In this document: positions 1 through 60,026 of the stretch, one piece after another
How the letters are laid out: each line of letters begins with the position of its first letter
Position numbering within the stretch: the first letter of the stretch is position 1
Source: a phage
Sequence record: PV806339.1
Strand: one strand, 5' to 3'
DNA: 60,026 nt
The notes under the pieces: generated by a model
What the model was told of the DNA's origin: nothing
Databases searched by the model: none
What the model saw: the letters and a program-made list of their open reading frames with translations, nothing else
Program-made: the position numbers and the translations under genes

Positions 1-288
1 ATGGCCGAGCCGATAATCAGAGAATCGAAGGTCGAAAAGCGCTGCTGCGAATACGCGCAGGGGCGCGGGTGGTGGGTGTCAAAATTCACCTCCCCCGGCA
101 AAAAAGCCGTCCCGGATCGCGTGCTGATCCGTGGCGGCATTGTGCTTTTTATCGAATTCAAACGCCCCGGCGAAGAACCAACGGCGCAGCAGTATCACCG
201 CCACAAGGAAATGCGTAAGGCCGGGGCTAACGTGACATGGGTGGACAATTTTGCAGACTTTAAAAACTACATTATCGCCTTTGAGTAG
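1..288 (+). CDS. VRR-NUC family nuclease
   Basis: 95-aa ORF. The core VPDRVLI...LFIEFKRPG looks like the PD-(D/E)xK motif of VRR-NUC domains. It follows the polymerase gene across the window junction. Confidence 0.8.
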   Translation: MAEPIIRESKVEKRCCEYAQGRGWWVSKFTSPGKKAVPDRVLIRGGIVLFIEFKRPGEEPTAQQYHRHKEMRKAGANVTWVDNFADFKNYIIAFE

Positions 289-334
289 AGCGCTCGCGTA
301 CTGCCTGCGGACGGTTAAACTGAACCGCAGCGAC

Positions 335-1810
335 ATGCACGACTATCAGGACGAAGGCGTCCAGTTCATCAAAGACCATCCGTACTGCGGCATGTTCGTA
401 GACCTCGGCTTGGGTAAGACTGTCATGACCGGGACGGCCATGCTAGACCTGATCGCGGACGGCGAAATCAACAAAGTCCTCGTCGTCGCGCCGAAGCGAG
501 TGGCCCGTACCGGGTGGCCGACGGAATTCGACGAGTGGGGGCATCTGTGCTTCTACAAGATGTCGATTATCGCCGGAAACGCCAAAGAGCGCGCAGCGGC
601 CGCGAGTAAGGACTGTCACTTCTACACGATCAGCGTGGATAACATCGCGTGGCTATGTGAGCACTTCAAGACGAAATGGCCGTTCGACGCCGTGGTGCTG
701 GACGAGTCGAGCATGTTCAAATCCCACACCTCGCAGCGCTTCAAACTGCTGCGCCGGGTGCGGAAGTACATCAAACGGATCGTCGAGTTGACGGCCACGC
801 CTGCGGCCGAAGGGTACATGGGTATCTTCTCGCAAATTTACCTGCTGGACGAAGGCGAGCGCTTTGGCTCCACCATCGGCGGTTATCAGGAAAACTACTT
901 CACGCAGAACCGCTACAACTTCAAATGGAAACTTCGCCCCGGTGCGGAAGACGAGATTATTCGGAAGATTTCTGATATATGTTTAGTCATGAAAGCGGAA
1001 GACTACCTTGACATGCACGAACCGAATTTCGTTCCTGTCCCGGTCGAGTTAGACGGGGAGACGGCCGAGCGGTACCGCATGATGGAGGAAGAGAGCCTCG
1101 TCGAGATTATGCCGGACGATTTCGATGAACATCTGGATGACCCAATCGTGATCGAAGCGGAGCAGGCCGCGTCTTTGCAGTCGAAGCTATTGCAGATGTG
1201 CTCAGGCTTCATCTACGACACGAAAATCGTTGGCATAACGCAAGACGACAAGGTCATTAAGCAGAAGGACACGTACAGGCTGCACGACCTGAAATTCGAT
1301 GCACTGGAAGAACTACTGGAAACCACGCTGGCCGATAAAAACGTGCTGATCGCCTATCACTTCAAGCCGACCCTCGAACGACTGAAAGAGCGGTTTAAAG
1401 ATCTGGTGGTCATGGATGATGACGGTAAGTGCATCAAGAAGTGGAACGCCGGAAAGATTCGACTGCTGGCCGCGCACCCTCAGTCAGCGGGACACGGTTT
1501 AAACCTCCAGCATGGCGGCCACGTCATCGTCTACATCGACAATCCGTGGTCACTCGAACGCTTCCTGCAATTCAATGGCCGATTGCACCGTCAGGGGCAG
1601 AAGTACCCGGTTACGATCTACCAGTTCAAAGCCATGCTGCGAACACCGAACGGGCTTCTGGCCGAGACGGCGGACGACGTAGTCATACAGGCGCTGGTCG
1701 AAAAGGAAGACGTGCAGGACGCGTTCTTCGAACTGCTCGAACGTATCAAAGGGCGCATCAAACGCCGCAAGAAATCGAAAAATAAAGGGGTATGGGATGA
1801 CGAAGAGTAA
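335..1810 (+). CDS. SNF2-family helicase/ATPase
   Basis: DYQ..G region, Walker A GLGKTV, DExx box VLDESSMFK, C-terminal helicase motif HPQSAGHGLNLQ. The ORF opens at 251 but overlaps VRR-NUC. The first ATG after that gene's stop is 335, so the start is uncertain. Ends ...VWDDEE. Confidence 0.85.
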   Translation: MHDYQDEGVQFIKDHPYCGMFVDLGLGKTVMTGTAMLDLIADGEINKVLVVAPKRVARTGWPTEFDEWGHLCFYKMSIIAGNAKERAAAASKDCHFYTISVDNIAWLCEHFKTKWPFDAVVLDESSMFKSHTSQRFKLLRRVRKYIKRIVELTATPAAEGYMGIFSQIYLLDEGERFGSTIGGYQENYFTQNRYNFKWKLRPGAEDEIIRKISDICLVMKAEDYLDMHEPNFVPVPVELDGETAERYRMMEEESLVEIMPDDFDEHLDDPIVIEAEQAASLQSKLLQMCSGFIYDTKIVGITQDDKVIKQKDTYRLHDLKFDALEELLETTLADKNVLIAYHFKPTLERLKERFKDLVVMDDDGKCIKKWNAGKIRLLAAHPQSAGHGLNLQHGGHVIVYIDNPWSLERFLQFNGRLHRQGQKYPVTIYQFKAMLRTPNGLLAETADDVVIQALVEKEDVQDAFFELLERIKGRIKRRKKSKNKGVWDDEE

Positions 1811-2366
1811 TGCGCCACTGGCAACCCGGAATCGCCGCTCTAATGCGCCGGACGCCGATACCGAAGCGATGATCTTTCAGGGCTGCAACATCACGCAACT
1901 GGCGAAGCTGTTTCGCATGGAGCGCCGGGACATCACGCCGAAAATCATGGATGTCCCGCCTGTCGGCGAGCGTGGCGGGTACCCGATCTACGCGGTTCAC
2001 GAAGTGGCCCCGTACCTCGTTAAGCCGCTGTACGATGTCGAGACGTACCTGCGCCGCATGAATTTCAAGGATCTGCCGAAGGAGTTGTCGAAAGAGTTTT
2101 GGGCCGGGCAGCGTGCAAAGCAGGACTTCGACATCAAAGCGGGAAACCTGTGGGAAACCGAGAAGGTGATCGAGCACTTCGGCGAGGCGGTGAAGGTGCT
2201 GCGCATGTCGATGTTGCTCATTCCCGACACGCTGGCGCGTCAGGCCGGACTCAGCGAGCCGCAACGTCAGGTCATCACGTCATCCATTGACGCCATGCTG
2301 AACGACCTGTCGAGCGCGCTGATCGATAAGTTCAACGGCGACGAGGTGGATGACGATGAAGTTTAA
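1797..2366 (+). CDS. terminase small subunit, lambda Nu1-like
   Basis: The N-terminal winged-HTH-like segment NITQLAKLFRMERRDITPKIMDVPPVGERGGYPIYAVHEVAPYL parallels the lambda Nu1 N-terminus. It overlaps the start of the large terminase gene. Ends DDDEV. Confidence 0.7.
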   Translation: MTKSNAPLATRNRRSNAPDADTEAMIFQGCNITQLAKLFRMERRDITPKIMDVPPVGERGGYPIYAVHEVAPYLVKPLYDVETYLRRMNFKDLPKELSKEFWAGQRAKQDFDIKAGNLWETEKVIEHFGEAVKVLRMSMLLIPDTLARQAGLSEPQRQVITSSIDAMLNDLSSALIDKFNGDEVDDDEV

Positions 2367-4431
2367 GAGCATCGGGCAGATTATCAGTTCGGTGGCCGAG
2401 CAGTTACGGCCGCCAATGCGCATGACGGTGGCCGACGCGGCCGCCAAGTATCGCTACGTCAACCAACCCGGCGCATACGTCGGGGATTGGCTTAACTCGA
2501 CGACGCCGTACATGGTCGAGCCGATGAACATGATGAACAGCCGGGCGTACGACAAGATGGCCTTTGTCGGCCCGGCGCAGTCCGGTAAAACCGATGCGCT
2601 GATCCTGAATAGCATTGTCTATTCGGTGAAAGTTGACCCGATGGATCTGATGGTCTACTGCCCGACGTCAACGGCCGCGCGCGACTTCTCGATGCGACGT
2701 GTAGACCGTCTTCACCGCCATAGCCCGAAGGTGGGCGAAATGCTGATGAAGAACCGCGACGCCGACAACAAATTCGACAAACACTACGTCACAGGCATCA
2801 TCCTGACGTTGAGTTATCCGTCAGTAACCGAACTGGCCGGGCGTCCCGTTGGCCGCATCATCATCACCGACTACGACCGTATTGACGACGACATCGGTGG
2901 CGACGGTAACGCCTTCGACCTCGCATCAAAACGTACGACGACCTTCGGGTCGTTTGCCATGTGTGCAGCCGAGTCATCACCATCGCGCCCGATTAAAGAC
3001 CCAAGCTGGATTAAGCGCACGCCCCACGAAGCCCCGCCGTGTGACGGGATTGTCGGCCTGTACAACCGAGGCGACCGCCGCCGCTGGAAATGGCCGTGTC
3101 CGCATTGCGACCAGTATTTCGAAGGTACCTTCCAGCTTTTGAAGTGGAACACGAAAGACGCCGATGGCAACCCTCTAACCAACCTCGAAAAGTCGGAGAC
3201 AGTGCGCATGGCCTGTCCACACTGCGGCTGCGAAATAGACCCGGTTGATAAGTATGAAATGAACCTGTGGGGGATGTGGGTGCCGGAAGGCTGTCATGTC
3301 AACGAGTTGGGCCAACTGGCCGGGGTACCGATGCGCTCGTCGTTCGCGTCCTTCTGGCTTCGCGGAACGGCGGCCGCATTCATCACATGGCAGAAACTGG
3401 TTCTGAACTACCTCGATGCGATGGATGACTACGAGCGTACGATGTCCGAAGAGTCCTTGAAGAAATTCTGGAACAACGACATGGGCGAACCGTACGTGCC
3501 GAAGGCGATCGAGACGGTACGCGTTCCGGAAGCGCTGAAAGCCCGCGCCGAGAAGTGGCCGGAACAGACGGTGCCGAAGAATGTGCGGTTCTTGGCGGCC
3601 ACGGTGGACGTGCAGAAGCATAGCTTTGAAGTGTCGGTGCATGGCGTGGCCCCCGGCTACCCATTCGACACCTACCTGATCGACCGCTTCAACATCACGA
3701 AATCGCGCCGACTCGATGACGATGGCGACCCGAAAATCCTGCACCCGGGCGCGTACCTCGAAGATTGGGATCTCATTGAAACCGAAGTGATGAACAAGAC
3801 GTATCCGCTGTCCGATAATTCGGGCCGTTCGCTGCCGATCAAGATGACCGCGTGCGACTCCGGTGGTGAAGCCGGGGTAACGGGCAACGCGTACGAATTC
3901 TTCCGGAAACTGCGGAAGGAAGGGAAAACCGGGCGCTTCTGTCTGGTGAAGGGCGACCCGAAAGCGAACAACCCGCGCACCCGTGTAGCGCTACCGGACT
4001 CCAACCAGAAAGACAAGAAAGCCATCGCACGCGGCGACGTTCCGGTGCTGATGATTAACTCGAACGTGATGAAAGACAGCCTGAACGGCCGACTGGACGT
4101 CGTGGAGCCGGGCAAAGGCATGTACCACATCCCGGACTGGATGGGCGACGCGGTATTCGCCGAACTGTGTACGGAGACGCGTGACGAGAAAGGCTGGCAC
4201 AACCCATCCCACGCCCGAAACGAAACGTGGGACTTGGCATATTATTTATTGGGAATTTGCGTCAGTGGCCGCGTGCTCGGGATTGAGCAGATAGATTGGG
4301 ATAACCCGCCATCATGGGCGGCCGAGTGGGACGATAACAGCATGGTTATTTTACCGCAGAGCGATGAACCTATTGATGCACCGAAAGATACCGAATACAG
4401 TTTCGAGAAACTCGCAATGGCGTTAGCATAG
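2350..4431 (+). CDS. terL: terminase large subunit, lambda gpA-like
   Basis: 693 aa. Walker A VGPAQSGKT, paired CPHC motifs (CPHCDQYF, CPHCGCEI), and position between the TerS-like and W/portal-like genes. Confidence 0.9.
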   Translation: MTMKFKSIGQIISSVAEQLRPPMRMTVADAAAKYRYVNQPGAYVGDWLNSTTPYMVEPMNMMNSRAYDKMAFVGPAQSGKTDALILNSIVYSVKVDPMDLMVYCPTSTAARDFSMRRVDRLHRHSPKVGEMLMKNRDADNKFDKHYVTGIILTLSYPSVTELAGRPVGRIIITDYDRIDDDIGGDGNAFDLASKRTTTFGSFAMCAAESSPSRPIKDPSWIKRTPHEAPPCDGIVGLYNRGDRRRWKWPCPHCDQYFEGTFQLLKWNTKDADGNPLTNLEKSETVRMACPHCGCEIDPVDKYEMNLWGMWVPEGCHVNELGQLAGVPMRSSFASFWLRGTAAAFITWQKLVLNYLDAMDDYERTMSEESLKKFWNNDMGEPYVPKAIETVRVPEALKARAEKWPEQTVPKNVRFLAATVDVQKHSFEVSVHGVAPGYPFDTYLIDRFNITKSRRLDDDGDPKILHPGAYLEDWDLIETEVMNKTYPLSDNSGRSLPIKMTACDSGGEAGVTGNAYEFFRKLRKEGKTGRFCLVKGDPKANNPRTRVALPDSNQKDKKAIARGDVPVLMINSNVMKDSLNGRLDVVEPGKGMYHIPDWMGDAVFAELCTETRDEKGWHNPSHARNETWDLAYYLLGICVSGRVLGIEQIDWDNPPSWAAEWDDNSMVILPQSDEPIDAPKDTEYSFEKLAMALA

Positions 4432-4441
4432 GAGAACCACC

Positions 4442-4696
4442 ATGACACCCGAAGAATGCCGCGCGCAATATCGCCTCATGCTCAAAGAAGCGATGGATGC
4501 GTACCACCAATTAAACCTCGGCGGCTCGGTGCGCGTCGTGGTGGATCAGAACAGTGAACGCGTGGAATATACCGCAGCGAACCGACAAAGCCTATGGGCC
4601 TACATCGTTCGACTGCAAAACGCGATTAATTCGGACAACCCTTGCGCGGCCTTCATGGGCCTACCAAGTTCACCAGCAGGATTCTTATTCCCATGA
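4442..4696 (+). CDS. head-tail joining protein, lambda gpW-like
   Basis: 84 aa. The pattern ...GGSVRVVVDQNSERVEYTAANRQSLWAYIVRLQ parallels gpW (...[25 protein letters not shown]). Sits between terL and the portal gene. Confidence 0.65.
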   Translation: MTPEECRAQYRLMLKEAMDAYHQLNLGGSVRVVVDQNSERVEYTAANRQSLWAYIVRLQNAINSDNPCAAFMGLPSSPAGFLFP

Positions 4697-6372
4697 CCGA
4701 GAAAAAGAGAAGCACTACACAACGGGCGAAGAAAGCGGCAAAGACCGCCGACGTCGCTACGTTGGACGCCACGCCGCAGAATCCTTCGGCACTCGGTGGC
4801 GGCTTAGAGGGGGCTGAACGGAACACGCGTGAAATGTTCCGCTGGACGCCTGCCATCATTTCACCAGACCAGCAGATCGCCCAAGACGGTACGCTGGCGC
4901 TTTCGCGTGCGCAGGACATCGTACAGAACGATGGCTACGCATTTGGCGCGGTGGCGATTCACCGTGACAGCGTCGTCGGCTCGCAGTACAAACTCAACTC
5001 GAAACCGAATTCGCTGGTGCTCGGCGCGCCGGAAGGTTGGGCGGATGAATTTCAGGAGGTAGTCGAGGCGCGCTTCAACATGGTGGCCGAGTCTCCTGAA
5101 AACTGGTTCGATGCCCGCCGGATGAACACGCTGACCGGGCTTGTCCGTCTGGCCGTTGGCGGCTTCATCATGACCGGGGAAGTTCTGGCGTCATGCGAGT
5201 GGATGAAGCCGAAGGGAACCCGTATGCAGCGCCGTCCGTTCGGCACTGCGATCCAGATGATTTCGCCGTACCGTCTGTCCAACCCGGACAACATCATGGA
5301 CGACAAGTATCTGCGCTCCGGCGTCAAACTGGATGAAATGGGCGCTCCGATCGGCTACTGGCTGCGTAAAGCGTTCCCGGGCGACCCGACTGACCTCGAA
5401 CAATGGCGATGGGAATACCAGCCCGCTCGCTTCGATTGGGGCCGACGTCGGATGATCCACATCATCGAAGCGCTGCTGCCGGGCCAGACTCGCGGTATCA
5501 GTGAAATGGTCGCAGCGTTGAAGCAGATGAAGATGACCCGAAACTTTCAGGAAGTCACGCTGCAAAACGCCATCGTCAACGCGACCTACGCGGCCGCCAT
5601 CGAATCAGAATTGCCGTCTGACGTGGTCTTCAATCAGATGGGGATGGGACAGACGCCGTTCGGCGACATCCTGAAAACCTACATGGGGAGTCTGGCCGAG
5701 TACATCGCCGGATCGAAAAACATCGCAATCGACGGGGCGAAAATCCCGCACCTGTTCCCCGGTACGAAACTGAAAATGCAGCCCGCAGGAACGCCGGGCG
5801 GAGTCGGAACCGATTATGAAGAATCGTTGCTCAGGAACATCGCCGCATCACTCGGCCTTTCGTACGAGCAGTTCAGCCGCGACTATACGAAAACGAACTA
5901 CTCTTCTGCCCGCGCTTCGATGGCTGAAACGTGGAAGTACATGGAAAGCCGTAAAAAGCTGGTAGCCGACCGTTTCGCGTCGATGATTTATACGTTGTGG
6001 TTGGAAGAAGAGGTTAACGCTGGTAATGTTCCACTGCCGCCGGGCTTCACTTGGCGCGACTTCTACGACCCGATGAAACGTGACGCGCTTTGCAACGCAG
6101 AATGGATCGGCGCGAGTCGCGGCCAGATCGACGAGAAGAAAGAAACCGAAGCCGCTATCCTTCGCATCAAGAATGGCCTGTCAACGTACGAAGCAGAAAT
6201 CGCCCGCCTCGGTGGGGACTTCCGCGAAGTATTCAAACAGCGCGCCCGCGAAGAAGGCATCATCAAAGATTTGGGCCTTGATTTCTCCGGCAAGATGGTC
6301 GAAGGGACGGAGGCAAGCGGTTCAACTGGCAGCACTGGCTCGGACAACAACGAAGAGGATACGAAGGAATGA
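4693..6372 (+). CDS. portal protein, lambda gpB-like
   Basis: About 560 aa, placed after the W-like gene and before the S49 protease gene, as in lambda. Start taken at the ATGA overlap with the W-like stop (the ORF opens at 4642). Confidence 0.8.
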   Translation: MTEKKRSTTQRAKKAAKTADVATLDATPQNPSALGGGLEGAERNTREMFRWTPAIISPDQQIAQDGTLALSRAQDIVQNDGYAFGAVAIHRDSVVGSQYKLNSKPNSLVLGAPEGWADEFQEVVEARFNMVAESPENWFDARRMNTLTGLVRLAVGGFIMTGEVLASCEWMKPKGTRMQRRPFGTAIQMISPYRLSNPDNIMDDKYLRSGVKLDEMGAPIGYWLRKAFPGDPTDLEQWRWEYQPARFDWGRRRMIHIIEALLPGQTRGISEMVAALKQMKMTRNFQEVTLQNAIVNATYAAAIESELPSDVVFNQMGMGQTPFGDILKTYMGSLAEYIAGSKNIAIDGAKIPHLFPGTKLKMQPAGTPGGVGTDYEESLLRNIAASLGLSYEQFSRDYTKTNYSSARASMAETWKYMESRKKLVADRFASMIYTLWLEEEVNAGNVPLPPGFTWRDFYDPMKRDALCNAEWIGASRGQIDEKKETEAAILRIKNGLSTYEAEIARLGGDFREVFKQRAREEGIIKDLGLDFSGKMVEGTEASGSTGSTGSDNNEEDTKE

Positions 6373-7685
6373 GCAACCACGTAAGAGCGAGCGTCTCAAT
6401 GGCGCTCAGTCGAATGAACGGCCAGCCGATCGCCATTCGCGAGAATGACCCGACGCTGCTGACCAACATGCAGCAGATGATGTCCTGCGATGACGAAGAT
6501 TTTCAGGAGCGCGCTGAACAGCAGATGCGCGAAAACCTGTGTGCAGCGTACGGCGTTGGCCGACCGTCTGCGGACAAGCCTTTCGCCTTCTCGAACGGCC
6601 TCGCCATCATCCCGATTCACGGCACCCTGATTAACCGCTATGGCGGGTATTACTACGGCTACGTGACGGGCTACAATTTTATCCGCAGTCAGCGTAATGC
6701 AGCGCTGGCCGACCCAGATGTCGAGGCTATCATCTACGACGTTAACTCGAACGGCGGGGAAGCAGCAGGCTGTTTCGAGCTGTCACAGGAAATGTTTGAT
6801 ACACGCGGCGAGAAACCTTCGCTGGCGGTTGTCGATTCAAACTGCTATTCTGCGGCATATGCGTTGGCGAGCGCAGCGGATAAAATCGTTGTAACGCCGT
6901 CCGGCGGTGCCGGAAGCATCGGTGTTATCGCCCTCCACATCGACATGTCGAAGATGTTGGCGGACATCGGTATCACCGTGAATATCATCAAGTCCGGGGA
7001 GCACAAAGCCGACGGCAACCCGTACGAACCAATGAGCGATGAAGTACGAGCAGACTGGCAAGCGAGCGTAGATTCAATGCGTACCGACTTCGTCAATCTT
7101 GTCGCTCAAAACAGGGATTTAGATCCGAAAGTGGTGCGCGACACCGAAGCGATGTGCTATAACGCTGGTGAAGCGATGTCAATCGGTCTAATTGACGCGG
7201 TATCAACGCCTTCGAAGGCTGTTACCGAATTCCTCAACGGGCCGTCCGATAACAGCCCGGATCACTCAGGAGCGAACGCAATGAGCTTTACGCAAGAAGA
7301 AATGGACGCAGCCCGCGCAGAGGCGGCGACCAACGAACGAACCCGCATTGCCGGGATCATGGGCTGTGATGCAGCGGCTAACCGTACCAAACTGGCAAAC
7401 CACATCGCCTTCAACACGAATATGTCCGTTGAAGACGCGACTGCAATGCTGACCAATTCCGCCGAAGAACCGAAAGCCGCTGTTACGACTACCGTCGTTG
7501 ACGCTGCTGCGCCGGGTAAAACCGGAACCGAAGCGAAGGGTGACAGCCCGTTCGATTCAGTGATGGCAAGCGCGGAACATCCTAACGCTGGTGCCGATGC
7601 AGGCAACGAGCAGGAAGGCGCGAAAGAAACGGCTGGCCTGATGGCGGCAATGACCGCTGTCGCTGGCAACAACATGGCTAAGTAA
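6369..7685 (+). CDS. prohead protease, S49/SppA family, lambda gpC-like
   Basis: ClpP/SppA-type segments IIYDVNSNGGEAAG and SAAYALASAADKIVVTPSGGAGSIGV. ATGA overlap with the portal gene. The C-terminal third is Ala/Glu-rich. Confidence 0.85.
   Translation: MSNHVRASVSMALSRMNGQPIAIRENDPTLLTNMQQMMSCDDEDFQERAEQQMRENLCAAYGVGRPSADKPFAFSNGLAIIPIHGTLINRYGGYYYGYVTGYNFIRSQRNAALADPDVEAIIYDVNSNGGEAAGCFELSQEMFDTRGEKPSLAVVDSNCYSAAYALASAADKIVVTPSGGAGSIGVIALHIDMSKMLADIGITVNIIKSGEHKADGNPYEPMSDEVRADWQASVDSMRTDFVNLVAQNRDLDPKVVRDTEAMCYNAGEAMSIGLIDAVSTPSKAVTEFLNGPSDNSPDHSGANAMSFTQEEMDAARAEAATNERTRIAGIMGCDAAANRTKLANHIAFNTNMSVEDATAMLTNSAEEPKAAVTTTVVDAAAPGKTGTEAKGDSPFDSVMASAEHPNAGADAGNEQEGAKETAGLMAAMTAVAGNNMAK
7281..7685 (+). 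CDS. nested in-frame scaffolding protein (lambda Nu3-like arrangement)
   Basis: Internal in-frame ATG at 7281, preceded by AGGAG (7268-7272) at 8-nt spacing. It encodes the Ala/Glu-rich C-terminal part of the protease ORF, mirroring lambda C/Nu3. Confidence 0.5.
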   Translation: MSFTQEEMDAARAEAATNERTRIAGIMGCDAAANRTKLANHIAFNTNMSVEDATAMLTNSAEEPKAAVTTTVVDAAAPGKTGTEAKGDSPFDSVMASAEHPNAGADAGNEQEGAKETAGLMAAMTAVAGNNMAK

Positions 7686-7699
7686 TAGGGGATCTTCGG

Positions 7700-8119
7700 A
7701 TGAATCTTTTGACTATGATGGCCGCCTCCAGCCTGCCTAACTATCTGGCTGGAAACGGCGACCTCGGCTCTTGGGAGCCAACCCAAATCTTCGCAGGTGA
7801 AGCGGATATTGTGACCGAAGGCGGTGCCGCTGGCGCTGACATCGAGATCTATCAGGTTATCGCGAAGAACGCCGCTGGCGCTATGGTGCCACATGACCCG
7901 ACTGCGACCACTGGCACGTCTCCGGACGAAGTACCAGCACCGCAGTCTGTGGCTATCGGTATCGCAGCGCAGCCCGCGAAGTCCGGCCAGAACGTGCCGT
8001 ACTACATCGGTGGTGTATTCAACCACGCTGCCCTCGGTTGGCACGCGTCGCTTGATACGCTGGCAAAACGTCAGGCGGTCTTCGACCGTACTAACATCCA
8101 CATCGGCAATCTGTACTAA
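7700..8119 (+). CDS. head decoration protein, lambda gpD-like
   Basis: 139 aa between the protease and capsid genes. The C-terminal pattern VAIGIAAQ...YYIGGVFNHAALGW...AVFDRTNIHIG parallels gpD. Confidence 0.7.
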   Translation: MNLLTMMAASSLPNYLAGNGDLGSWEPTQIFAGEADIVTEGGAAGADIEIYQVIAKNAAGAMVPHDPTATTGTSPDEVPAPQSVAIGIAAQPAKSGQNVPYYIGGVFNHAALGWHASLDTLAKRQAVFDRTNIHIGNLY

Positions 8120-8131
8120 GGAGCAGCGCAA

Positions 8132-9196
8132 ATGGCTGGACTTTACACTACTTACCAACTGCTCGAAGTACAGCGCAAGCTGAAAACGCTGCCTGCGTTC
8201 TTCCTGCAATGGTTCCCGCGCCAGATTAACTTTCAGGAAGACATGATTGCCTTCGATAAAGTTATTCAGGACGTAACCCGCGTCGCTCCGTTCGTTGCAC
8301 CCAACGTACAGGGCCGCGTGATCAAAGAAAGCGGCTACAACACGAAGACTTTTAAACCTGCCTACGTGAAGCCGAAACATGTCATCGACCCTAACATGAT
8401 CATCCCGCGTCAGCCGGGTGAAGCGTTGGGTACTGGCACCCTGTCTATCGCGCAGCGCCGCGACCGTGTCATCGCATATCTGCTGATGAAACACCGCGCC
8501 ATGCACGAAAATACGTGGGAATGGATGGCGGCGCAGGCTGCGCAATACGGTTACGTTGACGTTCAGGGTCAGGACTACCCGCTGGTGCGTGTAGACTTCG
8601 GCCGTGATGCAGCGCTGACCATGACAACCGACTGGACTGCCAGCGGCGTCACCCTGATGGACATGATTGCTGACCTGCGTGACGGTCAACGTCTGGTGTC
8701 CGATAAGTCCATGTCCGGCACCGTGATCCGCGACTACGTCTTCGGCGGCGACGCTTGGGATCAGTTCGTCAAGGTCGGCGGTAAAGAACTGTGGGGCAAA
8801 GACGGCCTGATGGACTCAACCATCCGTGGGTCTGAAACCAACGTTACCCGCCTGTGGGACGACGTGGAAGGCGTTCAGTACATGGGCGAACTGGTAGGGG
8901 CTAACGGTGCTGGCCGTATGCGTATTTGGGTGAACACTCAGAAATACCGCGACCAGAACGACCAAGAACAGTTCCTGATGAAGCAGAAGGCGGTAATGGG
9001 TATTTCCTCGGCGATCGAGGGCGTACGTTGCTTCGGCGCGATTCTGGACAAAGGTGCGGGCTATCAGGCGCTTGATTACTTCCCGAAAATGTGGGATCAG
9101 GAAGACCCGAGTGTGGAATACCTGATGTCTCAGGGCGCACCACTGATGGTTCCGGCCGACCCGAACGCGTCGTTCCTGCTGACCGTGATGTCCTAA
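8132..9196 (+). CDS. major capsid protein, lambda gpE-like
   Basis: 354 aa. The N-terminus TYQLLEVQRKLKTLPAFFLQWFP...FDKV is characteristic of the lambda E family. Position fits. Confidence 0.9.
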   Translation: MAGLYTTYQLLEVQRKLKTLPAFFLQWFPRQINFQEDMIAFDKVIQDVTRVAPFVAPNVQGRVIKESGYNTKTFKPAYVKPKHVIDPNMIIPRQPGEALGTGTLSIAQRRDRVIAYLLMKHRAMHENTWEWMAAQAAQYGYVDVQGQDYPLVRVDFGRDAALTMTTDWTASGVTLMDMIADLRDGQRLVSDKSMSGTVIRDYVFGGDAWDQFVKVGGKELWGKDGLMDSTIRGSETNVTRLWDDVEGVQYMGELVGANGAGRMRIWVNTQKYRDQNDQEQFLMKQKAVMGISSAIEGVRCFGAILDKGAGYQALDYFPKMWDQEDPSVEYLMSQGAPLMVPADPNASFLLTVMS

Positions 9197-9226
9197 TAAC
9201 CCGTAATTCAAACCTACGATCCGCCT

Positions 9227-9256
9227 GTACCGGGCGGGTCGCTTTGAGGAAAGAGC
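9227..9256 (+). terminator. weak hairpin after the capsid gene (attenuator or RNA stabiliser)
   Basis: cgatccgcctg-tac-cgggcgggtcg forms an 11-bp stem with two G-U pairs, followed by only a short cttt tract. Confidence 0.35.
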
Positions 9257-9257
9257 C

Positions 9258-9551
9258 ATGCCAAAACGTAAAGTTCTCCAGACCGTCATCGTTTACCGCG
9301 ACGGCGCGCGTATCAAACCGTCCATCGGCGAGATCTTCGATTTCAAACAAGCCGAACTGGACAGCATCAACAAAATCAACCCGGATGCCATCGGCCGCCC
9401 GGTGATGGAAGTTGACGTTGAAAATCAGGCTGCACAGGAAGCCGCAGCGCAGCAGGCGAAAGCTGACGCGTCCAAAAAAGACGAGAAGGCTGACGGTGCT
9501 AAGAAAAACGCCAAAGACGATAAAAAGTCTGGCGCGGAAGATGAAGTCTAA
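9258..9551 (+). CDS. hypothetical head/packaging-associated protein (occupies the lambda FI position)
   Basis: 97 aa with an AGGA-type SD. The C-terminal half is Lys/Ala/Asp-rich and probably disordered. Ends ...SGAEDEV. Confidence 0.75.
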   Translation: MPKRKVLQTVIVYRDGARIKPSIGEIFDFKQAELDSINKINPDAIGRPVMEVDVENQAAQEAAAQQAKADASKKDEKADGAKKNAKDDKKSGAEDEV

Positions 9552-9553
9552 TC

Positions 9554-9919
9554 ATGGCTTCTAACTTCGCCGCAATTAAAGCGAAGGCTCGCAGGGACGT
9601 ACATGCGTCCCTGTCTGTCGCTGCTCGCTATGAGAATTATGCGCAGGATGTCATCGTAGACGACATTAGCGTCCGCTGGCACAACAAGATCGCCATCATG
9701 GGCGACTTGGAAAACGGTGGTTACGCTAACGTTATCGAGGGCATCGAGCGCATCATTTTTATGCGTGACGAGTTAAATGCAAAAGGGATCATGCTGTCCG
9801 AAGGCGATAGCATCATCATGACGGCCGAGGGGTACGAGAACGCCCGTTTGGTACTCAAAACGCAGGAACCTATCGTCGGGCCAGTGGAAATCGTCTGGCA
9901 GGTGGCGAGGGCCGACTGA
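9554..9919 (+). CDS. head-tail adaptor, lambda FII-like
   Basis: 121 aa. Assigned by size, position and a C-terminal pattern (IFMRDEL...GDSIIM...VWQV) similar to gpFII. Confidence 0.5.
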   Translation: MASNFAAIKAKARRDVHASLSVAARYENYAQDVIVDDISVRWHNKIAIMGDLENGGYANVIEGIERIIFMRDELNAKGIMLSEGDSIIMTAEGYENARLVLKTQEPIVGPVEIVWQVARAD

Positions 9920-10545
9920 TGCCTGTTAACGTGTTAGCGATCGGCTCCGACGAGTTGAAAGGGTATCTGGAACAGGTACCGGAAATCGCTAACAATTCGA
10001 TCCGCATGGCGATTAATAGCGTGGCTGCTGGCAAGGGCATGACCCTTATCAAGAAGTCGATGACCGACGAGATTGCCTTCCCAACCGGGTATCTCAACGC
10101 AGACCGCCTCAAGCTGACTAAGCGCGCCACCACATCCAACCTCGAAGCTGTCATTGTCGGCCGTAAGCGCGCCACCAGCCTCGCCCGTTTCGTTACAGGC
10201 GGCGCAATGGTGACGAATAGCAAACGGCCCGGCGGTGTACAGGTGCGGGTGAAGAAGGGCAAGACGACGTACCTGAAAAATGCGTTTCTTGTGCGGCTAA
10301 ACAAAGGCGCGAGCCTCACCGAAGACCAGTATAACGTCGGTCTGGCCGTGCGACTTTCTGCCGGGGAATCCCTGTCCAATAAACGCTCGCAGCACAAATC
10401 ATGGCTCGTACCGGGCCGGGTGGCATTGCTGTACGGGCCGTCCGTGGATCAGGTCTTTGCGGAAGTGTCCGGCACCGTCGCGCCGAAGATTGGCGACATG
10501 GTGGCCGCTGAATTCCATCGTAACTTTGCGAGGCTGTCTAAATGA
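9919..10545 (+). CDS. minor tail protein, lambda gpZ-like
   Basis: 208 aa. The N-terminal IRMAINSVAAGKG parallels gpZ AAMAINRVASS. TGATG overlap with the previous gene. Confidence 0.55.
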   Translation: MPVNVLAIGSDELKGYLEQVPEIANNSIRMAINSVAAGKGMTLIKKSMTDEIAFPTGYLNADRLKLTKRATTSNLEAVIVGRKRATSLARFVTGGAMVTNSKRPGGVQVRVKKGKTTYLKNAFLVRLNKGASLTEDQYNVGLAVRLSAGESLSNKRSQHKSWLVPGRVALLYGPSVDQVFAEVSGTVAPKIGDMVAAEFHRNFARLSK

Positions 10546-11045
10546 GTCAAAGGCTTGACATTCTTAAAGCATTGACAGCGCACCTTGAACAGATCACCAT
10601 TGAGAACGGATACGCCTACGACCTGAAAGGTAAAGTGTATCGCGGGCGCGACCGATTCGGCGCGGACTTCACGTCCAAACTGCCAATCGTGTCGATCCTC
10701 GAAGCGAAGGCCACGGACTACGGAGCCTTTGCCAACGAGGAACAGACCGTACGAATGGACGATTGGGTGCTGCTGGTGCAGGGGTGGGTCAAAGATGACC
10801 CGAGAAACCCGACCGACCCGGCGTACGAACTGCTGGCCGAGGTGGAAAAGCGACTGGCGATGTTGGTGGCGAAGGACGAGAACGGACAACCGATGTATCC
10901 GGCCCTCTACCGCTTGGGTGGGAAGATTGCTAAACTCACACTCGCGCAGCCCGTTGTCAGGCCACCCGAAGACGGCTTGTCCGATACAGCGTTTTTCTTC
11001 CTACCTGTTAGGGTAGGACTCAAAGTGGACATTAGGAATCCTTAA
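10542..11045 (+). CDS. tail terminator/completion protein (gpU-like position)
   Basis: 167 aa, ATGA-coupled to the previous gene, immediately upstream of the major tail gene. Confidence 0.5.
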   Translation: MSQRLDILKALTAHLEQITIENGYAYDLKGKVYRGRDRFGADFTSKLPIVSILEAKATDYGAFANEEQTVRMDDWVLLVQGWVKDDPRNPTDPAYELLAEVEKRLAMLVAKDENGQPMYPALYRLGGKIAKLTLAQPVVRPPEDGLSDTAFFFLPVRVGLKVDIRNP

Positions 11046-11058
11046 CAGGAGAAACAGA

Positions 11059-12198
11059 ATGAACGATAACTACCAAAACAACTACGTGGTAGGTCGCGGA
11101 ACGGTCTACTTTGACCGATTCCAAGACGGCACTAACCGTAAGACGGGTGAAATGTATTTCGGTAACACGCCGGAATTCACCATCAACACCGATTCCGAAA
11201 CGCTGGATCACTACTCTTCCGATCACGGTATGCGCGTGATGGATGCGTCCGTCCTGCTGGAAGCGTCTCAGGGCGGTACCTTTACCTGTGACAACATCAA
11301 CGCGGATAACCTCGCGCTGTGGTTCCTCGGTGAAGTATCGAACACCACTCAGACGCAGCAGACCGACGCGAAAGAAGTGTTCAACCCGATCATGCGCGGC
11401 CGTTACTATCAACTCGGCACCACTGACGATAACCCGACGGGTGTTCGCAGCGTGACTAACTTCCAGATGGTCAAGGCTGACGCGTCCATCGCAATTTCCG
11501 TTGGTACAGGCGACATCACTTCTATCGTGGGTGCCACTGTCGTTAACCCGGCGGGTAACTACGAAATTGATCTGGAAGCTGGCCGTATCTACATCGAGCC
11601 GGATTCAGCCGACCTCGCGGGCAACGTGCAGATCGCGGTTCAGTACGACGTTGATGCGCAGAAACGTACGCTGGTCATCGGCAAGTCCAACATGGTGTAT
11701 GGCGCGCTGCGCATGATCTCCGATAACCCGGTGGGTCTGAACAAGAACTACTACTTCCCGAAAGTGTCCATCGCGCCGGACGGCGATTATGCACTGAAAG
11801 GCGACGACTGGCAGGTCATGTCCTTCACCTTCAAGGCCATGCAGCTTAACAACATCACGCAGCGCGTCTACATCGACATCGTCGAAGCGGCCGCAGCGGT
11901 TGACCCGACCACGCAACGCACCATCGAGATTTCGCCTGCATCGACCTCGGCCGCATCCGGTGGCGCAGGTGTCGTTTGTACGGTGACTGTCCGTGACGGC
12001 ACTGGCACAGCAGTTCAGGGCGATGCAGTGACGTTTACCACCGTTTCCGGTGCGACCGTTACGCCTAACAGCGCGACGACCGGGTCTACCGGGACGGCGA
12101 CCACCACCGTCAACCGTGCCGCCGCTGGTACCGCGACTGTCACCGCCACGCTGGCGAACGGCAAAGCGGCCACGACTGGCACCATTACCTTCTCGTAA
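11059..12198 (+). CDS. major tail protein with C-terminal Ig-like domain
   Basis: 379 aa. The C-terminal ~90 aa are Thr/Ala/Gly/Val-rich beta-type repeats (VTVRDGTGTAVQGDAVTFTTVSGATVTP...), typical of bacterial Ig-like domains on tail tube proteins. Followed by a strong terminator. Confidence 0.8.
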   Translation: MNDNYQNNYVVGRGTVYFDRFQDGTNRKTGEMYFGNTPEFTINTDSETLDHYSSDHGMRVMDASVLLEASQGGTFTCDNINADNLALWFLGEVSNTTQTQQTDAKEVFNPIMRGRYYQLGTTDDNPTGVRSVTNFQMVKADASIAISVGTGDITSIVGATVVNPAGNYEIDLEAGRIYIEPDSADLAGNVQIAVQYDVDAQKRTLVIGKSNMVYGALRMISDNPVGLNKNYYFPKVSIAPDGDYALKGDDWQVMSFTFKAMQLNNITQRVYIDIVEAAAAVDPTTQRTIEISPASTSAASGGAGVVCTVTVRDGTGTAVQGDAVTFTTVSGATVTPNSATTGSTGTATTTVNRAAAGTATVTATLANGKAATTGTITFS

Positions 12199-12214
12199 TA
12201 CATGCCAAACTGAT

Positions 12215-12240
12215 AAAGCGCCTTCGGGCGCTTTTCTTTT
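12215..12240 (+). terminator. rho-independent terminator after the major tail gene
   Basis: AGCGCC-TTCG-GGCGCT hairpin followed by TTTTCTTTT. Confidence 0.85.
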
Positions 12241-12294
12241 ATCTGCAAGTATGTGCTACATTAACGACGGATTAGCGCAAAGGAGATCCGTCAA

Positions 12295-12756
12295 ATGTCA
12301 TTAGCAGATTACGCACCAGAAATCGAAGAAATCACCATCCCGGCCAGACACGGTAAAAAGGCTGGCTCGTTTAACGTCCGTGGGCTTTCCTTCCACGACA
12401 TTTCCAAAATCATCCGCGTCCACTATCACGACCTTGATGGCCTGTTCGACCTGTATCAGAAGACTGCCGGGGAAGACCTGACGGCCATCGCTACGGGGCG
12501 ATTCGCCGTGTCGCTGGTATCGGACGCGCCGGGGCTGGTGGCACATGTCATCGCGCTGGCCGCAGACGAAGAAGCCGAACTGGAAAAGGTACAGACGCTG
12601 CCGCTTCTGGTGCAGTTCGACGCCTTGAAAAAGATTGCTGGTCTGACGTTCTCGGACGTTGAAGAAGTAAAAAAGATGTTCGCTCAGGTAATGGAGCAGA
12701 TCGGCAAGATGAAGGGCGAAGAGGCGGGGTCGAAACCCGGTCAAAGCGCGAAATAG
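12295..12756 (+). CDS. tail assembly chaperone (gpG-like)
   Basis: 153 aa, immediately upstream of the tape measure gene. Contains the slippery heptamer. Confidence 0.8.
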   Translation: MSLADYAPEIEEITIPARHGKKAGSFNVRGLSFHDISKIIRVHYHDLDGLFDLYQKTAGEDLTAIATGRFAVSLVSDAPGLVAHVIALAADEEAELEKVQTLPLLVQFDALKKIAGLTFSDVEEVKKMFAQVMEQIGKMKGEEAGSKPGQSAK

Positions 12757-12998
12757 TTCTCGACTTCCACAATAACCTTCGTGCCACGGTGTCCTTCCTC
12801 ATGTCCGAGGGACACCCGGCCGCCCGGCATTACCCGTTAGGATATTTGTGGTCAGAAACGAAAATCGCGAAGCGCCGGGTAAACGCGGGTTATGTCACCC
12901 AAAGTTTACTGATGCAGTCCTGTATCGGCGCTGTACTCAACGGCAAGAAAGGCGGGAAAGAGTATAAAAAACTAATCAAGGAATTATCTGATGGCTAA
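12295..12998 (+). CDS. tail assembly chaperone G-T fusion made by a -1 frameshift at 12669-12675
   Basis: Conserved G/GT architecture of long-tailed phages. The T part (12675-12998) has no convincing initiation context of its own. Confidence 0.7.
12669..12675 (+). promoter_or_regulatory. -1 programmed frameshift slippery site A_AAA_AAG
   Basis: In the G frame the codons are GTA AAA AAG (V K K). The -1 frame is open from 12663 to 12998 and ends by overlapping the tape-measure start. Confidence 0.75.
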
Positions 12999-15900
12999 CA
13001 GTAAAGACGTCGAGCTACGAATCCGGGCGAGGGACTACAGCCAGAAGCCCCTAAAGGCTGTGACCAGTGCCATCGAGCAGATGGCGAAGGCGCAGGACGA
13101 ACAGCGTAAAGCAGCCGAGCGCGGTGAAGTCTCGACGCGTGATCTGGAAGCCGCATACAAAAAGCTGGAAAGTGCCGGGAACCAACTGCTTAAACTCAAC
13201 TCGCTGATCGAGGTGTTCAAACGGCAGAATCAGGCCATGACGGAGGCGACGGCCAAGACCGAAGGACTCCGCCAGAAACAGGCCGATCTCCAGAAGACCT
13301 ACGATTCCACCGAGAAGGTTACGCAGAAACAGGAACGGGCGCTGGCCCGGGTAACACGTCAGGTTGAAGCCGCAACCCGCGCGGAAGCGAATCAGGCCGA
13401 GCGCGTGTCCCGGGCTACCCGCGACCTCGAACGATACGGGATCGAGACGTCGAAAGTTGGGGCGGCCCAAGCGGGTATCGTCACCAGCGTCGCGCAGGTC
13501 AACCGTGTCCTCGAACGTCAGGACGAAATCATTTCAACGTCTGCCGCTGCGGCCGCACAAGCGAAGGTCATTCGTGGATTGCAGCAGCAGGCTGATCAGG
13601 CGATGGCGACGGCGCGCGGGTACCAAACCCTCGGCCGCGTGGTGCAGCAGGCAACCGGGCAACTCGGGCCGCTTGGCACGCAGATCCAGACTATCGTCAG
13701 CCCGGCAGAAGCGGCGCGCCGCACGCTGTCCGGCCTTGAGAATCAGGTACACGGCGTTACTACCGAACTGGCCCGTAACAGTAAGGAAGTGGAAAACGTC
13801 GCTCAGAAAGTCCGAATGCTCAACGAGGCGAATAAAACCGTCTCGGCGCTGGCGCAGCAAATCGACCTGTACCGCCAGCAGGTGTCAACCCTTCGGAACG
13901 CCCGCACTGAATACCAACAAGCGCGACAAGACGTCATCAAGTTAGCACAGCAGATGCGCACCGCGACAACTGATACGGGCGCTTTAGGTATTCAGATGCA
14001 GGCCGCCCAACAACGGCTTTCCGCAGCCGCGACGGCCATGCGAAACACGGCCACGGCCGCCCGGTCTACCCAAGCCGCGTTACGAGCGGCGCAGGTGGAC
14101 ACGCGTAACCTGTCCGATGCGGAAGCCCGGCTGATCTCCACCAGCCAACAATCGGCCGCAGCGCTTAACACGCTGTCCACCGCGACGAACCGGAACAGCC
14201 AAGCGGCGCGCGACGGCTCGAAGGCGTGGTCACTGTTCCGAGACGAGGGCCGTACCACGCTGTCCTTCCTGCAACGTATTCGCGGTGAAGTGCTGGCGCT
14301 GACGACCACTTACATCGGTTTTCAGGGGGCTATCAATCTGGCGGGAGGCGCGATCGACGCGTACAAGAACCGTCAGCAGGCGATGGTCAAAATTGCGAAC
14401 GTGGTGGGTAACAGCCAAGCGGCCATCAACAAAGAGTGGGAATACATGGTCGGTCTGGCGAATACGCTCGGGATCGACATCACCACCCTGTCACAGTCGT
14501 ACACGAAATTCGCCGTATCCGCGAAGGCGGTCGGCCTGTCATTGCAGGACTCAAAGTTCATCTTCGAAAGCGTAGCGAAAGCGGGCCGCGTCTTCCACCT
14601 GTCACAAGATGACATGGAAGGCGTATTCCGCGCGCTGGAACAGATGTTGTCGAAGGGTCAGGTGTATGCGGAAGAACTGCGCGGCCAATTGGGTGAACGT
14701 CTCCCGGCGGCCTTCGCGCTGTTCGCAAAAGGCATGGACATGACCACCGCCGAACTGATGAAGGCGATGGAAAACGGGGAAGTCACTGGCGAGGCGGTTA
14801 TCAACTTCGCCCGCGAGCAGGCCAAAGCGATTGACGCTCAACTCGCCACGGCGCAGAAAGGTGTCGATGCGATGGAAGCGCGCGCCCGCAACGCCATGAA
14901 CGCGTTTCAACTGGCATTGGCCGACGCAGGCTTTATCGAAGCGTACGTGCAGATGCTTAACAAGATCACCGACTTCCTGAACAGCGAGGATGGTCGGGCG
15001 GCCGCCGTTAAACTCGGCGAGGCGTTCGGCACGTTGGCCGACGCTGTGACGTGGTGCATCGAGAACGTGGACACGCTGATCACCGCGTTAAGCGTTCTGG
15101 CCGGGCTGAAAGTGGTGCAGTTCATCGGCGGCATGATTTCGGGCCTTAAAAACCTGCTGCCGCTGTTCAGCACGCTCGGTAAAATCGGCGATGGCATTAT
15201 CACGATGCTAGAAGGTGTCGCGGCCAGAATGATTGCGGCACAAGGGGCCGTAGGGCTTCTCGGCATCGCGTTGAAAGGGCTGACCCGGTTAATCCCGATT
15301 GTCGGATGGGCGCTGCTGGCGTACGACATCGGTGCCATCATGTACGACCAGTCGCAGACCTTCCGCGAGGCGGTCAACGCGATCATCCGGGACTTCAAGA
15401 ACCTCGGGAATCAACTGGCAGCCGTCGTCGAGTCCATCCCGGCGCTGCTGTACGATCTGGCGGTATCGGTGCTGCGCCCTATTACCACGATGTTCGCCGA
15501 CACCACGCAGGCGATTATTAAGTGGATCGCGGATGTCCTGAAACTGATCCCGGGCGTTGGTCAAGGGCTGTCCGAGTGGGCCATGTCCATTGGCGACGAC
15601 CTGACGAAAGAGCAGCGTGGCTTCCTCGAATCGACTGGCCGCATTTGGGACAACGTCAATAAACAGTGGGTGAAACTGAACGACGAAATGGTCGCGAAGA
15701 ACGCCGATGCGACTGACAAGATTCGCGGGCAGGTCAACCAACTGGCCGCCGACATGGCCGCTATCACGAAGGGCGAAGGCTTCCAGTTCACCCAAGACCC
15801 GGGAACAGGCGTCACGAAGCGCAGCCGCGAGATCGCGGGCCTGACGAAAGAGTTAGGCAAGATGGAAGAGGCGGCCAAGAAGGCGGACGTTGCGTCGCGT

Positions 15901-17286
15901 AAAGCGGAACAGCGGAAAAGCCTGTCCGGACGCCTTGCCATTATCGACGAGGAATTCGCGCCGCAGTACGCCCGCGCTAAGTCGATCGGCGGCTCGGAGG
16001 GTGATGCCCTTACCAAACGTCTCGACGCCGTTGTGGCCGCGCGCAAGAAGGCAGAAACGACCCTCTTCAACTCGCAGCAACGTACGACGGGTGGTATCAA
16101 GAAACAGGAAAACGCATTACAGGCGCTGATCAACAAGTACAACGAGTTGAATGCCGCCGTCGGCGTGAAGGAAGTTAAGATTGACCCGAATGCCACGTTT
16201 GACGACCGTCTGGCCGCTAAACTGGCCGCTGTCAATACGCAGTACGATCAGCTGATCGCCAAGTCGAAGAAACTCGGGACTGGCGGGCAGAATCTGGCCG
16301 GGCAGTTCGAAGACCTTCGCAAACGCAATCTGGAATACGCGACCACGCAGGCCAAACTCGAAGAACTGAAACGCATTGAGGATCAGTTAAACTCGCAGCA
16401 GGAGACGAAGAAAAACCTGCTGGACGAAATCAATGCCAAACGGCAGGCCGGGGTTATCTCCGAAAATGAAGCCGTCGCGCAGACGGTAGCCTTGTATCAG
16501 AACATGAATACGGGCATCGCGTCGTCAGCCGAGCAGCTTGACGCCTTCGCGCAGAAGATTAAAGACACGATGTCGCCGGAAGAATTCAGCCGCATCATGG
16601 CGCAGATTGCATCCGTCAAAGCCGGGCTGGTGGACGTCACAGGCACCTTCACGACGATGGACACGACTGTCGTTCAGGGCGTGCTGGACGGAATGAGCAC
16701 GGCGCTGTCATCCATCGTTGACGAAATGGCGTTGGTCGTGGCCGGGTCGCAAAGCATTGGCGATGCGTTCTCAAACCTCGGCGTGGCCGTGGCACGGTTC
16801 TTCGCGGACTTCTTGCAGAAGATCGCAATGGCAATCTTGCAGCAGATGGCGCTCAACGCACTGGCCTCTATGGGGGGTGGCATCGGTTCGGCGGCCGTTG
16901 CATTAGGCGGCACCGTGGCGAAACACAATGGCGGCACCGTCGGCAGTAAGACAACTGGCGGCACGCAGATGAAGGGCGGCATCAGCCCGGCCATGTTCGC
17001 GAATGCCCCGCGCTTCCACGACGGCGGTCTGCCGGGCTTGCGTTCTGACGAGGTTCCGACCATTCTGCAAAAAGGCGAACAGGTGCTGTCGAAGGATGAC
17101 CCGAACAACGTGCTTAACCAATCACGCGGAGGCGGCCAGACGGCGCAGTCGCCACAAGGTCTTCGCTTCGTGCTGGTGGATGATAGGTCGAAAGTGCCGG
17201 AAGCCATGAACACGCCGGAAGGAGAAAAGGCGGTGATGCAGATTCTTCAACGCAACGTACCGACGTTGAAAAACTTAGTGGGATAA
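12991..17286 (+). CDS. tape measure protein
   Basis: 1431 aa. Ala/Gln/Arg-rich coiled-coil N-terminal half, hydrophobic central segments, position after G/GT. Confidence 0.9.
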   Translation: MANSKDVELRIRARDYSQKPLKAVTSAIEQMAKAQDEQRKAAERGEVSTRDLEAAYKKLESAGNQLLKLNSLIEVFKRQNQAMTEATAKTEGLRQKQADLQKTYDSTEKVTQKQERALARVTRQVEAATRAEANQAERVSRATRDLERYGIETSKVGAAQAGIVTSVAQVNRVLERQDEIISTSAAAAAQAKVIRGLQQQADQAMATARGYQTLGRVVQQATGQLGPLGTQIQTIVSPAEAARRTLSGLENQVHGVTTELARNSKEVENVAQKVRMLNEANKTVSALAQQIDLYRQQVSTLRNARTEYQQARQDVIKLAQQMRTATTDTGALGIQMQAAQQRLSAAATAMRNTATAARSTQAALRAAQVDTRNLSDAEARLISTSQQSAAALNTLSTATNRNSQAARDGSKAWSLFRDEGRTTLSFLQRIRGEVLALTTTYIGFQGAINLAGGAIDAYKNRQQAMVKIANVVGNSQAAINKEWEYMVGLANTLGIDITTLSQSYTKFAVSAKAVGLSLQDSKFIFESVAKAGRVFHLSQDDMEGVFRALEQMLSKGQVYAEELRGQLGERLPAAFALFAKGMDMTTAELMKAMENGEVTGEAVINFAREQAKAIDAQLATAQKGVDAMEARARNAMNAFQLALADAGFIEAYVQMLNKITDFLNSEDGRAAAVKLGEAFGTLADAVTWCIENVDTLITALSVLAGLKVVQFIGGMISGLKNLLPLFSTLGKIGDGIITMLEGVAARMIAAQGAVGLLGIALKGLTRLIPIVGWALLAYDIGAIMYDQSQTFREAVNAIIRDFKNLGNQLAAVVESIPALLYDLAVSVLRPITTMFADTTQAIIKWIADVLKLIPGVGQGLSEWAMSIGDDLTKEQRGFLESTGRIWDNVNKQWVKLNDEMVAKNADATDKIRGQVNQLAADMAAITKGEGFQFTQDPGTGVTKRSREIAGLTKELGKMEEAAKKADVASRKAEQRKSLSGRLAIIDEEFAPQYARAKSIGGSEGDALTKRLDAVVAARKKAETTLFNSQQRTTGGIKKQENALQALINKYNELNAAVGVKEVKIDPNATFDDRLAAKLAAVNTQYDQLIAKSKKLGTGGQNLAGQFEDLRKRNLEYATTQAKLEELKRIEDQLNSQQETKKNLLDEINAKRQAGVISENEAVAQTVALYQNMNTGIASSAEQLDAFAQKIKDTMSPEEFSRIMAQIASVKAGLVDVTGTFTTMDTTVVQGVLDGMSTALSSIVDEMALVVAGSQSIGDAFSNLGVAVARFFADFLQKIAMAILQQMALNALASMGGGIGSAAVALGGTVAKHNGGTVGSKTTGGTQMKGGISPAMFANAPRFHDGGLPGLRSDEVPTILQKGEQVLSKDDPNNVLNQSRGGGQTAQSPQGLRFVLVDDRSKVPEAMNTPEGEKAVMQILQRNVPTLKNLVG

Positions 17287-17291
17287 TAACA

Positions 17292-18980
17292 ATGGCTTTG
17301 AGCGGACTGCGCCCCGCGCGCGAACAGTTTAACCAAGCAATCTACGACGCCCTTAACGGGGCGTACCAGCTTTACGTTCAGGACGTCTTCGGTCAGGCTG
17401 CGGCCAACCAGACGTACTACATGGCGAAGTGGATGAAGTTGAAGGCCGGGTCTTATACGGCGGTCATGTATGTCGATGACTCCGGCACCCTGTCTATCGA
17501 TCATGCCGTCGTCGCGACTGCGGCCATCGGCACCAATCCGAACAGCGGGGAGTTTACGATCTCCGCCGACGGCGTGTACCGCTTTGACTGCATCTACTCC
17601 AACGTCCCGGCCGACACCCCGGCGTACATGGCATTCCAGCTAATCCTTGACGGCCAGACCGTCGAGGTTAGCCGGGCCAACGACTTTATCGCGGACATCG
17701 TGCCGATCCCGGATAAGGCATTGGGGCCGAAGCCGCCATACTCCGACGACGTCCGCCTGACGTACCCGGTGTTCCTGCCGCTGCCGAACTGGAAAGACGG
17801 CGTCACCGAGCGCATCGAGTGGCAAACTGACGTCATGATTTCCGAGTCCGGCGCAGAACAGCGACGCCCGATCCGCCTGCACCCTCGCCGCTCATTCGAA
17901 GCGACGTTCCTGCGTTGGGAAGAAAAGCGTACGCTGCTCGATACGACCATCGCGGGCGTCGGCCAGTCTCCGTTACTCCTGCCTTTGTGGCACGACATGA
18001 CAGCCACGGAAAACGATGCGCCAGCCGGGTCGGTGGACATCTTCGGCCAGTTCCGGGTGAAAGACTTCAACGTGGGTGACGTGGTCATGTTCAACCGTGG
18101 CACGACGTGGGACTATGAGACGAACATCATCGCCGGGCTGGACATTGACGCCGGGCATATGACGCTGACGTTTGGCCTCCAGTCGGACACGCCGCGAGGC
18201 ACGCGCCTGTATCCGGTTCGCGTTGCGCAGATCCGGGAGGCGATGAACGGCCAGCAGATGACCGATAGCGTGTCACAGACCCAAGTCCGGTTCTTCTGCA
18301 CCGAGAACTATGACCTGACGCCATCGTGGTCAGACTTCCCTGTCTACACCCGTACCGGGCTGCACATCTTCGTCCTGCCGGAAGATTGGGGATCGTCCAA
18401 TGAAATCACGTCTGACCGCCTGACCTACAATTTCGATAACCAGTCCGGCCCGGTGGTCATTGTTGACCCGGGCGGCCAGAACTACGGCACCGTGAAGAAG
18501 TCGTACACCATTAACGGCCGCACAGCGGATCGGCAGTTCCGGCAGATCCTGTTCGCGCTCCGTGGCCGCACCAAGACTTTCCACCTGCCGCTCGATACGA
18601 ATGACTTCATTCTGTCCCGCGACATCAACCCGGCCGACGGCGCGCTCGTAGTCCGGCGCTGCGGTTATACTCAGTACATCGGCGGGACGCAGGAAACGAA
18701 ACGTGACATCATGGTCGAACTGTACGACGGCACCAGAATCCCGACCACCATCATTTCGAGTCGTATCGTTGGGGATGAAGAGTGGCTATTCCTGTCACAG
18801 TCCATCCCGGCGACGTCCAGAAACGACGTCCGGCGCATCGGATATATCCCCGTAGCGCGATTAGATGTTGACGGAATCGAAATAAAACGGTTGACTGACT
18901 CGGCGGGCGTAAGTCAAGTTTCTCTGACCTTCAAGTTTTTCGACGATCGGAGGATTGCAACGCCCTTACCATTATCATAA
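17292..18980 (+). CDS. distal tail / tail-tip protein (GTA g12 / DUF2460-like)
   Basis: 562 aa. The segment ERIEWQTDVMISESGAEQRRPIRLHPRRSFEATF...LLLPLWHD resembles the family found upstream of BR0599-type genes. Confidence 0.5.
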   Translation: MALSGLRPAREQFNQAIYDALNGAYQLYVQDVFGQAAANQTYYMAKWMKLKAGSYTAVMYVDDSGTLSIDHAVVATAAIGTNPNSGEFTISADGVYRFDCIYSNVPADTPAYMAFQLILDGQTVEVSRANDFIADIVPIPDKALGPKPPYSDDVRLTYPVFLPLPNWKDGVTERIEWQTDVMISESGAEQRRPIRLHPRRSFEATFLRWEEKRTLLDTTIAGVGQSPLLLPLWHDMTATENDAPAGSVDIFGQFRVKDFNVGDVVMFNRGTTWDYETNIIAGLDIDAGHMTLTFGLQSDTPRGTRLYPVRVAQIREAMNGQQMTDSVSQTQVRFFCTENYDLTPSWSDFPVYTRTGLHIFVLPEDWGSSNEITSDRLTYNFDNQSGPVVIVDPGGQNYGTVKKSYTINGRTADRQFRQILFALRGRTKTFHLPLDTNDFILSRDINPADGALVVRRCGYTQYIGGTQETKRDIMVELYDGTRIPTTIISSRIVGDEEWLFLSQSIPATSRNDVRRIGYIPVARLDVDGIEIKRLTDSAGVSQVSLTFKFFDDRRIATPLPLS

Positions 18981-18989
18981 GAGGGCATT

Positions 18990-19808
18990 ATGTCTTACAA
19001 CATTATCGAGACGTCCAACGACAACGGCAGGCCCGTATTTATGTACGAGTTTCGCCTGCTGGATAAATACTGGCGTTATACCTCCGCAGACGCTAAAGTA
19101 AGTGCGCTGGGGAGCATTTGGGAACCGATGGGAGTGTCCGACGACGGGATTAAACAAACGGGCGAGGCTAAGACGGATGCGCTAAATCTGACGCTGCCAA
19201 ACTCGAATCCCGTCGTCGGCCTCTTCATCGGGACTCCCCCCGGCTCCCCCGTAACCCTGACTATCCGACGGATGCACCTTGACGATAACGACCCGGTGGT
19301 CTGTTATGTCGGCACCGTCGATAGCATCAATCAGGGCGAAAACCCTACCGTAGCAACTGTCACCTGTTCAACCCTGTCGGCCACGATGGACAGAAATGGT
19401 CTGCGCCTGTCGTGGAGCCGTGGTTGTCCGCACGCGCTGTATGACGGCCAATGCCGCGTTAACAAAGAAGCCTTCCGCGTGGATGCCACGATCCTTACCG
19501 TTGGCGCGGGTACCGTTACGGCTGCTGCATACGCCACACGGCCAGATGGGTATTTCGCAGGCGGCTTCATCGAGTGGATAGATCCGGTGTACGGCGTGGA
19601 ACGTCGCGGCATCGAAACCCATACCGGGAATACCATTACCATCTTTGGTACCGTAGACGGCTTGGCCGGGGGCTACATCCTCAAGACTTACCCGGGATGC
19701 CCGCGCACCAGTACGGCCTGTGATACCATCTTCAACAATCTGGCGAACTTCGGCGGTATCCCGTCGCTGCCAGACCGTTCCCCGTTCGACGGCAACCCAA
19801 TCTTTTAA
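18990..19808 (+). CDS. tail-tip protein, DUF2163 / BR0599 family
   Basis: 272 aa. Characteristic C-terminus GCPRTSTACDTIFNNLANFGGIPSLPDRSPFDGNPIF and an N-terminal ...WRYTSAD... motif. Confidence 0.75.
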   Translation: MSYNIIETSNDNGRPVFMYEFRLLDKYWRYTSADAKVSALGSIWEPMGVSDDGIKQTGEAKTDALNLTLPNSNPVVGLFIGTPPGSPVTLTIRRMHLDDNDPVVCYVGTVDSINQGENPTVATVTCSTLSATMDRNGLRLSWSRGCPHALYDGQCRVNKEAFRVDATILTVGAGTVTAAAYATRPDGYFAGGFIEWIDPVYGVERRGIETHTGNTITIFGTVDGLAGGYILKTYPGCPRTSTACDTIFNNLANFGGIPSLPDRSPFDGNPIF

Positions 19809-19819
19809 GGAGAATCGCT

Positions 19820-20050
19820 ATGTGGTGGGCGTTAGCTATGCTGGTGGCCTCGGTGCTGATCAACGCGGCCCTCGCGCCGAAGCCTGCATCGGCAAAACCA
19901 GCAACAATTCAGGACTTCGACATCCCGCAGGTGAAGGAAGGCACGCCGCAGTCCGTGGTATTCGGCGAGGTGTGGACAGCCGACTGGCAGGTATTGGGCT
20001 TCGGCAACTTCCGAACCAAAGCAGTTAAAGCGAAACAGGCGAAAAAATAA
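19820..20050 (+). CDS. small membrane protein resembling the detached N-terminus of J/g15-type tail proteins
   Basis: 76 aa. An N-terminal TMD, then QDFDIPQVKEGTPQSVVFGEVW...GFGNFRT...KAKQAKK. This pattern normally forms the first ~80 aa of a single large host-specificity protein. Confidence 0.7.
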   Translation: MWWALAMLVASVLINAALAPKPASAKPATIQDFDIPQVKEGTPQSVVFGEVWTADWQVLGFGNFRTKAVKAKQAKK

Positions 20051-20289
20051 TGAGCAGACACGACGAGCCGCAGGATCAGCCGCGCATCTTTATGCGCCAT
20101 GCCCGGAAACTCGGGTATTGCAAAAACGGGTCGGAGCGCTTGGCCGAGCGCTTCGGAATCACCTTCGAACAATTCCTACGGGAAGGCTACCCGGTAGCGG
20201 AAGCCATGAAGTCCGCAAACCCGCTGCTGCGTAAAGCCGCAGCCGTGGCCCAACAAGAATGGGACGAGGCGCACGCACATGGGAAGTAA
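20050..20289 (+). CDS. hypothetical 79-aa protein inserted between the two parts of the J-like gene
   Basis: TAATG coupling to the upstream ORF and an 11-nt overlap with the downstream ORF. Probably helical; no family recognised. Confidence 0.65.
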   Translation: MSRHDEPQDQPRIFMRHARKLGYCKNGSERLAERFGITFEQFLREGYPVAEAMKSANPLLRKAAAVAQQEWDEAHAHGK

Positions 20290-23200
20290 AGCCAAGAAGA
20301 TTACGGTTGGGTACAAATACTACATGGGCCTGTTTATGGGCCTTTTCCGTGGCCCGGTGAATGAGATTGTCGAGATCCGCGTGGGCGACCGTACCGCGTG
20401 GACAGGCTCAATCACTGGCAACACAACCATCCAGATTAACCGCGAAGACTTGTTCGGCGGCACGAAGGCGGAAGGCGGCATTGATGGCCCGCTAGAACTG
20501 TACATGGGCGCGCCGACGCAGACCGTCAGCCAGAAGTTAAAGAACATGCTCGGTGGCCGCCAGCCGGAATTCCGTGGTGTCGTTACCGCGTATTTCGACG
20601 GCCTGATCTGCGCCATGAACCCATACCCGAAGCAGTGGAAATTCAAGGCCCGCCGCTCTACGGCCGGGTGGACTGGCGGCGTCTGGTATCCGGAAAAATG
20701 TCTGGTCAAGATGCAGGGGTACGACGGTCAGGGCAATCAGCACGAAATCCATGCCATGAACCCTGCGCACATCCTGTATGAGTGCCAGTCGAACTTCGAA
20801 TGGGGCCGTGGCCTGTCACGCTCGCTTATCGACGATACGACGTTCCGCCTTGTGGCCGACACCCTGTTTAACGAGAACTTCGGCCTTTGCATCCGATGGA
20901 ACCGTCAGGACACGCTCGAATCGTTCATGCAGCTTATCCTCGACCACATTGGCGGTGCGATGTACGTCAGCAAAGTGACGGGCAAACTGTCCCTGCGGTT
21001 GATCCGGAAGGACTACGACTTCGACACGCTGCCGATCTTCGACACGGATTCCGGGCTGCTGTCCATTCAGGAAGCGACCAACGCGTCTCCGGCCAATCTG
21101 GTTAACGAAGTGGTCGTGACCTACCACAACCCGATCATGGACGAAGACCAGCAGGTGCGTAGCCACAACCTCGCGCAGATCCAGAATCAGGGCTGTCTGA
21201 ACAGCAACACGATTGAATACCTCGGCATCCCTACCGGGAAACTGGCGATGCAGGTGGCACAGCGTGACTTGCGCGCCGCGTCTACCAACGTCCGCCGTTT
21301 CACCGTGATCTGTGACCGCCGGGCATGGAACGTGCAGCCGGGCGACGTGCTGAAAGTGCGTGACCCGAAACAGCGCGGCCTGACCGAAGTTGTTATCCGC
21401 GTCGGTACCGTTGAAGATGGCACGCTGCCGGACGGCAAGATCAAGATTGTCGCGCTGCAAGACCAGTTCGCCTTCCAGTTAAACACGTTCAACCAAGTCG
21501 AGCCACCATCCGGATACGAGCCTGACCTGACTCCCGCGATTGCCCGCCGTATCGTGTACGAAATGCCGTACGTGGATCTGGTGCAGCAGCTACCGGACGG
21601 CGAACTGAACGCCGTTGGCCCGAACGATGCGTTCATCAACTCGCAGGCCGAGAAGCCGACTGACATGTCCGCCGCGTATGACATGGGTATCATGGCCGAA
21701 GGTGAATCGGGCTTCGACATCCGTGGCAACGGTGACTTCGGCGCGTTCGGATCACTGGCCGCCGACATCGACTACCTGTCAACGCAAATCGTTCTGTCCG
21801 AAATGACCGACATGTGGGACGACGTGCAGCCCGGATTTGTGGCGCGCATCGCCAAGCCTGTTCTTGACGGCCAACGCACGCAGATGGAAATCGCGGAAGA
21901 GTTTGTCCGCATCGACGCCATCAATGGCAACGTGATTACCGTGGCGCGCGGCGTACTTGACACCATCCCATTCCGCCACCAGAAAAGCGAAATGCTTTGG
22001 GTGACGACGTACGACGGCGGTACCGACTGGCAGAAATACGCGGGCAACGAGTCCATCGACATCAAGATTCTGCCGTGGACATTGGGCGGTGGCCGCTTCC
22101 CGATTGAAGATGCGCCGATTGATCATCTGGACATGGACTTCCGCCAGATCCGCCCATACCCGCCGGGCAACGTGCAGCACTATCTCGCTTCGACGTCAAC
22201 GCTGCAACGCTGGTATGTCCCGTCCGCGCTTACCTACACGGCCAACGCCGGGGAAACGCCTGACACGTACACCCTGACTTGGGCGCACCGCGACCGTATC
22301 CTGCAAGCGGATAAGCCTGTGCCGCACACCGACGGCGACATCGGGCCAGAACCGGGTACCACGTACACCATCCGCGTCTACAATCAGGAAGGCACGTTAG
22401 TTCGCACCGAATCCGGCATCAACGGCACGTCGTGGAATTGGCCGTACGCAACCGCAGCGGCTGACATGAATGTCGAAGCCAGTCTGTTCGACCCGGTGCT
22501 CGCGACGCTCCGCCTGACGTCTGTCCGCAGTGGCCGCGAAAGTTGGGAATACTACGAAATGAAGGTCAGCGTTTATAAAAAGCCGCCGCAGTTCGTGTAT
22601 GACGCCAGCCTGATGCAGTTCGCCGCGCAGCCGTACAACGCCGCCAGTGATCCTAACCCGCCAACGCCACCGATGGACGGCCCGTATGTTTCGTCCCTGA
22701 TGCAGTTCGCCGCGCAGCCGGATGGTAGCGGTGATTTCGGCGAAGCAGATAGCATGAGTGGCCCGAACGTGGCGCTGCTGCCGCACCAAGTTACGCAGAC
22801 GTCGTCCATCATTACGCCGCTCGATACGCTGCTGTACGAAACACCGTACATCCAGTTATCCCGCGACGGCCGTGACCTGAACACGTCGAAAGTCAGCGCG
22901 TACGTGGCGCGTTCGTCCGACCGTACCGTCGATTCGTATACCCTGTTCACCAAGCATGAAGCCGATGCGGATTACGCTTCCGCCGGGACTCAGCCGTGGA
23001 CACCGTGGGGCATGACAACCGTCGGCCTCGGCTTCTTCACGGACGAAGTGACGATTGACCCGACGTCGGATAAAGACGGCGTTCCTATCGCGGGCGCGCA
23101 GGTGGGCGATCTTCTGCTTATCGATCAGGAATTGATGTCCATCACCGCCATCAACGGCCGCACGTACAAGATTGGGCGTGGCGTGGCTGACACCATTCCG

Positions 23201-24169
23201 GCGCAGCACTACAGCCGCCGTCCGGTCTGGCTGATCTCCGTGGGCTTCGGCTACTCCGACATGGCATTCGGCGATAACGAAAAGGCGATGGTCATCGTCC
23301 GCCCGGATACCTACGGCACCGACATCCCGCTGAACAAGCTGTACCCGCTCCAGTTGCAGATGCAGTACCGCCCGAAACGTCCATACCCGCCGGGCCTGAT
23401 GATGATTGGCGGCCAACCGTTCTTCAACACCGCGAGCGGACTGGCAGACGATTTCAACCCGTACAACAACCTGAAAGCGAAAGACGTGGCCTGCACGTAC
23501 GCCCACCGCAACCGCGTAACTCAGGCAAACACGGCGCGCGACCATTTCGCCGTCGGTATCAACCCGGAACCGGGCGTGAAGTACCGCGTGCGTATCGGCT
23601 ATGCGTACTGGTCGCAGTCCGGCAGTGGATTCTCGCTGCTGTCTCAGTTCGACACGGAAGACGCGGGCTTCATCATGCGCGCGGCCGACCTTGAACGTTG
23701 GGGCCGTCAGGCGGGCTATGCGCAAGACGCTGGCGGATACTCCACGTTAAACGTGACCGTCAACGCGATTCGTGATGGAATGCTGAACTGGCAGGGATAC
23801 ACGATGACCGTGCGCGTGCCGTCCTTCCCGCTTCCTCCGGGTCAGAAACCGGGCGGTGGCGATGGGCCGTGGAACCCGCCGGGCGGAGGCAATACAGGCG
23901 GTACCACGCCACCTACGGAGCCGCCGGATCGTCCAGACCCGAGCGAGCCGGGTACAACCGACCCATCCGAGCCGACCAAGCCGGACGAACCGGAAGATCC
24001 GCAACCGCCTGTAGACCCGGAAGACCCGGATACTGATCCGCCGACTCCGCCAGACCCGCCGATCGACCCGACCAACGTGCCGGGCTGGTCATTGAGTTGG
24101 GATCACGGTTGGGCGATGACGCTGCCAGATTTCCGATACGTTCCACCAGCAGAAGAGGAACCTGAATAA
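20279..24169 (+). CDS. central tail fibre / host specificity protein (lambda J / GTA g15-like)
   Basis: 1296 aa. The N-terminus KKITVGYKYYMGLFMGLFRGPVNEIVEIRVGDRTAW...LFGG is typical of this family. It carries an ~90-aa Pro/Asp/Glu/Thr-rich C-terminal linker. Confidence 0.85.
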   Translation: MGSKAKKITVGYKYYMGLFMGLFRGPVNEIVEIRVGDRTAWTGSITGNTTIQINREDLFGGTKAEGGIDGPLELYMGAPTQTVSQKLKNMLGGRQPEFRGVVTAYFDGLICAMNPYPKQWKFKARRSTAGWTGGVWYPEKCLVKMQGYDGQGNQHEIHAMNPAHILYECQSNFEWGRGLSRSLIDDTTFRLVADTLFNENFGLCIRWNRQDTLESFMQLILDHIGGAMYVSKVTGKLSLRLIRKDYDFDTLPIFDTDSGLLSIQEATNASPANLVNEVVVTYHNPIMDEDQQVRSHNLAQIQNQGCLNSNTIEYLGIPTGKLAMQVAQRDLRAASTNVRRFTVICDRRAWNVQPGDVLKVRDPKQRGLTEVVIRVGTVEDGTLPDGKIKIVALQDQFAFQLNTFNQVEPPSGYEPDLTPAIARRIVYEMPYVDLVQQLPDGELNAVGPNDAFINSQAEKPTDMSAAYDMGIMAEGESGFDIRGNGDFGAFGSLAADIDYLSTQIVLSEMTDMWDDVQPGFVARIAKPVLDGQRTQMEIAEEFVRIDAINGNVITVARGVLDTIPFRHQKSEMLWVTTYDGGTDWQKYAGNESIDIKILPWTLGGGRFPIEDAPIDHLDMDFRQIRPYPPGNVQHYLASTSTLQRWYVPSALTYTANAGETPDTYTLTWAHRDRILQADKPVPHTDGDIGPEPGTTYTIRVYNQEGTLVRTESGINGTSWNWPYATAAADMNVEASLFDPVLATLRLTSVRSGRESWEYYEMKVSVYKKPPQFVYDASLMQFAAQPYNAASDPNPPTPPMDGPYVSSLMQFAAQPDGSGDFGEADSMSGPNVALLPHQVTQTSSIITPLDTLLYETPYIQLSRDGRDLNTSKVSAYVARSSDRTVDSYTLFTKHEADADYASAGTQPWTPWGMTTVGLGFFTDEVTIDPTSDKDGVPIAGAQVGDLLLIDQELMSITAINGRTYKIGRGVADTIPAQHYSRRPVWLISVGFGYSDMAFGDNEKAMVIVRPDTYGTDIPLNKLYPLQLQMQYRPKRPYPPGLMMIGGQPFFNTASGLADDFNPYNNLKAKDVACTYAHRNRVTQANTARDHFAVGINPEPGVKYRVRIGYAYWSQSGSGFSLLSQFDTEDAGFIMRAADLERWGRQAGYAQDAGGYSTLNVTVNAIRDGMLNWQGYTMTVRVPSFPLPPGQKPGGGDGPWNPPGGGNTGGTTPPTEPPDRPDPSEPGTTDPSEPTKPDEPEDPQPPVDPEDPDTDPPTPPDPPIDPTNVPGWSLSWDHGWAMTLPDFRYVPPAEEEPE
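22609..22720 (+). repeat. 25-nt perfect direct repeat inside the J-like gene
   Basis: cctgatgcagttcgccgcgcagccg occurs at 22609-22633 and again at 22696-22720, encoding SLMQFAAQP twice. Confidence 0.9.
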
Positions 24170-24909
24170 TGCCGAAAAAGACAGCCCCGAATCAGGGGCT
24201 ACCCTACGGGTGGATTCGCGGGGAAGACTATTGGGGTGGCCCGATGTCCGACTCGCAAATCTTCCTCGACACCACGCTATTCCTGACACTGGAATCGCTG
24301 ACCTTCTCCGCTCCGCCGCCTAACGCGGTGGACGGGGCCACCTACGTCGTCGCGGCCAACCCGACGGGGGCGTGGGCCGGGCATGAAGGCGATGTGGCCG
24401 TGTACGTGGAAAAGGTCTGGACGTTTTACACGCCTCGCTACGGGTGGCGCGCTCGCGTTCGTTCGTACGAGAAGTTCTTGTGGTTCAATGGCACGACGTG
24501 GATTGACGAGGCGACCGGGGAAGACCCGGTCAACCCTGACCCTGACCCAAGCGTTAAGCCGAAATGGTACGACATCGGGGTGACGGTGTCGGACAGCATG
24601 TACGCGAATGAGCCTGTCGTGCATCTGCCGATCCTTGACCCGATGTACCTGCCCGCCAACATGGTAGGATCTCAGTTTGACATGGCCGACGGTGCAAGCC
24701 CGGCCTATTATCAATTCCGCGTGCAGCGCAACGGCCAGAACGTCGCAACGATGACCGTGGAAATCGGAAACTTCAACGCGTCGTTTACCACTACCGGGGG
24801 CAACCCGATTTCCTTCGCGGCCGGGGATCGCATGACGGTTCGCGCGCAGCAGGAAGCCGTCGCCGGGATGAAAAACTTTGGCTTCGTAATTCGCATGGGA
24901 CTGGTCTAA
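24169..24909 (+). CDS. DUF2793-type tail/fibre protein
   Basis: 246 aa. GLPYG...FLDT at the N-terminus and DGATYVVAANPTGAWAGHEGDVAVY...WTFYTPRYGW match the DUF2793 pattern seen next to J/g15-like genes. Confidence 0.65.
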   Translation: MPKKTAPNQGLPYGWIRGEDYWGGPMSDSQIFLDTTLFLTLESLTFSAPPPNAVDGATYVVAANPTGAWAGHEGDVAVYVEKVWTFYTPRYGWRARVRSYEKFLWFNGTTWIDEATGEDPVNPDPDPSVKPKWYDIGVTVSDSMYANEPVVHLPILDPMYLPANMVGSQFDMADGASPAYYQFRVQRNGQNVATMTVEIGNFNASFTTTGGNPISFAAGDRMTVRAQQEAVAGMKNFGFVIRMGLV

Positions 24910-24918
24910 GGGGATCAC

Positions 24919-25926
24919 ATGGCAAGTTATTTTGATGGATATGAGCAGTTCCGGTCTACGGACAAGTCTAACCCGGGAACCTTTATGCGGCTCGCCGGGT
25001 ACACGGTTCGCGGTGCAATCTCCGCAGGTCTTGGTCGCCTCCAGACGAGCATCGGCCTGTACACACTGAACAGCGCCTACGAGCGCGATTGGACGTGGGG
25101 CGGTGACACCCTTACCATCGGCTTCGCGTGCAAGCAGCAGGCGCGTGGCGCGCTATTTGGGCTAAAGGTCGGTGACGCCACTGGCCGCGATGTTCCGCAT
25201 GTCGTTGTCTACACTGACCCGGTGTCGGCGCTCGTCACCATCCAGACCGGGCCAGACCAGTCGGAAGTCGGGTATGTCACGCCGATCCCGACACGCTGGT
25301 ATTACTATGAAGTCGTGATGAACCGCGCCACGAAGGTTATCGAGGTGTTTGTCAACGGGAAATCGGACGTAGCCTATACACTGCCGGACGTCCTTGCGGC
25401 GTCGGCCGTCGTGCGCATGGTCTTCAACCCGTTCGACATGCTGCCATCGTTCCCGGCCGACGCGGAGTACACGGAAGACACGAAGGTATTCGACGACATG
25501 TACGCGCAGGACGGCGGCCGCTTAGGGGCCATCCAGATCAGCGGACGTCTGCCGGACGGCGACCGCGATACCGAATGGGGCGTGGCCGGGCCTAACCCAA
25601 CGGCCGCACATAACCAGATGGTCGGCCGACTGCCGCCAGACATGGCAAACAAGTACATCTACACTGGCACGAATGACCGTCACGACTCGTTTATCTCGAC
25701 GAACAAACTGCCGGATAACGGGGCCATTCTGGCGCAGGGTCTGATCGCCTTAGTCCGGAAGGCCACGGCCGACCCGGTGTCGATTATCGCGAACATTGAC
25801 AGCCACACTGTTACCCTGTCGAATATCGGCCGTAATTGGGAATATCGTTACGCGCAATTCACCACAAGCGGTTATGATCAGGCCGCCATTGAAGCCGCCG
25901 AATTCGGTGTGCGTTCAGTTCTATAA
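24919..25926 (+). CDS. tail fibre/receptor-binding candidate, paralogue 1 (jelly-roll/LamG-like)
   Basis: 335 aa. Shares N-terminal F-DG-(Y/F)-(D/E), central WYYYEVV..., the (I/V)EV(F/Y)VNG block and C-terminal FG(V/I) with the next two genes. Confidence 0.75.
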   Translation: MASYFDGYEQFRSTDKSNPGTFMRLAGYTVRGAISAGLGRLQTSIGLYTLNSAYERDWTWGGDTLTIGFACKQQARGALFGLKVGDATGRDVPHVVVYTDPVSALVTIQTGPDQSEVGYVTPIPTRWYYYEVVMNRATKVIEVFVNGKSDVAYTLPDVLAASAVVRMVFNPFDMLPSFPADAEYTEDTKVFDDMYAQDGGRLGAIQISGRLPDGDRDTEWGVAGPNPTAAHNQMVGRLPPDMANKYIYTGTNDRHDSFISTNKLPDNGAILAQGLIALVRKATADPVSIIANIDSHTVTLSNIGRNWEYRYAQFTTSGYDQAAIEAAEFGVRSVL

Positions 25927-25936
25927 AGGGGTTACT

Positions 25937-26899
25937 ATGCTGAAATTTATGGACGGTTTTGACCAGCTACGCGGCTGGTCTGACGTTACGGATGGGCTGA
26001 CCAAATGCGGGTACACCGTGTCTGGCACGCCCACGTTAGAAGAAGGACGCGTGGCTACGCAGATGGCGGTATCACTGCCGGACACGGCCAGCCTGAAACG
26101 CGTGTTCACCTCCGGGGCCACGAAAGTCGTGTTTGGCTTTGCCTTCCGGGCCATCGGTCTGCGCCACACCCTGATCACCATCAAAGATGTCGTGACGATT
26201 ACGTGGAGCGAGACGGACGGGAAGATCACGGCCGCTGGCGGTACCGGAACGGCGGTGCTGCTGCTGGACTTGTGGTACTACATCGAAGTGGTTCTGGACA
26301 AGACCACCAGCACGATCGAGGTGTACGTGAACAACGGGCTGGACATCACCGCGCCATCGCCGTCGAGCGCTAACCCGGTCACTAACTATGAAGTCACATG
26401 GGCGGGCGTTGCCACGGCGCAGTACCTTCTCGACGACCTCCAGTTCATCGACAATCAGCCGGGCAAGTATACCGGGCGCATCGGGCCTATCCAGATCACC
26501 AGTCGCTTGCCGATGGTGGACGTGGACAAAGAATGGTCGCCGTCATCCGGCAACGACCACTACCCGCTCGTCTACAATCAGCCGCCCGTCGAGGGGTCGT
26601 ACATCCAGTCGAACACGTCCGGCGCGACCGACACGTTTCTATCAAACACCGTCATCCCTGATACGCAAAACATTCTGGCCGTCGGCATGACCGTGCTGAA
26701 TAAAAAGTCAGACGTGGACAACCGTCAGTTAGGCATGGTCATCGGCCAAAAAGGCGACACGCAAAAAGAAGTTATCGACGCGGCGCTATCCACGACTGAA
26801 AAGTATAGTTATGCTGTGTTCGAGACGAACGCGGCCGGGCAAGACTGGAATGACGAACGACTCAGCGAAGCGCCGTTCGGCGTCATCGTAAGACCATAA
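25937..26899 (+). CDS. tail fibre/receptor-binding candidate, paralogue 2
   Basis: 320 aa. Start at the ATG 25937 with an AAAGGGG SD (the ORF opens at 25796 inside the previous gene). Shares motifs MLKFMDGFDQ, LWYYIEVVLDKTTSTIEVYVNN, YIQSNTSGATD. Confidence 0.75.
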   Translation: MLKFMDGFDQLRGWSDVTDGLTKCGYTVSGTPTLEEGRVATQMAVSLPDTASLKRVFTSGATKVVFGFAFRAIGLRHTLITIKDVVTITWSETDGKITAAGGTGTAVLLLDLWYYIEVVLDKTTSTIEVYVNNGLDITAPSPSSANPVTNYEVTWAGVATAQYLLDDLQFIDNQPGKYTGRIGPIQITSRLPMVDVDKEWSPSSGNDHYPLVYNQPPVEGSYIQSNTSGATDTFLSNTVIPDTQNILAVGMTVLNKKSDVDNRQLGMVIGQKGDTQKEVIDAALSTTEKYSYAVFETNAAGQDWNDERLSEAPFGVIVRP

Positions 26900-26912
26900 G
26901 GAGCATACCGAA

Positions 26913-27932
26913 ATGTTTAAATTCTGTGACGGGTACGACCACTATGCCGAAATCGGCGTGAAGGGTACGGCCCTACAAGGTTATCTGGAAGCCGCCGGGT
27001 ACGTGGTGCGTAATGCCAGCGATACGACGTTTTCCGTTGTCGAGGGCCGCCGGACAGGTGCGCGTGCGCTGAAATTCACCGTGGCCGCCAGTTCATCGGT
27101 CAACGCCTCGCTGTCATGGGGATTCACCACGACGGCCTCGTCAGTCGTCTTCGGATTTGCCATGAAAGCCGGGCTGTCCCGTATGCGTATCGCGCGTATC
27201 GAGAACATCGTGGATATCGAGTGGGACACCACGACCGGGAAAATCCGCGTAGGCGAGCAGTTAGGCGTCAACCCGCTGATCCTGAACGCATGGTACTACT
27301 TCGAAATCGAGATCGATAAGACGGCCAACACCGTCAAGGTCTACGCGAATAACGAATTGCAGTTAACCGTTACGCCATCGAGTGCGCCGACCACCACGTA
27401 CACAATCGTTTGGGGCCAGACGGGTACCGCACCTAATGCGGGCGAACAGACACTGGATGACTTCTACGTGATCGACGGTTCCGGTAGCCGCAACAACGCG
27501 CGCCTGACTCCGGTCGAAGTGACCAGCCGTATGCCGACGGCCGACGTTTCTACGCAGTGGGACGTTGTGAACGCCTCGTCCTCCACGCCGCACTATCAGA
27601 TCGTGTCACAGCTTTCCCCGGGCGGCGAGTCGAAGCCATACCTGCAATCGAACACCGCAGGGGCCACGGATATGTACCGTTCGAACGTGACGCTGCCGAA
27701 CAATAACCAGATCTTCGCCGTATCTGTTATCGCGTACGCCCGTAAAGGCGACCTTGATGATCGTAAACTCGGTCTGGTGGTCAACACGGAAGGCGGTACG
27801 CCGACTGAAATTCAGGTGCCGCTTACCGAGTCGTATAAGTATTATCAGGCATCGTTCGAGCAAGCGCCGGGCGGAAGTGACTGGAACCAGAACAACGTCG
27901 AATCTTTGCAATTCGGCATCATCACGCGATAA
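26913..27932 (+). CDS. tail fibre/receptor-binding candidate, paralogue 3
   Basis: 339 aa. MFKFCDGYDHY, AWYYFEIEIDKTANTVKVYANN, YLQSNTAGATD. Clearly paralogous to 25937-26899. Confidence 0.75.
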   Translation: MFKFCDGYDHYAEIGVKGTALQGYLEAAGYVVRNASDTTFSVVEGRRTGARALKFTVAASSSVNASLSWGFTTTASSVVFGFAMKAGLSRMRIARIENIVDIEWDTTTGKIRVGEQLGVNPLILNAWYYFEIEIDKTANTVKVYANNELQLTVTPSSAPTTTYTIVWGQTGTAPNAGEQTLDDFYVIDGSGSRNNARLTPVEVTSRMPTADVSTQWDVVNASSSTPHYQIVSQLSPGGESKPYLQSNTAGATDMYRSNVTLPNNNQIFAVSVIAYARKGDLDDRKLGLVVNTEGGTPTEIQVPLTESYKYYQASFEQAPGGSDWNQNNVESLQFGIITR

Positions 27933-27946
27933 GGGAGGGACACACT

Positions 27947-29176
27947 ATGCCTGTAGTATGGCACTGCGGTTTTAATGGTTTTATCAACAATACGTCGGGG
28001 CAGGGTCAGTCGAACCTGTTTATCAACACAAACGATACCGGGACGGTGAGCCATGCCCTCTCCGCCGACAATTTAATTAATAACGTTTTTGGTCGTGGCG
28101 GAAACGGCTACCAAAACGGCGGCTTTCTCCCTTTGATCACTTACTACGGACGTAAATGGTCGTCGTCCGGGTCGTACGGGTCGTCTTATGTTTTTGGTCG
28201 TGTTAAGCCGTCTTTCTTTGATAACTCCGTGCCATGTCTAAGCACCGAACAATACCAACCTGCTAACACTTCCGACTGGTGGGGAGGGTGGCAGTTCCGT
28301 ATCGATTTGTGCTGGCCCTCGGCGGAACGCCTGACGACGTCGTGGCGCATGGGCTTCCGTATTGGCCGCGCAACACACCCCACATACAATATTGGTTATC
28401 AAGTCTATATCTGCCCGGCGGGTATTAACGAAGCAAACGGCCAAGACTTGTATCGTATCTCGATCTCTGCGGGTCAGGACGAGAAGTATATGGAGGTGGA
28501 ATGGTTGGCGGACAGCAAGACCCTTAACATCTATCTGAACGACGAACTTGTCTCGACCCGCACCAACTATACTGCCAACGATATGTCGTACGGCCTTATT
28601 TTGATGTGCGAACATTTCGTTGGCACTAACACTAGCTCCACACCGTTCTTCGGTTTTGAACTGCGGGACATGTATGTCCAGAAAATCGTTTCAGATGCAG
28701 ATCAACGCCTCGGGTCTTCGACGAAAGTATATGCGTTCAATCCCGTTAATGACGATGTTGTACAGTTCTCTCGGCCAGACGCATATTCGTCAAACGCCGC
28801 CGTCGCGGTAACGCCGATCGCTCCCGGGGGTATCACCCCGACGCCGTCGCAATCTCCCGCAATTCTCGGGGCGGACGTGGTCGGACAGCAAGACCTGTAT
28901 AACATTGACATTTCCAAAGTCAGCACACGTCTGGCGTCGATTGAAGCGGTCAACGTCCGGACGATGGCCCGAAATCCGTTGCTTGGAAATAGACAATCTG
29001 CCGCGATCGCTAAATCCGGGGCGACCCAAACCCAAAGCGAGAACACATCGACGCTCGAACAAGGCGGCCTGTGGCGTTTCAACACGTTGCAGATGGTGTC
29101 TGACCCGGCGGACGGCGCACGTTGGAACCTTACAAAACTGGCCGGGCTTAAAGTCGGTACCAAATTCGTCGCGTAA
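27947..29176 (+). CDS. tail fibre/receptor-binding candidate, divergent paralogue 4
   Basis: 409 aa. It retains the central ...YMEVEWLADSKTLNIYLNDEL... block and a C-terminal W-N...L..LK(V/F)G pattern. Its N-terminal region is different and Gly/Asn/Ser-rich. Confidence 0.65.
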   Translation: MPVVWHCGFNGFINNTSGQGQSNLFINTNDTGTVSHALSADNLINNVFGRGGNGYQNGGFLPLITYYGRKWSSSGSYGSSYVFGRVKPSFFDNSVPCLSTEQYQPANTSDWWGGWQFRIDLCWPSAERLTTSWRMGFRIGRATHPTYNIGYQVYICPAGINEANGQDLYRISISAGQDEKYMEVEWLADSKTLNIYLNDELVSTRTNYTANDMSYGLILMCEHFVGTNTSSTPFFGFELRDMYVQKIVSDADQRLGSSTKVYAFNPVNDDVVQFSRPDAYSSNAAVAVTPIAPGGITPTPSQSPAILGADVVGQQDLYNIDISKVSTRLASIEAVNVRTMARNPLLGNRQSAAIAKSGATQTQSENTSTLEQGGLWRFNTLQMVSDPADGARWNLTKLAGLKVGTKFVA

Positions 29177-29185
29177 GGGGGCCAT

Positions 29186-31381
29186 GTGGCTGATGAAGAC
29201 GTAGGTATCAGCGCGGCCAAGTTGGTCGGCGAAGCCTTGCAGTGGAATGGCGAGAAGCCCAAACTCACATACCTGTCCCGGTGTGTAGGGGAAGCGTTAG
29301 CCATTTCCGCATTGAACATGGACGCGGCGAAAAACTTCGGGGAGGTTTTGCAGTGGGACGGTAAATTGCCGTCCATCTTCCGCGCCTCCAGACTGGTCGG
29401 CGAAGTGCTGGCGATTCAAAAGATGGAGATCCGCGCATCGTCAATGATTTGCGAAGCGCTGGTCAAAGAGCCGCAATTTATGGCGGCCGAAATGATCTGC
29501 GAGGCTATCGGTCAGGCGGCCACGGAACGGCCACCGCTTTACGCAGATGCGGTGTATGAGTATGTCACGCAGCACGACGTCGTACCGCCTTTGTCGGAAG
29601 TCATTTCTCCGGAAAGTCTGTACACGTTGTGGAATTACGCCATTGTCCAGCGGCCGATCGATGACCCGATTTCCTACAACATCGTGAAGCAGGCGGTGAC
29701 GCTGTCCGTTCTGGCGTCGCCTATCGTGACCATTTCGTACGACAAGGTGAAGACCGCGTGGTCGTATGCTGTGGTGTCCGCGACGCTCGGTGACTTCCCG
29801 CTGCCGGATGAAATGTGGTCGAAGATCAGCACGAAGCAGGTCTGGAATCTGGTATTGCAGTCGATCGACATCCCGTACGTCCCGACGTCTGGTGTGTTCG
29901 TTCGTCATGAATCGACGCTGGTGGTTCAGGCCCATCCGCTGCCGATGTACACGACGCCTGCGTCCGTGAAGTCGAACGCGGTTCTGGCCGCGCAGAAGCG
30001 CCCGGTTGAACGACTCCCGCGCTCAATGACTCGCGTGGCGCAGGGATTATCGCAGGCCGTTACCGCGCTGCCGATCCCGATGCCACGGTCTGACGTGTTC
30101 GCCGCGCAGATGCTGTCACAGGCTGTAATCCCGGCCGACTTCGTTGACCCGACTGTCGGCGTCGAGCACGCGGCCGCAGTGACGTCGTACGCCGTTTGCG
30201 AGTATCAGGTGTCGCTTCCTATCAGTTACACGCGCGCGAAGTCCCTGACGCCGCTGGTGCTGCAATTTAGCGATAACCAACGAGTCATTCCGCTGTCCAC
30301 GATGCGCACCAAACATGTTTCGTCTCAGTTCTTGGTCAAGTCTGACTTGCTCCCGGTGCTGTCCACGATGCGCACCGAACATGTTTCGTCTCAGTTCTTG
30401 GTCAAGTCTGACTTGCTCCCGGTGCTGTCTCGGACGCGCGTTAAACAGGTACGCGGCTATGCAGTGCGGGCGGAAGAGTACACGCCTCCGATTAACCTGC
30501 TGGTGTGGTCGCGCGCTGACGCTGTTCGCATGTCGGTGGTGCAGCAGGCAACGGACTACCCTGACCCGGGAATCCCTACAACGTCGGCCATCGTCAGCGC
30601 GGCCACGGCGTACCACGTCATGAAAGCGCTGGACTACGAAGATCCGAACGACATGTGGGAGGCGAGCAAGGTTCAGATCGTGCCGCAGTTCTTAGAGAAG
30701 GTGGTGAAAGCCCAACCGCTGCGGCTCCCGATCTCGTACGCTCCGCTGGCGCAATTTGTTGAACTGGTGACGCGGTACCAGTACATGCCGCCTCCGGGCG
30801 AAGTCGCCGAGTCCGGTATCCATGTTCGTCAGGTGATGCAGCCAGTGGCGTTCCGCGCGACGTACCCTGACCCGACTGTCCCGGTATCCCACCTGACGGT
30901 CAATCAGGTGCTGGAGCACATCGCGATCCCGGCCGACTATCCGGACGTCCACCTGCCGACGTCGGACGCGATTGTAAATCAGGTATTGGAACACGTTGCG
31001 CAGATTGACGATTTCCCTGATCCCGGTACCATGTTCCGGCCGCTTATTGTCAGCCAGATCATTCAGCAGGCGGCACAGGATGCGTCTTACCCGGATTGGA
31101 GCACACTGCATAAACCGCTTGCGGTTCAGCAGGTAATTCAGCATGTATCAATGACGGCGGAATACCCTGACAAGGACGTCCCGCAATCATTTGCAAAAGT
31201 GTCTCAAGTTTTGCAGCACTATGCCGATAAAGCTAATTACCCAGACAAAGATGCTCCCCAATCCACGCTACGAGTCCGTCAGGTACTTGAGCAGGTAATG
31301 ATGCGCGACAAGTCGATGTACGAAATGCCGCAGCCACCACGGAAACATCGGGTGCAAATCACTTGCCGCTTTGTGTACTGA
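29186..31381 (+). CDS. 731-aa repeat protein, probable tail fibre
   Basis: GTG start with an AAGGGGG SD. Built almost entirely of degenerate ~22-24-aa repeats (e.g. YPD(P/K)xxPxSxxxVxQVL(E/Q)Hxxxxxx). Last structural gene before a strong terminator. Confidence 0.8.
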   Translation: MADEDVGISAAKLVGEALQWNGEKPKLTYLSRCVGEALAISALNMDAAKNFGEVLQWDGKLPSIFRASRLVGEVLAIQKMEIRASSMICEALVKEPQFMAAEMICEAIGQAATERPPLYADAVYEYVTQHDVVPPLSEVISPESLYTLWNYAIVQRPIDDPISYNIVKQAVTLSVLASPIVTISYDKVKTAWSYAVVSATLGDFPLPDEMWSKISTKQVWNLVLQSIDIPYVPTSGVFVRHESTLVVQAHPLPMYTTPASVKSNAVLAAQKRPVERLPRSMTRVAQGLSQAVTALPIPMPRSDVFAAQMLSQAVIPADFVDPTVGVEHAAAVTSYAVCEYQVSLPISYTRAKSLTPLVLQFSDNQRVIPLSTMRTKHVSSQFLVKSDLLPVLSTMRTEHVSSQFLVKSDLLPVLSRTRVKQVRGYAVRAEEYTPPINLLVWSRADAVRMSVVQQATDYPDPGIPTTSAIVSAATAYHVMKALDYEDPNDMWEASKVQIVPQFLEKVVKAQPLRLPISYAPLAQFVELVTRYQYMPPPGEVAESGIHVRQVMQPVAFRATYPDPTVPVSHLTVNQVLEHIAIPADYPDVHLPTSDAIVNQVLEHVAQIDDFPDPGTMFRPLIVSQIIQQAAQDASYPDWSTLHKPLAVQQVIQHVSMTAEYPDKDVPQSFAKVSQVLQHYADKANYPDKDAPQSTLRVRQVLEQVMMRDKSMYEMPQPPRKHRVQITCRFVY
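30293..30424 (+). repeat. 66-bp tandem duplication (2 copies, 1 mismatch) inside the repeat-protein gene
   Basis: Units 30293-30358 and 30359-30424 differ only by aaacat/gaacat. They encode LSTMRT(K/E)HVSSQFLVKSDLLPV twice. Confidence 0.95.
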
Positions 31382-31401
31382 CAATTGACGGGTTAATATT
31401 C

Positions 31402-31428
31402 TTAGCGGGCTTGTCCCGCTAATTTTTT
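31402..31428 (+). terminator. rho-independent terminator after the structural genes
   Basis: TTAGCGGG-cttgt-CCCGCTAA followed by TTTTTT. Confidence 0.9.
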
Positions 31429-31443
31429 GTGAGGAAGCACCCA

Positions 31444-31782
31444 ATGAGCGAAATGGAACGGGAACGGCCGGGGGATAACTCCGGCGGCATCAAGTTAGAC
31501 TTGTCTGTCAATCTCCCCACGATTCTGACGATGGCTTCGATGCTGGTGGCGGCGGTACTGTACGTCAACAACCGCTTCGCCGACCTATCAAACCAGAACA
31601 CGCAGACGGACACCCGGCTTACCAACGTCGAGAAACGTCAGGACTCCACTGACGCGGCGTTCACGGTTCTCCGGGCCGAAACCGTCTCGCAAAACTCCGC
31701 CCTTCGTTCAGACCTTCGCGCCGACATGCGCGACCTGAAACAAAGCGTGGATACCCTATCTTCCCAAATGATGAGGAAATAA
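31444..31782 (+). CDS. putative holin / XhlA-like single-TMD lysis protein
   Basis: 112 aa from the ATG 31444 (GAGGA SD). One TMD (LPTILTMASMLVAAVLYV) followed by a coiled-coil-like C-terminus. First gene of the lysis cassette. Confidence 0.5.
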   Translation: MSEMERERPGDNSGGIKLDLSVNLPTILTMASMLVAAVLYVNNRFADLSNQNTQTDTRLTNVEKRQDSTDAAFTVLRAETVSQNSALRSDLRADMRDLKQSVDTLSSQMMRK

Positions 31783-31785
31783 CCG

Positions 31786-32499
31786 ATGGCTAAACAGAAG
31801 CCGCGCGGGATTCGCAATAACAACCCGGGCAACATCGAGTGGGGGTCGCCGTGGCAAGGGCTGATCCCGCGCAGTGAAGCGACGGACAGCCGCTTCGCAC
31901 AGTTCAAAGACCCGGCATCCGGCATCCGCGCCATTGCCGTCACTCTGACCACCTACTACGACAAGCGCAAAGCGAATGACGGTAGCAAAATCGACTCGGT
32001 GCGAGAAGTTATCGAGCGGTGGGCACCCGCCGTTGAGAACAACGTATCGGCCTACGCTAAACAGGTTGCCGCCGTTCTGGCCGTTGACCCGAATAGCGAA
32101 ACGCTGAACCTCCACGACTACGACACCATGCGCGGTCTGGTGGAAGGCATCATCCGCCACGAAAACGGGAACCCGGAAGCGTTCGGCCTGACGTCGTACA
32201 GCAACGCGAATACGTGGTACTCGGACGAAGTGATCGAGGAAGGTCTGCGCCGGGCGGGCATCGTTAAGGCGGCCAAGCCTGTTAACCGTACCACCGTGGC
32301 CGCGACAAGCGTGGCAGGACTCGGCGCGGCGCAACTGGTTGACATGGTACAGCCCGTCAAGGCTGCGATGGACAGCGCCCACGGTGATATTTCTTCCGGT
32401 GATTGGGTACGCATCGCATTCGGCGCGGCCACAATCGCGATTGGCCTGTACATGGGATGGGTCGCGTACCGGAAGCATCGGGCCGGGGCCGCTGCATGA
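31786..32499 (+). CDS. endolysin candidate (RGIRNNNPGNI-motif peptidoglycan hydrolase family) with a C-terminal TMD
   Basis: 237 aa. The N-terminal GIRNNNPGNIEW motif is one I recall from phage muralytic proteins. The C-terminus has WVRIAFGAATIAIGLYMGWVAY followed by RKHR. Confidence 0.6.
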   Translation: MAKQKPRGIRNNNPGNIEWGSPWQGLIPRSEATDSRFAQFKDPASGIRAIAVTLTTYYDKRKANDGSKIDSVREVIERWAPAVENNVSAYAKQVAAVLAVDPNSETLNLHDYDTMRGLVEGIIRHENGNPEAFGLTSYSNANTWYSDEVIEEGLRRAGIVKAAKPVNRTTVAATSVAGLGAAQLVDMVQPVKAAMDSAHGDISSGDWVRIAFGAATIAIGLYMGWVAYRKHRAGAAA

Positions 32500-32750
32500 C
32501 GGGGCTACTCGCCCGGATTAAGACGGGCGTCCTTGCGGCGCTCGTTTTCGTTGTGGCCCTCTTCGGCGTCTGGCGGGCAGGACGCACGAAGGGCAAACAG
32601 GATCAGATTAATAACCAGAACAATGACACGTTGCGGGAACAGGCAAACGCGGATAAAAATGTGGCCGAGGTGCATAATGAAATCAATAAACTCCCTGATG
32701 GTGGCGCTAACGATCTGCTTCGCCGTAAGTGGATGCGTCGAAAGGATTAA
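32496..32750 (+). CDS. i-spanin (Rz-like)
   Basis: 84 aa. ATGA overlap with the endolysin stop, an N-terminal TMD (VLAALVFVVALFGV), then a charged periplasmic region. Confidence 0.7.
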   Translation: MTGLLARIKTGVLAALVFVVALFGVWRAGRTKGKQDQINNQNNDTLREQANADKNVAEVHNEINKLPDGGANDLLRRKWMRRKD

Positions 32751-32880
32751 CCCTGCGCCGTCTTTCTGTTCTGTCGCGCGCGCCATCTACATCGGTGAGG
32801 AAGACGTGCTGACAGATGAAACCGCACGGCAGATCGCCACCCACGATGAAATCGGCGAACGGCTATGCGGCTGGAAATAG
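32677..32880 (+). CDS. o-spanin (Rz1-like lipoprotein), overlapping the i-spanin gene out of frame
   Basis: 67 aa. Signal peptide plus lipobox (LTICFAVSGC). The start lies inside the 3' end of the i-spanin gene. Confidence 0.7.
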   Translation: MKSINSLMVALTICFAVSGCVERINPAPSFCSVARAIYIGEEDVLTDETARQIATHDEIGERLCGWK

Positions 32881-33342
32881 TTAAATGGTCGGGTGGGTGA
32901 TAACCACCGTACGTTCACCCTCGATTGTCTGGTGGTACCGCAGTGAGGACACCAGATGATCGAGGTTATTGAAGACCGGGATATTCAGCCGCTTCGCCTC
33001 TTCCACCTCCGCGCGGGTACCTGAACTGCGCATCGCGTCTTCACCAATCAGCAGAACCGCGTCACAGCGGCGCATCAATTCCATCGTGCATTCCAGCCAA
33101 TATTCATCCGGTATCTCGCCCTCGGTCTTGTACTCGAAGTTGGCCGTGTTCAGGTGCGGCGTGACCGGGAACATCTTGTGGACGTAGAGTTGATCGACAA
33201 CCGACACGGCCGTCTCTTCGGCTTTCAGGATGTTGACCTTCGTCGGAACGGTGCAGCCAGAACCGATGATGTACGGGCGGTACGGCCCGGCCAGATAGAT
33301 CATGACGGGCTTGGCCGCCGGGTTACACATATTCACGTTCAT
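32881..33342 (-). CDS. nucleoside 2-deoxyribosyltransferase-like protein (DUF1937/DUF4406-like)
   Basis: 153 aa. VMIYLAGPYRP near the N-terminus, PVTPHL, and RCDAVLLIGEDAMRSSGTRAEVEEAKRLNIPVF match the hallmark pattern of that superfamily. Confidence 0.6.
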   Translation of the reverse strand: MNVNMCNPAAKPVMIYLAGPYRPYIIGSGCTVPTKVNILKAEETAVSVVDQLYVHKMFPVTPHLNTANFEYKTEGEIPDEYWLECTMELMRRCDAVLLIGEDAMRSSGTRAEVEEAKRLNIPVFNNLDHLVSSLRYHQTIEGERTVVITHPTI

Positions 33343-33623
33343 ATTAAGCCTCGGTTATATTCGTCCACGTATTTTTCATTTTCAGGAGATCGGTCTACCT
33401 GATTAATCTCGCTGAACTCGCAGGAAATAATATCCCCGCTAGGCAGGCGCACCCGCCAAAAAATATCCTCTTCACGCGGCCCGGTGCGTTCCCATTCGAG
33501 CACGGTTCCGTAGTATTTATGCCCGTTGAATCGGTCAGTGAAATGCACGGAGTCGCCTTTAATCGGCCAGCCCGGTTTTATCTTGGCACGGTATTTCCGT
33601 TTTATAGCCTCAACGTCGATCAT
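33339..33623 (-). CDS. hypothetical protein
   Basis: 94 aa. ATGA overlaps at both ends, within the operon. Confidence 0.7.
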   Translation of the reverse strand: MIDVEAIKRKYRAKIKPGWPIKGDSVHFTDRFNGHKYYGTVLEWERTGPREEDIFWRVRLPSGDIISCEFSEINQVDRSPENEKYVDEYNRGLI

Positions 33624-34519
33624 ACTTCATCGTCCTCGAAGTCTTCGTCAAAAAGGTCAGACTGGAACGGCTCACATGATGATGTGCAGCCATCGCCGTC
33701 GTCCGGGTTAGTGCGGGTCAGGTACAGCAGGCGCTGGCGGTCTTCCAGTCCGGCGTCGGCCATAAGCTGATCCGTGTTTCGTTTGCCACGGAACCATGTG
33801 TGGCCGTCTTCCGCTTTAACGTGGCCGTACTGGATTTCCATGTCGCGGTTCCACGTAAACCATTCAGGGTGTTCGTGGGCTATCAGGTACAGCTTTGCAT
33901 TGCTCTTTTTAAAGCAGGTCAGGCAGTTCCCGTAATGCGGCGGGATGTTCAGTTTGAACGGCATGGCATCCCAATAATCGTTCACGTCCTGCTTATCGAA
34001 ACTCCCCCAATGGCAAAGGGGGTACACCAGATTGAATTTCTTGGCCGACGCTTTGTTCGGGTCAGCCCGCTCCGGCTCGTCCGACCGCATTCCGATGGCC
34101 GTCTTGGCACTCCACCCCCGGCGCGCAAGACCATTGCTGCGCATCCAGTGGCGAATCGTCTGCGTTTTCAGATAGTCGCTGCACTTCTGGCGCGATATGT
34201 TCGGGATGCCCTCGACGCTGATCAGGCTTTCAAACGGTTCGCCCTTCCGTGCGGCCGTCTCGAAACTGACGACCCGGTGGCGCATCCCGACACCGTGTTC
34301 CGGACTGGCGTAGCCCTCCAGCCACACCAGATTCAGGCCGAAGTGTTTATCCACCTTGTCGGCGAATATCAGTGTTTCTTCGTGCTCCCGGCCAGTATTG
34401 GCGAACACGAAACGCAGGTCATATTTGTGGCCGTAATTCTCGATCAGGTATGCACAAAGAAAGCCGGACGACTGGCCGCCGGAAAAGCTGACGACAAGCG
34501 GCTCTTTGTTAGTTGGCAT
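33620..34519 (-). CDS. PP-loop ATPase, PAPS-reductase-like family
   Basis: The PP-loop VVSFSGGQSSGFL follows directly after the start MPTNKEP (the ORF opens at 34603 but overlaps the upstream gene). Cys-rich C-terminus (GNCLTCFK...CTSSC). Ends ...FEDDEV. Confidence 0.7.
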   Translation of the reverse strand: MPTNKEPLVVSFSGGQSSGFLCAYLIENYGHKYDLRFVFANTGREHEETLIFADKVDKHFGLNLVWLEGYASPEHGVGMRHRVVSFETAARKGEPFESLISVEGIPNISRQKCSDYLKTQTIRHWMRSNGLARRGWSAKTAIGMRSDEPERADPNKASAKKFNLVYPLCHWGSFDKQDVNDYWDAMPFKLNIPPHYGNCLTCFKKSNAKLYLIAHEHPEWFTWNRDMEIQYGHVKAEDGHTWFRGKRNTDQLMADAGLEDRQRLLYLTRTNPDDGDGCTSSCEPFQSDLFDEDFEDDEV

Positions 34520-35222
34520 CGGTTGAATCCTCGCATAATGGTATGAAGTCCTTCGGGCCGTCGCCTGAACCGGGGAAGCGCCGGAAGACCATTTCGTCTT
34601 CAATGGTCAGTTTATCCTTGCTGTTCCCGCGACGATAGAAGTCGGCCATGCCGCTGCCGTACGTGCGGTCAATCCCGGCACCATACGGATCTTGCGGGCA
34701 AAGTTCCAGCGCCAGCACTTCTCGCCAGTCCGGCCGATCGATGCGGCTGACGATGCGATGGTTATTCGACACCCGGCAGTACCCCGAGGCTATCAGCGTT
34801 TCCACCAGCCGGGCCTGTTCCTTGCCACGCATCGTTTTCGCGCGCTTGACGTCCTCTTTCCTTGCCCGGGCGAAATACTCCCGCGAGAAGCGGCTACCGA
34901 CGTTCTCCGCGAAGATGCGCAGGTCTTTGATGACCATGCCCCATTTCCGTCGGCTACCTTCTTCCACGTATCGAATGGCCCCGGCGTAGCGCAGCAGCAT
35001 TGCATCGGTCAGGCGGGCATTCTTCGGGTCTTTGGCCTTCCACCAGCCGTACACTTCCACCATGCGGGCCATCGCCTTGTCGCTGTACCATAGCTCGGCG
35101 TGGCTGGTGGGCGAGTATTCCGGGTAACACTTCGCTCCGCCGTCAAACGCCCGGTAGCAGTACCAGATCCCGCCGCTGTACTGGAAGTGCGGTATCTTGT
35201 GTCGCTCTTTCATCGTAGCCAT
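34509..35222 (-). CDS. hypothetical protein
   Basis: 237 aa, tightly packed in the operon. Confidence 0.75.
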   Translation of the reverse strand: MATMKERHKIPHFQYSGGIWYCYRAFDGGAKCYPEYSPTSHAELWYSDKAMARMVEVYGWWKAKDPKNARLTDAMLLRYAGAIRYVEEGSRRKWGMVIKDLRIFAENVGSRFSREYFARARKEDVKRAKTMRGKEQARLVETLIASGYCRVSNNHRIVSRIDRPDWREVLALELCPQDPYGAGIDRTYGSGMADFYRRGNSKDKLTIEDEMVFRRFPGSGDGPKDFIPLCEDSTDAN

Positions 35223-35223
35223 G

Positions 35224-35676
35224 TCAGCCCTCGGCCAGTTCAGGATTAATGGTAAACCGCAGCCCGTACTTAAAATCGTTTACGGACAGCAGATGGATGA
35301 TGTCGTCCGAGTTTTCTATCTTGATGCCCTTCGCGGCCAGCGCTTCCCTCGGCGGAAGCCACGGATCGATAGTCAACTGGCGGTATACCGGGGCCATGTG
35401 TATCGGCGAGCCTTCGCGCACGATGAATGGCAGCGGGTACGGACGGCCAGACCGGGCGTGGATACGACGTGGCACGGGCGAACGGGTAATACCGTAGAAC
35501 GATGCCATAACGTCGGTCAGCCCTTTGCCGTACATCGAGCGTATGACTTCTTCGTCGCCGCGCAGGAGCCGCTTAACGATATGCCGGACAAACGGGTACA
35601 GATCCCACTTCGCGCGTTGGCGGATGACCGAAGCCTGTCGGCGGGCCTCCTGCTGGAATAATGATCCGCGTTTCAT
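35224..35676 (-). CDS. hypothetical protein
   Basis: 150 aa. ATGA overlap with the upstream gene. Confidence 0.75.
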   Translation of the reverse strand: MKRGSLFQQEARRQASVIRQRAKWDLYPFVRHIVKRLLRGDEEVIRSMYGKGLTDVMASFYGITRSPVPRRIHARSGRPYPLPFIVREGSPIHMAPVYRQLTIDPWLPPREALAAKGIKIENSDDIIHLLSVNDFKYGLRFTINPELAEG

Positions 35677-35984
35677 TTTTTATATTTATCCTCTTCGTTG
35701 AAATTACGGACAGGCACGCCGTCCCAAATGCGTACGATGCCCGGGTGCGCCTCGCGCCACGATCCGAGCAGGTGGTCAGCCCACTCCTTCAAGTCTTCGC
35801 TGTATGCGGCCAGAAGTCGGTCTTCAATGGACTGGCGTTCCGCTGCGGACATCGGCCCGACCTGATGGATGATGTCAAACCAGATCTCGTCGTGGACACC
35901 GTTGACGGCCACCAGATAGCCTTTTGCTTCCAGATCTGCGATGACGGCGTGGGTGCGGTCGGCTTTCATGCGCATGTAATTCAT
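35673..35984 (-). CDS. hypothetical protein
   Basis: 103 aa when started at the ATGA overlap (35984). The ORF opens at 36020. Confidence 0.65.
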   Translation of the reverse strand: MNYMRMKADRTHAVIADLEAKGYLVAVNGVHDEIWFDIIHQVGPMSAAERQSIEDRLLAAYSEDLKEWADHLLGSWREAHPGIVRIWDGVPVRNFNEEDKYKK

Positions 35985-36262
35985 GCGGCGGCCCTCCCCC
36001 ATAAGATTTGTAGGGTGCATGGCGGCTCGTCCGGGTCGGAATAGATTTCGAACCCGGCGTCCTTGATCCAGCCGATAAGCATGGCGCGGGATTTATCGGA
36101 CAGCGGGTGGTCGTTGTGTAACAGCGCGACCGTAGTGGTGGTCAGCCCGGCCGATGCGGCCCGGCGGATAAGACGCTCTACCTCGCCACGTACTTCAATC
36201 GCTTCGGCGGTGTGGTGATCGGTAGCAGCTTTATACATTTCATCGGCAGTGATAGTCAGCAT
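35981..36262 (-). CDS. hypothetical protein (first gene of leftward operon 4)
   Basis: 93 aa. AGGGGG SD 5 nt upstream of the start, downstream of promoter 36306-36335. Confidence 0.75.
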   Translation of the reverse strand: MLTITADEMYKAATDHHTAEAIEVRGEVERLIRRAASAGLTTTTVALLHNDHPLSDKSRAMLIGWIKDAGFEIYSDPDEPPCTLQILWGRAAA

Positions 36263-36275
36263 GTTGCCCCCTAAA

Positions 36276-36305
36276 GTAAAAATCCCCGTTGTTGCCTTCG
36301 GGGAT
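36276..36305 (-). terminator. hairpin plus U-tract overlapping the discriminator of the adjacent promoter
   Basis: Minus strand reads ATCCCCG-aaggcaacaa-CGGGGAT-TTTTT. The 5' arm (36305-36299) begins immediately after the -10 element. Confidence 0.6.
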
Positions 36306-36335
36306 AATATAGGTTATACACGCGACGTATGTCAA
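36306..36335 (-). promoter_or_regulatory. sigma70-type early promoter, leftward operon 4
   Basis: Minus strand reads TTGACA-TACGTCGCGTGTATAACC-TATATT (18-bp spacer). The spacer carries the conserved box. Confidence 0.7.
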
Positions 36336-36342
36336 ACAGTTT

Positions 36343-36855
36343 CTAAGACTTTCTTTTCCGGGCGTGCTCCAGTCGATCACCGTGGCCCTTCTCGACCATG
36401 AAATCGCGGGTCTGTTTGTGCAGGTTGGCGATCGTCTCCTTCGTTTTCCGCCAGCGCGCCACTAACCCTTCGCGCACTTCCCGTTCGCGGAACAGGACGG
36501 CCAAGTCCGTCGCGGTGATGTCGTACCCTTCGCACGCGGCCAAAACTCCGGCCTTGAATTCGTAGAACAGGCTTTGGATCTCCCGGAATTCGGCCTCGGT
36601 TACGATCTCGATATTGACCGTTTTCCCTTCACCGATGTCGTCCTCGGTAAACAGGCACCCGGCTTCGCCAATGGCGCGGCCATCGTCCTTCCGGTAGCGC
36701 GTATTCCCTACGATGATCTGCGTCGGCGTGGTGCGCTCTACGCGTCGTTTCACGGCGAAGGTTACTTCCGGGCTGTACCCGATACGAATGCTGTTACGCT
36801 CCAGTGTCATGTCGCCAGTTTCGAGGTGTCCGAATCTCAATTTTTTATCGGCCAT
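36343..36855 (-). CDS. hypothetical protein
   Basis: 170 aa, last gene of leftward operon 3. Confidence 0.75.
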   Translation of the reverse strand: MADKKLRFGHLETGDMTLERNSIRIGYSPEVTFAVKRRVERTTPTQIIVGNTRYRKDDGRAIGEAGCLFTEDDIGEGKTVNIEIVTEAEFREIQSLFYEFKAGVLAACEGYDITATDLAVLFREREVREGLVARWRKTKETIANLHKQTRDFMVEKGHGDRLEHARKRKS

Positions 36856-37091
36856 TCTGCGTATTCTCCCTTCGGTAATTCGTCAGTCACGTCGCGCTCG
36901 GCCCATTTCAGGAACGCTTCGCGGGTGCAACTTGGATAGTGTCGGCCAAAGCCTACGACCGGGCCGTCATACTGGATGTGCGTGGCACCGATGTACAGGA
37001 TGGTGCGGTCGTTCACCAGTCCGCTGCGGTTCTGCGGCCGTTTACCGCGATAGGTGCGGCCGACTTTAAGTTTTAACGCTTCATCGGCCAT
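36837..37091 (-). CDS. hypothetical protein
   Basis: 84 aa, within the operon. Confidence 0.65.
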   Translation of the reverse strand: MADEALKLKVGRTYRGKRPQNRSGLVNDRTILYIGATHIQYDGPVVGFGRHYPSCTREAFLKWAERDVTDELPKGEYAEWPIKN

Positions 37092-37302
37092 CGGTGTCCA
37101 CCTCGACTTCGAACGTGCGCGGAACGGTCATGGTCAGCACGTCATTCTCGGTGAACGGTGACAGCGGTTCGTCGCCCGGCTGGAAGCGCAGCGTCACGCT
37201 GCCGACGTTGTGATACGTGATATAGCGAAGGCGGAACTGCTCGCCGAAGATGGTCGCGAGTACGCCCGGCTTAACGTCTCCTGCGGGAATTTTCATGGTC
37301 AT
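37081..37302 (-). CDS. hypothetical protein
   Basis: 73 aa when started at the ATGA overlap (37302). The ORF opens at 37326. Confidence 0.6.
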   Translation of the reverse strand: MTMKIPAGDVKPGVLATIFGEQFRLRYITYHNVGSVTLRFQPGDEPLSPFTENDVLTMTVPRTFEVEVDTDGR

Positions 37303-37493
37303 AGTCTCCAGTCTAACGGCTCCCATTGGCCGTCTCGTTTGATGTAGCAGCCGCTTAACGGGCTGTATTTGGTTGGTAGTTCGGTCTGGACGCTGACGTC
37401 GTTACACCCGATCGCCGCGCCCACACGGCCAATAACAAACAGCACACCGCAGATAATCAATACAAACAGCGTTAGCGCAGCGATCTTCTTCAT
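37299..37493 (-). CDS. small membrane protein
   Basis: 64 aa with an N-terminal TMD (IAALTLFVLIICGVLFVIG). Confidence 0.65.
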   Translation of the reverse strand: MKKIAALTLFVLIICGVLFVIGRVGAAIGCNDVSVQTELPTKYSPLSGCYIKRDGQWEPLDWRL

Positions 37494-37503
37494 GGTGGCC
37501 CCT

Positions 37504-38322
37504 TTATTCCTTCGGTGGATTTGATTGGTGGCGATTTAGCCAGATGACAATCCCGGCAGTATAATTGATCACGCCGAGCAACTCCCTAACCCTTTGGTCA
37601 TGCGTTGGCAGGTTGACGCCTTCTACGACCTTCTTGCACACCTGATAGACCAAGCCGAGCGGGCTACCGATCAGGTCGGAAATAGCGTTCATCGGCTGCT
37701 GGTGGAAAGGCAGGTCGTTTGCGTGGCGTTCCCGCCCTTTACCATACGCGGCTTGCGTCAGCGCATCATGCAGCACTTTGACTAATTCGGAATAATCGTT
37801 GCTGTCTTTGACGTCCCGGAATTCGTATTTCCATGACCGGGGGGCCGAAGGTGCCACGGCTTCCGGCGCGACGAGGGCTTCGTTAAGCGGCCAGCCCTGC
37901 GCGAAGGAGAACATGATGTAATTCATTGCGTCGATGTACTGATTCTCTTCGAGACAACGACGAATGGCGTCGGAACATTGCTTCGGCCAGTCCGGCTGCA
38001 TCCATCCCAATTCCAGTCCCGGGTTTTTGCGCTCGAACTGCACCAGACGGTCAAGCATGTAGCCGAAAGTCTTCTCGGCCTGTTCAACCGTTGGCGCGCT
38101 CAGTTTAGGGCGGCGCAGCACGATGACCGTCTCGGCGTCGGCGGCTTTCGGGATGGCGATCTGATTGTCCATCATGGAATTGATAAGTTCGAGAACGTGG
38201 TCGGTCGCGTCGTCGTCCGTTTCAAAGTCGTCCATGTCGAGGTTCAGTGCGTTCATCACTGAATTGCGGAAACGCTGCGCGGATGGCTTGCCAGCGTGCT
38301 TTTGTTTTGATGCGTCTACCAT
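37504..38322 (-). CDS. hypothetical protein (C-terminal YGKGRERH...INY motif, possibly all-alpha NTP-pyrophosphohydrolase-like)
   Basis: 272 aa, first gene after promoter 38362-38390. The family guess is weak and rests on the motif only. Confidence 0.7.
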   Translation of the reverse strand: MVDASKQKHAGKPSAQRFRNSVMNALNLDMDDFETDDDATDHVLELINSMMDNQIAIPKAADAETVIVLRRPKLSAPTVEQAEKTFGYMLDRLVQFERKNPGLELGWMQPDWPKQCSDAIRRCLEENQYIDAMNYIMFSFAQGWPLNEALVAPEAVAPSAPRSWKYEFRDVKDSNDYSELVKVLHDALTQAAYGKGRERHANDLPFHQQPMNAISDLIGSPLGLVYQVCKKVVEGVNLPTHDQRVRELLGVINYTAGIVIWLNRHQSNPPKE

Positions 38323-38324
38323 AA

Positions 38325-38360
38325 TAAAAAACTCCCGTTGGTGGATTAACCTTCGGGAGT
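38325..38360 (-). terminator. hairpin plus U-tract overlapping the initial transcribed region of the adjacent promoter
   Basis: Minus strand reads ACTCCCG-aaggttaatccaccaa-CGGGAGT-TTTTT. The 5' arm (38360-38354) starts 2 nt after the -10 element. The 3' arm contains the SD GGGAG of the next gene. Confidence 0.65.
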
Positions 38361-38361
38361 A

Positions 38362-38390
38362 ATATTAATTACACATGTCGCGTGTGTCAA
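38362..38390 (-). promoter_or_regulatory. sigma70-type early promoter, leftward operon 3
   Basis: Minus strand reads TTGACA-CACGCGACATGTGTAAT-TAATAT (17-bp spacer). The box is present in inverted orientation. Confidence 0.75.
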
Positions 38391-38399
38391 ACGCTTTCT

Positions 38400-39086
38400 T
38401 TAAATCTCGTCCCACATCTTGATCCAGCGGTTCCGGATCTTGGCCGATACGTTAGCCAGTGGCGCGCCGATTTCCAGTAGCGTTTCACGGTCGATATACT
38501 CGTTGGGGTGAATGCGGTCACTCTCCGGGTCGAAGATGTGGATGGCCGCGCCGAACCCGGCTGACGTGATTTCGCTGCTGCCTTCCTTCGGCCGGAACCA
38601 GACTGGCGGTTCAAACCCGATGCGCCCTTTGATGAAGATGGTACGCGTGGCGATAGCGTCCGGCCACCAGCTTTCTGATGTCGCGGACTTGGTCAGCCAG
38701 ATGGTTCCCGCACCTTTGGCCCGTTCTTCGTCGGCCTTGCGCATGATGTGCGTCATCCCGGTCAGGTGATCTTTCCCGGCGCGCTTCTGGCTGTAAGGGG
38801 GGTTAGCGTAGGCCCAAACGCGGGTCTTCTGGTCGAACCCGTCGCTGGCGTGGATCTCGGCCAGACGTTTTGACCAGTCCTGCTTTAACGCATTGTCTTC
38901 GGCGGTGAAGAAGCGCTGACATTTGGCGTTCTGGCCGTCGGTGAACAGGTCAAGCACGATTGGCCCGTACAGCTTGTTAATCGCTTGAAACAGCCATTCC
39001 GGCGTACGCCATTGGTCGCCGATCATCTTTGGTTCGTGTTCGTCCATGTTTTTCATGGCGTTGAGTGCATCAACATACTGGCTCAT
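38400..39086 (-). CDS. dam: DNA N6-adenine methyltransferase (phage Dam family)
   Basis: DQWRTPEWLF...LDLFT, the catalytic NPPYS motif and the C-terminal FIKGRIGF match the phage Dam (T1-type) family pattern. Confidence 0.8.
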   Translation of the reverse strand: MSQYVDALNAMKNMDEHEPKMIGDQWRTPEWLFQAINKLYGPIVLDLFTDGQNAKCQRFFTAEDNALKQDWSKRLAEIHASDGFDQKTRVWAYANPPYSQKRAGKDHLTGMTHIMRKADEERAKGAGTIWLTKSATSESWWPDAIATRTIFIKGRIGFEPPVWFRPKEGSSEITSAGFGAAIHIFDPESDRIHPNEYIDRETLLEIGAPLANVSAKIRNRWIKMWDEI

Positions 39087-40186
39087 TAAAACGTGTCTCC
39101 GTTAAGCAGGTCTTCGGCCTCGCGGTAGAAGGCTTCGTATTTGTCCTCCGACATCATTGTCAGCGAATGGACGCCTGCATATTTGCGGGTCAGATCGCTG
39201 AACGTGGACGCGCTCGCGAGGGAGTGGAGGCGGTTGATCATGTCTTTGACCATTTGCTGCGTGACCGTCTTCGGTGGCGGTGACAGCAGCAGGTTATCGC
39301 ACATCGCATGGATGAACGACGTTACTTGTGGCGGAAGCCCGACTACCAGATCTGCATCAATGCGATAGTGCGGGATTTCGAGGTATTCCGCCGCCTGTAA
39401 CGGGTATGTGTGGAAGGCGGACAGGACAACCATGCGAGCGGCCGTAAGGTCGATGGCCGCCAGTTCTTCCCATGCCGCGCGAACCGAGGCGGACTGTCGG
39501 GTGTACCGTACGTTATTCTGTAGTGACTTGATCGTGGCGCGCAGCTTAGTGATTTCCCGGTCGTGCTCGGTGTTATCGTCGGCGTGACGGCGGTGGGCCT
39601 CGGATAACTGGATTTGCAGACTGGTGACAGCGCTTTCAGCAGTATCGAGACGGCGGCCTTTGTCGTCCAGCGCTTCGCGTAGTGCAGCCAGTTCGCCCGG
39701 CGTGATGTTGGCGAGGCGCAGCGGTTCGAAGTCTTTCAGCGTCAGCGGGCCATCGCTGGTCATCTGTCCGGTCAGGCGCTGTATGTCCTGCATGGCGAGG
39801 CTTCCGGCCAGTTCGAGGCTGGTGGTGCCTGCAATCTTCGCGTATTTAGCGCGGGCGCGTACCGTTTCGAGGATGGTGCTCAGGATCTGCTGGCACTGCT
39901 CGCGCTCCCACTCGGTCACTTCGGCGGCCGTTGGCGTAACTGCGGACGGACGTTTAACCCGCGTCCAGTGAATGCGGATCTCCCGGGGCATCGCGTCACC
40001 GTCCACCTCGACTTCATCGACTGACTGGATGTTCCCTTCCGGAACGCCGCAGTTATCGAGAAGGTATTTATGCGCCACGCACAGGATATGATTCGGGGAT
40101 ATGCCGCCTTCCTGCTCGATAGCCATGACGAGGATGTCTTTCAGGCTTTTGTCGTCGGTGATGTAAGTGACTTTTGGTTCGCTCAT
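39086..40186 (-). CDS. hypothetical protein
   Basis: 366 aa. TAATG coupling to dam. Contains a coiled-coil-like central region. Confidence 0.8.
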   Translation of the reverse strand: MSEPKVTYITDDKSLKDILVMAIEQEGGISPNHILCVAHKYLLDNCGVPEGNIQSVDEVEVDGDAMPREIRIHWTRVKRPSAVTPTAAEVTEWEREQCQQILSTILETVRARAKYAKIAGTTSLELAGSLAMQDIQRLTGQMTSDGPLTLKDFEPLRLANITPGELAALREALDDKGRRLDTAESAVTSLQIQLSEAHRRHADDNTEHDREITKLRATIKSLQNNVRYTRQSASVRAAWEELAAIDLTAARMVVLSAFHTYPLQAAEYLEIPHYRIDADLVVGLPPQVTSFIHAMCDNLLLSPPPKTVTQQMVKDMINRLHSLASASTFSDLTRKYAGVHSLTMMSEDKYEAFYREAEDLLNGDTF

Positions 40187-40788
40187 TTGGATACCTTTAA
40201 GATGTTAGAGAATTCAACGATGTTGACGATTTTGTGCTGGCGGCCGCTGTTCGATCTGGCGAGGCTGGCCGACTCCATCACGCGAGGATTCATTTCAACG
40301 CGCGGCGTGCGCCCGGTACCGTATTGATCCATGCTGCTCATGCGGTCAACGCTGATGCTGTACATCTGGCTGGCCGTCATCCAGTTACCCATCGTATTGA
40401 TGAAAAATTCCATCGCCTGCAATGCGTCGAGCGCATAGACCAACGTGGACGCGTTGTCCGTGTACAGCACGTACGCGCCGACGGACGGCACAACCTTATC
40501 GACGCCGCTCATGTACTGCTCGATCCATTCTGGCGGCACTGGCGGCACGGCCAGACGTTCCCCGGTAGCCGGGCTGCCGTACGGATAGGCGAAAGCCGGG
40601 CTGGACGACACGCGACGTCCGGTAGGCGTGGTCGTCGCCATTGCTTTCGGCGCGTCGGACTCCGGCGCGGTGCATGGGGGTGGGTCGATGTCATTCGCAT
40701 CCCATGTCTTCTGGCAGTCCCGGCAATAGAATTGGTCACTATGCTGCACGACTGATAAGTGGCTTCCGCCAGTGGCTTCGATTCTCAT
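40183..40788 (-). CDS. hypothetical protein with an N-terminal CxxC motif
   Basis: About 201 aa when started at the ATGA overlap (40788). The ORF opens at 40851. Confidence 0.65.
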   Translation of the reverse strand: MRIEATGGSHLSVVQHSDQFYCRDCQKTWDANDIDPPPCTAPESDAPKAMATTTPTGRRVSSSPAFAYPYGSPATGERLAVPPVPPEWIEQYMSGVDKVVPSVGAYVLYTDNASTLVYALDALQAMEFFINTMGNWMTASQMYSISVDRMSSMDQYGTGRTPRVEMNPRVMESASLARSNSGRQHKIVNIVEFSNILKVSK

Positions 40789-41531
40789 ATCTCGACTTCC
40801 CCTTCGGTTAAAATGCGAAACGCGCCGCCGCCGACTTTCCAGCCCTGCCATACGTCGGCCAGAAGCGCCGCCCGGTACTTCCGGTGAAACACGTTATAAA
40901 TCATGTCCCAATTCTCACTCGGCAGGTCAGACGCGATACCGCCGCCCTCCCACGCCCAATCACGCGGCGACTGCGTCAGCCATTTCAGCGGAGGACGGGG
41001 GTAGGTGTACGGATTCGCCAGACCGCAGGCCACCAGCCCGCGTTTAATCCATGCACGTTGCCACCATAAATCGTGAACCGTCTTCCCGGCGATGAATTCT
41101 TCGTCCAGCATCGCGCACAGGATCGTCATGGCGGCCTTTTCTGCGTTCATGGGTACGCCAATGTCGTCCCAATCTTCCAGCGCCGCCCTGACGCCGTCAG
41201 CGCTGCCGTCGTCGTTGCTGGTGGATGAACGGTCATGCAGGATGACGTCGAACACCATGAACGGGAACACGACCTGTTCGCCGTTCCGCGTGTATTTCGG
41301 GTTAGGCTCGCTGAACATGGCCGAGTACAGGCGGCGGATGTGGTCTTCGAGATCCGGGACGAAGCCAGTCAGGTTTTCGGTGGTGTCGGCGTTAACGACT
41401 TCAAGGTCGGTTCCGTTGGTGCGGACAAGGCAGCGCGGCCCGTACGGCAGGGGGAACACGTACAGCACTTCTTTCCCGATCAACGCTTGGTTGAAAGGTA
41501 CGAATTTCATTACGTGGGTCTTCATCGGCAT
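40785..41531 (-). CDS. hypothetical protein (first gene of leftward operon 2)
   Basis: 248 aa. AAGGAG SD, downstream of promoter 41554-41582. Confidence 0.8.
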   Translation of the reverse strand: MPMKTHVMKFVPFNQALIGKEVLYVFPLPYGPRCLVRTNGTDLEVVNADTTENLTGFVPDLEDHIRRLYSAMFSEPNPKYTRNGEQVVFPFMVFDVILHDRSSTSNDDGSADGVRAALEDWDDIGVPMNAEKAAMTILCAMLDEEFIAGKTVHDLWWQRAWIKRGLVACGLANPYTYPRPPLKWLTQSPRDWAWEGGGIASDLPSENWDMIYNVFHRKYRAALLADVWQGWKVGGGAFRILTEGEVEI

Positions 41532-41553
41532 GACTCCTTTGTTATGGTACGGG

Positions 41554-41582
41554 AATATTAGTCGTACACGCGACGTACGTCA
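41554..41582 (-). promoter_or_regulatory. sigma70-type early promoter, leftward operon 2
   Basis: Minus strand reads TTGACG-TACGTCGCGTGTACGAC-TAATAT (17-bp spacer) with the conserved box. Confidence 0.75.
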
Positions 41583-41603
41583 ATAACTTTATTCGGGGCA
41601 AAA

Positions 41604-41634
41604 GAAAGCCCGCGTAAAGGGATTGCGGGCTTTT
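41604..41634. terminator. bidirectional rho-independent terminator ending leftward operon 1
   Basis: AAAGCCCGC-gtaaagggatt-GCGGGCTTT, with T-runs on both strands (the minus strand continues TTTCTTTT). Confidence 0.85.
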
Positions 41635-41720
41635 GGAAGGTGGCATCCGAAGATTACCACTGGCTTAAAGCGGACAACGCAGGAGCCGATAAGGAAGCAC
41701 TATGCCGAGTCCGCAGTTAA

Positions 41721-41999
41721 TCATATGTCGGGGTTACTGTAAATAAGATTCCAGTATTTGTACTCCTTCAAGTCCAGTTCGATGACGCATGGGTCATCCA
41801 GCGCGCTCAGGCAGGTGCCGTAGTCCTCGACAAAGACGCAGGAGGATTCCGGGTGATGCAGCAGGCGTACCCGGCGGTAGTTCAGGTGCCATTCCGGACT
41901 GAACACATGATCCTCCGGCTGGCGTATCAGCATGATCTGGCCTGTCGTTTTGACCTGCCAGTATTGGTCTACTTGGGGCGTGGCATAGGCTCCCATTTC
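41721..41999 (-). CDS. hypothetical protein
   Basis: 92 aa from the ATG 41999 with an AAGGAG SD. The longer ORF to 42128 overlaps the upstream gene. Confidence 0.65.
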   Translation of the reverse strand, partial: EMGAYATPQVDQYWQVKTTGQIMLIRQPEDHVFSPEWHLNYRRVRLLHHPESSCVFVEDYGTCLSALDDPCVIELDLKEYKYWNLIYSNPDI

Positions 42000-42000
42000 G

Positions 42001-42234
42001 TTACTCCTTTTTATCCGCTTTGTCCCGGTAAACGCGGGTACCCATCTTCCCGTAGATCTGGTCTTGCAACGTGAACCGGATGGACAGGCGGATGTTAAGC
42101 CGATAGCCCATTCGACGCAGATAGCCAAGATCCTGCGGCTTCACGCCTTCGATAAAGAACGAATCGCCGTCCTTCATCCCGAGCAGAAGTTTTTCGTGAG
42201 TTTCACGCACGCTTTTGTCGGTAGTCGCGGCCAT
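42001..42234 (-). CDS. hypothetical protein
   Basis: 77 aa, within the operon. Confidence 0.65.
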   Translation of the reverse strand: MAATTDKSVRETHEKLLLGMKDGDSFFIEGVKPQDLGYLRRMGYRLNIRLSIRFTLQDQIYGKMGTRVYRDKADKKE

Positions 42235-42236
42235 TG

Positions 42237-43313
42237 TTAAACCTCGTCGTCGTCTTCTTCGTCGTTCAGCGTTCCGGTGTACTCGACTACCTGCCCGGCC
42301 TCGTCCAGCACGCTGATCACCGCACGCAGGGACTTATCGAGTTGGAACAGGTTAGCCATCATGGTCAGGAACTGGCCGCCGTCGGTGCCGTAGCGTTCGA
42401 GCGTGGCGTCGTAGTTCGCATCAACGTCGGCCTCGCCGATGTGGATACCGGACAGGATGGCTTTGTCGGACAGGCGGAAGTACACGGTGTCGATGCCCGG
42501 GCATTGCGTATCGACTTCGAGATCCAGCGCGCGGACAGTCCAGTGACGTGACAGCAGGTCAACCACCGACTCGTCTTTGAAGATGTCCGTGTCCTTCATC
42601 TTGACGTCGTCGCCATCGTCGTGTTTCAGGTGGATAAACGCATCGCCCTTGATGCCGTCCTGCTGGCCGAGAACCGCGCGCTGCATTAACTGGCGCAGCT
42701 CATACTCGCTCGGCAGGAGGTGTTCGACGGGCCATGTGCCGAGCGCGGTACGGATCAGCGCGCTGCACTCTTCTGCCGTCTTCGCGCTCGACGTGAACAC
42801 GTACACGAACGGGGCGGACAGGATGACGTTGACGCGGGAAGGGCGGATAGGCGCGTGTTTCAGCATTTCCGCTTCCACGTCGTCCTTCATCTGCGCCCAA
42901 TCCTTGCGGTTCGGCTCCCAACCCTCGATCTCTTTCTCCCGCAACGCGGCCATGCGCTTCACGACTTCATTTCGTACGCTGACGCCGGGCAACACACGTT
43001 CGCGCTTCTCGATCTGGAAGACGATGGCGTTTGTTCCGGGGATGGCGAGGGCGAATTTACTTTCAACCTCTTCGCCGTACGCTGCAAAGCCCATTGTCTT
43101 GTAAGACGCCTCCGGCGGATCTGACACTTCATGCTTTTCGAGTGCATCGCTAAACGCTCCTTTCGCGAAAGCCGTTACGGCCTCTTCGTCAACGTTCGGC
43201 AGGTTCAGGATCAGGCGGTGCAGCGGCTTGACCTTCTCGTTACCGTCGTTGGCCGCGTCATACAGCGCGCCGAGGTGCAAGATAATGGCTTTCTCATAAC
43301 CCTTGATTTTCAT
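42237..43313 (-). CDS. RdgC-like recombination-associated protein
   Basis: 358 aa. The segment ERVLPGVSVRNEVVKRMAALREKE...VFTSSAKTAEECSALIRTALGTWPVEHL parallels E. coli RdgC (...[21 protein letters not shown]) as I recall it. Ends EEDDDEV. Confidence 0.5.
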   Translation of the reverse strand: MKIKGYEKAIILHLGALYDAANDGNEKVKPLHRLILNLPNVDEEAVTAFAKGAFSDALEKHEVSDPPEASYKTMGFAAYGEEVESKFALAIPGTNAIVFQIEKRERVLPGVSVRNEVVKRMAALREKEIEGWEPNRKDWAQMKDDVEAEMLKHAPIRPSRVNVILSAPFVYVFTSSAKTAEECSALIRTALGTWPVEHLLPSEYELRQLMQRAVLGQQDGIKGDAFIHLKHDDGDDVKMKDTDIFKDESVVDLLSRHWTVRALDLEVDTQCPGIDTVYFRLSDKAILSGIHIGEADVDANYDATLERYGTDGGQFLTMMANLFQLDKSLRAVISVLDEAGQVVEYTGTLNDEEDDDEV

Positions 43314-43656
43314 GCTCTATGGCTCCTACGTTAATTAAATTGGCTGGTGCTCCGTGGTACATCGACTGCGCAGCATGGAACATCGCGGCGCGTAGTGCTT
43401 CTTTGGCCGCCCGAAGGCCCGCCATTGATTCAGCGTACTGGTCGCTGACCGTGTTATACGCCGCCTCGTCGTTGTCCAGTGTGGCGAGGTCAAGCATTTT
43501 GGTACTGTGGGCCTGCACTTCGTCTTCCATGTCCTTGAAAAACGTCTCAAGGGCAGACAGTTTGCAGGTGATTTGGTCTAACCGGACTTTGCGCAGTTCT
43601 TGGAACTGCACGCGAACGAATTCAATGCCTTCCACCAGCCACCTCCACGACGACAT
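43294..43656 (-). CDS. hypothetical coiled-coil protein
   Basis: 120 aa, within the operon. Confidence 0.65.
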   Translation of the reverse strand: MSSWRWLVEGIEFVRVQFQELRKVRLDQITCKLSALETFFKDMEDEVQAHSTKMLDLATLDNDEAAYNTVSDQYAESMAGLRAAKEALRAAMFHAAQSMYHGAPANLINVGAIEHENQGL

Positions 43657-43957
43657 TCTGCACTTCCGGGCATGGCATATTCGTCATGGCCCAATCCAGA
43701 AACTTCACGATGTACATGCGCATGGCCGTGCATTCATCCGCGCCGCGAGCCTCGCCGTGCTTCGCGATGGCCGGGTCGCCAGACTGATAGAAGGTCACGC
43801 GGTGATTCGTGGCCGCCGACACCTTGATCCCGGTGTGCGTGGCATGGATGGTCACGCTGTAGATCCGCTCGATAGCGCGGAACGCCGGGACGACGTCGAT
43901 GCGGCCTTTCGGGTGCATGGCGTTGTTCACCATCAACGCGGTATTAGTCGGCTGCAT
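43622..43957 (-). CDS. hypothetical protein
   Basis: 111 aa. AGAGGA SD upstream of the ATG at 43957. Confidence 0.7.
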   Translation of the reverse strand: MQPTNTALMVNNAMHPKGRIDVVPAFRAIERIYSVTIHATHTGIKVSAATNHRVTFYQSGDPAIAKHGEARGADECTAMRMYIVKFLDWAMTNMPCPEVQNVVVEVAGGRH

Positions 43958-44384
43958 TCAGAGGTTCCTCTTTCAGACGGTAGGTGATGGTGTCCGGGCG
44001 AGTCGCGTCGATTTCCAGTTCAGGCATCTGCCCGGTGATCAGGCGGGACGGCGTAAGGACTGCGGTGCGCAGGCCATTCTCGAACATGATGTTGGCCGCC
44101 GTGACCAGCGAAATACTTTCGATGTGGTCTTGGGTCTGGTCGAGGCGGCGCTGTAACAGTTCGACCTTCTCCGCGTTCGTGTCCGGAATGTCGAAGGCAG
44201 ACCGCAAGCCATCGATCAACGCAATAGCGTCCGCGCGGGTCAGGGGGGTAACGATCTCGGTGTCGCCGTTGTCCTTCTCGATGTAGATCTCGCCGTCCTT
44301 CTGGCCGGGCTTCTTGTAGATAAAGGCCGTGCGGGTGATGTCGCGTACCGGACTCAGTTCAATAGGGTGGTGCGTGGTTTTCAT
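43944..44384 (-). CDS. hypothetical protein
   Basis: 146 aa, within the operon. Confidence 0.75.
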   Translation of the reverse strand: MKTTHHPIELSPVRDITRTAFIYKKPGQKDGEIYIEKDNGDTEIVTPLTRADAIALIDGLRSAFDIPDTNAEKVELLQRRLDQTQDHIESISLVTAANIMFENGLRTAVLTPSRLITGQMPELEIDATRPDTITYRLKEEPLNAAD

Positions 44385-44455
44385 CGGTGTGCGTCCTATA
44401 GGGTGTCAGGTCAAAAGGGTGGTACGCCATTTTTCAGGCGTGCCGTCCTACGTTT

Positions 44456-44827
44456 TTAAACTTCGTCGTCGTCCGAAACGTCGGTGTCAGTACAGGTCAC
44501 AACGGCCTGAATGAACATGCGGCCAGACGGGTAAGTCACCAGCGCGGATTCCATGCTGAACCGTTGGCCGTGGTGTTTCATGGCGTTCCGGATGGAAGAA
44601 TTAAGGCTGGCCCGCATCTTCGCTTTGAGGGCATTGGCCTCGTCCTGTACCTGCGAAAGCGTACGGTCAAGCGGGAGTTCTTGGGACAGGGTGTACACGC
44701 CACCGACTTCCAGCGCAATGAGGTTCCCCACGACGCTGTACACGCGCACGCGTGACGGCAGTTCAACATCCGGCTCGGTCGTCATCATTGCGCCAGTCAG
44801 TTCGGCCGGGCTTAGTTCTTTGCTCAT
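44456..44827 (-). CDS. hypothetical protein (first gene of leftward operon 1)
   Basis: 123 aa. TGGAG SD. Ends ...VSDDDEV. Confidence 0.75.
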   Translation of the reverse strand: MSKELSPAELTGAMMTTEPDVELPSRVRVYSVVGNLIALEVGGVYTLSQELPLDRTLSQVQDEANALKAKMRASLNSSIRNAMKHHGQRFSMESALVTYPSGRMFIQAVVTCTDTDVSDDDEV

Positions 44828-44869
44828 TGGGATGGCTCCAGTTGGTTCGTTAAATGTTACGTTCGGAGA

Positions 44870-44898
44870 ACAATAGTTCTACACGCGACGTATGTCAA
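44870..44898 (-). promoter_or_regulatory. sigma70-type early promoter, leftward operon 1
   Basis: Minus strand reads TTGACA-TACGTCGCGTGTAGAAC-TATTGT (17-bp spacer) with the conserved box. Confidence 0.7.
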
Positions 44899-44948
44899 TT
44901 CATTTCATCCAGTAATTATGATGACCGGGTGACACTCCAGTTTAGTTT

Positions 44949-45187
44949 CAGCCGGATGACTTTTTGAAGTAAGGCGGGTGGCCGGGCCGCCGGGCTTCAA
45001 CCGGGTAACTTTTTCAAGTAAGCGCGGAACGTCGCAACGACAACCGGACAGGTTTTTCAAGTAAGCCCGTCAGCCGGGTGAAATTGCCCCGACGCTGGTG
45101 GACAAAACCGTCAGCCGGGTAGGTTTTTGAAGTAAGAACTGGCCGCGTCGTTCAAAATTTTTCAACCGGGTAACTTTTTCAAGTAAG
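44949..45187 (+). repeat. five ~25-bp iterons CA(A/G)CCGG(G/A)(T/C)RNNTTTTT(C/G)AAGTAAG
   Basis: Copies at 44949-44973, 44998-45022, 45041-45065, 45112-45136 and 45163-45187. Copies 2 and 5 are identical. Partial copies lie at 44921-44940 and 45071-45085. Confidence 0.9.
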
Positions 45188-45493
45188 CCCGTCGGGAATT
45201 TTTATAGAGAAAGTCAGGCCCGGCGCGGCCTGCCGTTGTGGGCGGTTGTCGTTTTTGGCGGGATTTCGTACAAATCGTTATAAATCAACGGCTTAACCTA
45301 TGCGCCGATCGGCCTGTTTTGGCCCGGTTGGCGTCGGTTTTTCGTATAGAGTTCAAGTGTTTAGGACGTGGCGCGGTGTGCCGTTTGGCGGTGTGCCGGG
45401 GCGGGGGCCGTGGGGCGCGGCGGTGCAATGCGGCCCGGCGTGGCGATCGGTGGCGCTTTTATGTGCGGTTAATCAAATAATATGAAAAAAGAT

Positions 45494-45523
45494 TTGACGC
45501 ACGCCGCGTATATCATTTACATT
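45494..45523 (+). promoter_or_regulatory. sigma70-type promoter, rightward cassette 1
   Basis: TTGACG-CACGCCGCGTATATCATT-TACATT, followed by the leader hairpin CCC-TTCG-GGG. About 65 bp are shared with the promoter at 48128. Confidence 0.65.
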
Positions 45524-45587
45524 TAAATTCCCTTCGGGGGACGGGGCAAAAAGTCCCGGCGATAAACTAACTTTATGAGGTGTCACG

Positions 45588-45848
45588 ATGGAAAAGGTAT
45601 ACAACGCGATCAAGGGTCAGACGTTGCAACATTGGTTATCAATCGTTATTAAGCGCGACGAAAGCGGCACGGCAACGGTTGAACTGCATAGCACGATCCA
45701 CGTTAACCGGGTGAGCACGCTTTCTTTTTCATGGGGGAAGGAATTCACCGACGCCGATATTTTAAATGACAATGATTTATTACGCGTTATTTATCAGAAG
45801 TACGGCCGCGAAATTTTCACCGCCGAATATACCCGCGATTTCAAATAA
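45588..45848 (+). CDS. hypothetical protein
   Basis: 86 aa. GAGG SD. Confidence 0.7.
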   Translation: MEKVYNAIKGQTLQHWLSIVIKRDESGTATVELHSTIHVNRVSTLSFSWGKEFTDADILNDNDLLRVIYQKYGREIFTAEYTRDFK

Positions 45849-45861
45849 GAGGATCAACACA

Positions 45862-46401
45862 ATGCAAACTATCATTACCAAATATTCTAACGGTTCAATT
45901 ATGGCTAAATGCTGGAATGGTTGGACGCGTTCACAGTATGACGCTGAATTAAATAGCGAACAAAATCACCGCGCGGCCGCTGAAAAGTTGATCGCTAAAC
46001 TCAATGCGAATAAATCAGTTAGTTGGGGGATTGTTGCTAGTGCGCCATCCGTGCCGGGCGTGCGTGGTACGGATAATGGCTGGACGTTTATGATCGGTTA
46101 TATTCCAGAAGTCGCGCCGCTGGATATGTCGATCACTGTTAAATTCTGCCCGGCAACAAATAAAGGCCCGGCGTATATGCGCGTTTATTCGTGGTTAGTG
46201 CCGCGCGGGATCAAGGTTAACTATTCGCCACGCGTCGCCGACGGGTCAGACATTCAAGCCAATGCACGATACGCGGCCGGGATCATGTTAGAGCGAATTA
46301 ATGAAATATGCCGCGAGGGGGGCGATCTTTTAGGCTGGAAAATTGCGGACTATGTGCAATTGTACGACGGCGATCGCCTGTTCACACTGAAAGCTAATTA
46401 A
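45862..46401 (+). CDS. hypothetical protein
   Basis: 179 aa from the ATG 45862 with an AAGAGGA SD (the ORF opens at 45766). Confidence 0.75.
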   Translation: MQTIITKYSNGSIMAKCWNGWTRSQYDAELNSEQNHRAAAEKLIAKLNANKSVSWGIVASAPSVPGVRGTDNGWTFMIGYIPEVAPLDMSITVKFCPATNKGPAYMRVYSWLVPRGIKVNYSPRVADGSDIQANARYAAGIMLERINEICREGGDLLGWKIADYVQLYDGDRLFTLKAN

Positions 46402-46415
46402 TCCGGGGGCGCGTC

Positions 46416-46616
46416 ATGTTAATGGCTATTATCTTGATCGGTTATTCAATTATTGCGGCTGTTATATATCGTGACGCGCGGGCGGTGTGGCGTCGCTGTA
46501 AGGTTGAGCGCCGTTATTCTTTCGGGCGTAAAACTTTTTATTTACGCGAGCGTAAAACAGGCCGTTTGATCGGCTGTTCAAATAATTTTTTCACTCTTCT
46601 GTTACAAGGGGCTTAA
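46416..46616 (+). CDS. small membrane protein
   Basis: 66 aa. N-terminal TMD, then an Arg/Lys-rich tail. GGGGG SD. Confidence 0.55.
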   Translation: MLMAIILIGYSIIAAVIYRDARAVWRRCKVERRYSFGRKTFYLRERKTGRLIGCSNNFFTLLLQGA

Positions 46617-46618
46617 TC

Positions 46619-47101
46619 ATGAATCTTAATTCTATCAATAAAGATCAACGTTTATACGTCATGAAAGCGGGCGCGGGCTTTACCTGCTACGGGTTCGACG
46701 TGCTGAACAATAAAGCGCGCCGGGCGTTGGAATGGTTAAAGCGTCACGGCCGCGCGGCTGAAATGCTGTTAGGGGCAAAGGGGATCGACGTCATCGCGCT
46801 GGATATTCCCGCCCGCGTTGGTACTAAAAAACATTTTGCCGCGTGCAATAAGGTATTCGACGCCGCGCGGATCTATTCCATCGCGAGCGGCAATAAATGC
46901 GATGCGGAATATACACCGCAATTAATCGGCCTTGAGGGTCGCCGCGTGGAAGTGGTGGACGCATACGGGGAAACGCGCCGCTTTACCGTGGGGCGGTCAT
47001 CCGGCTGGATGCCTTGCCACCTTGAGATCGCCCGCCGCGATTCCAACGGCGGCCCGGCGGTGACGGGCGCGCCTTTTAAATCCGTATCCGTAATTAACTA
47101 A
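46619..47101 (+). CDS. hypothetical protein
   Basis: 160 aa, tightly packed against its neighbours. Confidence 0.75.
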   Translation: MNLNSINKDQRLYVMKAGAGFTCYGFDVLNNKARRALEWLKRHGRAAEMLLGAKGIDVIALDIPARVGTKKHFAACNKVFDAARIYSIASGNKCDAEYTPQLIGLEGRRVEVVDAYGETRRFTVGRSSGWMPCHLEIARRDSNGGPAVTGAPFKSVSVIN

Positions 47102-47112
47102 CCGGGGGATCT

Positions 47113-47316
47113 ATGGGTCATATGTATGGCGTTATCTTGTCAAATGGTACGCATTGCGACACGTCAACCACGGAAAAGGGCGCGAAAAATTACGCCACGC
47201 GCCACGGTTACAAGGAAGTAAGCCGCCGCCTGAATTGCGGCTATGACGTCGAAATCGTAGCACATCGCGCCGGGTCGAAATGGATCGACGGGCCTGCTAA
47301 CCACTCAACCAAATAA
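47113..47316 (+). CDS. hypothetical protein
   Basis: 67 aa. GGGGGA SD. Confidence 0.6.
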   Translation: MGHMYGVILSNGTHCDTSTTEKGAKNYATRHGYKEVSRRLNCGYDVEIVAHRAGSKWIDGPANHSTK

Positions 47317-47326
47317 GGGGATCACC

Positions 47327-47875
47327 ATGAAACTAAATATCACCGCGCCGGGCCTGTTCTTTAATCGTAGCGGCGACCGCGTCACCGTGGATCAAATCGT
47401 TTTAGAGAATAGCGCCGGGGCCGTCGTGTCATTCCCTGTTAAGGGCCGGATCTGGAAAATGTACCGGGGCGCTTATCGTCCGCGTGAGTTCAAGATCTGG
47501 ACGGCGGCGGGCAAGTTTTACGCGGGCGAACAATCCCGATCGCCGTGGGATATTGTCGGCGAGGTTGTCGCGGACGATGTGCGCCCGGTGTACTGGCAAG
47601 ATCTGACCGATGTCCAGAAAGCGCAAGCCGCCGCCAAATATCACAACGGGGAAGGCACGCCGGAAGATTATTTCACCTATACGCCGGATCAATTCATCCT
47701 GATTAATGGTGACGTTTACGATCTGGACGCCGACGCGGCCGTTTATGAGGTGGAAGGGTTAAAAGGTCATGTGCGCATACTGGAAAGCTCAAAGGCGGAC
47801 GGGGCCGCGTTGGCGGTGCAATGTGTGGACGGCTGGCAAGTAATAAGCGTTTACCGCGTACAGGTGGCATCATGA
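47327..47875 (+). CDS. hypothetical protein
   Basis: 182 aa. AGGGGA SD. Confidence 0.75.
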   Translation: MKLNITAPGLFFNRSGDRVTVDQIVLENSAGAVVSFPVKGRIWKMYRGAYRPREFKIWTAAGKFYAGEQSRSPWDIVGEVVADDVRPVYWQDLTDVQKAQAAAKYHNGEGTPEDYFTYTPDQFILINGDVYDLDADAAVYEVEGLKGHVRILESSKADGAALAVQCVDGWQVISVYRVQVAS

Positions 47876-48093
47876 ATAAAACCGGATTTTCGGGGAACGC
47901 CGCAAGGGCCGCGATCAAGTTTACCGCGTGCGGCGCGATCGTGGCGTTTATCGGGGCGGCGGTTATTTTCGGCGACAACGTCGGGCCATATAAAGTGTTT
48001 TTGTATACCGTCGCCGGGGGCGTATGTGTGCGCCTGATTTGGCCGACTCAAGACGAGGGCGACGCGCTTTTAAAACGGGATGACGGCCCGTAA
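47872..48093 (+). CDS. small two-TMD membrane protein
   Basis: 73 aa started at the ATGA overlap. Hydrophobic segments ACGAIVAFIGAAVIF and FLYTVAGGVCVRLIW. Confidence 0.6.
   Translation: MNKTGFSGNAARAAIKFTACGAIVAFIGAAVIFGDNVGPYKVFLYTVAGGVCVRLIWPTQDEGDALLKRDDGP
47878..47904 (+). repeat. 27-nt repeat, copy A (coding, 5' end of the membrane-protein gene)
   Basis: aaaaccggattttcggggaacgccgca matches 50543-50569 at 26 of 27 positions. Confidence 0.9.
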
Positions 48094-48127
48094 TGGTGAC
48101 GCGGCCGACGATTAAAGAGAAAAGTTA

Positions 48128-48157
48128 TTGACGCACGCCGCGTATATCATCTATTAT
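48128..48157 (+). promoter_or_regulatory. sigma70-type promoter, rightward cassette 2
   Basis: TTGACG-CACGCCGCGTATATCATC-TATTAT (18-bp spacer), followed by the same CCC-TTCG-GGG leader. Confidence 0.7.
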
Positions 48158-48218
48158 TAAATTCCCTTCGGGGGCCGGGGGCAATGGGGCCGACGGTTAT
48201 CAAAACAGGTACATAAAA

Positions 48219-49388
48219 ATGACTCACGATCAAATCGTTGCAATGGTTAACAAATACAGCATTAAAGCCGATCGCGCCGTTTCTTATAACTTTGATAAAT
48301 ATGGTTCGACGCAAGTCGAGATCCGCGAGATTGACGGCGGCTGTTTAGTGTGGCGCGCGTGGTCTTATGAAAGCAATTTTGAAAACGTGTTAGAAAGCGC
48401 GCTCGATCATTCCGGTGTACTGAAAACCGCCGACGAAATCGCAGAACAGGAAGCCGCCGCACGCGCTCAAAAGCTCCGCAATGACGCGATTTTCTTTGAG
48501 GTTCACGGCTTCGAAGATGATTTCATTCTTAACCTGTCCGACTTTACCCGCGCTGAAATCGAAGCGGAGATCATCGCGATGAATGCAGAATTAAACGCGG
48601 CAAGCGCCGACGCCGACGCGGCAACGTTTGACGCCGCCGATCATGTTTTACGCTCAACCAATCCGGCCGGGGAATATGTGTATTTAAAGCGCGGTTTCTG
48701 GATGTTAGATCTTGAGGACGCGGAGATCCTGAACGCGCGCCCGGATATACACTGGACAAGCCTTTACGATACCCCGATCGAATATGTGACCGTTGAGCAG
48801 GCCCGCAAGGATGACCCGGAAAGCGATTTCATCAAGCAAATGAAAGCGGGCTATGTGACCGCCCCGGCCGACTATGTCGATCGCGCGTGCGCCGCCGTTG
48901 AGCGTGGCAACGTTAACGCATCGGGGATCGTGCTGCATACCTTGCGCGACAAAATCGACGGCGAATTTTACGAAATCTCGACCCGTATTAGCCCGGCCGA
49001 ATATCAGGTTTATCGTGTGCGCGTTGTCGTGTCGTGCTGCATTGATGGCGCGTTTCATAACGTCATTGAACTGGATCGCGACGTCAACACGGTTGAACAC
49101 GTCCGCGACGTGGTGCGCGTCGGCTGCATGAAACAATACATCAAGCAAGCCCGCGCGACGTTTGCCGCGACCGGGGCCGCAACGCTGAACAATGACAAGA
49201 CGGCGACCCGTATCAAGATTAAAACCGTTGCGGGCATGACGTTGATCGCTAAAACCGAAGACGTGATTTTTTCAGAAAGCGGCCTGTTTTGCTCCGCGTG
49301 GTTAATGCGCCTTGATTTACTGGAAAACAAGACATACGCGCAAGCCGTCCTAACGTCGCAAATCAAATCAATCGAATTTATCAAATAA
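48219..49388 (+). CDS. hypothetical protein
   Basis: 389 aa, first gene of cassette 2. Confidence 0.8.
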   Translation: MTHDQIVAMVNKYSIKADRAVSYNFDKYGSTQVEIREIDGGCLVWRAWSYESNFENVLESALDHSGVLKTADEIAEQEAAARAQKLRNDAIFFEVHGFEDDFILNLSDFTRAEIEAEIIAMNAELNAASADADAATFDAADHVLRSTNPAGEYVYLKRGFWMLDLEDAEILNARPDIHWTSLYDTPIEYVTVEQARKDDPESDFIKQMKAGYVTAPADYVDRACAAVERGNVNASGIVLHTLRDKIDGEFYEISTRISPAEYQVYRVRVVVSCCIDGAFHNVIELDRDVNTVEHVRDVVRVGCMKQYIKQARATFAATGAATLNNDKTATRIKIKTVAGMTLIAKTEDVIFSESGLFCSAWLMRLDLLENKTYAQAVLTSQIKSIEFIK

Positions 49389-49398
49389 GGGGATCGCG

Positions 49399-49623
49399 AT
49401 GTTTTACACCGTGCTTTTAAACGCCGACTTCGAAGGGGCGACAAACGTCAAAATCTTTTACGTGGAAGGGGAAACGGTAGAAGACGCCGTGACCGCCGCG
49501 ATCGATGACATCAACGCGACCGAAGCGGAGATCGGCGGGGATGACTTCGAACCGTTAGCGCGTGACCAGTTCACGATCATTGCAGTTTTTCCGGGCTATC
49601 AGCCTAACGTGTGGGAGGGTTAA
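49399..49623 (+). CDS. small, highly acidic protein
   Basis: 74 aa. Many Asp/Glu and very few basic residues. AGGGGA SD. Confidence 0.65.
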   Translation: MFYTVLLNADFEGATNVKIFYVEGETVEDAVTAAIDDINATEAEIGGDDFEPLARDQFTIIAVFPGYQPNVWEG

Positions 49624-49626
49624 CCG

Positions 49627-49896
49627 ATGGAAATTAACGGCGTACAGGTCAAAAGCGTTGAGCGGTTCAGCAATTACGCGGAATGGTTAGCGCGTCAAAT
49701 GGTGGCGGGCGTGCCGTTGGCGTCGCACGCTTGCCCGCATTGCGGATCGGCGTTGCACGTCATCGCAAACGGTGACAAGGGCGATCAATGGGATTCTACT
49801 TGCGCTTGTCCGGTGTGCGCGGGCTTCTTTCATCGCTCAATCATTCACGGCGAAAAGCCGGAAATAACGATCGTTAAACTGGATCGAGGTTGGTAA
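49627..49896 (+). CDS. zinc-ribbon protein
   Basis: 89 aa with CPHCGS...CACPVC, i.e. four Cys in a ribbon-like arrangement. Confidence 0.7.
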   Translation: MEINGVQVKSVERFSNYAEWLARQMVAGVPLASHACPHCGSALHVIANGDKGDQWDSTCACPVCAGFFHRSIIHGEKPEITIVKLDRGW

Positions 49897-49898
49897 TT

Positions 49899-50036
49899 AT
49901 GGCGGGCTTATGGTTTTTAGTGGTGACGATGTGCGGCGCGGTTGGCGCTGATAATATGGCGGCCGATTGTCACGATTATGTTATTGACGCGGGGATCTCT
50001 TATGACGATTGCCGCGCGGCCGTGGCGAGGCGGTAG
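49899..50036 (+). CDS. possible 45-aa protein with a hydrophobic N-terminus (not in the supplied ORF track)
   Basis: ATG at 49899 preceded by GAGG, TAG stop at 50034-50036. It fills the gap between flanking genes. Translation: MAGLWFLVVTMCGAVGADN... Confidence 0.4.
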   Translation: MAGLWFLVVTMCGAVGADNMAADCHDYVIDAGISYDDCRAAVARR

Positions 50037-50048
50037 AAGGGGGCAACG

Positions 50049-50300
50049 ATGAATAAAGGCCAATACCGCGCCGCGCGTCGCCTGATACGTGATAACGGGA
50101 TCTATGCGTTGCGATGGCTGGACGATGACACCGCGCCGATTATGGACGTGTTAGCAAGCCAGCCGGATGACCAGTTAGAGACAAGGGCGGCGATCGTGGC
50201 GTACAGCGCCCGCGCCGGGCTTGCGTGCAATGTGCGTAAAACGGCGTCACTTGACCTTTTAGCGCGGTACCATGACCGCAAGGCGGCCGCGAATGGATAA
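50049..50300 (+). CDS. hypothetical protein
   Basis: 83 aa. AAGGGGG SD. Confidence 0.7.
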   Translation: MNKGQYRAARRLIRDNGIYALRWLDDDTAPIMDVLASQPDDQLETRAAIVAYSARAGLACNVRKTASLDLLARYHDRKAAANG

Positions 50301-50544
50301 GGCGCAACGCTTAACGGCCGCACGTATGGCGGCGGATCGGTATGCCGGGATCGCAAGGGCAAAAGGTTTTAAGCGTCATATTGATGGCGTGACGTTTACC
50401 CGGGCCGATGCGGATCTAACGTGGGATGACCGGGCGCGCGCTTTCCGTGTGACGCTGTACAAAATGGACGGGGCCGCGCGTCTTGCCGTTGCCACTGTAC
50501 GCGCTAACGCGATGCTTAACGTGCTGTTAAAAGCGTTTATCTAA
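50293..50544 (+). CDS. hypothetical protein
   Basis: 83 aa from the ATG 50293, with an 8-nt overlap with the upstream gene (the ORF opens at 50272). Confidence 0.65.
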   Translation: MDKAQRLTAARMAADRYAGIARAKGFKRHIDGVTFTRADADLTWDDRARAFRVTLYKMDGAARLAVATVRANAMLNVLLKAFI

Positions 50545-50569
50545 AACCGAATTTTCGGGGAACGCCGCA
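50543..50569 (+). repeat. 27-nt repeat, copy B (non-coding remnant)
   Basis: aaaaccgaattttcggggaacgccgca lies immediately after the last gene of cassette 2. There is no start codon, and a 1-nt indel lies just upstream of the repeat relative to copy A. Confidence 0.9.
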
Positions 50570-50610
50570 CGATCCCTTTTAACCTGTTTTGACATATTCC
50601 CCATGTATCA

Positions 50611-50640
50611 AAGGCCGCCTATCCGGGCGGCTTTTTTATT
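50611..50640 (+). terminator. rho-independent terminator ending rightward cassette 2
   Basis: GCCGCC-tatccg-GGCGGC followed by TTTTTTATT. Confidence 0.9.
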
Positions 50641-50647
50641 GCCTTTC

Positions 50648-50846
50648 TGATATACGCGGCGTGCGTTGGTGTGCCGTGTATCGGGCCTATGGTGCGCCGC
50701 TGTAGTTGATATACGCGGCGTGCGTATGGCGGCCCGTCCTGCTTTCTTCCTTCCTGATATACACGACGTGCATCAATGCGGCCTTATGTGCGCGCTATGC
50801 CGTATGGCGGCCCGCTATGGTGCTGCATGATATACGCGGCGTGCGT
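50648..50846 (+). repeat. four promoterless copies of the early-promoter spacer box
   Basis: TGATATACGCGGCGTGCGT at 50648-50666, 50707-50725 and 50828-50846, plus the variant TGATATACACGACGTGCAT at 50755-50773. No usable -10/-35 pair accompanies them. Confidence 0.9.
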
Positions 50847-51083
50847 TGGTGTGCGGCTGTATATGGCTATCTATTCCCCTTTCTATGGTATCCCCTGCTA
50901 TATGGTGTGACGGGGCGTTATTGTATGCCCTTATTTCGGCCGCTATGGGGGCTAGGCGGGGCGATCGTGGTGTAAGGTATGCCTACCTATTACGATCTAT
51001 CTTGCGAGGCGTGGCGGGCGGCTGAGAAAGAATTACGGTCACGATTTCAAAAAGGTACTTACCCGCCAGTCGGTCGGCCCGGG

Positions 51084-51095
51084 GGTGCGCAGAGC
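51084..51095 (+). other. candidate cohesive-end (cosN) dodecamer GGTGCGCAGAGC
   Basis: A GC-rich dodecamer containing the TGCGCA palindrome, in the largest non-coding region. It matches my unverified recollection of the 12-nt 5' cohesive end of chi-like phages. Confidence 0.3.
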
Positions 51096-51307
51096 CGCTT
51101 TCTCGGAAAATGGGCCGGATCTGCCATAGCCCCGCTTTGCGAAATCAATAACTTAGCCGAAAAACCGAATTTCTCCCGTAGGGAGTCTCCAAATCGCGGT
51201 GGTGACGGGGGTGCGGGCGGAACGGCGCTTTAGCCCCGCAATCGGTTGATTGTATTACTGTTTTACCCGGTGGGCGGGTGCTGACCAAGTCCACGGCAGC
51301 AGTATCA

Positions 51308-51587
51308 GGTTACAAGTTACAGACGGGTTACAAGTTTTTCGCTTTGTAACCTCTAACTATCTCACTGTTTTTACTGCGTTTTTCTCCTATAAAGTTACAA
51401 GTTACAAATAAAGTATAGTAATAGTCCAGAAATAGAGAAAACGAGGTAAAAATGTGAATTTTATATAGGGGGGAATTTTACCCGGGCGCTAAACCACTTC
51501 GGTTTGTAACCTGAATACCCGGATCGCTGAGAGCCGCGCCACCACTGGCCCGAACATGGTTACAAACGGCGAAAATGGTATGTAACC
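51308..51587 (+). repeat. array of GGTTACA(A/T) half-sites in direct and inverted arrangement
   Basis: ggttacaagttacag 51308-51322; GGTTACAAG-n7-CTTTGTAACC 51326-51351; gttacaagttacaaa 51394-51408; ggtttgtaacc 51501-51511; GGTTACAAAC-n9-GGTATGTAACC 51558-51587. Confidence 0.85.
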
Positions 51588-51620
51588 TTTTGCCCGTTTT
51601 GGCCGTTTTCTTGCGTTTCA

Positions 51621-51636
51621 ATAACAAATTTGTTAT
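51621..51636 (+). promoter_or_regulatory. perfect 16-bp palindrome ATAACAAATTTGTTAT (operator candidate)
   Basis: Lies just upstream of the putative promoter of the XRE gene. A further half-site TTTGTTAT lies at 51667-51674, just after the -10 element. Confidence 0.6.
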
Positions 51637-51654
51637 ACGTCTTGCCCCGAATCC

Positions 51655-51663
51655 TGCTATAAT
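51655..51663 (+). promoter_or_regulatory. extended -10 promoter TGcTATAAT for the XRE-family gene
   Basis: TGCTATAAT lies 34 nt upstream of the ATG at 51697. The -35 element is poor. Confidence 0.45.
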
Positions 51664-51696
51664 TTATTTGTTATAAACAGCAAAAATAGGTCAAAA

Positions 51697-51984
51697 ATGC
51701 AGCACGATGAATGCCGTGAAACGTTGATGGATTTCAAACGACAATTACAGACACATTTGAAGGCGATTTTACGTCGTCAGGGGGTCACACAGAGCGCGCT
51801 TGCGACGATGATCGGCGTACACCAGTCAAGATTAAGTTTCATGCTTAACAGTGACGCAGACAGAGTTTCGATCGATAAACTCATTGAAGCGATAGTGAAA
51901 CTGGACGGCGTGTTTATGGTGAAAATCGGAGATCAAACAGACATAAATCGAGTGCGGTACAAGGAGTGCGAAGACAACGTTTGA
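51697..51984 (+). CDS. XRE-family HTH DNA-binding protein
   Basis: 95 aa. HTH segment VTQSALATMIGVHQSRLSFMLN. Confidence 0.75.
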   Translation: MQHDECRETLMDFKRQLQTHLKAILRRQGVTQSALATMIGVHQSRLSFMLNSDADRVSIDKLIEAIVKLDGVFMVKIGDQTDINRVRYKECEDNV

Positions 51985-51990
51985 CAGACA

Positions 51991-52021
51991 AAAATAAGGC
52001 CGGATTTCCCGGCCTTTTTAT
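51991..52021. terminator. bidirectional terminator between convergent genes
   Basis: AAGGCCGG-atttc-CCGGCCTT, flanked by an A-run upstream and a T-run downstream. Confidence 0.85.
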
Positions 52022-52024
52022 CGA

Positions 52025-54610
52025 CTAAACTTCGTCTTCATCGTCAAACGGGTCTGGCTTTTTGCCGACCAGTTTTTCGACTTCTGCGTCATGCCGTTTT
52101 AACGTAGTCTGCACCCACGACGAGTTAAGTTTCCCCGCGTCGTCGAATGCCCCTTTGACCCGCTTCCTGACATAAACGCGGCCAGATTCGCCGCCAAATT
52201 TGACCACGCCGCCCGGCTTGAAGCCCAATTCCATAAGCATGTTTTTCAGGCGGTTCGTCTTCGGCATTTCCACGTCTGTCATTTCGAGGAATGCGTTTTT
52301 CAGGGACGGCACGAAGATGACGTCGCGGTGTACGCCCGGCGTCGTTCCGTCACGAAGCATTTGTGCGATTGCGCCTTCCACGCCATCGTCAGACGCGTCG
52401 GCCATGACCGCGAATGCTTCGGTGTCCTGCGGTGCGTGTCCTTTGGCATCGAAATCCTTTCCGATCTCCCAATCGAGGAACCACTTTTTGATAGCAGGTG
52501 CGTGGTTTTCGATTGCCCGGTACACGTTTTTGAAGAAGCGCGCGCGTTCAGTCTTCGACCCGTAAACCCGCTCCATGTCCAGATGATTTTCTGCCTGCGT
52601 GGACACCACCAGATAACGACGCTGGTTTTCATCGAGTGGCAATGCGTTGAAGTGGTTGGTGAACATCATTTTGCTGCTGGTGTTCACGACTTCCTTCGGC
52701 TTGCGGCCCTTTGGCTCAATCTGGAAGCGATCGTTTGTGATGAATTCCTTCTGGCGTTCCACCGCGCTGTACCGATCGCCTTTGTCGTAGATCTCTTCCA
52801 CGATTTTCAGGATGTGGCCCTCGGCCCAATCGCTGAAACGGCCATTCATCACGGTGTTTGACACATAGCCCACGTTCGACGCGCCGAGCATCCGCGACAT
52901 GATGATGCCGAGCGTCGTTTTACCAGAACCATGCGCACCACGGATCAGAAGCGAGTAGTTGATGCGTTTCGTTGGGTGCTGAATAACCCACGCCATCCAG
53001 TCCAGAACATAGCGGCGTTCCTTCTCGTTCGGGAAAAGCACGATGAAGAAGTCTTTGATGATCTCCAGCGCCTTTTTGTCGTACGGAGAAAGGTCAGTCG
53101 CGGCCTCCGGAATGGATTCAGGGTCAAAAGAGTTCAGCCACGTACGCCCACGGTCGTCAATAAAGAATTCCGGCCCGATCACCCCCTCTTTCGGCTTCCA
53201 CACAGATTCCGGCATGTCACCGTGCATCGCCGGGTAGTACATCGCGTCCCAAACGATAGGAACCGGGCGGACTACCGACGCATAGTGGACAGGCTTGAAG
53301 GCTTCTTCCTCAAACACGCATTTTTTCGCAAAAGCGACGTCGAAAGCGCCTTTTGTGATGTAATCGCCCGTGGTTTTTTCGATAAAACTGTCATTTGCCT
53401 TCGAGAAAACGAAGTTTTTCAGCCACTGCGGAGTCTCTTTTGACCCGTAATCGAAGCCCAAAAGCTCCCTTTTGTCACCAGCAGTGAGGCGGAAGTTGTT
53501 GATCCTGCGGTATGCTTCGGCCGCAATCTGGACGATGGCCTTGCGGGTAAGCCCGAAAATCTGCGCTTTTTTGAATGATTCGGCCCACGCATTCCAGTCA
53601 TTCGCCTCGGTACACTCGGCGAAAGCCTCGCGGTACTCGATGGCGCGTTCTTCCTGCTCGGCTTTCTCGATGTCCTGCACTTCTTTGATGATGGTGCCGA
53701 GCGTGATCAGTCGAGTCGAGTTGTGCGCGAAGCCCTTATCCCACTTGTATTCGAAATCACCTTCGTCGAAGTTGTGTGCCTGCATGGCCCATTCGCGGGC
53801 AATGGCCTTCGCCTCGTCCTGATCGCGGCAGGAAATTTGCAGCGCGGCCAGTACGGTGATGTAGTTCTCGTAATCTTCCGGGTTCGGGTATTTCAGGACG
53901 ATGTCGCGCAGTTCATCGTACGTGCCGTCCCACTTTTTGACGTCAGACAGCGCGGCCCAATCGTCATCGTCTGCCGAACCGATAGACTCATAACCGTTCA
54001 TTGGCCGTTTGACCATTGTCCAGCCCAAGTCCTTCGCGTATCGGTCGAATTCGGCGGCGATCTCGCGAGCGGTATCGAGGCTGATCTCTTCGAGGTCAAG
54101 GTCGGCGGCGTTGTTCAGCGGATTCTCGCCATCAATCCAGTAATAGTCGCGCTTGGTGTCCGGGTGGATACCGTACGCAACGAACTGCTGGCCGTCGGCG
54201 AGGATTTCAACTGCATGGCGCTGGCCGAAGTCGTCTTCCCACACGCCGGATTTCACTTTGGCGAACGGGTTTTCGGTTCGGTACAGGTAGAGTTTCTTCG
54301 GCTCCCGGCCGATACGACATGGCGCTGCACCGACGTTCTCGGCGATCCAGTCTGCCATGTGCGCCACGGCGTCTTCATCGTAAACGTCGATGTCAACCGC
54401 CGGGGTGTATTTGGTCAGAATCCCGATGCCGTTATTCGTATAGCGTTTCGCCCAACGCTGGATCTGCTCCTTATCATTGATTGTTCGTTCCCAATCTTCA
54501 CCGATAGGGCGTTTGCCCGCACCCTTCTTATCGGCGTCCGGGGCGTAGATAGGTACGATGGTGTACCCATTCCCCCAAAGCGTTTCGCCGTACTCTTGCC
54601 AGTAGTTCAT
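52025..54610 (-). CDS. bifunctional primase-polymerase / P-loop helicase (prim-pol plus P4/D5-type NTPase)
   Basis: 861 aa. N-terminal prim-pol-like region (GYTIVPIY...GKRPIGEDW), Walker A GAHGSGKTTLG, Walker B-like ILKIVEE. Ends FDDEDEV. Confidence 0.85.
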   Translation of the reverse strand: MNYWQEYGETLWGNGYTIVPIYAPDADKKGAGKRPIGEDWERTINDKEQIQRWAKRYTNNGIGILTKYTPAVDIDVYDEDAVAHMADWIAENVGAAPCRIGREPKKLYLYRTENPFAKVKSGVWEDDFGQRHAVEILADGQQFVAYGIHPDTKRDYYWIDGENPLNNAADLDLEEISLDTAREIAAEFDRYAKDLGWTMVKRPMNGYESIGSADDDDWAALSDVKKWDGTYDELRDIVLKYPNPEDYENYITVLAALQISCRDQDEAKAIAREWAMQAHNFDEGDFEYKWDKGFAHNSTRLITLGTIIKEVQDIEKAEQEERAIEYREAFAECTEANDWNAWAESFKKAQIFGLTRKAIVQIAAEAYRRINNFRLTAGDKRELLGFDYGSKETPQWLKNFVFSKANDSFIEKTTGDYITKGAFDVAFAKKCVFEEEAFKPVHYASVVRPVPIVWDAMYYPAMHGDMPESVWKPKEGVIGPEFFIDDRGRTWLNSFDPESIPEAATDLSPYDKKALEIIKDFFIVLFPNEKERRYVLDWMAWVIQHPTKRINYSLLIRGAHGSGKTTLGIIMSRMLGASNVGYVSNTVMNGRFSDWAEGHILKIVEEIYDKGDRYSAVERQKEFITNDRFQIEPKGRKPKEVVNTSSKMMFTNHFNALPLDENQRRYLVVSTQAENHLDMERVYGSKTERARFFKNVYRAIENHAPAIKKWFLDWEIGKDFDAKGHAPQDTEAFAVMADASDDGVEGAIAQMLRDGTTPGVHRDVIFVPSLKNAFLEMTDVEMPKTNRLKNMLMELGFKPGGVVKFGGESGRVYVRKRVKGAFDDAGKLNSSWVQTTLKRHDAEVEKLVGKKPDPFDDEDEV

Positions 54611-54888
54611 TCAAGGATTTCCCCTGTTTCGCTGTCCGTTTTGATCCATGAAGGGTTAGTCAGCCAATGCGGACGGATGCCGCAGTGAGGGACAGCTTTG
54701 CAAACTTTTTCGGCCACGCTGCTCGTTACGTTGTTCTGCACGGCCCATAACAATGTCGGGTAACTGATCTTCGCTGCCTTCGCCAGTTCGGCCATTCTGG
54801 CGTTCGGGTCTACCTCCAAAGCCGCTTGCATCATGAGAAATTTGACCCGCATCCGGTCGTCGTTTAAAGCCCAATCTGGAAATCGCAT
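54607..54888 (-). CDS. Cro/YdaS-like HTH protein
   Basis: 93 aa. HTH-like MAELAKAAKISYPTLLWAVQN. GAGGG SD. ATGA-coupled to the primase gene. Confidence 0.65.
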   Translation of the reverse strand: MRFPDWALNDDRMRVKFLMMQAALEVDPNARMAELAKAAKISYPTLLWAVQNNVTSSVAEKVCKAVPHCGIRPHWLTNPSWIKTDSETGEILE

Positions 54889-54930
54889 AGTGATGCCCTC
54901 GCGTAATGTGCGCGTGTTATAGATTTGCGG

Positions 54931-54959
54931 ATATTATATCCGGGCTTGACATCTGTCAA
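54931..54959 (-). promoter_or_regulatory. sigma70-type promoter for the HTH-primase operon
   Basis: Minus strand reads TTGACA-GATGTCAAGCCCGGATA-TAATAT (17-bp spacer). The -35 element is part of the palindrome CTTGACAtcTGTCAAG. Confidence 0.7.
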
Positions 54960-54968
54960 GTTGGCCAG

Positions 54969-55029
54969 TTATTCGGGTACCAAAGGCGCTTTATGTCCGG
55001 AAAACAAAGGGCTTGCGGTACCCGAATAA
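54969..55029. repeat. 13-bp perfect inverted repeat TTATTCGGGTACC (35 nt) GGTACCCGAATAA
   Basis: Arms at 54969-54981 and 55017-55029, between the divergent promoters. Confidence 0.9.
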
Positions 55030-55048
55030 AAAATTTCTAAAAAAGTGT

Positions 55049-55078
55049 TTGACAGTGATTCGGCGTTTGGGCCATACT
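55049..55078 (+). promoter_or_regulatory. sigma70-type promoter for the rightward replication/structural block
   Basis: TTGACA-GTGATTCGGCGTTTGGGC-CATACT (18-bp spacer), 53 nt upstream of the ATG at 55131. Confidence 0.55.
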
Positions 55079-55130
55079 TCATCCCGTCAACACGACACGA
55101 CCTTTTAAACACTTAACGGAGTAGAAAATT

Positions 55131-55547
55131 ATGTCTGGTATCTTCGAACAACTGCTGGCTGAACAACAAAAAACCAACACCCTGCTGGAAGGCGTTCTGG
55201 CAGCACTGAAAGGCGGCGCGGTGAACACTTCCGCTGACGCTGGTAGCGAAACTACTGAAAAAACCACCACCACCAAAGGCGGTGCTAAGGGCGGCGCGAA
55301 AGGCGGTGCAGGTAAAACCGAAACTAAAGCGGTCAAGCCTAAACACACCAAAGACGAAGTAGTCGCGGCTGTCGTTGCGGTTAAAGACGCGTTCGGCGCG
55401 CCGGAAGCCAAGAAAATCACCGCACACTTCGGCCTCGCCAAAGTCGCGGAAGCGAAGGAAGAACACTTCGACGAAATCGTCGAAATGTGTGAAGCCAAAC
55501 TGGCTGAAAAAGATGAAGGCGGTAACGGCGAAGAAGACGACGTTTAA
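55131..55547 (+). CDS. hypothetical protein with a Lys/Gly/Thr-rich low-complexity centre
   Basis: 138 aa. GGAG SD. First gene after the rightward promoter and followed directly by a terminator. Ends GEEDDV. Confidence 0.75.
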   Translation: MSGIFEQLLAEQQKTNTLLEGVLAALKGGAVNTSADAGSETTEKTTTTKGGAKGGAKGGAGKTETKAVKPKHTKDEVVAAVVAVKDAFGAPEAKKITAHFGLAKVAEAKEEHFDEIVEMCEAKLAEKDEGGNGEEDDV

Positions 55548-55562
55548 TCTTTCGCCCCGCAT

Positions 55563-55587
55563 CGGCTCCCTTCGGGGGGCCGTTTTT
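55563..55587 (+). terminator. rho-independent terminator (UUCG loop) after the first rightward gene
   Basis: CGGCTCCC-TTCG-GGGGGCCG followed by TTTTT. Confidence 0.85.
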
Positions 55588-55608
55588 CACACCAACGGAG
55601 AGGCAATT

Positions 55609-55938
55609 GTGACCAGCATTACTTTCACCAACGTAGCAACATCCGGCGGCGCAGTTCTCGCGCGCACTTGGGCGGAGTTTCGTTTTCAAATCGGTGATCG
55701 CGATGTGCTGTTCAGAGTTACTTCACCTGTTTCGAAACACGAAGCGCCGCTGCTCGTAACCCATGCTGCATCGGGCTATCGAGTGTGCGACGTCTGGTGG
55801 GACGACGTGGCGAAGACTCGCTTTAACGCAGGCCGCAATAATTACAGCGGGGCAGGCGCTAGGGCATTGGTAGCGACGATTGAGCGAGTCGGCGAACACC
55901 GATTCCTCAATGCGATAAAGGCGTATCCGAATGAGTAG
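55609..55938 (+). CDS. hypothetical protein
   Basis: 109 aa from the GTG 55609, preceded by GGAGAGG. The longer ORF from 55375 overlaps the upstream gene and the terminator. Confidence 0.6.
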   Translation: MTSITFTNVATSGGAVLARTWAEFRFQIGDRDVLFRVTSPVSKHEAPLLVTHAASGYRVCDVWWDDVAKTRFNAGRNNYSGAGARALVATIERVGEHRFLNAIKAYPNE

Positions 55939-57268
55939 TAAGTCACTGTTAGTCCGCATCATGCGGGAATTCGGCGGTGGCGGCCACTCAATCTTCGCGC
56001 CTTCTGCGTCAGCGCGTTGGATCGCATGTTCTGGAAGCCTGATAGCCGGGCTTTTCGAGCATGACGAAACCATCTACGAGGCGGCGGAAGGCACGGTGGC
56101 CCACGGAATCGCCGAACAATGGCTGCGAACGGATGTCCGGCCAACCCATTTAATCGGTACGGTCGAGACGATCACGGAAGGCGGTGTCAGCCATGACATC
56201 CCCATTACTCGGTCAATGCTCGACTCGGTTCAGGAGTACGTTGACTGGTGCCGATTTGAAGAGGGTGAAATGTTCACGGAAATCCGGGTCTGGTTTACCG
56301 ACCTGATGCCGCGAGCGAACCCGGATGAACCTGACGAAGACCCGATCGAGTTTGTCGCTCAGGGCGGAACGGCGGATAATATCATCATCCGCGACCGAAC
56401 CTTGATCGTGACCGACCTGAAATACGGGACTGGCGTTCAGGTTTTCGCGGAAGGGAACCCGCAGGCGCTACTTTACGCGTACGGTGCGTACCGCGCTTTC
56501 TCGGATGAATACGAGTTTGACCGTATTGTCATCCGGATCGCGCAGCCGAGGCTCGACCATTTCGATACGTGGGAAATCACGATTGACGAATTGTTAGAGT
56601 TCGCGGAGTATGCCCGGGAGCGAATTGCAGCGGCATGGAGCCTTACCGCGCCGCGCCGCGCATCCCTGAAAGGGTGTCGCTTTTGCCGGGCAGCACATAA
56701 CTGCGCAGCGATAGCGTACATGATGGAATGCGCAGTGGGCGGGGACGTGGAATTCCTTGAAGCTGAATTCGGGGAGGAAGAAATGTCAGTATTGCGTGAT
56801 GCGCTGGCGCAGGAATATAAGTTCCGGCGTGCGCAGTTCGGAAACCTGACAACCGAGCAGATGGCGAAGATCCTGCCATACCGCAAGGTGGTCGAAAACT
56901 GGTTCTCGCGCCTTGACTTCGAACTGGAACGCCGCGCAATGAACGGCGAGAAGGTACCGGGTCAAAAGCTGGTGGAGTCGCGGACAAACCGTAAATTCGC
57001 CAACGAGAAAGATGCGATCGCGCTGTTCCGGTTCCTCGATATTGACGAGGACAAGTACATCGAACGCAAACTGCGTACCCCGGCGCAGATGGAAGAAGTG
57101 CTTAGGGATGAATTGGGCGTGTCCCGGGCTGGCGCGCCGAACATCATCGCGGGGATCGTCTACAAGCCGGAAGGCAAGCCGACACTGGCACCGCTGACCG
57201 ATAAGCGGCCACCACTGGACGGCAAGTATTCCGGGGCGTGGGACGACGAAGATGATGACGAAGTGTAA
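55931..57268 (+). CDS. PD-(D/E)xK nuclease, DUF2800 / Cas4-like
   Basis: 445 aa. PSASARWIACSGS and AAEGTVAH at the N-terminus, the VTDLKYGTG catalytic motif, and the Cys cluster CRFCRAAHNCAA. Ends WDDEDDDEV. Confidence 0.85.
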   Translation: MSSKSLLVRIMREFGGGGHSIFAPSASARWIACSGSLIAGLFEHDETIYEAAEGTVAHGIAEQWLRTDVRPTHLIGTVETITEGGVSHDIPITRSMLDSVQEYVDWCRFEEGEMFTEIRVWFTDLMPRANPDEPDEDPIEFVAQGGTADNIIIRDRTLIVTDLKYGTGVQVFAEGNPQALLYAYGAYRAFSDEYEFDRIVIRIAQPRLDHFDTWEITIDELLEFAEYARERIAAAWSLTAPRRASLKGCRFCRAAHNCAAIAYMMECAVGGDVEFLEAEFGEEEMSVLRDALAQEYKFRRAQFGNLTTEQMAKILPYRKVVENWFSRLDFELERRAMNGEKVPGQKLVESRTNRKFANEKDAIALFRFLDIDEDKYIERKLRTPAQMEEVLRDELGVSRAGAPNIIAGIVYKPEGKPTLAPLTDKRPPLDGKYSGAWDDEDDDEV

Positions 57269-57311
57269 ACCCGTAAAACCGTAGAAAGTAAACCCGTAAA
57301 ACAGTAAACCG
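57265..57311 (+). repeat. GTAAACCCGTAAAAC direct repeats in the SSB 5' UTR
   Basis: Copies at 57265-57279 and 57288-57302, plus the partial copy agtaaaccg at 57303-57311. They end 12 nt before the SSB ATG. Confidence 0.9.
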
Positions 57312-57322
57312 AGGATATTAAG

Positions 57323-57919
57323 ATGGCCGAGAAATTAGTCCCTGCGAAAAAAGTCAAGAATGGCGTGCTGTACAAATCTGGTCACATCAAGATTTCTAAC
57401 GTACGTGCTTCTTACCCGCACCTCGATAAGCCGTACGGCGGTGAAGACGGCGGCGAGCCGAAATACTCGCTGACGCTTTTGATGCCGAAAGACAGCCACG
57501 GCGAGATCGAGAAAATCATCCGTGAGCAGATCGAAGTCACCAAGAAGAACCACAAGACAGGCGCGCTGAAAGTCGCCCCGTCCATGTTGTTCATCAAAGA
57601 CGGTGATACCGATTTTCCGGATAAACCGGAATGCGAAGGGATGTGGGTTATCTCCGCACGCGAAAGCAAACGCCCGGATGTGTATAACATCGAGCGCGAA
57701 GAGTTGACTACCTCTTCCGAAATTCTGGAAGAGATCTACGGTGGTTGTTGGGTGTCGGTTGTCATCCGTCCGTGGTCGCAGGAAAACAAATTCGGCAAAC
57801 GCGTTAACGCCAACCTGATTTCCGTTCTGAAACGCAAAGACGACGAGCCGTTCGGTGAAGGTCGTGTGGACACGTCCGACGCGTGGGATGAAGACGAAGA
57901 TTGGGAAGACGAAGTGTAA
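57323..57919 (+). CDS. single-stranded DNA-binding protein, DUF2815 type
   Basis: 198 aa. ISNVRASYPHLDKPYGG...KYSLTLLMPKD matches the DUF2815 pattern. Sits between the DUF2800 gene and polA. Acidic tail ends WEDEV. Confidence 0.8.
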   Translation: MAEKLVPAKKVKNGVLYKSGHIKISNVRASYPHLDKPYGGEDGGEPKYSLTLLMPKDSHGEIEKIIREQIEVTKKNHKTGALKVAPSMLFIKDGDTDFPDKPECEGMWVISARESKRPDVYNIEREELTTSSEILEEIYGGCWVSVVIRPWSQENKFGKRVNANLISVLKRKDDEPFGEGRVDTSDAWDEDEDWEDEV

Positions 57920-57942
57920 TGTACGCCCTCGGGCGGTAATAC

Positions 57943-57968
57943 AAGGCCCGCCGCGTGCGGGCTTTTTT
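57943..57968 (+). terminator. rho-independent terminator after the SSB gene
   Basis: GCCCGC-cgcgt-GCGGGC followed by TTTTTT. Confidence 0.9.
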
Positions 57969-57985
57969 CATACAGGAGCGTTAAC

Positions 57986-60025
57986 GTGACCGATTGCATT
58001 AATCTGGACTATGAATCCCGAAGCCGGGTGAACCTTAAAACGAACGGATTCGACCGATATTCGAACGACGAATCGACTAAAATTCTGATGGGCGCATGGT
58101 CTATCAATGGCGGAGCGGTGCAGCACATCGACCTTCACCGAGGGAAGAAGTTGCCCGGCGAACTGCGTGAAGCGCTGGAAGACCCGGCCGTCGAGAAGTG
58201 GGCCTTTAACGCGCAGTTCGAACGCGTAATGACCCGCCGGGTGCTCGGCATCAAGACGCCGTATAAATCGTGGCGCTGTACGATGGCGCTGGCGTACATG
58301 CTCGGCTTTGCTGGCGACCTTCTGGCCGTCGGCACGCAGATCGGCTTGCCGGAAGAGAAACTGAAAGACCCGGAAGGCAAGCGCCTGATCGACCTGTTCA
58401 GCAAGCCGCAGCGTGTCACGAAGAAAAACCCGTTTGAGTGGCGCAATGAAGCGACCGACCCGGAAGACTGGTGGCACTTCTGCAAATATAACGTGCGGGA
58501 CGTTGAAACCGAACTGGCGATTAAAGCCCGCCTGATGCGGTACCCGGTTCTGGATGCCGAATGGGACATGTACGCGCTGGATCAGTTCATCAACGATACA
58601 GGCGTGATGATTGACCGCGAATTCGCGTACTCGGCGCTGGCGCTCGCAGAGGCGCGCAAACCGCAGATTATCGAAGAAATGGCCGACATCACTGGCCTGA
58701 ACAACCCCAATTCCCCGGCTCAGTTAACACCGTGGCTCAAAGAGCGCGGCTATCCGTTCAGCGACCTTCGCAGTGACACCGTCAACAAGGTCATTCGCGA
58801 AGCCGATGAAAACGGCGTTGACCCGGATGCGATCCGCGTGCTGCGGATGCGCCTGAATAGCGCGAAAAACTCCCTGTCAAAATATCAGACCATGATTGAC
58901 GCGGCTGGCGAAGATGGCCGATTCCGCTTCTCGCTGCAATTCGCCGGGGCAAGCCGCACGAACCGTTGGGCTGGCCGCCGTATTCAGACTCAAAACCTGC
59001 CGAGAACGCCGAAGCTGATCGAGGACGTGACCGACCTGTCCATCGTTAACAAGATGATCCACCAGCGCGACCTTGATGCGTTGACGCTGTATGTGGGCGA
59101 GCCGATGGACGCGCTGGTGGGCTGCATTCGCTCCGCCTTCATCCCGACGCCGGGCCACAAGTTCATCGTTGCCGACCTGTCGTCCATCGAATCCGTGGTC
59201 ATCGGGTGGCTGACAAACTGCAAATGGTTCATGGACACGCTGGCGGCCAAGCACGACCTTTACCGTTCATTCGCGGCTCACTGGCTGCACCTGCCGTACG
59301 AAGAAACGAAGCCACACCGCCCGAAAGCCAAACCTGCTACCCTCGGCGCGGGCTATCGCCTCGGCGGCGGCCACATGGACGAGAATGGCAAGAAGACCGG
59401 ACTGTGGGGCTACGCCGAAAACATGGGCGTACACATGACGCAGAAAGAGGCAGAAGAGTCGGTACAGGCGTTCCGCGACCTTTGCCCGGAAATTGTGCGC
59501 GCATGGTATGACCTCGAAAACGCGGTATTCAAGGTTATCCGTACCCGTCAGGCCGTCGTATGGGGCTGTCTGATCATCGAATACACAAAACCTTTCCTGA
59601 CCATCCGTCTGCCGTCTGGCCGCAAAATGTATTACTTCCGTCCGCGTCTGGTCGAGCGCCAGATGACCGTTCAGAAAGGGCCGAAGAAGGGTGAGAAGTA
59701 CACAAAGACCAACTTCCAGTACGAAGGCAAGGTGGAAGGCAGCGGCACCAAGTGGGGCAAGATTTACAGCCACGGCGGTAAGCTGGTGGAAAACATCGTT
59801 CAGGCGCTGGCGCGCGACGTGCTCGCCGAAGGTCTGAAAAAGGCGCACCGCATGGGCTTCCGGATCGTCATGCACATCCACGATGAAATCGTAACCGAAG
59901 TGCCGGAAGACAGCCCGCTGACCGTGGACGACCTTATTTCCTGCATGGCGGCCGAACTACCGTGGGCCGAAGGGCTACCGCTTGGCGCTGCCGGGTGGGA
60001 AGGCTATTTCTACCGTAAGGATTAA
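57986..60025 (+). CDS. family A DNA polymerase with 3'-5' exonuclease domain
   Basis: 679 aa from a GTG with an AGGAG SD. Exo I motif LDYES, motif A ADLSSIESVV, motif B KPATLGAGYRLGG, motif C HIHDEIV. Confidence 0.9.
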   Translation: MTDCINLDYESRSRVNLKTNGFDRYSNDESTKILMGAWSINGGAVQHIDLHRGKKLPGELREALEDPAVEKWAFNAQFERVMTRRVLGIKTPYKSWRCTMALAYMLGFAGDLLAVGTQIGLPEEKLKDPEGKRLIDLFSKPQRVTKKNPFEWRNEATDPEDWWHFCKYNVRDVETELAIKARLMRYPVLDAEWDMYALDQFINDTGVMIDREFAYSALALAEARKPQIIEEMADITGLNNPNSPAQLTPWLKERGYPFSDLRSDTVNKVIREADENGVDPDAIRVLRMRLNSAKNSLSKYQTMIDAAGEDGRFRFSLQFAGASRTNRWAGRRIQTQNLPRTPKLIEDVTDLSIVNKMIHQRDLDALTLYVGEPMDALVGCIRSAFIPTPGHKFIVADLSSIESVVIGWLTNCKWFMDTLAAKHDLYRSFAAHWLHLPYEETKPHRPKAKPATLGAGYRLGGGHMDENGKKTGLWGYAENMGVHMTQKEAEESVQAFRDLCPEIVRAWYDLENAVFKVIRTRQAVVWGCLIIEYTKPFLTIRLPSGRKMYYFRPRLVERQMTVQKGPKKGEKYTKTNFQYEGKVEGSGTKWGKIYSHGGKLVENIVQALARDVLAEGLKKAHRMGFRIVMHIHDEIVTEVPEDSPLTVDDLISCMAAELPWAEGLPLGAAGWEGYFYRKD

Positions 60026-60026
60026 C

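Follow-up and report, generated by a model that had tools for sequence, protein, structure and literature searches.

Six predicted sigma70-type promoters of a Chi-like phage share a 17-bp element with dyad symmetry that occupies the greater part of the spacer separating the -35 and -10 hexamers, and five further copies lie, without a promoter, close to the right end of the chromosome. The best explanation of the whole, to which we assign a probability of roughly 60%, is that a dimeric phage regulator, likely a repressor, acts on these 17-bp operators, with a protein of 93 amino acids as the candidate. An operator shared between six promoters and the end copies suggests a single phage regulator over the early genes. 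The window, that is, the whole 60,026-nt stretch analysed here (PV806339.1), is an entire Chi-like phage genome (Chivirus) in circularly permuted form, probably that of LuPh5; phage Chi is lytic according to its published description (PMC4342425).

A shared dyad in six promoter spacers

The preliminary description of this DNA had listed six sigma70-type promoters, all of which are borne out in position and sequence. Every one lies in an intergenic gap, ahead of an operon and on the correct strand, four of them pointing leftward and two rightward. Their common parts are TTGACA or TTGACG, a spacer of 17–18 bp, a TAnnnT -10 hexamer and, upstream of the -35 hexamer, a stretch rich in A. The pattern TTGACRYACGYSRCRTRTR has six exact matches in the window; when up to two mismatches are allowed there are nine, against 0.14 expected from shuffled sequences. 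We infer from these sequence features, and from homology to the early promoters of JS26, that the six sites function as promoters.

36306..36335, minus strand: leftward promoter P36335 (TTGACA, 18-bp spacer, TATATT)
36316–36332, minus strand: P36335 element, ACATACG-TCG-CGTGTAT on the promoter strand, matrix score 20.5
38362..38390, minus strand: leftward promoter P38390 (TTGACA, 17-bp spacer, TAATAT)
38371–38387, minus strand: P38390 element, ACACACG-CGA-CATGTGT, matrix score 22.4, the best dyad of the window
41555..41583, minus strand: leftward promoter P41583 (TTGACG, 17-bp spacer, TAATAT)
41564–41580, minus strand: P41583 element, ACGTACG-TCG-CGTGTAC, matrix score 11.8
44870..44898, minus strand: leftward promoter P44898, at the divergent region (TTGACA, 17-bp spacer, TATTGT)
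44879–44895, minus strand: P44898 element, matrix score 16.2
45494..45523, plus strand: rightward promoter P45494 (TTGACG, 18-bp spacer, TACATT)
45497–45513, plus strand: P45494 element, ACGCACG-CCG-CGTATAT, sub-type B, found with the weight matrix
48128..48157, plus strand: rightward promoter P48128 (TTGACG, 18-bp spacer, TATTAT)
48131–48147, plus strand: P48128 element, identical to that of P45494, found with the weight matrix

The box conserved in the spacers has dyad symmetry over 17 bp, with the consensus ACAYACG-N3-CGTRTGT in Chi-like phages. Its first three bases are the final three of the -35 hexamer, and its centre falls near -24, about 24 bp upstream of the predicted transcription start. 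Two sub-types occur in the window, one at the leftward and one at the rightward promoters. The 12-nt core ACGYCGCGTRTA has eight exact occurrences (none in shuffled sequences), three of which lack a -35 hexamer. At P38390 the core had been read as a reverse complement at the same position: the 9-mer GTCGCGTGT is indeed present there, exact and reversed, but it is shifted by 2 bp, and in the common register this copy reads CACG-CGA-CATG, matching the dyad YACG-N3-CRTG. The ‘inverted’ copy is therefore explained by the dyad symmetry of the element, and the orientation independence previously ascribed to the box is merely that of a palindrome with a free centre, not of a flipped asymmetric box.

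A symmetric weight matrix, trained solely on promoter sites from other genera, shows constrained arms, made of alternating CA/TG steps, around a free centre triplet. Its top 11 matches in the window are the six promoter and five end copies, after which scores fall from 9.8 to 8.7 or less; the ranking in Pibe is equally clean. The degenerate copy that had been noted in the leader of the primase operon (54905–54921) lies outside the top 16 matches and is thus not supported.

Promoter-less copies beside the right cohesive end

The five copies without a promoter, found by core search and weight matrix, had escaped the preliminary description. The right chromosome end is at 51083, next to the cohesive-end sequence.

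50592–50608, 50650–50666, 50709–50725, 50757–50773 and 50830–50846: five element copies without a promoter
50612..50640, plus strand: terminator-like hairpin with a T-run that closes the rightward operon, from direct reading of the sequence
51084..51095, plus strand: cos, cohesive-end sequence GGTGCGCAGAGC (Hendrix et al. 2015, PMC4342425)

The centres of the five copies lie about 484, 426, 367, 319 and 246 bp from the right end. Three of the five are exact sub-type B, in the orientation opposite to the rightward promoters, and identity between the end copies and rightward promoter boxes of LuPh5 extends over 18–19 bp. The hairpin, whose equivalent in Seifer is annotated as a terminator, sits between copies 1 and 2. 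Chi, Pibe and Smarc5 have copies at the same positions, and Seifer at roughly the same ones; distances from the right end (~485, 426, 367/344 and 246 bp) are near-constant in Chivirus, Redjacvirus and Smarc5 and roughly so in Yonseivirus, and the DNA that separates the copies can barely be aligned. One extra copy is present at the left end in each of Pibe and Seifer.

These constant distances, which a simple repressor model leaves unexplained, together with the left-end copies and the identity to promoter boxes, speak for a reading in which the element serves mainly the chromosome end, whether in packaging, DNA entry, protection of the end or replication, and the promoter copies are secondary. 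The binder on the array beside cos would then be a protein such as the small subunit of terminase or one that organises the end, and promoter copies might silence early transcription as it accumulates; it fits that, by analogy with JS26, the cell probably receives the right end first. However, six of the 11 copies are found in a fixed promoter register at distances from cos of up to 15 kb, which packaging does not predict, and in RP6, with its promoter dyads and an identical cos sequence, an end array is not obvious. Under lambda-like packaging, an array 246–485 bp to the right of cos would be further out than lambda cosB and on the other side of cos. We consider a primary end role unlikely.

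Conservation and co-variation across relatives

A motif search over the window and its relatives, which the preliminary description had suggested, found the dyad at the same register in seven other Casjensviridae lineages. In Chivirus, Yonseivirus, Redjacvirus and Lavrentievavirus, symmetry is maximal at a single register, centred +11 from the first -35 base, where 4.1 of 7 pairs match against a background of ~1.8; SAP012, Smarc5, JC01 and JS26 have the dyad at this register too. The half-sites vary by lineage, with both arms changing together: pair 5/13 is A:T, C:G (RP6), G:C (JS26) or T:A, and 283 of 434 arm cells are complementary, compared with 255 ± 7 when the right arms are shuffled (0 of 5,000 shuffles reach 283). 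A YACG-N3-CGTR core is common to phages of Salmonella/E. coli, Klebsiella, Serratia and Providencia; the Proteus phage RP6 has ACACC-N7-GGTGT, JC01 and JS26 carry further variants, and MA11 has no element. Within a genome, the co-variation test found no site-by-site compensation between the arms, which fits protein recognition and speaks against a hairpin.

One of the two rightward promoter elements has been inverted in place, GCACTCGTTCCGTGTGC in Seifer matching GCACACGGAATGAGTGC in N98 at 16 of 17 positions as the reverse complement and at 11 of 17 directly, and end copy 3 shows a symmetric double change from CACTC...GAGTG to CACAC...GTGTG. Within Chivirus, 7 of 187 element positions are variable, as against 163 of 1,583 in other non-coding DNA (p = 0.0013), a variability about threefold lower than in the neighbourhood. 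The P36335 element is invariant across LuPh5, Chi and YSD1, and changes to the P38390 element in Chi and YSD1 are confined to an R position and the centre.

The symmetry register, paired-arm changes, inversion, promoter-less copies and low variability uphold the earlier proposal that the spacer box is a selected protein-binding site and not a relic of promoter duplication; on this sequence evidence it is very probably an operator. A history with no dedicated binder, in which promoter cassettes were duplicated or gene-converted, or in which a purine–pyrimidine spacer tunes RNA polymerase binding or DNA flexibility, seems extremely unlikely. P45494 and P48128 are clear duplicates, leader hairpin included (the P45494 leader, homologous to the JS26 early promoters, opens with a CCC-UUCG-GGG hairpin), the exact 18–19-bp identity of rightward boxes and end copies suggests gene conversion, and alternating CA/TG arms would suit a structural role. 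Yet copies exist without a -35 or -10 hexamer, the sequence of both arms shifts by lineage without loss of symmetry or register, inversion in place is tolerated, the centre triplet is free between constrained arms, and the elements are under purifying selection relative to neighbouring DNA. Other strong promoters of the same genome also lack the element:

54931..54959, minus strand: promoter of the operon for the 93-aa protein and primase (TTGACA, 17-bp spacer, TAATAT), no dyad in the spacer; negative control
55049–55078, plus strand: rightward promoter-like site (TTGACA, 18-bp spacer, CATACT), no dyad

Candidate binding proteins

Two helix-turn-helix (HTH) proteins had been put forward as regulators.

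51697..51984, plus strand: gene for an XRE-family HTH protein, the first candidate of the earlier account
51621–51636: palindrome ATAACAAATTTGTTAT flanking the XRE gene, in its promoter region, with a 12/16 copy at 51659–51674
54607..54888, minus strand: gene whose 93-aa product is a probable HTH protein, with translational coupling to the primase gene

The XRE-type protein is rejected as the common binder because Seifer, Pibe, RP6 and N98 bear the dyad but carry no homolog of it. The palindrome beside its gene differs from the 17-bp element.

The 93-aa protein, encoded at the far (left) chromosome end, is present in every element-bearing genome tested and absent from the element-less MA11. 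Three weak signals, none past a curated or conventional threshold, make it a probable HTH protein. The top 50 Foldseek matches of its AF2 model (pLDDT 65) are all XRE/Cro/CI HTH domains (E 0.3–1.5), and the fold matches include controller (C) proteins; its family profile matches the HTH headpieces of CytR and LacI (E 0.013–0.1); and its Pfam matches, to HTH_26 and LacI, are below threshold. A putative recognition helix, SY.TLLWA..NN, accompanies ACG-N3-CGT cores, and differs in RP6 and JC01, in which the dyad cores differ too, a correlation that is confounded by phylogeny. The Seifer and N98 alleles share 52% identity and have different putative recognition helices; despite this swap, four of four leftward and one of two rightward elements are identical in the two phages, while their end copies differ. 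We therefore name the 93-aa protein only tentatively, as the best candidate for the binder.

The unchanged sites after this allele swap would suit a host protein, an Enterobacterales transcription factor or nucleoid protein, that reads the dyad and ties the early promoters to host state, as would the core common to phages of several host genera and the lack of any phage DNA-binding protein firmly linked to the element. However, half-site preference tracks phage rather than host phylogeny: RP6 has a core of its own although its host belongs to the same family as that of Pibe (Providencia), which carries the standard one, and JC01 and JS26 have further variants. The dyad is also not known to match any E. 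coli regulator site, and a host factor hardly accounts for the array beside cos. We judge host recognition decidedly unlikely.

Proposed mode and timing of regulation

A sequence-specific dimer, most probably phage-encoded, would thus bind one dyad in each of the six strong promoters and also occupy the five promoter-less sites that lie 246–485 bp in from the right cohesive end. Given near-consensus -35 and -10 hexamers, optimal spacing and the upstream A-rich stretch, a protein bound to the spacer is most simply a repressor, and negative control is the mode that we favour: on the -35 hexamer and spacer it would block RNA polymerase, so that the operons are shut off or timed.

The alternative that the bound protein is an activator or RNA polymerase co-factor, like MerR-type regulators or the controller proteins of restriction–modification systems, appears very unlikely. 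The JS26 counterpart of the leftward operons has consensus TTGACA/TAAnAT promoters and the dyad, yet is classed as ‘middle’ (20 min), which could mean a need beyond host polymerase, and the controller proteins among the fold matches of the 93-aa model point the same way. The JS26 delay is equally explicable by the order of DNA entry, though, and near-consensus hexamers with an upstream A-tract seem to make activation unnecessary. Spacers of 17–18 bp fall short of the 19–20 bp required for MerR-type activation, and Pfam scans of 20 early and left-end proteins found no MerR-family protein (the remaining leftward-operon proteins were scanned against PHROGs alone).

That all six operons are switched together, as had been supposed, is doubtful in view of the two box sub-types and of JS26, in which the counterpart operons are classed as middle and early. 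By this analogy the six promoters probably fall into two temporal classes, and expression of the leftward operons may differ in time from that of the rightward ones, so that a single regulator with the same effect on all six may be too simple a model.

Comparison with known systems

The arrangement resembles the lambdoid Cro/CI operators (17 bp in lambda; 14 bp, ACAA-N6-TTGT, in 434), in which dyads of 14–18 bp overlap the core of early sigma70 promoters, a small HTH dimer (putative here) reads graded half-sites around a free or weakly specified centre and, for Cro, early transcription is shut off in the lytic cycle. Those operators form tandem triplets, whereas here a single site lies strictly within the -35 and spacer of each of six dispersed promoters, alongside a promoter-less end array, and the 93-aa candidate has no significant sequence match to the Cro/CI families. 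Arc of P22 likewise represses by occlusion, from an operator that separates the -35 and -10 hexamers of the strong phage promoter Pant, but it works at one locus and as a ribbon-helix-helix tetramer, in contrast to eleven sites and a probable HTH candidate here.

Many sites across the genome, in and outside promoters, for one regulator (proposed here) are also known from the P1 C1 operators and the ‘stoperators’ of L5 gp71. These belong to temperate phages and are asymmetric, and orientation-dependent in L5, unlike the present dyads, which tolerate inversion in place. MerR-family regulators share a dyad within the -35/-10 spacer but activate by untwisting DNA in over-long spacers. Repeated sites at fixed positions by a chromosome end recur in the lambda cosB R-sites and the repeat clusters of the first-injected end of T5; neither set is shared with promoter spacers, and the present array starts 246 bp in from the right end, probably the one that is injected first.

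Genomic context

Chi is the classic flagellum-dependent phage, and the Casjensviridae are finding growing use in therapy and in defence-system screens. To our knowledge, nothing is known of transcription control in this family; genome papers on Chi-like phages mention neither promoters nor the repeats described here, and a literature search found no description of either. Identity between the window and Salmonella phage Chi, as well as some 130 relatives, is 93–96%. Position 51083 corresponds to the right end of the curated linear record for Chi, and the next 12 bases (51084–51095), GGTGCGCAGAGC, are the cohesive end reported by Hendrix et al. (PMC4342425), who describe Chi as lytic. Judged from sequence, the window is therefore an entire Chivirus genome in circular permutation, termed LuPh5 in the comparisons below. 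Searches of ~40 early and left-end proteins against Pfam and PHROGs left nearly all of them without an assigned function.

Six promoters share a dyad element

Six promoter-like sites were found at the positions and with the sequences listed in the preliminary description:

P36335, − strand, leftward promoter
P38390, − strand, leftward promoter
P41583, − strand, leftward promoter
P44898, − strand, leftward promoter
P45494, + strand, rightward promoter
P48128, + strand, rightward promoter

All lie in intergenic gaps and are directed into operons. Each has a −35 box of TTGACA or TTGACG preceded by an A-rich stretch, a 17–18 bp spacer and a −10 box of the form TAnnnT, and matches the sigma70 type in 9–11 of 12 hexamer positions. 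The combined promoter pattern gave six exact matches, and nine with up to two mismatches against 0.14 expected. A 12-nt core, ACGYCGCGTRTA, occurs exactly eight times in the window and never in shuffled sequence; three of these copies, together with one carrying a single mismatch, lie at 50651–50842 without a −35 box and extend the earlier list.

The form of the element becomes apparent from more distant relatives. In Klebsiella phage Seifer, which shares only about 65% identity with the window at the protein level, the leftward promoters read TTGACA-YACG-NNN-CGTGT-GCARC with a variable middle triplet, and in Providencia phage PibeRecoleta (Pibe) leftward and rightward promoters alike carry ACAYAYG-N3-CGTRTGT. 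Because the promoters of both phages take this form, the element is described as a 17-bp dyad that begins with the last three bases of the −35 hexamer. When 25 promoters of four genera were scanned for dyad symmetry register by register, one peak emerged, at centre +11 relative to the start of the −35 box (about −24); on average 4.1 of 7 pairs are complementary there, and about 1.8 in the background. The site at 38390 had been reported as a reverse-complement copy of the core at the same position: the exact 9-mer GTCGCGTGT is indeed present, but 2 bp out of register, and occurs there because the element is a palindrome. Read in the dyad register (CACG-CGA-CATG), the site is a normal member of the set and the best dyad in the window.

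Since loose genome-wide dyad patterns allowing mismatches gave counts no higher than in shuffles, specificity was assessed with register profiles and a cross-trained symmetric weight matrix, built only from promoter sites of Seifer, Pibe and SAP012. Its eleven top matches in the window are the six promoters and five further copies close to the right cohesive end (cos), here called the end array, below which scores fall to background:

50592, end copy
50650, end copy
50709, end copy
50757, end copy
50830, end copy

In Pibe, the sites picked out by this matrix are six promoters, four copies at the right end and one at the left end. A degenerate copy proposed for the primase leader (54905–54921) did not rank among the top sixteen. 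The element is also absent from two TTGACA promoters, P54959 of the operon encoding a 93-aa protein and primase, and P55049 of the replication and late genes. Given this absence and the matrix ranking, the element is the mark of a specific set of operons. An element-like site without a −10 box, CTGACGCAAGCCGCGTATGG, lies inside gene 37504–38322 (37742–37758, − strand); it scores 7.6 in the window against 13.5 in Chi and YSD1, and could reflect either chance similarity or a weak operator within the gene.

Two further features surround the predicted transcription starts. At P36335 and P38390 (36278–36305 and 38327–38360, − strand), a 7-bp GC stem and a T-run directly follow the −10 box. The stem folds in read-through RNA of the upstream operon (about −16 kcal/mol), and cannot fold in RNA from the predicted +1, in which the left arm is absent. 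Terminator and promoter seem to overlap here in a junction that would insulate one operon from the next, an arrangement shared by Seifer, Pibe, SAP012 and JC01. The predicted rightward transcripts begin with a CCC-UUCG-GGG tetraloop hairpin followed by a second stem (45524–45565 and 48158–48200, + strand). Their leader, aaaatcccttcgggg, is common to P45494, P48128 and the early-operon promoters of JS26, and the conserved hairpin may act as a 5′ stabiliser.

The dyad is conserved and co-varies by lineage

A dyad at the same register is present in all eight examined lineages with this promoter type, with lineage-specific half-sites.

Half-sites of the promoter dyad by lineage
Chivirus, Smarc5, Yonseivirus, Redjacvirus, Zhonglingvirus: YACG-N3-CGTR core
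JC01: ACACAY-N5-RGTGTR
RP6: ACACC-N7-GGTGT
JS26: ACAnGC-N5-GCnTGT

Over 62 distinct sites, 283 of 434 arm cells are complementary, against 255 ± 7 after shuffling of the right arms (0 of 5,000 shuffles as complementary as observed), and the pair 5/13 occurs in four complementary types across lineages. Shuffling right arms within one genome did not lower the score, so compensation operates by lineage and not by site. This would match a protein with a drifting half-site preference, whereas a hairpin would be expected to compensate site by site; for this reason, and because the element precedes the predicted transcription start, a hairpin or cruciform reading of the dyad was rejected. Individual changes were also recorded. 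The element of the first rightward promoter is inverted between Seifer and N98 (16 of 17 positions match as reverse complement against 11 of 17 directly) within alignable flanks, both arms of end copy 3 have changed symmetrically, from CACTC...GAGTG to CACAC...GTGTG, and changes in the P38390 element are confined to an R position and the free centre. In a comparison of four Chivirus genomes, variable positions made up 3.7% of the elements and 10.3% of other non-coding DNA (p = 0.0013). Together, these observations are evidence for a protein-binding site under purifying selection.

Mode of action and timing

With promoters near consensus and optimally spaced, a dimer seated on the −35 box and spacer would most simply be a repressor. 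An indication of timing comes from Serratia phage JS26, for which an RNA-seq time course and a Tn-seq preprint are available (PMC8754663 and preprint): its end-proximal operon of small genes is early (5 min), its divergent recombination operon middle (20 min) and its far-end replication module middle–late, and the authors' inference is that injection starts from the early end. The promoters of the JS26 recombination operon carry TTGACA and a dyad. By analogy, the rightward and leftward promoters of the window are probably two temporal classes, matching two sub-types of the box. The preliminary description is borne out, and extended, in what it observed, and only in part in how this was interpreted: a putative regulator site is shared by six promoters, but that all six are switched together is doubtful in view of the two probable temporal classes.

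Candidate binding proteins

Two helix-turn-helix (HTH) genes had been proposed to encode the regulator. The XRE-family protein at 51697–51984 is the only one with significant HTH domain matches in Pfam and PHROGs. Its gene is missing or replaced in Seifer, Pibe, RP6 and N98, where no homolog was found, so that relatives keeping the dyad lack it. A perfect palindrome distinct from the dyad, ATAACAAATTTGTTAT, lies in its own promoter region (51621–51675), together with a partial copy (12/16) at the TATAAT −10 box; this suggests autoregulation. The proposal that it is the common binder was dropped, and the gene is probably accessory.

By contrast, the 93-aa protein (54607–54888) is present in every element-bearing genome examined, with identities of 84% in Seifer, 56% in Pibe, 57% in SAP012, 52% in N98, about 35% in JC01 and 29–32% in RP6. 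The outgroup phage MA11 has neither this promoter type nor the protein; as both are absent, it supports only their co-occurrence. The family is small (11 representatives in an exhaustive search), and the protein is labelled ‘transcriptional regulator’ in Hendrix’s record and several others. An AF2 model (pLDDT 65) places helices at 28–38 and 43–52; the top 50 Foldseek matches are all XRE/Cro/CI domains (E 0.3–1.5), a family profile matches CytR and LacI headpieces (E 0.013–0.1), and Pfam HTH_26 and LacI matches fall below cut-off. An HTH fold is probable, on signals that are consistent but individually sub-threshold.

The putative recognition helix reads SY.TLLWA..NN in lineages with the ACG-N3-CGT core and differs in RP6 and JC01, which have different cores, a contrast confounded by phylogeny. 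The exchange of alleles between Seifer and N98 showed no co-variation of the protein with the promoter sites: the two alleles are 52% identical and differ in their helices, and four leftward and one of two rightward elements are identical. The primase/93-aa module of N98 (Klebsiella phage KPN N98) shares ~68–70% DNA identity with that of Seifer in genomes otherwise 85–92% identical, and the gene falls into 100% and 86% allele classes within Chivirus; as judged from these identities, the module is a horizontally exchanged, mosaic replacement. The 93-aa protein is the best candidate for the binder, with a probability of roughly one in three. Its gene is located in the far-end replication module of Chi-like phages; by analogy with JS26, the candidate regulator would be made late, once the whole genome is inside the cell, which would fit a role in shut-off. 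The DUF7609 protein encoded by the first gene of the leftward operon (44456–44827; AF2 pLDDT 71), considered as another possible binder, gave only scattered, low-TM Foldseek matches, which speak neither for nor against it.

An array of elements at the right chromosome end

The promoter-less copies start around a terminator-like hairpin (50612–50640) that closes the rightward operon, and form a same-orientation array with 48–73 bp spacing. In LuPh5, three of them equal the boxes of the rightward promoters over 18–19 bp, in the opposite orientation. Because none of the end copies in the window has a −10 box, they are, on sequence, not promoters.

Distance of element centres from the right chromosome end (bp)
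LuPh5: 484, 426, 367, 319, 246
Chi: 485, 426, 367, 319, 246
Pibe: 485, 426, 344, 247
Smarc5: 426, 367, 247
Seifer: 361, 294, 245

Between these genera, BLAST aligned only the last ~170 bp of the right end. In JC01, this area holds three dyads of that phage's own type; RP6 has the same cos sequence and no clear end array. In the public record of Salmonella phage SAP012 (NC_053008.1), the remnant of an Illumina adapter (...ACACGACGCTCTTCCGATCT) stands at the start, fused to cos sequence, and the ~500-bp non-coding right end of its relatives is missing; the record is therefore uninformative on the array. A search of viral contigs with the cos-flanking 14-mer CGGGGCGATCGTGG returned almost exclusively unrelated, GC-rich matches and one useful Chi-like locus (L055).

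The conserved distances to the chromosome end are the most interesting unexplained feature; a simple repressor would not lead one to expect them. Sites for the regulator of the early promoters would also be arrayed ~246, 367, 426 and 485 bp from what is probably the first-entering end, whereas the gene of the best candidate regulator has an element-free promoter and lies at the other end, the last to enter. The array might serve as a titration platform, as a roadblock insulating cos from early transcription, or as an end-organising complex. Such a layout would amount to an intrinsic timer linking early-operon shut-off with the entry of the genome or with the state of the cos end, a reading that we consider rather unlikely. 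We know of no described case in tailed phages of an operator regulon linked to chromosome-end architecture; the conserved cos-adjacent positions would link early gene control to DNA entry, packaging or end biology.

Repeats of other kinds are found nearby. TATGG occurs ~9 times at 50680–50960, between and after the array elements, and Pibe and Seifer have similar TATGG/GTGG-rich DNA at the equivalent position. In JS26, three direct repeats of GATGATCGGGCTATCTGATAC, 40–50 bp apart, lie at the first-injected end (1–300); they have only TCGGGCTAT in common with one of its early promoter spacers, which is too weak a likeness. Repeat arrays beside this end seem general in the family, even where their sequences differ.

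Comparison with known systems

The arrangement resembles Cro/CI operators in having a 17-bp dyad near −24 that overlaps core promoter elements. However, it is unlike the lambdoid switch, with its CI-controlled tandem operators at divergent promoters, since each promoter here has a single operator and Chi is described as lytic; the 93-aa candidate has no significant match to the Cro/CI families, and the one Cro/C1-type HTH domain that Pfam and PHROGs revealed is that of the rejected 51697 protein. MerR-type promoters also place a dyad in the spacer, of 19–20 bp, whereas spacers here are 17–18 bp, which excludes MerR-type activation; no MerR domain was found with Pfam in 20 early and left-end proteins. 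In T4, a MotA box at −30 replaces the −35 element under MotA/AsiA, whereas a consensus −35 (TTGACA/G) is kept in all six promoters. The operators of P1 C1 and the stoperators of L5 gp71 are asymmetric, and those of L5 depend on orientation; the present element is a dyad, and its inversion between Seifer and N98 is tolerated. Replication-origin iterons form tandem direct repeats with a copy over the initiator promoter. The copies of the end array share one orientation; behind the regulated promoters, Pfam and PHROGs searches identified no gene for an initiator. Finally, lambda cosB sites are confined to cos and adjoin the nicking site, whereas 6 of 11 copies here are in promoters 3–15 kb from cos and the nearest end copy lies 246 bp from the end. 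The system is of a known kind, a probable phage operator regulon, in an undescribed, family-wide variant with an unusual second location at the chromosome end.

The result is a predicted regulatory map of six promoters and one 17-bp operator with defined critical positions, together with a short list of candidate binders. The lineage-specific variants of the element can serve as natural specificity mutants, and promoters and operator could be used as parts for engineering these phages.

Additional repeats

In the 600-bp divergent intergenic region, five or six direct repeats of CCGGGTAACTTTTTCAAGTAAG (44930–45190) form an iteron-like array at the border of the rightward and leftward operons. 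Pibe, Seifer, N98 and SAP012 keep the repeat core, CAAGTAAG; JS26 has it in the form CTCAAGTAC, and RP6 lacks it. The array could be an origin, the sites of a second regulator or a pause signal for DNA entry. At the left chromosome end (51300–51600), repeats of GGTTACAAGTTACA and TTTGTAACC in both orientations surround an AT-rich stretch (51380–51460), and may be terminase-binding (cosB-like) or origin sequences.

Follow-up and report, generated by a model that had tools for sequence, protein, structure and literature searches.

What are five copies of one short, asymmetric sequence doing between the divergent early promoters of a Chi-like phage? We address this question in a stretch of 60,026 bp (sequence record PV806339.1), the whole of which is referred to here as the window. 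Between positions 44400 and 45900, the window shares 92–98.5% identity with Chi-like Salmonella phages, among them PMBT19, Siskin, and Chi. The cohesive-end sequence published for Chi, GGTGCGCAGAGC (PMC4342425), has a single match in the window, at 51084, which indicates that the window is a complete, permuted Chivirus genome, family Casjensviridae. The repeats lie ~6 kb to the left of this right cohesive end (cos). The phage is lytic; its temperate relative SS2019XI keeps a regulator/integrase module 15 kb from the array.

The array consists of five copies of CCKG-N5-TTTTT-SAAGTAAG, all in one orientation, within 44947–45187. The copies, and two partial ones, are as follows.

44947..44973, plus strand: iteron 1, TTCAGCCGGATGACTTTTTGAAGTAAG
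44996..45022, plus strand: iteron 2, TTCAACCGGGTAACTTTTTCAAGTAAG
45039..45065, plus strand: iteron 3, GACAACCGGACAGGTTTTTCAAGTAAG
45110..45136, plus strand: iteron 4, GTCAGCCGGGTAGGTTTTTGAAGTAAG
45161..45187, plus strand: iteron 5, TTCAACCGGGTAACTTTTTCAAGTAAG, the same 27-mer as iteron 2
44921..44933, plus strand: partial iteron near the leftward promoter, left half only, GACCGGGTGACAC, kept within Chivirus
45067..45083, plus strand: partial copy, left half only, CCGTCAGCCGGGTGAAA

The preliminary description, which was made by reading the sequence, had reported five iterons pointing the same way at these sites, and an exact pattern search and a repeat search now agree on them. The pattern CCGGRYRNNTTTTTSAAGTAAG has five exact matches on the plus strand (44952, 45001, 45044, 45115, and 45166), against a chance expectation of 0.00 in 100 shuffles, and elsewhere in the 60,026-bp window it has no match even at two mismatches. 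The 13-nt core alone gives just three extra matches at two mismatches in 60 kb, scattered through coding DNA. The repeat search returned the same copies as 31-nt units starting at 44947, 44996, 45039, 45110, and 45161, of which copies 2 and 5 are 97% identical, and it reproduced the start-to-start spacings given earlier (49, 43, 71, and 51 bp). Of the further copies placed at 44921 and 45071, both are real, but only as left halves: ACCGGGTGAC at 44924–44933, and CCGTCAGCCGGGT at 45067–45079, an exact 13-nt duplicate of 45108–45120 in the left flank of iteron 4. A small ACTT/AAGT dyad had also been ascribed to each unit. It is found only where the variable part ends in AAC and is missing from copies 3 and 4; most other genera have AGG-TTTTT and hence lack it as well, so the dyad is incidental. 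No gene overlaps the iterons, an initiator gene included, as had been observed before; the array is intergenic. A reading as an RNA element can be set aside since an Rfam search of 44400–46000 at E<=1 returned no RNA family.

The repeats lie between two early promoters that face away from each other.

44870..44898, minus strand: leftward early promoter PL, TTGACA-17-TATTGT, 10/12 matches to the consensus, with a palindrome-like spacer, ACGTCGCGT
45494..45523, plus strand: rightward early promoter PR, TTGACG-18-TACATT, found by consensus scan, with a palindromic spacer, ACGCCGCGT

The consensus scan thus recovered the leftward promoter that had been proposed at 44870–44898, and bore out the placement of the array between divergent early promoters (PL at 44898–44870 on the minus strand, PR at 45494–45523 on the plus strand). 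Within the array the scan found no promoter, and sigma-70 promoters inside the repeats were rejected on this result; candidate sigma-32, sigma-28, sigma-54, and sigma-E promoters failed on spacing when compared with their consensus sequences by eye.

Such a location, between two divergent sigma-70-type early promoters, speaks for transcription control. The iterons would then serve, from upstream, as binding sites for an early or middle regulator of the phage which, aided by bending of the DNA by IHF, switches the divergent early promoters off or on, or which activates promoters that have no -35 element and use a TATAGA box as their -10. Irregular spacing and a copy number of two to five are typical of enhancer and operator clusters, and the sites do lie in a promoter-containing regulatory region with an accessory bending site (PL and PR, and an IHF consensus between the array and PR). 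We take this reading as a serious rival to an origin but consider it possible rather than probable, and much of what counts against it concerns the promoters themselves. Promoter operators overlap the promoter or lie at a fixed distance from it, and neither arrangement is found: the array is out of register with both promoters, and no iteron overlaps a -35 or -10 element. Across lineages, the distance from PL to the first iteron is 7–86 bp, and it reaches 694 bp in the viable phage FSL SP-030; PR lies 109–374 bp beyond the last iteron. In FSL SP-030, a ~700-bp HNH endonuclease gene lies directly after PL, iterons 1 and 2 have been lost, and the remaining three stand ~700 bp from the promoter. 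The scan, as noted, places no promoter in the array. Finally, the promoters carry a different motif that makes a more ordinary operator candidate. The early promoters share the palindromic spacer ACGCNGCGT, with PL, PR, and a third promoter each carrying its own palindromic spacer motif; the PR block is duplicated at 48117–48180, and four spacer-only copies of the palindrome recur at 50648–50854, near cos. This promoter palindrome, and not the iterons, is the more ordinary operator candidate for a dimeric regulator.

If the array matters to the phage, one might expect to see it in relatives. It was found in ~20 lineages, in two to five copies and always in the same place and orientation; these include Enc34, Redjac-like phages, Jacunavirus, Yonseivirus, Kokobelvirus, Zhonglingvirus, a temperate Pseudomonas phage, and metagenome contigs. 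Copy numbers, with spacings in bp, are listed below.

Chi: 5 copies
Serratia phage Smarc5: 5 copies, spacings 49/43/71/51, identical to those of the window
Hafnia phage Enc34: 5 copies, spacings 39/32/43/51
Providencia phage PSTCR9 and Redjac-like contigs: 5 copies, spacings 72/45/71/51
Cronobacter phage JC01: 4 copies and a degenerate first copy
Klebsiella phage Soft: 4 copies, with one 168-bp gap
Providencia phage Kokobel1: 3 copies
XAP3: 4 copies
Temperate Pseudomonas phage SS2019XI (Maxdohrnvirus): 4 copies, GGATCCGGCGAGGTTTTTCAAGTAAG
Contig L048 (58.9 kb): 5 copies
Metagenome contigs L032–L035: 2–3 copies, with DUF7609 genes 27–40% identical to that of the window

The position is constant, with the promoter of an operon that holds the DUF7609 and RdgC genes on one side and the opposite early promoter on the other, and PL is kept in all genera examined. 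When the 763-bp intergenic region is compared with distant genera by blastn, the repeat part alone aligns. Spacing across lineages is irregular (31–168 bp) and copy number is flexible. Within the iteron, the right half (SAAGTAAG) is nearly invariant and the left half is lineage-specific, and the T-run of some copies is swapped for a GATC-containing string. The same division is seen among 10 Chivirus genomes, where the 13-bp core has a conservation of 0.982 vs 0.884 for the inter-iteron spacers (Mann–Whitney p=3e-6), whereas the left half shows no advantage over these spacers. Taken whole, the 27-mer shows no significant conservation within Chivirus (p=0.21). No plasmid carries the motif, and a search of bacterial genomes gave 13 matches, 12 of them unrelated tandem repeats and one another Casjensviridae-like contig.

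Conservation in relatives, which the preliminary description had named as a check, thus holds in these lineages; it does not hold in Proteus phage Saba (Cenphatecvirus), a distant relative with the same gene order and no iteron anywhere in its 60 kb. Saba retains DUF7609, the divergent promoters, and the full set of replication genes, and its two promoters stand back to back in an intergenic region of just 246 bp. Either the array is dispensable for this type of phage, or Saba initiates replication elsewhere; dispensability in Saba is a point in favor of transcription control.

Repeats of this kind could also be without any function, as the remnants of local duplication or as a small selfish repeat that has spread in the intergenic region. 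Copy number does shift between lineages, one relative has no array, and copies 2 and 5 are near-identical, as they would be after a recent duplication or gene conversion. The conservation data make this reading very unlikely, though: the same core is found in the same place and orientation where the flanking proteins are barely alignable, it is significantly better conserved than the spacers, and the array is never found elsewhere in the genomes. What the comparisons establish is a real array that occurs once in the genome, is under selection, and keeps its position and orientation across genera. The array is the most conserved non-coding feature of the Chi-like early region, and it almost certainly serves as a protein-binding site.

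The DNA beside and downstream of the array holds several elements that bear on what such a protein might do.

45150..45162, plus strand: A/T box adjoining iteron 5, GTTCAAAATTTTT, read from the sequences
45198..45214, plus strand: T-run and TATAGAG box, AATTTTTATAGAGAAAG, beginning 15 nt past iteron 5
45283..45295, plus strand: exact IHF consensus site, AATCAACGGCTTA, with an A/T-rich stretch before it
45336..45364, plus strand: second GGTTTTTCGTATAGAG box, fused to a weaker IHF-like site, AGTTCAAGTGTTTAG
45370..45455, plus strand: very stable, G-rich block with the GCGGTGTGCCG repeat pair inside it; GC 0.66, GC skew +0.42
45456..45493, plus strand: A/T-rich stretch immediately before PR; in a nearest-neighbor stability scan, only four 40-mers of the whole window are less stable

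The A/T box before the last iteron is the same in Enc34, PSTCR9, XAP3, Soft, and JC01. The 45198..45214 region, with 98% conservation among Chivirus genomes, is a candidate for a short unwinding element or for one resembling a -10. In 7 of 13 lineages a TA[TG]A[GTA]A box follows the last iteron at 11–15 nt, and a TATAGA-type box also follows internal iterons in PSTCR9, Kokobel1, and XAP3. At that distance the center of the iteron would fall near -41, the classical position of a class II activator, which argues for transcription control, as do the terminator-like hairpins with T-runs at 45228–45246 and 45324–45337. Against it, four of the five iterons in the window have no TATAGA box after them.

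The IHF site lies 95 bp from iteron 5 and supplies the host-factor site that is expected of an iteron origin. The window has just four exact matches to the IHF consensus WATCAANNNNTTR; of the other three, two flank cos. Equivalent sites (aatcaaYggYtta) are present in Smarc5, Enc34, JC01, and contig L033, and sites homologous to the fused box (tatagaRttcaNNggtttaRg) in Chi, Smarc5, and Enc34. By eye, no DnaA box was found in 44828–45587. The repeat search also recovered the GCGGTGTGCCG pair reported earlier at 45373 and 45388. No long or strong A/T-rich unwinding element was found adjoining the array, iteron 5 being flanked by A/T boxes of ~13–17 bp only; in the stability scan, the low-stability 40-mer nearest the array is the one at 45456, and the genome minima are at 51.4–51.7 kb, beside cos.

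Which protein might read the repeats? Two neighboring or replicative gene products deserve attention.

44456..44827, minus strand: homologue of Chi gp62, 123 aa, Pfam DUF7609, first gene of the leftward early operon, with an acidic C-terminal tail (...SDDDEV)
52025..54610, minus strand: Prim-Pol + PriCT_2 + DUF5906 (SF3 helicase) protein, 861 aa, candidate trans-acting initiator

The gene consistently found next to the array is that of the DUF7609 protein (gp62), and RdgC is always a few genes downstream in the leftward operon, which encodes DNA-metabolism proteins; the first rightward gene differs between lineages. The acidic DDDEV tail of gp62 and RdgC is common to the SSB, the primase-helicase, and the nuclease. 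Residues 1–108 of gp62 are 100% identical across Chivirus genomes with differing iteron left halves, and the Saba copy retains every family-conserved residue despite its iteron-less genome. The modeled fold of the DUF7609 protein is uninformative as to its role. The GenBank labels that gp62 has received, 'RecT family' and 'replication protein DnaD', are unsupported by Pfam or PHROGs.

The phage encodes its own replisome, made up of the Prim-Pol/PriCT_2/SF3 helicase, a T7-type SSB, PolA, a DUF2800 nuclease, and an SNF2 helicase. The 861-aa protein matches the NrS-1 helicase in the PDB and has a DUF5906/VapE-like domain, and its C-terminal domain is confidently modeled by structure prediction with a winged-helix topology. 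A fold search with this C-terminal domain did not retrieve the origin-binding domain of P4 alpha. Among the flanking genes, Pfam identified no Rep_3/RepA-type family. Phyletic profiling, which sought proteins present in iteron-bearing SS2019XI and absent from iteron-less Saba, found none that tracks the presence or absence of the array; the sole candidate, an 89-aa protein (49627–49896), was rejected as essentially restricted to Chivirus. The sole HTH regulator found, an HTH_37/HTH_3 protein at 51697–51984, has no detectable homologue in SS2019XI or Saba, and the failure to detect it in SS2019XI, which shares the iteron core, is a further point against transcription control.

The near-invariance of the right half invites yet another family of explanations, in which the array takes part in some other DNA transaction: as a docking site where the phage recruits or titrates a conserved host protein, as a centromere-like or anchoring site, or as an orientation-dependent signal (one that blocks forks or a translocase, or one at which DNA entry pauses, ~6 kb from the right cohesive end). 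SAAGTAAG stays practically invariant from Salmonella to Pseudomonas phages while the neighboring proteins have diverged to 19–30% identity, and this is easier to explain by an unusually conserved reader. Polar signals all face one way, as the copies do in every lineage; the cos end at 51084 is ~6 kb away from the array; the corresponding operon of SS2019XI includes a ParB-like gene; and a GATC-containing string replaces the T-run in some copies. We still judge an explanation of this kind unlikely. The lineage-specific left half points to a phage protein that co-evolves with it, the window contains no par genes, and neither plasmids nor bacterial genomes carry the array, Casjensviridae-like contigs excepted. 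Compared by eye, the motif is also unlike the sites of IHF, Fis, DnaA, sigma-32, sigma-28, and sigma-54.

The reading that we rank first, ahead of transcription control, is that the array is an initiator-assembly site, which would serve Chi-like phages as their replication origin or enhance that origin in cis. We hold it tentatively, at less than an even chance. It is placed first because a phage with its own replisome needs a specific loading place, and the genome has no other iteron-like array besides the cos-proximal repeats. The preliminary description had offered an 'origin or regulator array'; direct, asymmetric iterons between divergent early promoters are indeed what is found, and either function is a reasonable reading of them. 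In favor of an origin are the uniqueness of the array in the genome, its lack of register with the promoters, the separate palindromes of those promoters, the IHF site and A/T boxes, the phage's own replisome, and a neighboring operon for DNA metabolism. Against it are the irregular, unphased spacing, the want of a strong adjacent unwinding element, Saba with no array, a GC-skew signal that lies elsewhere, and a gp62 that stays the same where iteron left halves differ.

That signal is a weak one. The best switch in strand-corrected GC skew of the window is at 37–41 kb, 4–8 kb to the left of the array, where it explains 13% of the residual variance (null 95th percentile, 7%), and no significant switch was seen in SS2019XI or Saba. 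These proxies for an origin, skew and stability, neither support nor exclude the array. To the right of cos, where DNA stability is lowest, there are GGTTACAAG repeats and two IHF sites. This region bears more likeness to a packaging site of the lambda cosB type, but it is also an alternative candidate location for the origin.

If the array is indeed an initiator-assembly site, the five repeats would be iterons for a phage-encoded, sequence-specific DNA-binding protein that nucleates a nucleoprotein complex in the early control region. An early protein, possibly the Prim-Pol/SF3 helicase through its winged-helix-like C-terminal domain or else the DUF7609 protein, would bind the bipartite sites. 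IHF would then bend the DNA at 45283, and the A/T boxes at 45150–45162 and 45198–45214 would be opened, perhaps with help from transcription from the early promoters. The phage helicase-primase would be loaded at the opened boxes.

Several well-known origins and operators may be compared with this arrangement, among them the iteron plasmid origins (RK2 oriV, pSC101, R6K gamma, F oriS, and P1 oriR). Like them, the array has several asymmetric direct repeats of ~20 bp in one orientation, and nearby are A/T boxes, a site for IHF, and GC-rich DNA; RK2 oriV has five iterons, as does the window, whose layout recalls it. Iteron origins have at least three direct repeats of ~17–25 bp in one orientation, and the window has five. 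Plasmid iterons keep a regular ~22-bp register and lie beside the gene of the Rep protein (a winged-helix pair) that binds them. The phage array departs from this pattern in having no helical phasing of ~22 bp (spacings of 49/43/71/51 here and 31–168 bp across lineages), no Rep_3-type gene, A/T boxes of ~13–17 bp only, and a motif that no plasmid carries.

Phage P4, with its ori and crr regions, offers a second comparison. Its alpha protein joins primase, SF3 helicase, and a small C-terminal origin-binding domain in one polypeptide; the candidate initiator of the window likewise joins primase and SF3 helicase, with a small C-terminal domain of putative DNA-binding type; in both cases the iterons would act in cis, kilobases from the initiator gene. 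In P4, the type I iterons have the 8-bp sequence TGTTCACC and form two clusters, ori and the accessory repeat cluster crr. The window, in contrast, has a different motif, a single cluster, bipartite units of 22–27 bp, and a primase of the Prim-Pol (AEP) type.

Lambda ori, with four iterons for the O protein and an A/T-rich region, resembles the array, read as an origin, in having a few repeated initiator sites in an early region where nearby early transcription would activate them, in a genome with cohesive ends and IHF sites. The lambda iterons are dyad-symmetric, regular, and inside gene O, whereas those of the window are asymmetric, irregular, and intergenic. The phage Mu operators O1–O3 (divergent Pc and Pe promoters and an IHF site) and the asymmetric P1 C1 operators are also multiple asymmetric sites with an IHF site between divergent early promoters. 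Those operators overlap their promoters and belong to immunity regions; the sites in the window overlap no promoter, and the phage is lytic.

The origins of T4 (oriF and oriG) and the primary origin of T7, which combine a promoter with an unwinding element and use R-loop priming, have no iterons, and most iterons of the window have no TATAGA box. The likeness here lies in the T7-type SSB, the PolA-type polymerase, and a candidate origin among promoters, and an activator-dependent primer promoter would account for an iteron with a -10-like TATAGA box after it and for the G-rich non-template strand. In a T4-like model of this type, where an activator-dependent promoter makes the primer, the origin and transcription-control readings merge. 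A more elaborate version, which we regard as improbable as it stands, is a bipartite-iteron origin with two readers, one lineage-specific and acting on the CCKG left half, the other family-wide and invariant, acting on the T-run and SAAGTAAG, with the last iteron and TATAGA forming a T4-like activator-dependent primer promoter. The invariant reader might be the Prim-Pol/SF3 helicase, for which SAAGTAAG would signal where to load or to prime. It might instead be the DUF7609 protein, with its DDDEV tail as the means of docking to the replisome.

The genome papers on Chi and Utah do not mention the repeats, and GenBank records label the region 'none' or fill it with short hypothetical ORFs. The Enc34 SSB paper lists the replication module and names no origin. 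A full-text literature search with the core sequence and its reverse complement found unrelated papers only, and one with the family names combined with origin and iteron terms found nothing relevant, and no origin or motif for Casjensviridae. The array is a previously undescribed member of the iteron class, unusual in being bipartite with one invariant half, irregularly spaced, and without an adjacent Rep gene.

Chi-like phages (Casjensviridae) are widely isolated and have been considered for the biocontrol of Salmonella and Klebsiella, and within the literature searched nothing has been published on where or how their replication starts or on the timing of their early transcription. The array is a handle for finding its binder, for testing origin function, and for engineering phage-dependent replicons, and work on it would give the DUF7609 neighborhood a first function. 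To our knowledge, the mechanism by which phage replisomes with an AEP primase and SF3 helicase choose their start sites is largely unknown; were the two-reader origin to prove true, that choice would become directly testable in the classic phage Chi. In kind the array is no surprise; what it offers is a clean lead, open to testing, in a phage of long standing.

The array between the early promoters takes different forms in related phages. In FSL SP-030, an HNH endonuclease gene has been inserted between the leftward early promoter PL and the iterons (flipped coordinates 3570–4090), where it stands in place of iterons 1 and 2, and an insertion of about 550 bp in the PL–iteron region is found in several further Chivirus records as well (matches H76–H80 to the intergenic region). 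Some iterons have their T-run swapped for a GATC-containing string, for example, TAGATCTCCCAAGTAAG; STP11 and SP-030 show this in iteron 5, XAP3 and the related record L021 in iteron 3, and the related record L022 in iteron 2. The iterons of the temperate Pseudomonas phage SS2019XI carry GGATCC in the left half. Both kinds of sequence are possible Dam-methylation sites, and a DNA methyltransferase gene is present in the window phage.

Counting both strands, the window contains 24 copies of the RecBCD Chi octamer GCTGGTGG, compared with 1.8 expected from shuffled sequences. One of these copies (45094–45101) separates the third and fourth iterons of the array, and phage Chi possesses an additional copy directly after iteron 1.

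Short ORFs have been annotated across this region, namely CPT_Siskin_063 (51 aa) over the array in Siskin (window 44905–45060, minus strand) and Chi gp63 over the GC-rich spacer (window 45300–45485, plus strand). Because the underlying DNA varies in length and frame among genera, these are probably not genes. Elsewhere, a 66-bp unit is tandemly duplicated in perfect register, with 98% identity, at 30292–30423, inside a 731-aa ORF (29186–31381).

Residues 1–108 of gp62, the DUF7609 protein encoded next to the array (44456–44827, minus strand), are 100% identical in essentially all Chivirus records, despite differences of up to 15% in the adjoining DNA. Its GenBank names vary from hypothetical to "RecT family protein" and "replication protein DnaD," neither of the latter being supported by Pfam or PHROGs. 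Near-identical Chi-like sequence is filed under Staphylococcus, Enterococcus, and Listeria phage names (H67, H75, H78, and H86–H89), which most likely reflects contamination or mis-assignment in public records. One such record is the 147-kb "Staphylococcus phage SA1"; many others are short UNVERIFIED contigs.

The early promoters have in common a palindromic spacer, ACGC-N-GCGT, inside ACGCACGCCGCGTATATCA. Four 19–27-mer copies of it without a −35 element sit 230–430 bp to the left of cos. They may function as operators; alternatively, they might form a decoy array targeting an early regulator.

Palindromic spacer and its copies
44876–44892, early promoter
45497–45515, early promoter
48127–48147, duplicate of the rightward early promoter block
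50648, 50707, 50755, and 50828 (50648–50854), minus strand, copies without −35 element

To the right of cos, the region 51084–51700 resembles lambda cosB in its layout and is a candidate alternative origin; both of the genome's two least stable 40-mers are found here, at 51384 and 51658.

Features of the cos region
51084, cos cohesive end GGTGCGCAGAGC
51143 and 51239, two exact IHF consensus sites
between 51309 and 51590, at least seven GGTTACAAG/TTGTAACC repeats

Finally, gp62 is one of eight window proteins whose C-termini share an acidic tail, ...D-D-[DE]-E-V (...EEDDV in one of the eight).

Proteins with the acidic tail
1797–2366, plus strand, TerS-like protein
33620–34603, minus strand, PAPS-reductase-like protein
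42237–43313, minus strand, RdgC
44456–44827, minus strand, gp62/DUF7609
52025–54610, minus strand, primase-helicase
55131–55547, plus strand, 138-aa protein
55931–57268, plus strand, DUF2800 nuclease
57323–57919, plus strand, T7-type SSB

Among these eight, only the SSB tail is covered by the literature. By analogy with the Escherichia coli SSB C-terminus and the T7 gp2.5 and gp4 tails, the shared sequence appears to be a peptide by which all eight proteins would dock onto a single hub protein.

Follow-up and report, generated by a model that had tools for sequence, protein, structure and literature searches.

Near the right end of the genome of a Chi-like Salmonella phage (Chivirus), two consecutive groups of small genes share a near-identical left block and a right 27-mer, which raises the question of whether these repeats are boundaries for duplicating or swapping whole accessory cassettes, as the initial annotation proposed, or elements of another kind. 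The window (the whole stretch of 60,026 nt that was analysed, record PV806339.1) is a circularly permuted genome of such a phage. Chi-like phages match the region at 92-96% identity; it corresponds to Chi gp64-gp75 and adjoins cos, whose 12-nt cohesive end GGTGCGCAGAGC (51084-51095, + strand) was placed using the sequence given in PMC4342425.

Based on ORFs, the Chi annotation, Pfam and PHROGs, the region was divided into two rightward operons. Operon 1 (45588-48093, + strand; gp64-gp70) harbours seven genes, that is, a DUF7300 gene (45588-45848), five further genes (45862-46401, 46416-46616, 46619-47101, 47113-47316 and 47327-47875) and a homologue of Chi gp70 (47872-48093), which encodes a small protein with two hydrophobic stretches and overlaps the sixth gene in an ATGA stop/start. 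Operon 2 (48219-50544, + strand) harbours six: a gene for a 389-aa protein restricted to Chi-like phages (48219-49388), a second gene (49399-49623), a zinc-ribbon-like one with homologues in relatives that are listed under Phage_Mu_gp6, PF26833 (49627-49896), and three more (49899-50036, 50049-50300 and 50272 or 50293 to 50544). The genes of the two groups are mutually unrelated (no pair at E < 0.5 in all-against-all BLASTP) and without recognizable function, as initially noted; Pfam and PHROGs returned only families of unknown function for their proteins, and no recombinase tied to the region. Their reported AT-richness is real, yet only modest (GC of 0.523 and 0.543 in cassettes 1 and 2, respectively, versus 0.566 for the genome; mean GC3 of the cassette genes 0.587 versus 0.668; Mann-Whitney p=0.002), and the effect stems largely from the first three genes (0.43-0.49).

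The shared left block is genuine and far above chance: 45491-45555 and 48125-48190 align and are almost the same in their core (TTGACGCACGCCGCGTATATCAT, then AAATTCCCTTCGGGGG), and 45494-45570 and 48128-48204 form an ungapped direct repeat of 77 nt at 79% identity. Promoter scan, repeat, box search and folds delineated both copies as modules on the + strand, P1 (45494-45587; conserved in 25 loci) and P2 (48128-48218). The predicted sigma-70 promoters are TTGACG-18-TACATT for P1 (-35 at 45494-45499, -10 at 45518-45523) and TTGACG-18-TATTAT for P2 (48128-48133 and 48152-48157). A dyad box sits in the -35/spacer of each (TGACGCACGCCGCGTATATCA at 45495-45515 in P1; 48129-48149 in P2), its symmetry being imperfect (14 of 21 positions), and downstream of it the leader forms a hairpin, CCC-TTCG-GGG in the DNA (45530-45539 and 48164-48173), within 5′-UTRs that end at ATG 45588 and ATG 48219, respectively. 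Within the box, the 19-mer ACGCACGCCGCGTATATCA has six matches at three or fewer mismatches, five of them exact, against 0.06 expected. The folding energy of the P1 and P2 leaders is not better than that of shuffled sequence (z = -0.2 and -0.7), and folds revealed no intrinsic terminator between operon 1 and P2. A literature search found no transcript data for Chi-like phages.

This design recurs in four predicted leftward promoters (- strand; named by their coordinates 44898, 41583, 38390 and 36335): TTGACATACGTCGCGTGTAGAAC-TATTGT, divergent from P1 (44870-44898); TTGACGTACGTCGCGTGTACGAC-TAATAT (41555-41583); TTGACACACGCGACATGTGTAAT-TAATAT, with a variant box (38362-38390); and TTGACATACGTCGCGTGTATAACC-TATATT (36307-36335). 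The family motif TTGACRYACGYCGCGTRT occurs exactly five times versus 0.01 expected, with the variant sixth at 38390. All copies are intergenic and each is upstream of an operon. A search of 25 Chivirus loci, each of which covers two or three of the copies, showed these copies to be conserved. Folds located 5′ leader hairpins at P1, P2, 36335 and 38390, and dyad symmetry at the leftward promoters ranges from 8 to 14 of 21 positions. The left repeat belongs to a set of six promoter-operator-leader modules, distributed over both strands, and is not a cassette boundary element.

Copies of the box are also found towards cos. A degenerate one, TGACATATTCCCCATGTATCA (50590-50610, + strand), in which the preceding T makes TTGACA, has no -10 hexamer after it. 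After it comes the strong intrinsic terminator that closes operon 2, in which a stem-loop of 11 pairs, AAGGCCGCCUAUCCGGGCGGCUU, runs into a U run (50610-50641, + strand; folds, z = -2.6); the terminator is invariant in 19 distinct relatives. Beyond lies a cluster of four promoter-less boxes (50648-50846, - strand, thus inverted relative to P1/P2), at 50648-50666, 50707-50725, 50755-50773 (3 mismatches) and 50828-50846. The cluster is 256-436 nt from cos (256-494 nt counting the degenerate copy). Three cos-side boxes are identical to P1/P2 over 19 nt, the others being one diverged and one degenerate copy. Their number and order are the same in all 10 Chivirus relatives scanned; one further relative (L029) carries a 122-nt deletion inside the cluster, beginning at the third box. 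The box by itself is the conserved unit. A second repeat family, CTATGG, has four of its ten genome copies in the cos-side region.

In five other genera of Casjensviridae the two-operon layout is kept, each with its own box sequence, a gp70 homologue closes operon 1, and the cos-side clusters have equivalents. Promoter and cos-side copies share a lineage-specific box in Enc34, JC01, PatoteraRojo, SLP-22 and Klebsiella phage OU509537: for example, a central CTTCGGA-type spacer is common to both in JC01, and TGCAC-N9-GTGCA is found at both in OU509537, whose TGCAC-type promoter box is shared by Seifer. Identity of the P1 and P2 leaders within a genome (74-90% in Enc34, SLP-22, OU509537 and Seifer) exceeds that between genera (about 45-60%), and this greater likeness within genomes than between orthologues suggests gene conversion or selection for co-regulation. 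In JC01, operons 1 and 2 each end in a copy of its own terminator-plus-24-mer repeat. Of two XRE-type regulators considered as the box-binding protein, neither tracks box type. The HTH gene (51697-51984) is mosaic in its own right and has no counterpart in other genera, and the regulator encoded at 54607-54888 shares 84% identity with that of Seifer but 51% with that of OU509537, although the two phages carry the same TGCAC box.

As for the right repeat, the 27-mers at 47878-47904 and 50543-50569 (+ strand; from 47877 and 50542 if one further nucleotide is counted) agree in 26 of 27 positions, where chance would yield 0 such pairs. The match is ungapped and the 1-nt indel once claimed is not there; the difference lies upstream, where copy 1 has atcATGAATAAAACCGG and copy 2, devoid of ATGAA, has atcTAAAACCG. 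Copy 1 spans codons 3-11 of the gene that closes operon 1, 190 nt before that gene's stop codon, and is thus not at the end of the cassette as had been stated. In operon 2, the stop codon of the final gene marks the beginning of copy 2, which indeed has no start codon; this copy is part of the 3′-UTR, with the terminator 40 nt further downstream. The 27-mer was seen in 24 of 24 Chivirus loci, and some 22 nt at its core hardly vary among them; the pair was not found in the other genera, though gp70 and the two-operon layout are kept there. In each genome gp70 is present as a single copy (142 records). The junctions of copy 2 are of two types, atcTAAAACCGG and atcTGAATCCCGG, both derivable from atcATGAATAAAACCGG, with copy 2 of Chi-type relatives showing different small changes instead of plain loss of ATGAA. 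Copy 2 corresponds to the beginning of gp70 without ATGAA and so resembles a decayed gene start, in agreement with the original impression, and the right 27-mer most likely represents a leftover gene start.

Breakpoints were mapped in 20 close relatives. These vary by presence, absence or replacement of single genes, always with breakpoints at gene junctions, which bears out the proposal that the region is accessory and mosaic. The commonest junction (9 of 20 relatives) is at 45546-45586, immediately past the 3′ edge of the P1 leader; FSL SP-030 has a leader that turns Jacunavirus-like (SLP-22-like) directly after the hairpin, with different genes downstream. No breakpoint was found at either 27-mer or at P2 among the 20, and no whole-cassette swap, duplication or loss was found in them or among the matches listed (117-173 records). 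Thus, the view of the repeats as swap boundaries is supported only in part; content does vary across aligned relatives, yet gene by gene and not cassette-wise, with none of the 20 exchanging a whole cassette between left and right repeats. Because the left repeat is a promoter module, the 27-mer is confined to Chivirus and no breakpoint in the 20 relatives falls at a 27-mer or at P2, the repeats are best read as regulatory elements plus one relic, and recombination at them as a side effect of their conservation.

It is accordingly unlikely that the left block and the 27-mer serve as recombination boundaries for whole accessory cassettes, although several observations lean that way: the P1 leader edge as the most frequent mosaic junction, the switch right past the hairpin in FSL SP-030, the concerted evolution of P1 and P2 within each genus, the JC01 repeat pair and the L029 deletion from the third box, and the 27-mer itself may be the footprint of some past joint. 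These are set against the lack of whole-cassette events in the 20 relatives and the listed matches, of breakpoints at the 27-mers or P2 and of a recombinase associated with the region, against variation that proceeds gene by gene at gene junctions, against the membership of the left block in a six-promoter family on both strands, and against the same layout in other genera without the 27-mer pair. Little credence is given to the idea that the 27-mer is functional rather than a relic, acting as a nucleic-acid element towards the 3′ end of each operon, either in the form of a small hairpin or as a site bound by a protein or RNase. Consistent with such a role are the near-invariance of its core in all 24 Chivirus loci and the stop codon directly preceding both copies; moreover, a G-to-A change in copy 2 of the window turns a G-U pair into A-U in CCGAAUUUUCGG, and an identical G-to-C change in both copies of FSL SP-030 creates a 5-bp stem, CCGGA-UUU-UCCGG, so that the 27-mer could have a function or undergo conversion rather than be a passive relic. 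Nevertheless, the hairpin is predicted to be weak and does not outperform shuffled sequence (z = +0.7), copy 2 is conserved no more than the neighbouring 3′-UTR and terminator, L029 pairs an SP-030-type copy 2 with a standard copy 1 (hence no strict co-variation), and the element was not found in any other genus and has no Rfam match.

Two further alternatives concern the box. The cos-side copies might form a cosB-like recognition array bound by the small terminase subunit, with the promoter copies being incidental or mediating late shut-off of early transcription; we consider this quite unlikely. Arrays of small-terminase sites beside cosN are the rule in lambda-like cos phages, and here four to five sites lie within 500 nt of the cohesive end, in a position conserved in six genera; in addition, a DUF1441 protein (window 1797-2366), which would be the small subunit, adjoins a 693-aa ORF, the putative large terminase. 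However, identical boxes occur in six promoters up to 15 kb off, and to our knowledge cosB sites are not found inside distant promoters; the boxes are on the side of cos facing away from the terminase genes, and the CTATGG repeats could equally be the terminase site. It is highly improbable that the box is no protein site at all but an alternating purine-pyrimidine, GC-rich spacer that confers supercoiling sensitivity (for example, via non-B DNA), in which case early transcription would follow the topology of the injected or circularized genome. The boxes do largely alternate on each side of their centre (ACGCACGC and CGCGTATAT; ACATACGT and CGCGTGTA; ACACATGC and CGCGTGTGT), yet the promoter-less cos-side copies are conserved base for base and promoter and cos-side boxes co-vary across genera, even to the non-alternating CTCCGGG centre of JC01, and both findings are more in keeping with recognition of a specific sequence than with a structural property.

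The preferred reading, with a probability of roughly 0.65, is therefore that of two consecutive rightward early operons with a shared promoter-operator-leader module, a relic 27-mer and turnover of single genes. Each operon is headed by one such module, in which an imperfect 21-bp dyad box overlaps the -35 and fills the spacer of a predicted strong promoter for host sigma-70, and from which the transcript would start with the hairpin CCC-UUCG-GGG, taken as stable. A candidate dimeric DNA-binding protein, probably phage-encoded, would bind the box and repress these promoters jointly, and would presumably also occupy the cos-side boxes, which may serve as a sink, take part in looping or provide a connection to the genome end; the 5′ hairpins may stabilize the early mRNAs. 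The 27-mer would represent the opening ~27 nt of a gp70-type gene that an ancient joint, formed by recombination or duplication, left behind the final gene of operon 2; its start codon would later have been lost in two different ways. Gene content turns over by replacement, insertion and deletion of single genes at junctions, the hypervariable first slot abutting the conserved P1 leader.

In lambda and 434, the operators OL and OR are embedded in the early promoters PL and PR and bound by the dimeric repressors Cro and CI, and the lambda OL-OR loop spans 2.4 kb. Similarly, the promoters described here share one dyad site overlapping the RNA polymerase contacts on both strands, diverge from a control region that also holds iteron-type repeats, and have multiple sites separated by kilobases (~2.5 kb from P1 to P2 and again from P2 to the cos-side cluster). 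Unlike lambda, the Chi-like phage is virulent, has one site per promoter instead of a tripartite operator and carries a promoter-less, cos-adjacent cluster without lambda counterpart; neither XRE-type regulator correlates with box type, and the cognate repressor is only putative. Some lytic phages have families of near-identical early promoters, for example A1-A3 in T7, the early promoters of T5 and PE1-PE5 in SPP1. Five early units have been described in SPP1 (PMC6316719). The likeness lies in strong host-polymerase promoters (predicted here) of the same design that head consecutive early operons of small unknown genes; in the Chi-like phage, however, the spacer dyad and the 5′ hairpin leader are conserved and not the hexamers alone, and the dyad exists also away from promoters. 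In lambda cosB, the small-terminase binding sites R1-R3 adjoin cosN. The Chi-like array likewise consists of short repeated sites a few hundred bp from the cohesive end, at a conserved position, but it is on the right-end side of cos, >10 kb from the terminase genes, its sequence is also embedded in distant promoters, and terminase binding is here hypothetical.

Mosaic exchange of modules at conserved junctions, and morons, were reportedly described in tailed phages by Hendrix, Juhala, Clark and colleagues. The locus agrees with this in that single genes are replaced, inserted and lost at gene boundaries, a conserved flank (the P1 leader) serves as junction, the most variable slots are lower in GC and the 27-mer would be a short piece of a neighbouring gene that remains at an old joint; the exchange unit is, however, a single gene within an operon and not the operon-sized cassette first envisaged, and the variable genes are not classical morons, as they have no promoter and terminator of their own. 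The architecture is an ordinary, yet undescribed, regulatory design, and since the module heads four leftward operons as well as operons 1 and 2, it would define the early promoter class of the phage.

The region aligned over its full length, at 92-96% identity, with Chi-like Salmonella phages (Chivirus, Casjensviridae), and it is the counterpart of gp64-gp75 of Chi, a classic flagellum-dependent phage in whose linear genome these genes occupy the right end. The 12-nt cohesive end of Chi is GGTGCGCAGAGC (PMC4342425). In the window this sequence occurs once and internally, at 51084-51095 (cos); thus the window is a circularly permuted whole genome, in which the two operons (operon 1, 45588-48093, seven genes; operon 2, 48219-50544, six genes) and their repeats occupy the final 5.6 kb ahead of cos.

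The left repeat described in the initial annotation was confirmed, as 45494-45570 matches 48128-48204 without gaps over 77 nt (79% identity), with a core that is nearly the same in both copies (TTGACGCACGCCGCGTATATCAT, then AAATTCCCTTCGGGGG). A scan for −35 and −10 hexamers that are close to the sigma-70 consensus and spaced by 16-18 nt predicted promoters in both copies, namely P1 (from 45494; TTGACG-18-TACATT, 9/12) and P2 (from 48128; TTGACG-18-TATTAT, 10/12), plus a putative leftward promoter at 44898 (TTGACA-17-TATTGT, 10/12); three other leftward copies were read directly from the sequence. An imperfect dyad, TGACGCACGC-C-GCGTATATCA (the 'box'), spans the spacer and reaches into the −35 hexamer, with self-complementarity at 14 of 21 positions at P1 and P2 and at 8-14 of 21 at the leftward promoters. 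As a dyad site that overlaps the promoter core, the box is a candidate operator of the Cro/CI type. The pattern TTGACRYACGYCGCGTRT has five exact occurrences in the window versus 0.01 expected, at P1 and P2 and, on the minus strand, at 44898, 41583 and 36335, while a variant of the leftward promoter was read at 38390. All six promoter copies sit in intergenic gaps that head gene runs, and therefore the left repeat accounts for two of the six members of a class of early-type promoters. Neither a description of the promoters, boxes or repeats of this region nor transcript data for Chi-like phages turned up in literature searches.

Judging from the sequence, the P1 and P2 transcripts should begin a few nucleotides ahead of a CCC-UUCG-GGG hairpin. 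Directly after the expected start, 5′ hairpins are predicted at P1, P2, 36335 and 38390 (the 5′ ends themselves being predicted), with folding energies for the P1 and P2 leaders that are no better than those of shuffled sequence. Such hairpins may be mRNA stabilisers of the ompA-leader type. Searches for known RNA families and tRNAs returned none. Within each of Enc34, SLP-22, OU509537 and Seifer (Casjensviridae phages outside Chivirus), identity between the leaders of P1 and P2 is 74-90%, and orthologous leaders are only ~45-60% identical between genera. As the two-operon layout is ancestral, this within-genome likeness points to gene conversion between the modules or to selection that keeps them matched. 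Downstream, folding predicted an intrinsic terminator at 50610-50641 (a stem of 11 pairs that leads into a U run; z = −2.6), which is invariant across relatives. Upstream, between the divergent promoters 44898 and 45494, five 31-nt repeats (TTCAACCGGGTAACTTTTTCAAGTAAG; 44947-45191) look like origin iterons; their TTTTTCAAGTAAG core is found in the same place in Enc34, JC01, PatoteraRojo and OU509537, with a CAAGTAAG-type variant in Seifer. A replication origin between these divergent promoters is probable.

The two repeats had been proposed to be boundaries at which accessory cassettes are duplicated or swapped. When variation among 20 relatives was mapped against the window, breakpoints were found only at gene junctions: 45546-45586, 45568/45858, 46388, 46621, 47095-47114 and 47312-47317 on the operon 1 side, and 49390-49401, 49627, 49865-49871, 50027, 50137 and 50272 on the operon 2 side. 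Exchange of a whole cassette between the left block and the 27-nt right repeat was seen in none of the 20, all events being of single genes; that is, there was no unit that moves, duplicates or vanishes whole, as a mobile cassette would. One point favours the proposal: in 9 of the 20 relatives, a breakpoint lies immediately 3′ of the P1 leader hairpin. At P2 and at both copies of the 27-mer, none of the 20 has a breakpoint. In FSL SP-030, the leader runs on as Jacunavirus-like sequence and then into different genes. The junction 3′ of the P1 leader implies that conserved regulatory DNA provides the homology at which phages exchange sequence. In fragment records, apparent matches starting from query position 185 were discarded, as they reflect joining of the P1/P2 repeat by BLAST.

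Other routes of gene traffic were weighed in the same way. Site-specific shuffling of the integron kind would call for a recombinase, and no recombinase domain was found in any cassette protein; the 'serine recombinase' and 'integrase' labels in OP535471 are not supported by any family match. Morons would bring a promoter and terminator of their own and a deviant base composition; the variable slots here lie inside the operons with neither element, and GC is lower only in the first three genes. In gene maps, the homologues of gp65, gp69, gp70 and gp71 (present in all mapped relatives) and the last two genes are fixed, while the variable positions are the first, third, fourth (160, 207 or 146 aa) and fifth genes and the small genes after gp71; the 389-aa gene itself (gp71 homologue; 48219-49388) has internal deletions in two relatives. 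The best reading of the region is two early operons, each headed by one copy of a duplicated promoter-operator-leader module, together with the relic of a gene start. One 54.4-kb record, NC_052991 (phage KpYy_1_41), is without the equivalent of 46621 to ~51800, cos included; this gap probably reflects incomplete or faulty assembly of the record rather than a true deletion.

The proposed relic is the second copy of the 27-mer. The pair is real (47878-47904 and 50543-50569; 26 of 27 positions match, with no such pair expected by chance) and each of the 24 Chivirus loci examined has the 27-mer at both positions. Two details of its initial description did not hold: the reported 1-nt indel is absent, the difference being just upstream, where copy 2 is without ATGAA; and copy 1 marks the start of the last gene of operon 1 (the gp70 homologue), not the end of the cassette. 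Copy 2 reads ...atcTAAAACCGG... in this window and ...atcTGAATCCCGG... in Chi, and both forms can be derived from copy 1 (...atcATGAATAAAACCGG...) by different small deletions that remove the start codon. This fits the earlier suggestion of a decayed gene start, which may be what remains where sequences were once joined by recombination or duplication. When an intact further paralogue of gp70 was sought past operon 2 by tblastn, the search returned one copy per genome in 142 records. The 27-mer has no equivalent in the other genera, and JC01 has a different repeat pair, consisting of a terminator and a 24-mer. The case for a function of the 27-mer is weak; its predicted hairpin is poor, and conservation of copy 2 above that of its neighbours was not found. 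A G-to-C change is present in both copies in FSL SP-030, and in another genome (L029, a locus from Logan SRR8426478) copy 2 alone has it, which breaks strict co-variation of the two copies.

As the initial annotation held, the proteins of the two cassettes are mutually unrelated, with no paralogy detected between them, and are of unrecognised function, since searches of Pfam, PHROGs and PDB sequences matched unknown-function families only. The AT-richness noted by eye is borne out in direction (GC of 0.523 and 0.543 versus 0.566 for the genome), but the difference is modest; GC3 is 0.587 versus 0.668 (P value=0.002), and GC is lowest in the first three genes (0.43-0.49). The 389-aa protein is restricted to Chi-like phages, and its structural model is poor. 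The 160-aa protein of the fourth slot (46619-47101) has >200 homologues, including ones in the 140-150-kb phages phiTE and KaOmega, and was modelled with confidence (pLDDT 95); comparison of this model with PDB and BFVD gave no informative match. For the 89-aa four-cysteine zinc-ribbon-like protein (49627-49896), homologues in relatives are recorded as PF26833, Phage_Mu_gp6, and the Pfam search of the protein itself gave only weak zinc-ribbon hits.

Copies of the box are also found beside cos. Four promoter-less copies, all inverted, start at 50648, 50707, 50755 and 50828 (three exact 19-mers and one with three mismatches), between the operon 2 terminator and cos; sequence comparison revealed a further degenerate copy, in direct orientation, at 50590. 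Together these five copies lie 256-494 nt from cos at 51084. Since none of the cos-side boxes is followed by a usable −10 hexamer, what is conserved is the box itself. The two promoter copies and the four cos-side copies were found in the same order in all 10 Chivirus relatives scanned. In L029, a 122-nt deletion extends from the third cos-side box to just past the fourth (equivalent to 50755-50878 of the window), so that box copy number can change, presumably by recombination between boxes.

The same plan, in the order of iterons, P1, an operon ending with the gp70 homologue, P2, a second operon and cos-side boxes, is present in Enc34, JC01, PatoteraRojo, SLP-22 and the Klebsiella phage OU509537, while in the stretch compared for Seifer, whose promoter box is that of OU509537, it was seen as far as P2. 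The box sequence is lineage-specific (TGACACA-TGCCGCG-TGTGTCA in SLP-22, ACACTTCGGATGTGTCA-type in JC01 and TGCAC-N9-GTGCA in the Klebsiella phage), yet common to the promoter and cos-side copies in Enc34, JC01, PatoteraRojo, SLP-22 and OU509537. The box is thus conserved apart from the promoter and co-varies by lineage, as an operator would, and this co-variation is the strongest argument for a single sequence-specific factor that would read all copies. The cos-side boxes are repeated sites that adjoin the cleavage site, at a position kept in six genera, and in this respect resemble a cosB-type terminase recognition array.

Several candidates were considered for the role of box binder. The window encodes two XRE-type regulators and, at 1797-2366, a DUF1441 small-terminase candidate. 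Correlation with box type singled out neither regulator: the XRE/HTH gene at 51697-51984 is mosaic and without a match in other genera, and the conserved regulator at 54607-54888 does not follow box type, with identity of 84% in Seifer versus 51% in OU509537 despite their shared box. The box as a host chromosomal operator was dismissed: in a search of one genome per species, more than one exact copy of the 19-mer was present only in a contig that looks Chi-like and in a short fragment, and of four single hits, two look like chance and lie in large contigs of unrelated bacteria. A bolder proposal is that one sequence-specific protein, by recognizing the dyad box in every early promoter of Chi-like phages and in the promoter-less cos-side cluster, couples early-gene control physically to the genome end, an arrangement that would be conserved across Casjensviridae with co-evolving boxes; this we consider unlikely, at roughly one chance in seven. 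In one possible form, the small terminase, or a protein acting on the incoming DNA end, would double as the early-promoter repressor; in another, the cos-side cluster would be a titration sink or a looping partner that times the early-to-late switch.

Other repeats are clustered on both sides of cos. Four of the 10 genome copies of CTATGG(T) lie within 50687-50943 (260 nt), interleaved with the boxes, and could be terminase or host-factor sites. Just right of cos, GTTACAA/TTGTAAC repeats are concentrated in 51309-51636 (5/7 and 2/3 of the genome copies, respectively), together with a perfect palindrome, ATAACAAATTTGTTAT, at 51621-51636; positioned upstream of the HTH gene at 51697-51984, they are probably a separate operator set. 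That gene (XRE/HTH_37), the first after cos, is a swappable allele, carried at ≥95% identity by ~34 records and replaced in FSL SP-030 and others by a 35%-identical version.

In OU509537 (8145-8197), the cos overhang at the record end is followed immediately by an Illumina adapter, AGATCGGAAGAGCGTCGTGTAGGGAAAGAGTGT, a remnant of library preparation that shows where the physical DNA end lies. Assemblies labelled as Salmonella enterica isolates contain dozens of Chi-like contigs of nearly full length (~59 kb), which hints at a carrier state or at cultures contaminated by phage. Chi-like fragments also appear under Listeria, Enterococcus and Staphylococcus phage names, for example a regulator/primase stretch in GU169904 (Staphylococcus phage SA1), most likely through contamination or mislabelling.

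The architecture of the region is family-wide and, although undescribed, conventional; only the putative cos-side operator cluster might surprise a phage specialist. The main value of the analysis is negative, in that the idea of cassette swapping is largely displaced by an ordinary regulatory explanation. Gene regulation in Chi is essentially undescribed, and the resulting map provides six predicted early promoters that share a design, a candidate operator with a conserved cluster of copies beside cos, and a probable replication origin. Moreover, core genes of the right arm can now be told apart from those in variable slots, which leaves fewer genes to search for host-takeover or anti-defence functions.

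Follow-up and report, generated by a model that had tools for sequence, protein, structure and literature searches.

The right chromosome end of a Chi-like siphovirus carries, in non-coding DNA directly past the terminator of its early operon and 238-436 bp from the end itself, an array of four copies of a box that is also built into its early promoters. We read these copies as four promoterless auxiliary operators for a putative regulator of the early promoters, an interpretation to which we give about half of our confidence; the regulator is most likely a dimer and most likely encoded by the phage. The window that we analyzed (PV806339.1; 60,026 bp) is the complete, circularly permuted genome of the phage (Chivirus, Casjensviridae), and its positions 50000-52000 are 80-98% identical to 110 GenBank phage records, phage Chi among them. 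Chi-type right ends are found in phages recorded from Salmonella, Escherichia, Enterobacter, Klebsiella and Serratia. Chi-like phages are widely isolated and have been used against Salmonella, Klebsiella, Proteus and Providencia, and to our knowledge nothing is known about how their genes are regulated.

The box in the promoters and at the right end

The array contains three exact copies of TGATATACGCGGCGTGCGT, at 50648..50666 (box 1), 50707..50725 (box 2) and 50828..50846 (box 4), and a variant with three mismatches, TGATATACACGACGTGCAT, at 50755..50773 (box 3). These are the copies listed in the initial annotation, and a mismatch search recovered all of them: allowing up to 3 mismatches, the genome holds 6 matches to TGATATACGCGGCGTGCGT against 0.05 expected, a number that none of 100 shuffles reached. 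The same annotation had called the array boxes the reverse complement of a spacer box in the rightward promoters, and that reverse complement does occur exactly at 45497 and 48131. A 16-bp core, ACGCACGCCGCGTATA (50651-50666 in box 1, where it is invariant in 8 genomes), is identical in the two rightward promoters and three of the array copies, and the sequence shared with the -35 and spacer region is confined to those promoters and the array. Boxes 1, 2 and 4 belong to the rightward-promoter subclass, and the variant box 3, with its reverse complement TTGATGCACGTCGTGTATATCA, resembles the leftward subclass. The spacings between the boxes are irregular (59, 48 and 73 bp), and the dyad symmetry of the Chivirus box is only partial (TGA..ACGC-C-GCGT..TCA); the best internal dyad of the four is found in box 2 together with its flank (ATACGC-ggcgt-GCGTAT, that is, ATACGC-N5-GCGTAT). 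Collection scans with short motifs returned almost only chance matches, and those with the 19-mer found just three Chi-like contigs.

Both rightward early promoters are sigma70-like, and their box copies cover the end of the -35 hexamer and the spacer. On the + strand, the first (45494..45523) reads TTGACG-N18-TACATT, with its box at 45497-45515, and the second (48128..48157) reads TTGACG-N18-TATTAT, with its box at 48131-48149; the array lies 5.1 kb from the first and 2.5 kb from the second. A relaxed promoter census also brought out four leftward promoters, on the - strand, with a related GC-rich spacer (TTGAC[AG]-[CT]ACG[CT]CGCGTGTA): one at 44870..44898 (TTGACATACGTCGCGTGTAGAAC-TATTGT), which the promoter scan found as well, and three at 41555..41583 (TTGACGTACGTCGCGTGTACGAC-TAATAT), 38362..38390 (TTGACACACGCGACATGTGTAAT-TAATAT) and 36306..36335 (TTGACATACGTCGCGTGTATAACC-TATATT). 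This relationship implies that the box is the operator-like core of a six-promoter family. The array copies themselves are promoterless, as the initial annotation had maintained: on the - strand, the -35 position reads CCAACG, CATACG, TTGATG and CCAACG in the four boxes, no -10 hexamer is present, and a consensus-level scan of both strands from 50600 to 51100 found no sigma70 promoter. The folding of the promoter leaders was no better than that of shuffled sequences. The JS26 transcriptome shows expression of a terminal group of short genes at 5 min (PMC8754663), and by synteny with this distantly related phage, the operon next to the array would belong to the earliest expression class.

The array sits inside a stretch of ~1.15 kb that is unannotated in curated records, with the last gene of the rightward operon on one side and an HTH gene and the primase on the other. 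The intrinsic terminator of that operon can be read from the + strand at 50613..50638 (GGCCGCC-tatcc-GGGCGGC, then T6); it is absent from the list produced by a consensus scan of the genome, shows no variation among 8 Chivirus genomes, and has an equivalent in phages Soft and Seifer, where the hairpin carries a terminator annotation. The ORF at 50706-50975, which had been dismissed as a mere translation of the repeats, is indeed spurious, because 1-nt indels break its frame in relatives (L050 and ST-W23); it has no protein family match and no annotation over it in Chi, Utah (both curated records), ST-W23 or FSL SP-088. We also rejected as a gene the ORF that runs across cosN at 50979-51233 and is listed in the annotation of phage Utah: it is broken by indels or stops in relatives and matches no protein family. 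Two other identities for the region were discarded. Rfam returned only sub-threshold matches to known RNA families or structured RNAs, and a cluster of RecBCD Chi sites guarding the DNA end was rejected since GCTGGTGG does not occur between 49.5 and 52.5 kb, either exactly or with one mismatch.

Interspersed with and following the boxes are eight TATGG motifs (50688..50948, + strand; at 50688, 50725, 50803, 50816, 50862, 50884, 50901 and 50944). The initial annotation had described such repeats among the boxes; they are present and strongly clustered, but they number eight rather than about ten, and only five of the eight have the strict form TATGG[CT]G. The genome has 32 copies in all, and the 8 in the array, where 0.17 would be expected, are all on the + strand, and CCATA does not occur on the + strand of the array segment. 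The region marked out in the initial annotation, with the boxes and the TATGG motifs, lies 125-436 bp from the right end of the virion chromosome. The top strand of this segment is G+T-rich (TATG[GC] +11/-0; GTG +17/-2), and a strand-asymmetric, G+T-rich composition is common to all genera compared. Among eight Chivirus genomes, 3 of the 39 TATGG columns vary, compared with a background of 21% (p = 0.07). The auxiliary-operator model gives no account of these eight motifs.

Conservation in Chivirus and related genera

We looked for selection in an alignment of eight Chivirus right ends that are 90-99.6% identical. In the 16-bp box cores, 2 of 64 columns are variable, compared with 36 of 174 in the rest of the array (Fisher p = 5e-4): the cores are 7-fold less variable than their surroundings, which, within this alignment, shows that they are under purifying selection, and the outer three bases of the box are free to vary. 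Four boxes are found in all nine Chivirus genomes examined, with one substitution in the fourth box of phage Chi. Adana and ZCSE8 carry an identical A-to-G change (TGG) in all four array boxes with the promoters unchanged, and since this change is restricted to the array, gene conversion adds to the likeness among the array copies. In FSL SP-088, box 3 has been homogenized to the consensus box; taken together with the change in Adana and ZCSE8, this implies that concerted evolution also acts within the array.

The same layout recurs beyond Chivirus: in genomes of Chivirus, Redjacvirus, Yonseivirus, Enchivirus and Jacunavirus, boxes occur within promoters and 3-4 further copies without a promoter lie at the right end, and each of the five genera has its own quasi-palindromic box, with promoter and array copies in agreement within a genome. 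In the Redjacvirus PSTCR9 (a Providencia phage), a clean 17-bp palindrome, ACAYAY-N5-RTRTGT, follows the -35 TTG of rightward and leftward promoters, and four further copies lie in the right-end non-coding region. The arms of the Redjacvirus box (ACAYAY/RTRTGT) are kept while its central 5 bp vary (TTCCC, GCCAC, GCCGC, GTGGC), and the co-variation extends to a fine scale: PibeRecoleta, also a Redjacvirus, has GTGTGT where PSTCR9 has GTATGT, and the difference is the same in promoters and array. In Yonseivirus (Klebsiella phages Soft, SAKp15, KPN N54 and Seifer), TGCAC-N9-GTGCA is found in two near-identical promoters, and (A)TTGCAC recurs four times at the right end, without promoters. The pattern of promoters and array is also found in Enc34 and JC01, each with its own variant of the box. 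The match between promoter spacer and array beats that of shuffled sequences in Chivirus, Redjacvirus and Yonseivirus (0 to 0.005) and is borderline in the Lavrentievavirus E21 (0.065). The Lavrentievavirus genomes (E21 and P-07) have different direct repeats at the array position, in E21 GGGTGTTCGGGTG[GT]GCGGT.

Relative to the promoters, the array boxes are inverted in Chivirus and mostly direct in Redjacvirus and Yonseivirus, and such flips of orientation between genera fit a symmetric site; the conserved arms with a free center point to a dimeric protein. Given a layout common to five genera, the array most likely binds the same putative early-gene regulator as the promoters do, and the co-variation shows, as far as comparison of genomes can, that the terminal array is functional. 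A comparison with relatives had been proposed in the initial annotation, and its outcome is that the layout is conserved, down to the four boxes of every Chivirus genome examined; the accompanying idea that the boxes are sites for a box-binding factor is very likely correct. The quasi-palindromic nature of the box, the four related leftward promoters, the co-varying layout in five genera and the anchoring of the array ~245 bp from cosN had all escaped that first reading.

We infer that one protein reads both the promoter boxes and the array boxes. A dimer of the regulator bound over the -35 and spacer would occlude the promoters and shut off early transcription. For the terminal cluster, three roles can be hypothesized, of which one or more may apply at the boundary between the early operon and cos: as a high-affinity sink, it might buffer repression or delay it; as a looping partner of the promoters at 2.5 and 5.1 kb, it might make their repression stronger; or, once the genome has become circular or concatemeric, the bound protein might be a roadblock to early transcription that would otherwise enter cos and the left arm.

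The cos region and the candidate readers

For Chi and Utah, a 12-nt 5′ cohesive end has been published, GGTGCGCAGAGC (PMC4342425, PMC5374247); it has a unique match in the genome, at 51084..51095 on the + strand, and the Chi record KM458633, whose ends are defined, has as its last base the equivalent of 51083. The candidate cos site that the initial annotation had placed next to the array is therefore real. The ~250 bp upstream of cosN are conserved family-wide and include the last two TATGG motifs. Within them, blastn and an eight-genus alignment delimit a conserved cos-proximal block (50900..51083, + strand; GTATGCC twice, CGCTATGGGGG.TAG.CGGGGCGATCG and AAAAAGGTACTT), which blastn also finds in Providencia, Klebsiella, Yersinia and Proteus phages. 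The last of these elements, AAAAAGGTACTT at 51049-51060, lies 24-35 bp before the nick, in a position like that of cosQ, and does not vary among eight genomes; the boxes, at 238-436 bp upstream of cosN, are outside the lambda-type cosQ range (20-35 bp). On the other, left-end (cosB-like) side of cosN lies an IHF-consensus site, AATCAATAACTTA (51143..51155, + strand; one of four consensus matches in the genome), which has the same sequence at the same offset in PSTCR9. With a second site at 51251, two of the four matches in the genome lie to the right of cosN, and the array lies to its left. Because IHF sites are on the right in lambda as well (PMC4669245), the cosB-like side is probably the right one, and by this analogy the array would be on the chromosome end that is packaged last.

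Measured from the center of box 4, the AAAAAGGTACTT motif is 212 bp away and cosN 247 bp. In six genomes from three genera, the distance from the center of the last box to AAAAAGGTACTT is 209-212 bp, and it stays within this range despite different spacings within the arrays (59/48/73, 58/82/101 and 68/68/49). The whole interval from box 4 to AAAAAGGTACTT aligns across genera, making box 4 a homologous site, and its sequence has tracked the promoter box of each genus. In these alignments, the array sits at the outer edge of the conserved cos region. If the array were purely a sink or a looping site, such strict placement beside cos would not be required, and the constant cos-side position hints at some connection to packaging or to the chromosome ends.

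We tested candidate readers of the box with natural mosaics, asking of each protein whether it follows the box type. TerS (1797-2366; DUF1441, phrog_141) keeps 75-80% identity from genus to genus, and Chi and Klebsiella phage Soft have virtually the same N-terminal DNA-binding region (residues ~10-100 are almost identical), although the boxes of the two phages are unrelated. The Cro-like HTH protein encoded at 51697-51984 fails in the opposite way, with 34-36% identity among isolates whose boxes are identical. (The gene for this protein adjoins GTTACAA repeats of its own, which evolve in concert.) For gp93 (54607-54888; Chi gp3), an Xre/Cro five-helix fold is predicted with high confidence and the protein is found family-wide, but Seifer pairs an SP-030-type gp93 recognition helix with Yonseivirus-type boxes, implying that gp93 does not set box specificity. 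The small protein gene just upstream of the array, called a "serine recombinase" in STP11, has no homologue in other genera, is split in ZCSE8 and lacks Pfam support, and the "putative DNA binding protein" of Soft is a two-TM membrane protein homologous to the product of 47887-48075.

Box type goes with the right arm of the genome. None of the right-arm proteins conserved in all box-bearing genera has a recognizable DNA-binding domain, and for the five that are kept in all of these genera, Pfam, PHROG, NCBIfam and PDB sequence searches gave no functional hint. A phage-encoded regulator is nevertheless more likely than a host factor, judging from the distribution of the sequences: unrelated boxes occur in phages of closely related hosts, and Chi-type right ends occur in phages from several enterobacterial genera. 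The analysis thus argues against TerS, the Cro-like HTH protein and gp93, the three DNA-binding candidates that were annotated or obvious, as readers of the box, and natural swaps of box type such as that in Seifer provide ready-made specificity controls.

Alternative explanations and comparison with known systems

The placement beside cos could instead mean that the array is part of an extended packaging signal, which we consider rather unlikely. A box-bound protein ~245-440 bp upstream of cosN would then serve terminase as an architectural or licensing factor, promote or block cleavage at cos or termination, and so couple early-gene shut-off to packaging. This would suit an array that always lies between terminator and cos, with a homologous box 4 at a nearly constant distance from the cosQ-like motif in three genera whose array spacings differ, as well as the family-wide conservation of ~250 bp upstream of cosN with the last two TATGG motifs inside and the G+T-rich strand asymmetry of all genera. 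However, the fixed distance is largely explicable by homologous intervening DNA with few indels, TerS is an unlikely reader since its N-terminus is conserved while the boxes are unrelated, the cosB/IHF side of a lambda-type cos would be to the right of cosN, and there is no evident reason for packaging sites to be identical to early-promoter operators. It is a longer shot that the array is a regulatory checkpoint in an unusually long cos region, where the repressor, bound at four sites kept at a fixed distance (~245 bp and beyond) from cosN, would belong to the nucleoprotein complex encountered by terminase whenever it reaches the end of a packaged chromosome. If that were true, one protein would be read for both early shut-off and the licensing or termination of packaging, a coupling undescribed for cos phages, and the protein would belong to an unrecognized DNA-binding family because every recognizable HTH candidate has been excluded. 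We see very little chance that the boxes are cosB-like recognition sites for TerS itself, with packaging starting from the right end. Several repeats adjoining cosN do resemble the R sites of lambda or the pac boxes of SPP1 (PMC4669245), and the phage has a lambda-like terminase, a gpA-type TerL and 12-nt 5′ ends; nonetheless, boxes without any similarity coexist with nearly the same TerS residues ~10-100 in Chi and Soft, two of the four IHF-consensus sites in the genome are across cosN from the array, a conserved motif fills the cosQ position on the array side, and the boxes are present in six promoters as well.

An iteron-type origin, in which an initiator would bind the array and autoregulate the early promoters (cf. 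lambda ori), strikes us as equally improbable. Four ~19-bp repeats with partial dyad symmetry, and a replication module (primase-helicase, Pol I and a gp2.5-like SSB) just across cos, would be in keeping with it, but there is neither an AT-rich unwinding element beside the array nor a skew switch (the skew being uninformative), denser iterons with an AT-rich core are found at 51300-51620, where the repeats evolve in concert independently of the box, and gp93, the regulator of the replication arm, does not track box type. Of the roles put forward in the initial annotation, titration or a sink fits all of the findings, whereas cosB and an origin are disfavored. Only slightly more probable, and still improbable, is an action of the boxes through DNA structure or a host factor: each variant has two 8-9-bp alternating purine-pyrimidine tracts, which could render both promoters and chromosome end sensitive to supercoiling, or could recruit an architectural protein of the host. 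The alternation reaches 15-17 of 21 steps in the boxes of Chi, Redjacvirus, Enc34 and Yonseivirus, compared with 10-11 in box-less and E21 promoters, and all recognizable DNA-binding candidates of the phage failed as reader. Yet it is the precise sequence, beyond the R/Y pattern, that is conserved within a genus, palindromic arms around a free center point to a dimeric protein, and Salmonella and Klebsiella, with near-identical sets of transcription factors, support phages with unrelated boxes. That the boxes are non-functional relics of duplicated promoters is scarcely credible: they do look like promoter fragments, and the concerted changes show gene conversion among the copies, but their cores are 7-fold less variable than the flanking DNA, and the position is conserved and the sequence co-varies over five genera.

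The reading as auxiliary operators is the one that we carry forward. The analysis defines the early-promoter operator of the family, which in this genome is found at six promoters and at four terminal sites. The elements of the array go unmentioned in the genome papers on Chi and Utah (PMC4342425, PMC5374247), and a non-exhaustive full-text search of the literature brought up no account of promoters, operators or terminal repeats for Chi-like phages. As concepts, stoperators, titration loci and auxiliary operators without promoters are already known; what appears to be new, from the genome comparisons, is a four-site operator cluster that is anchored beside cos, co-varies across a family of virulent-type phages and is putatively read by an unrecognized protein.

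Auxiliary promoterless operators are familiar from other phages, as in the long-range looping between lambda OL and OR and in the FL and FR flanking sites of coliphage 186. As in those systems, the extra copies in Chi are clustered, hundreds to thousands of bp from the promoters, and dyad-symmetric, suited to a dimeric HTH-type protein. Unlike them, the Chi array has four sites and lies in the terminal non-coding DNA of a virulent-type cos phage, past a terminator and anchored to cos. The E. coli datA locus is a titration locus, a cluster of DnaA boxes; by analogy, the clustered Chi sites, which have no promoter role, could buffer free regulator, and their copy number would rise on replication. 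The origin of lambda has four 19-bp dyad-symmetric iterons, and the Chi array likewise has four repeats of ~19 bp with internal dyad symmetry; it differs in being irregularly spaced, without an adjoining AT-rich region and outside an initiator gene, and in having identical sequences in promoters.

The cos site of lambda consists of cosQ, cosN and cosB, with R sites and the IHF site I1 (PMC4669245). The Chi region shares with it the 12-nt 5′ ends, a gpA-like terminase, a conserved element that precedes the nick by ~30 bp and an IHF-consensus site that follows cosN at ~60 bp, but lambda cos covers only ~200 bp, whereas the box array of Chi lies 240-440 bp upstream of cosN, on the cosQ side, with a sequence that does not track TerS. 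A last comparison is with the stoperators of mycobacteriophages L5 and D29, which are described as asymmetric, dispersed in transcribed regions, orientation-dependent and bound by one and the same repressor (PMC12266134). In both systems, part of the -35 region of an early promoter recurs in many copies that are not themselves promoters. In contrast to the stoperators so described, the Chi boxes are quasi-palindromic and clustered after a terminator in an untranscribed spot, and their orientation flips between genera.

Repeats and strand composition on either side of cos

Positions 51300-51620, between the 12-nt cohesive end (cosN, 51084-51095) and the Cro-like HTH gene and adjoining the primase gene, contain no fewer than nine GGTTACAA(G)/TTTGTAACC repeats. 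They occur on both strands and flank an AT-rich stretch at 51380-51470. In the Chivirus phage ZCSE8 the change is concerted, all copies reading GGTAACAG/CTGTTACC instead. We take these repeats to be an iteron or operator system separate from the box array (the four promoterless copies of the early-promoter box), and we regard 51300-51620 as the best candidate origin in the window. The right-terminal non-coding DNA (50641-51083) has a G+T-rich top strand, a feature common to every genus (the window, PSTCR9, PibeRecoleta, Soft, SAKp15 and E21), with GTG counts across genera of 17 to 26 on the plus strand vs 1-8 on the opposite strand.

The ORF at 50979-51233 spans cosN, would exist on joined ends only, and is annotated in that form in phage Utah. 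Its counterpart in Providencia phage PSTCR9 meets a stop after five codons, the one in L050 carries a 1-nt insertion, and the ORF has no match in Pfam or PHROG, so a real gene is improbable. Sequence conservation in this stretch more likely reflects cos DNA than coding.

gp93, promoters and leaders

The product of gp93 (Chi gp3; 54607-54888, minus strand) has no Pfam match and is confidently predicted to be a five-helix HTH protein of the Xre/Cro type (pLDDT 94.9). It belongs to a very small family, confined to Chi-like phages, for which a set of 1.84 billion proteins yields 11 cluster representatives. The promoter of the gp93-primase operon (54931-54959, minus strand; TTGACA-N17-TAATAT) lacks the box and contains the palindrome TTGACAGATGTCAA, which may be an operator for gp93 itself.

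The leaders of the two box promoters (45524-45560 and 48158-48195) are near-identical, TTAAATTCCCTTCGGGGG(A/C)CGGGG, and their predicted folding is not better than that of shuffled sequences (z = -0.4 and -0.6). Yonseivirus and E21 also have conserved promoter leaders of their own. In Soft, the annotated CDS CPTSoftv3_015 (L010:13058-13231) overlaps the first box promoter (TTGCAC... at 13161); this annotation is probably a mis-call.

Database labels and a mosaic phage

For STP11 and SEP13, the database entries give the product of the final early-operon gene (50272-50544; STP11 counterpart in OP535471, L267:574-825) the label "serine recombinase". At 83-90 aa the product is far too short for such an enzyme, and Pfam gives the label no support; lysogeny claims for these Chi-like phages that rest on it look unfounded. 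Four GenBank records have names that imply Gram-positive hosts: OR848842 and OR847083 (Listeria phage), OR844960 (Enterococcus phage) and GU169904 (Staphylococcus phage SA1). They include DNA or genes 86-97% identical to those of Chi-like phages; contamination or chimeric assembly is the probable explanation.

Klebsiella phage Seifer (MH817999; L014 and L270) is a mosaic: its left arm is Chivirus-like, with a primase 82% and a gp93 84% identical to those of the window, and its right arm, with the early operons and boxes, is Yonseivirus-like. Seifer provides a useful natural specificity swap.
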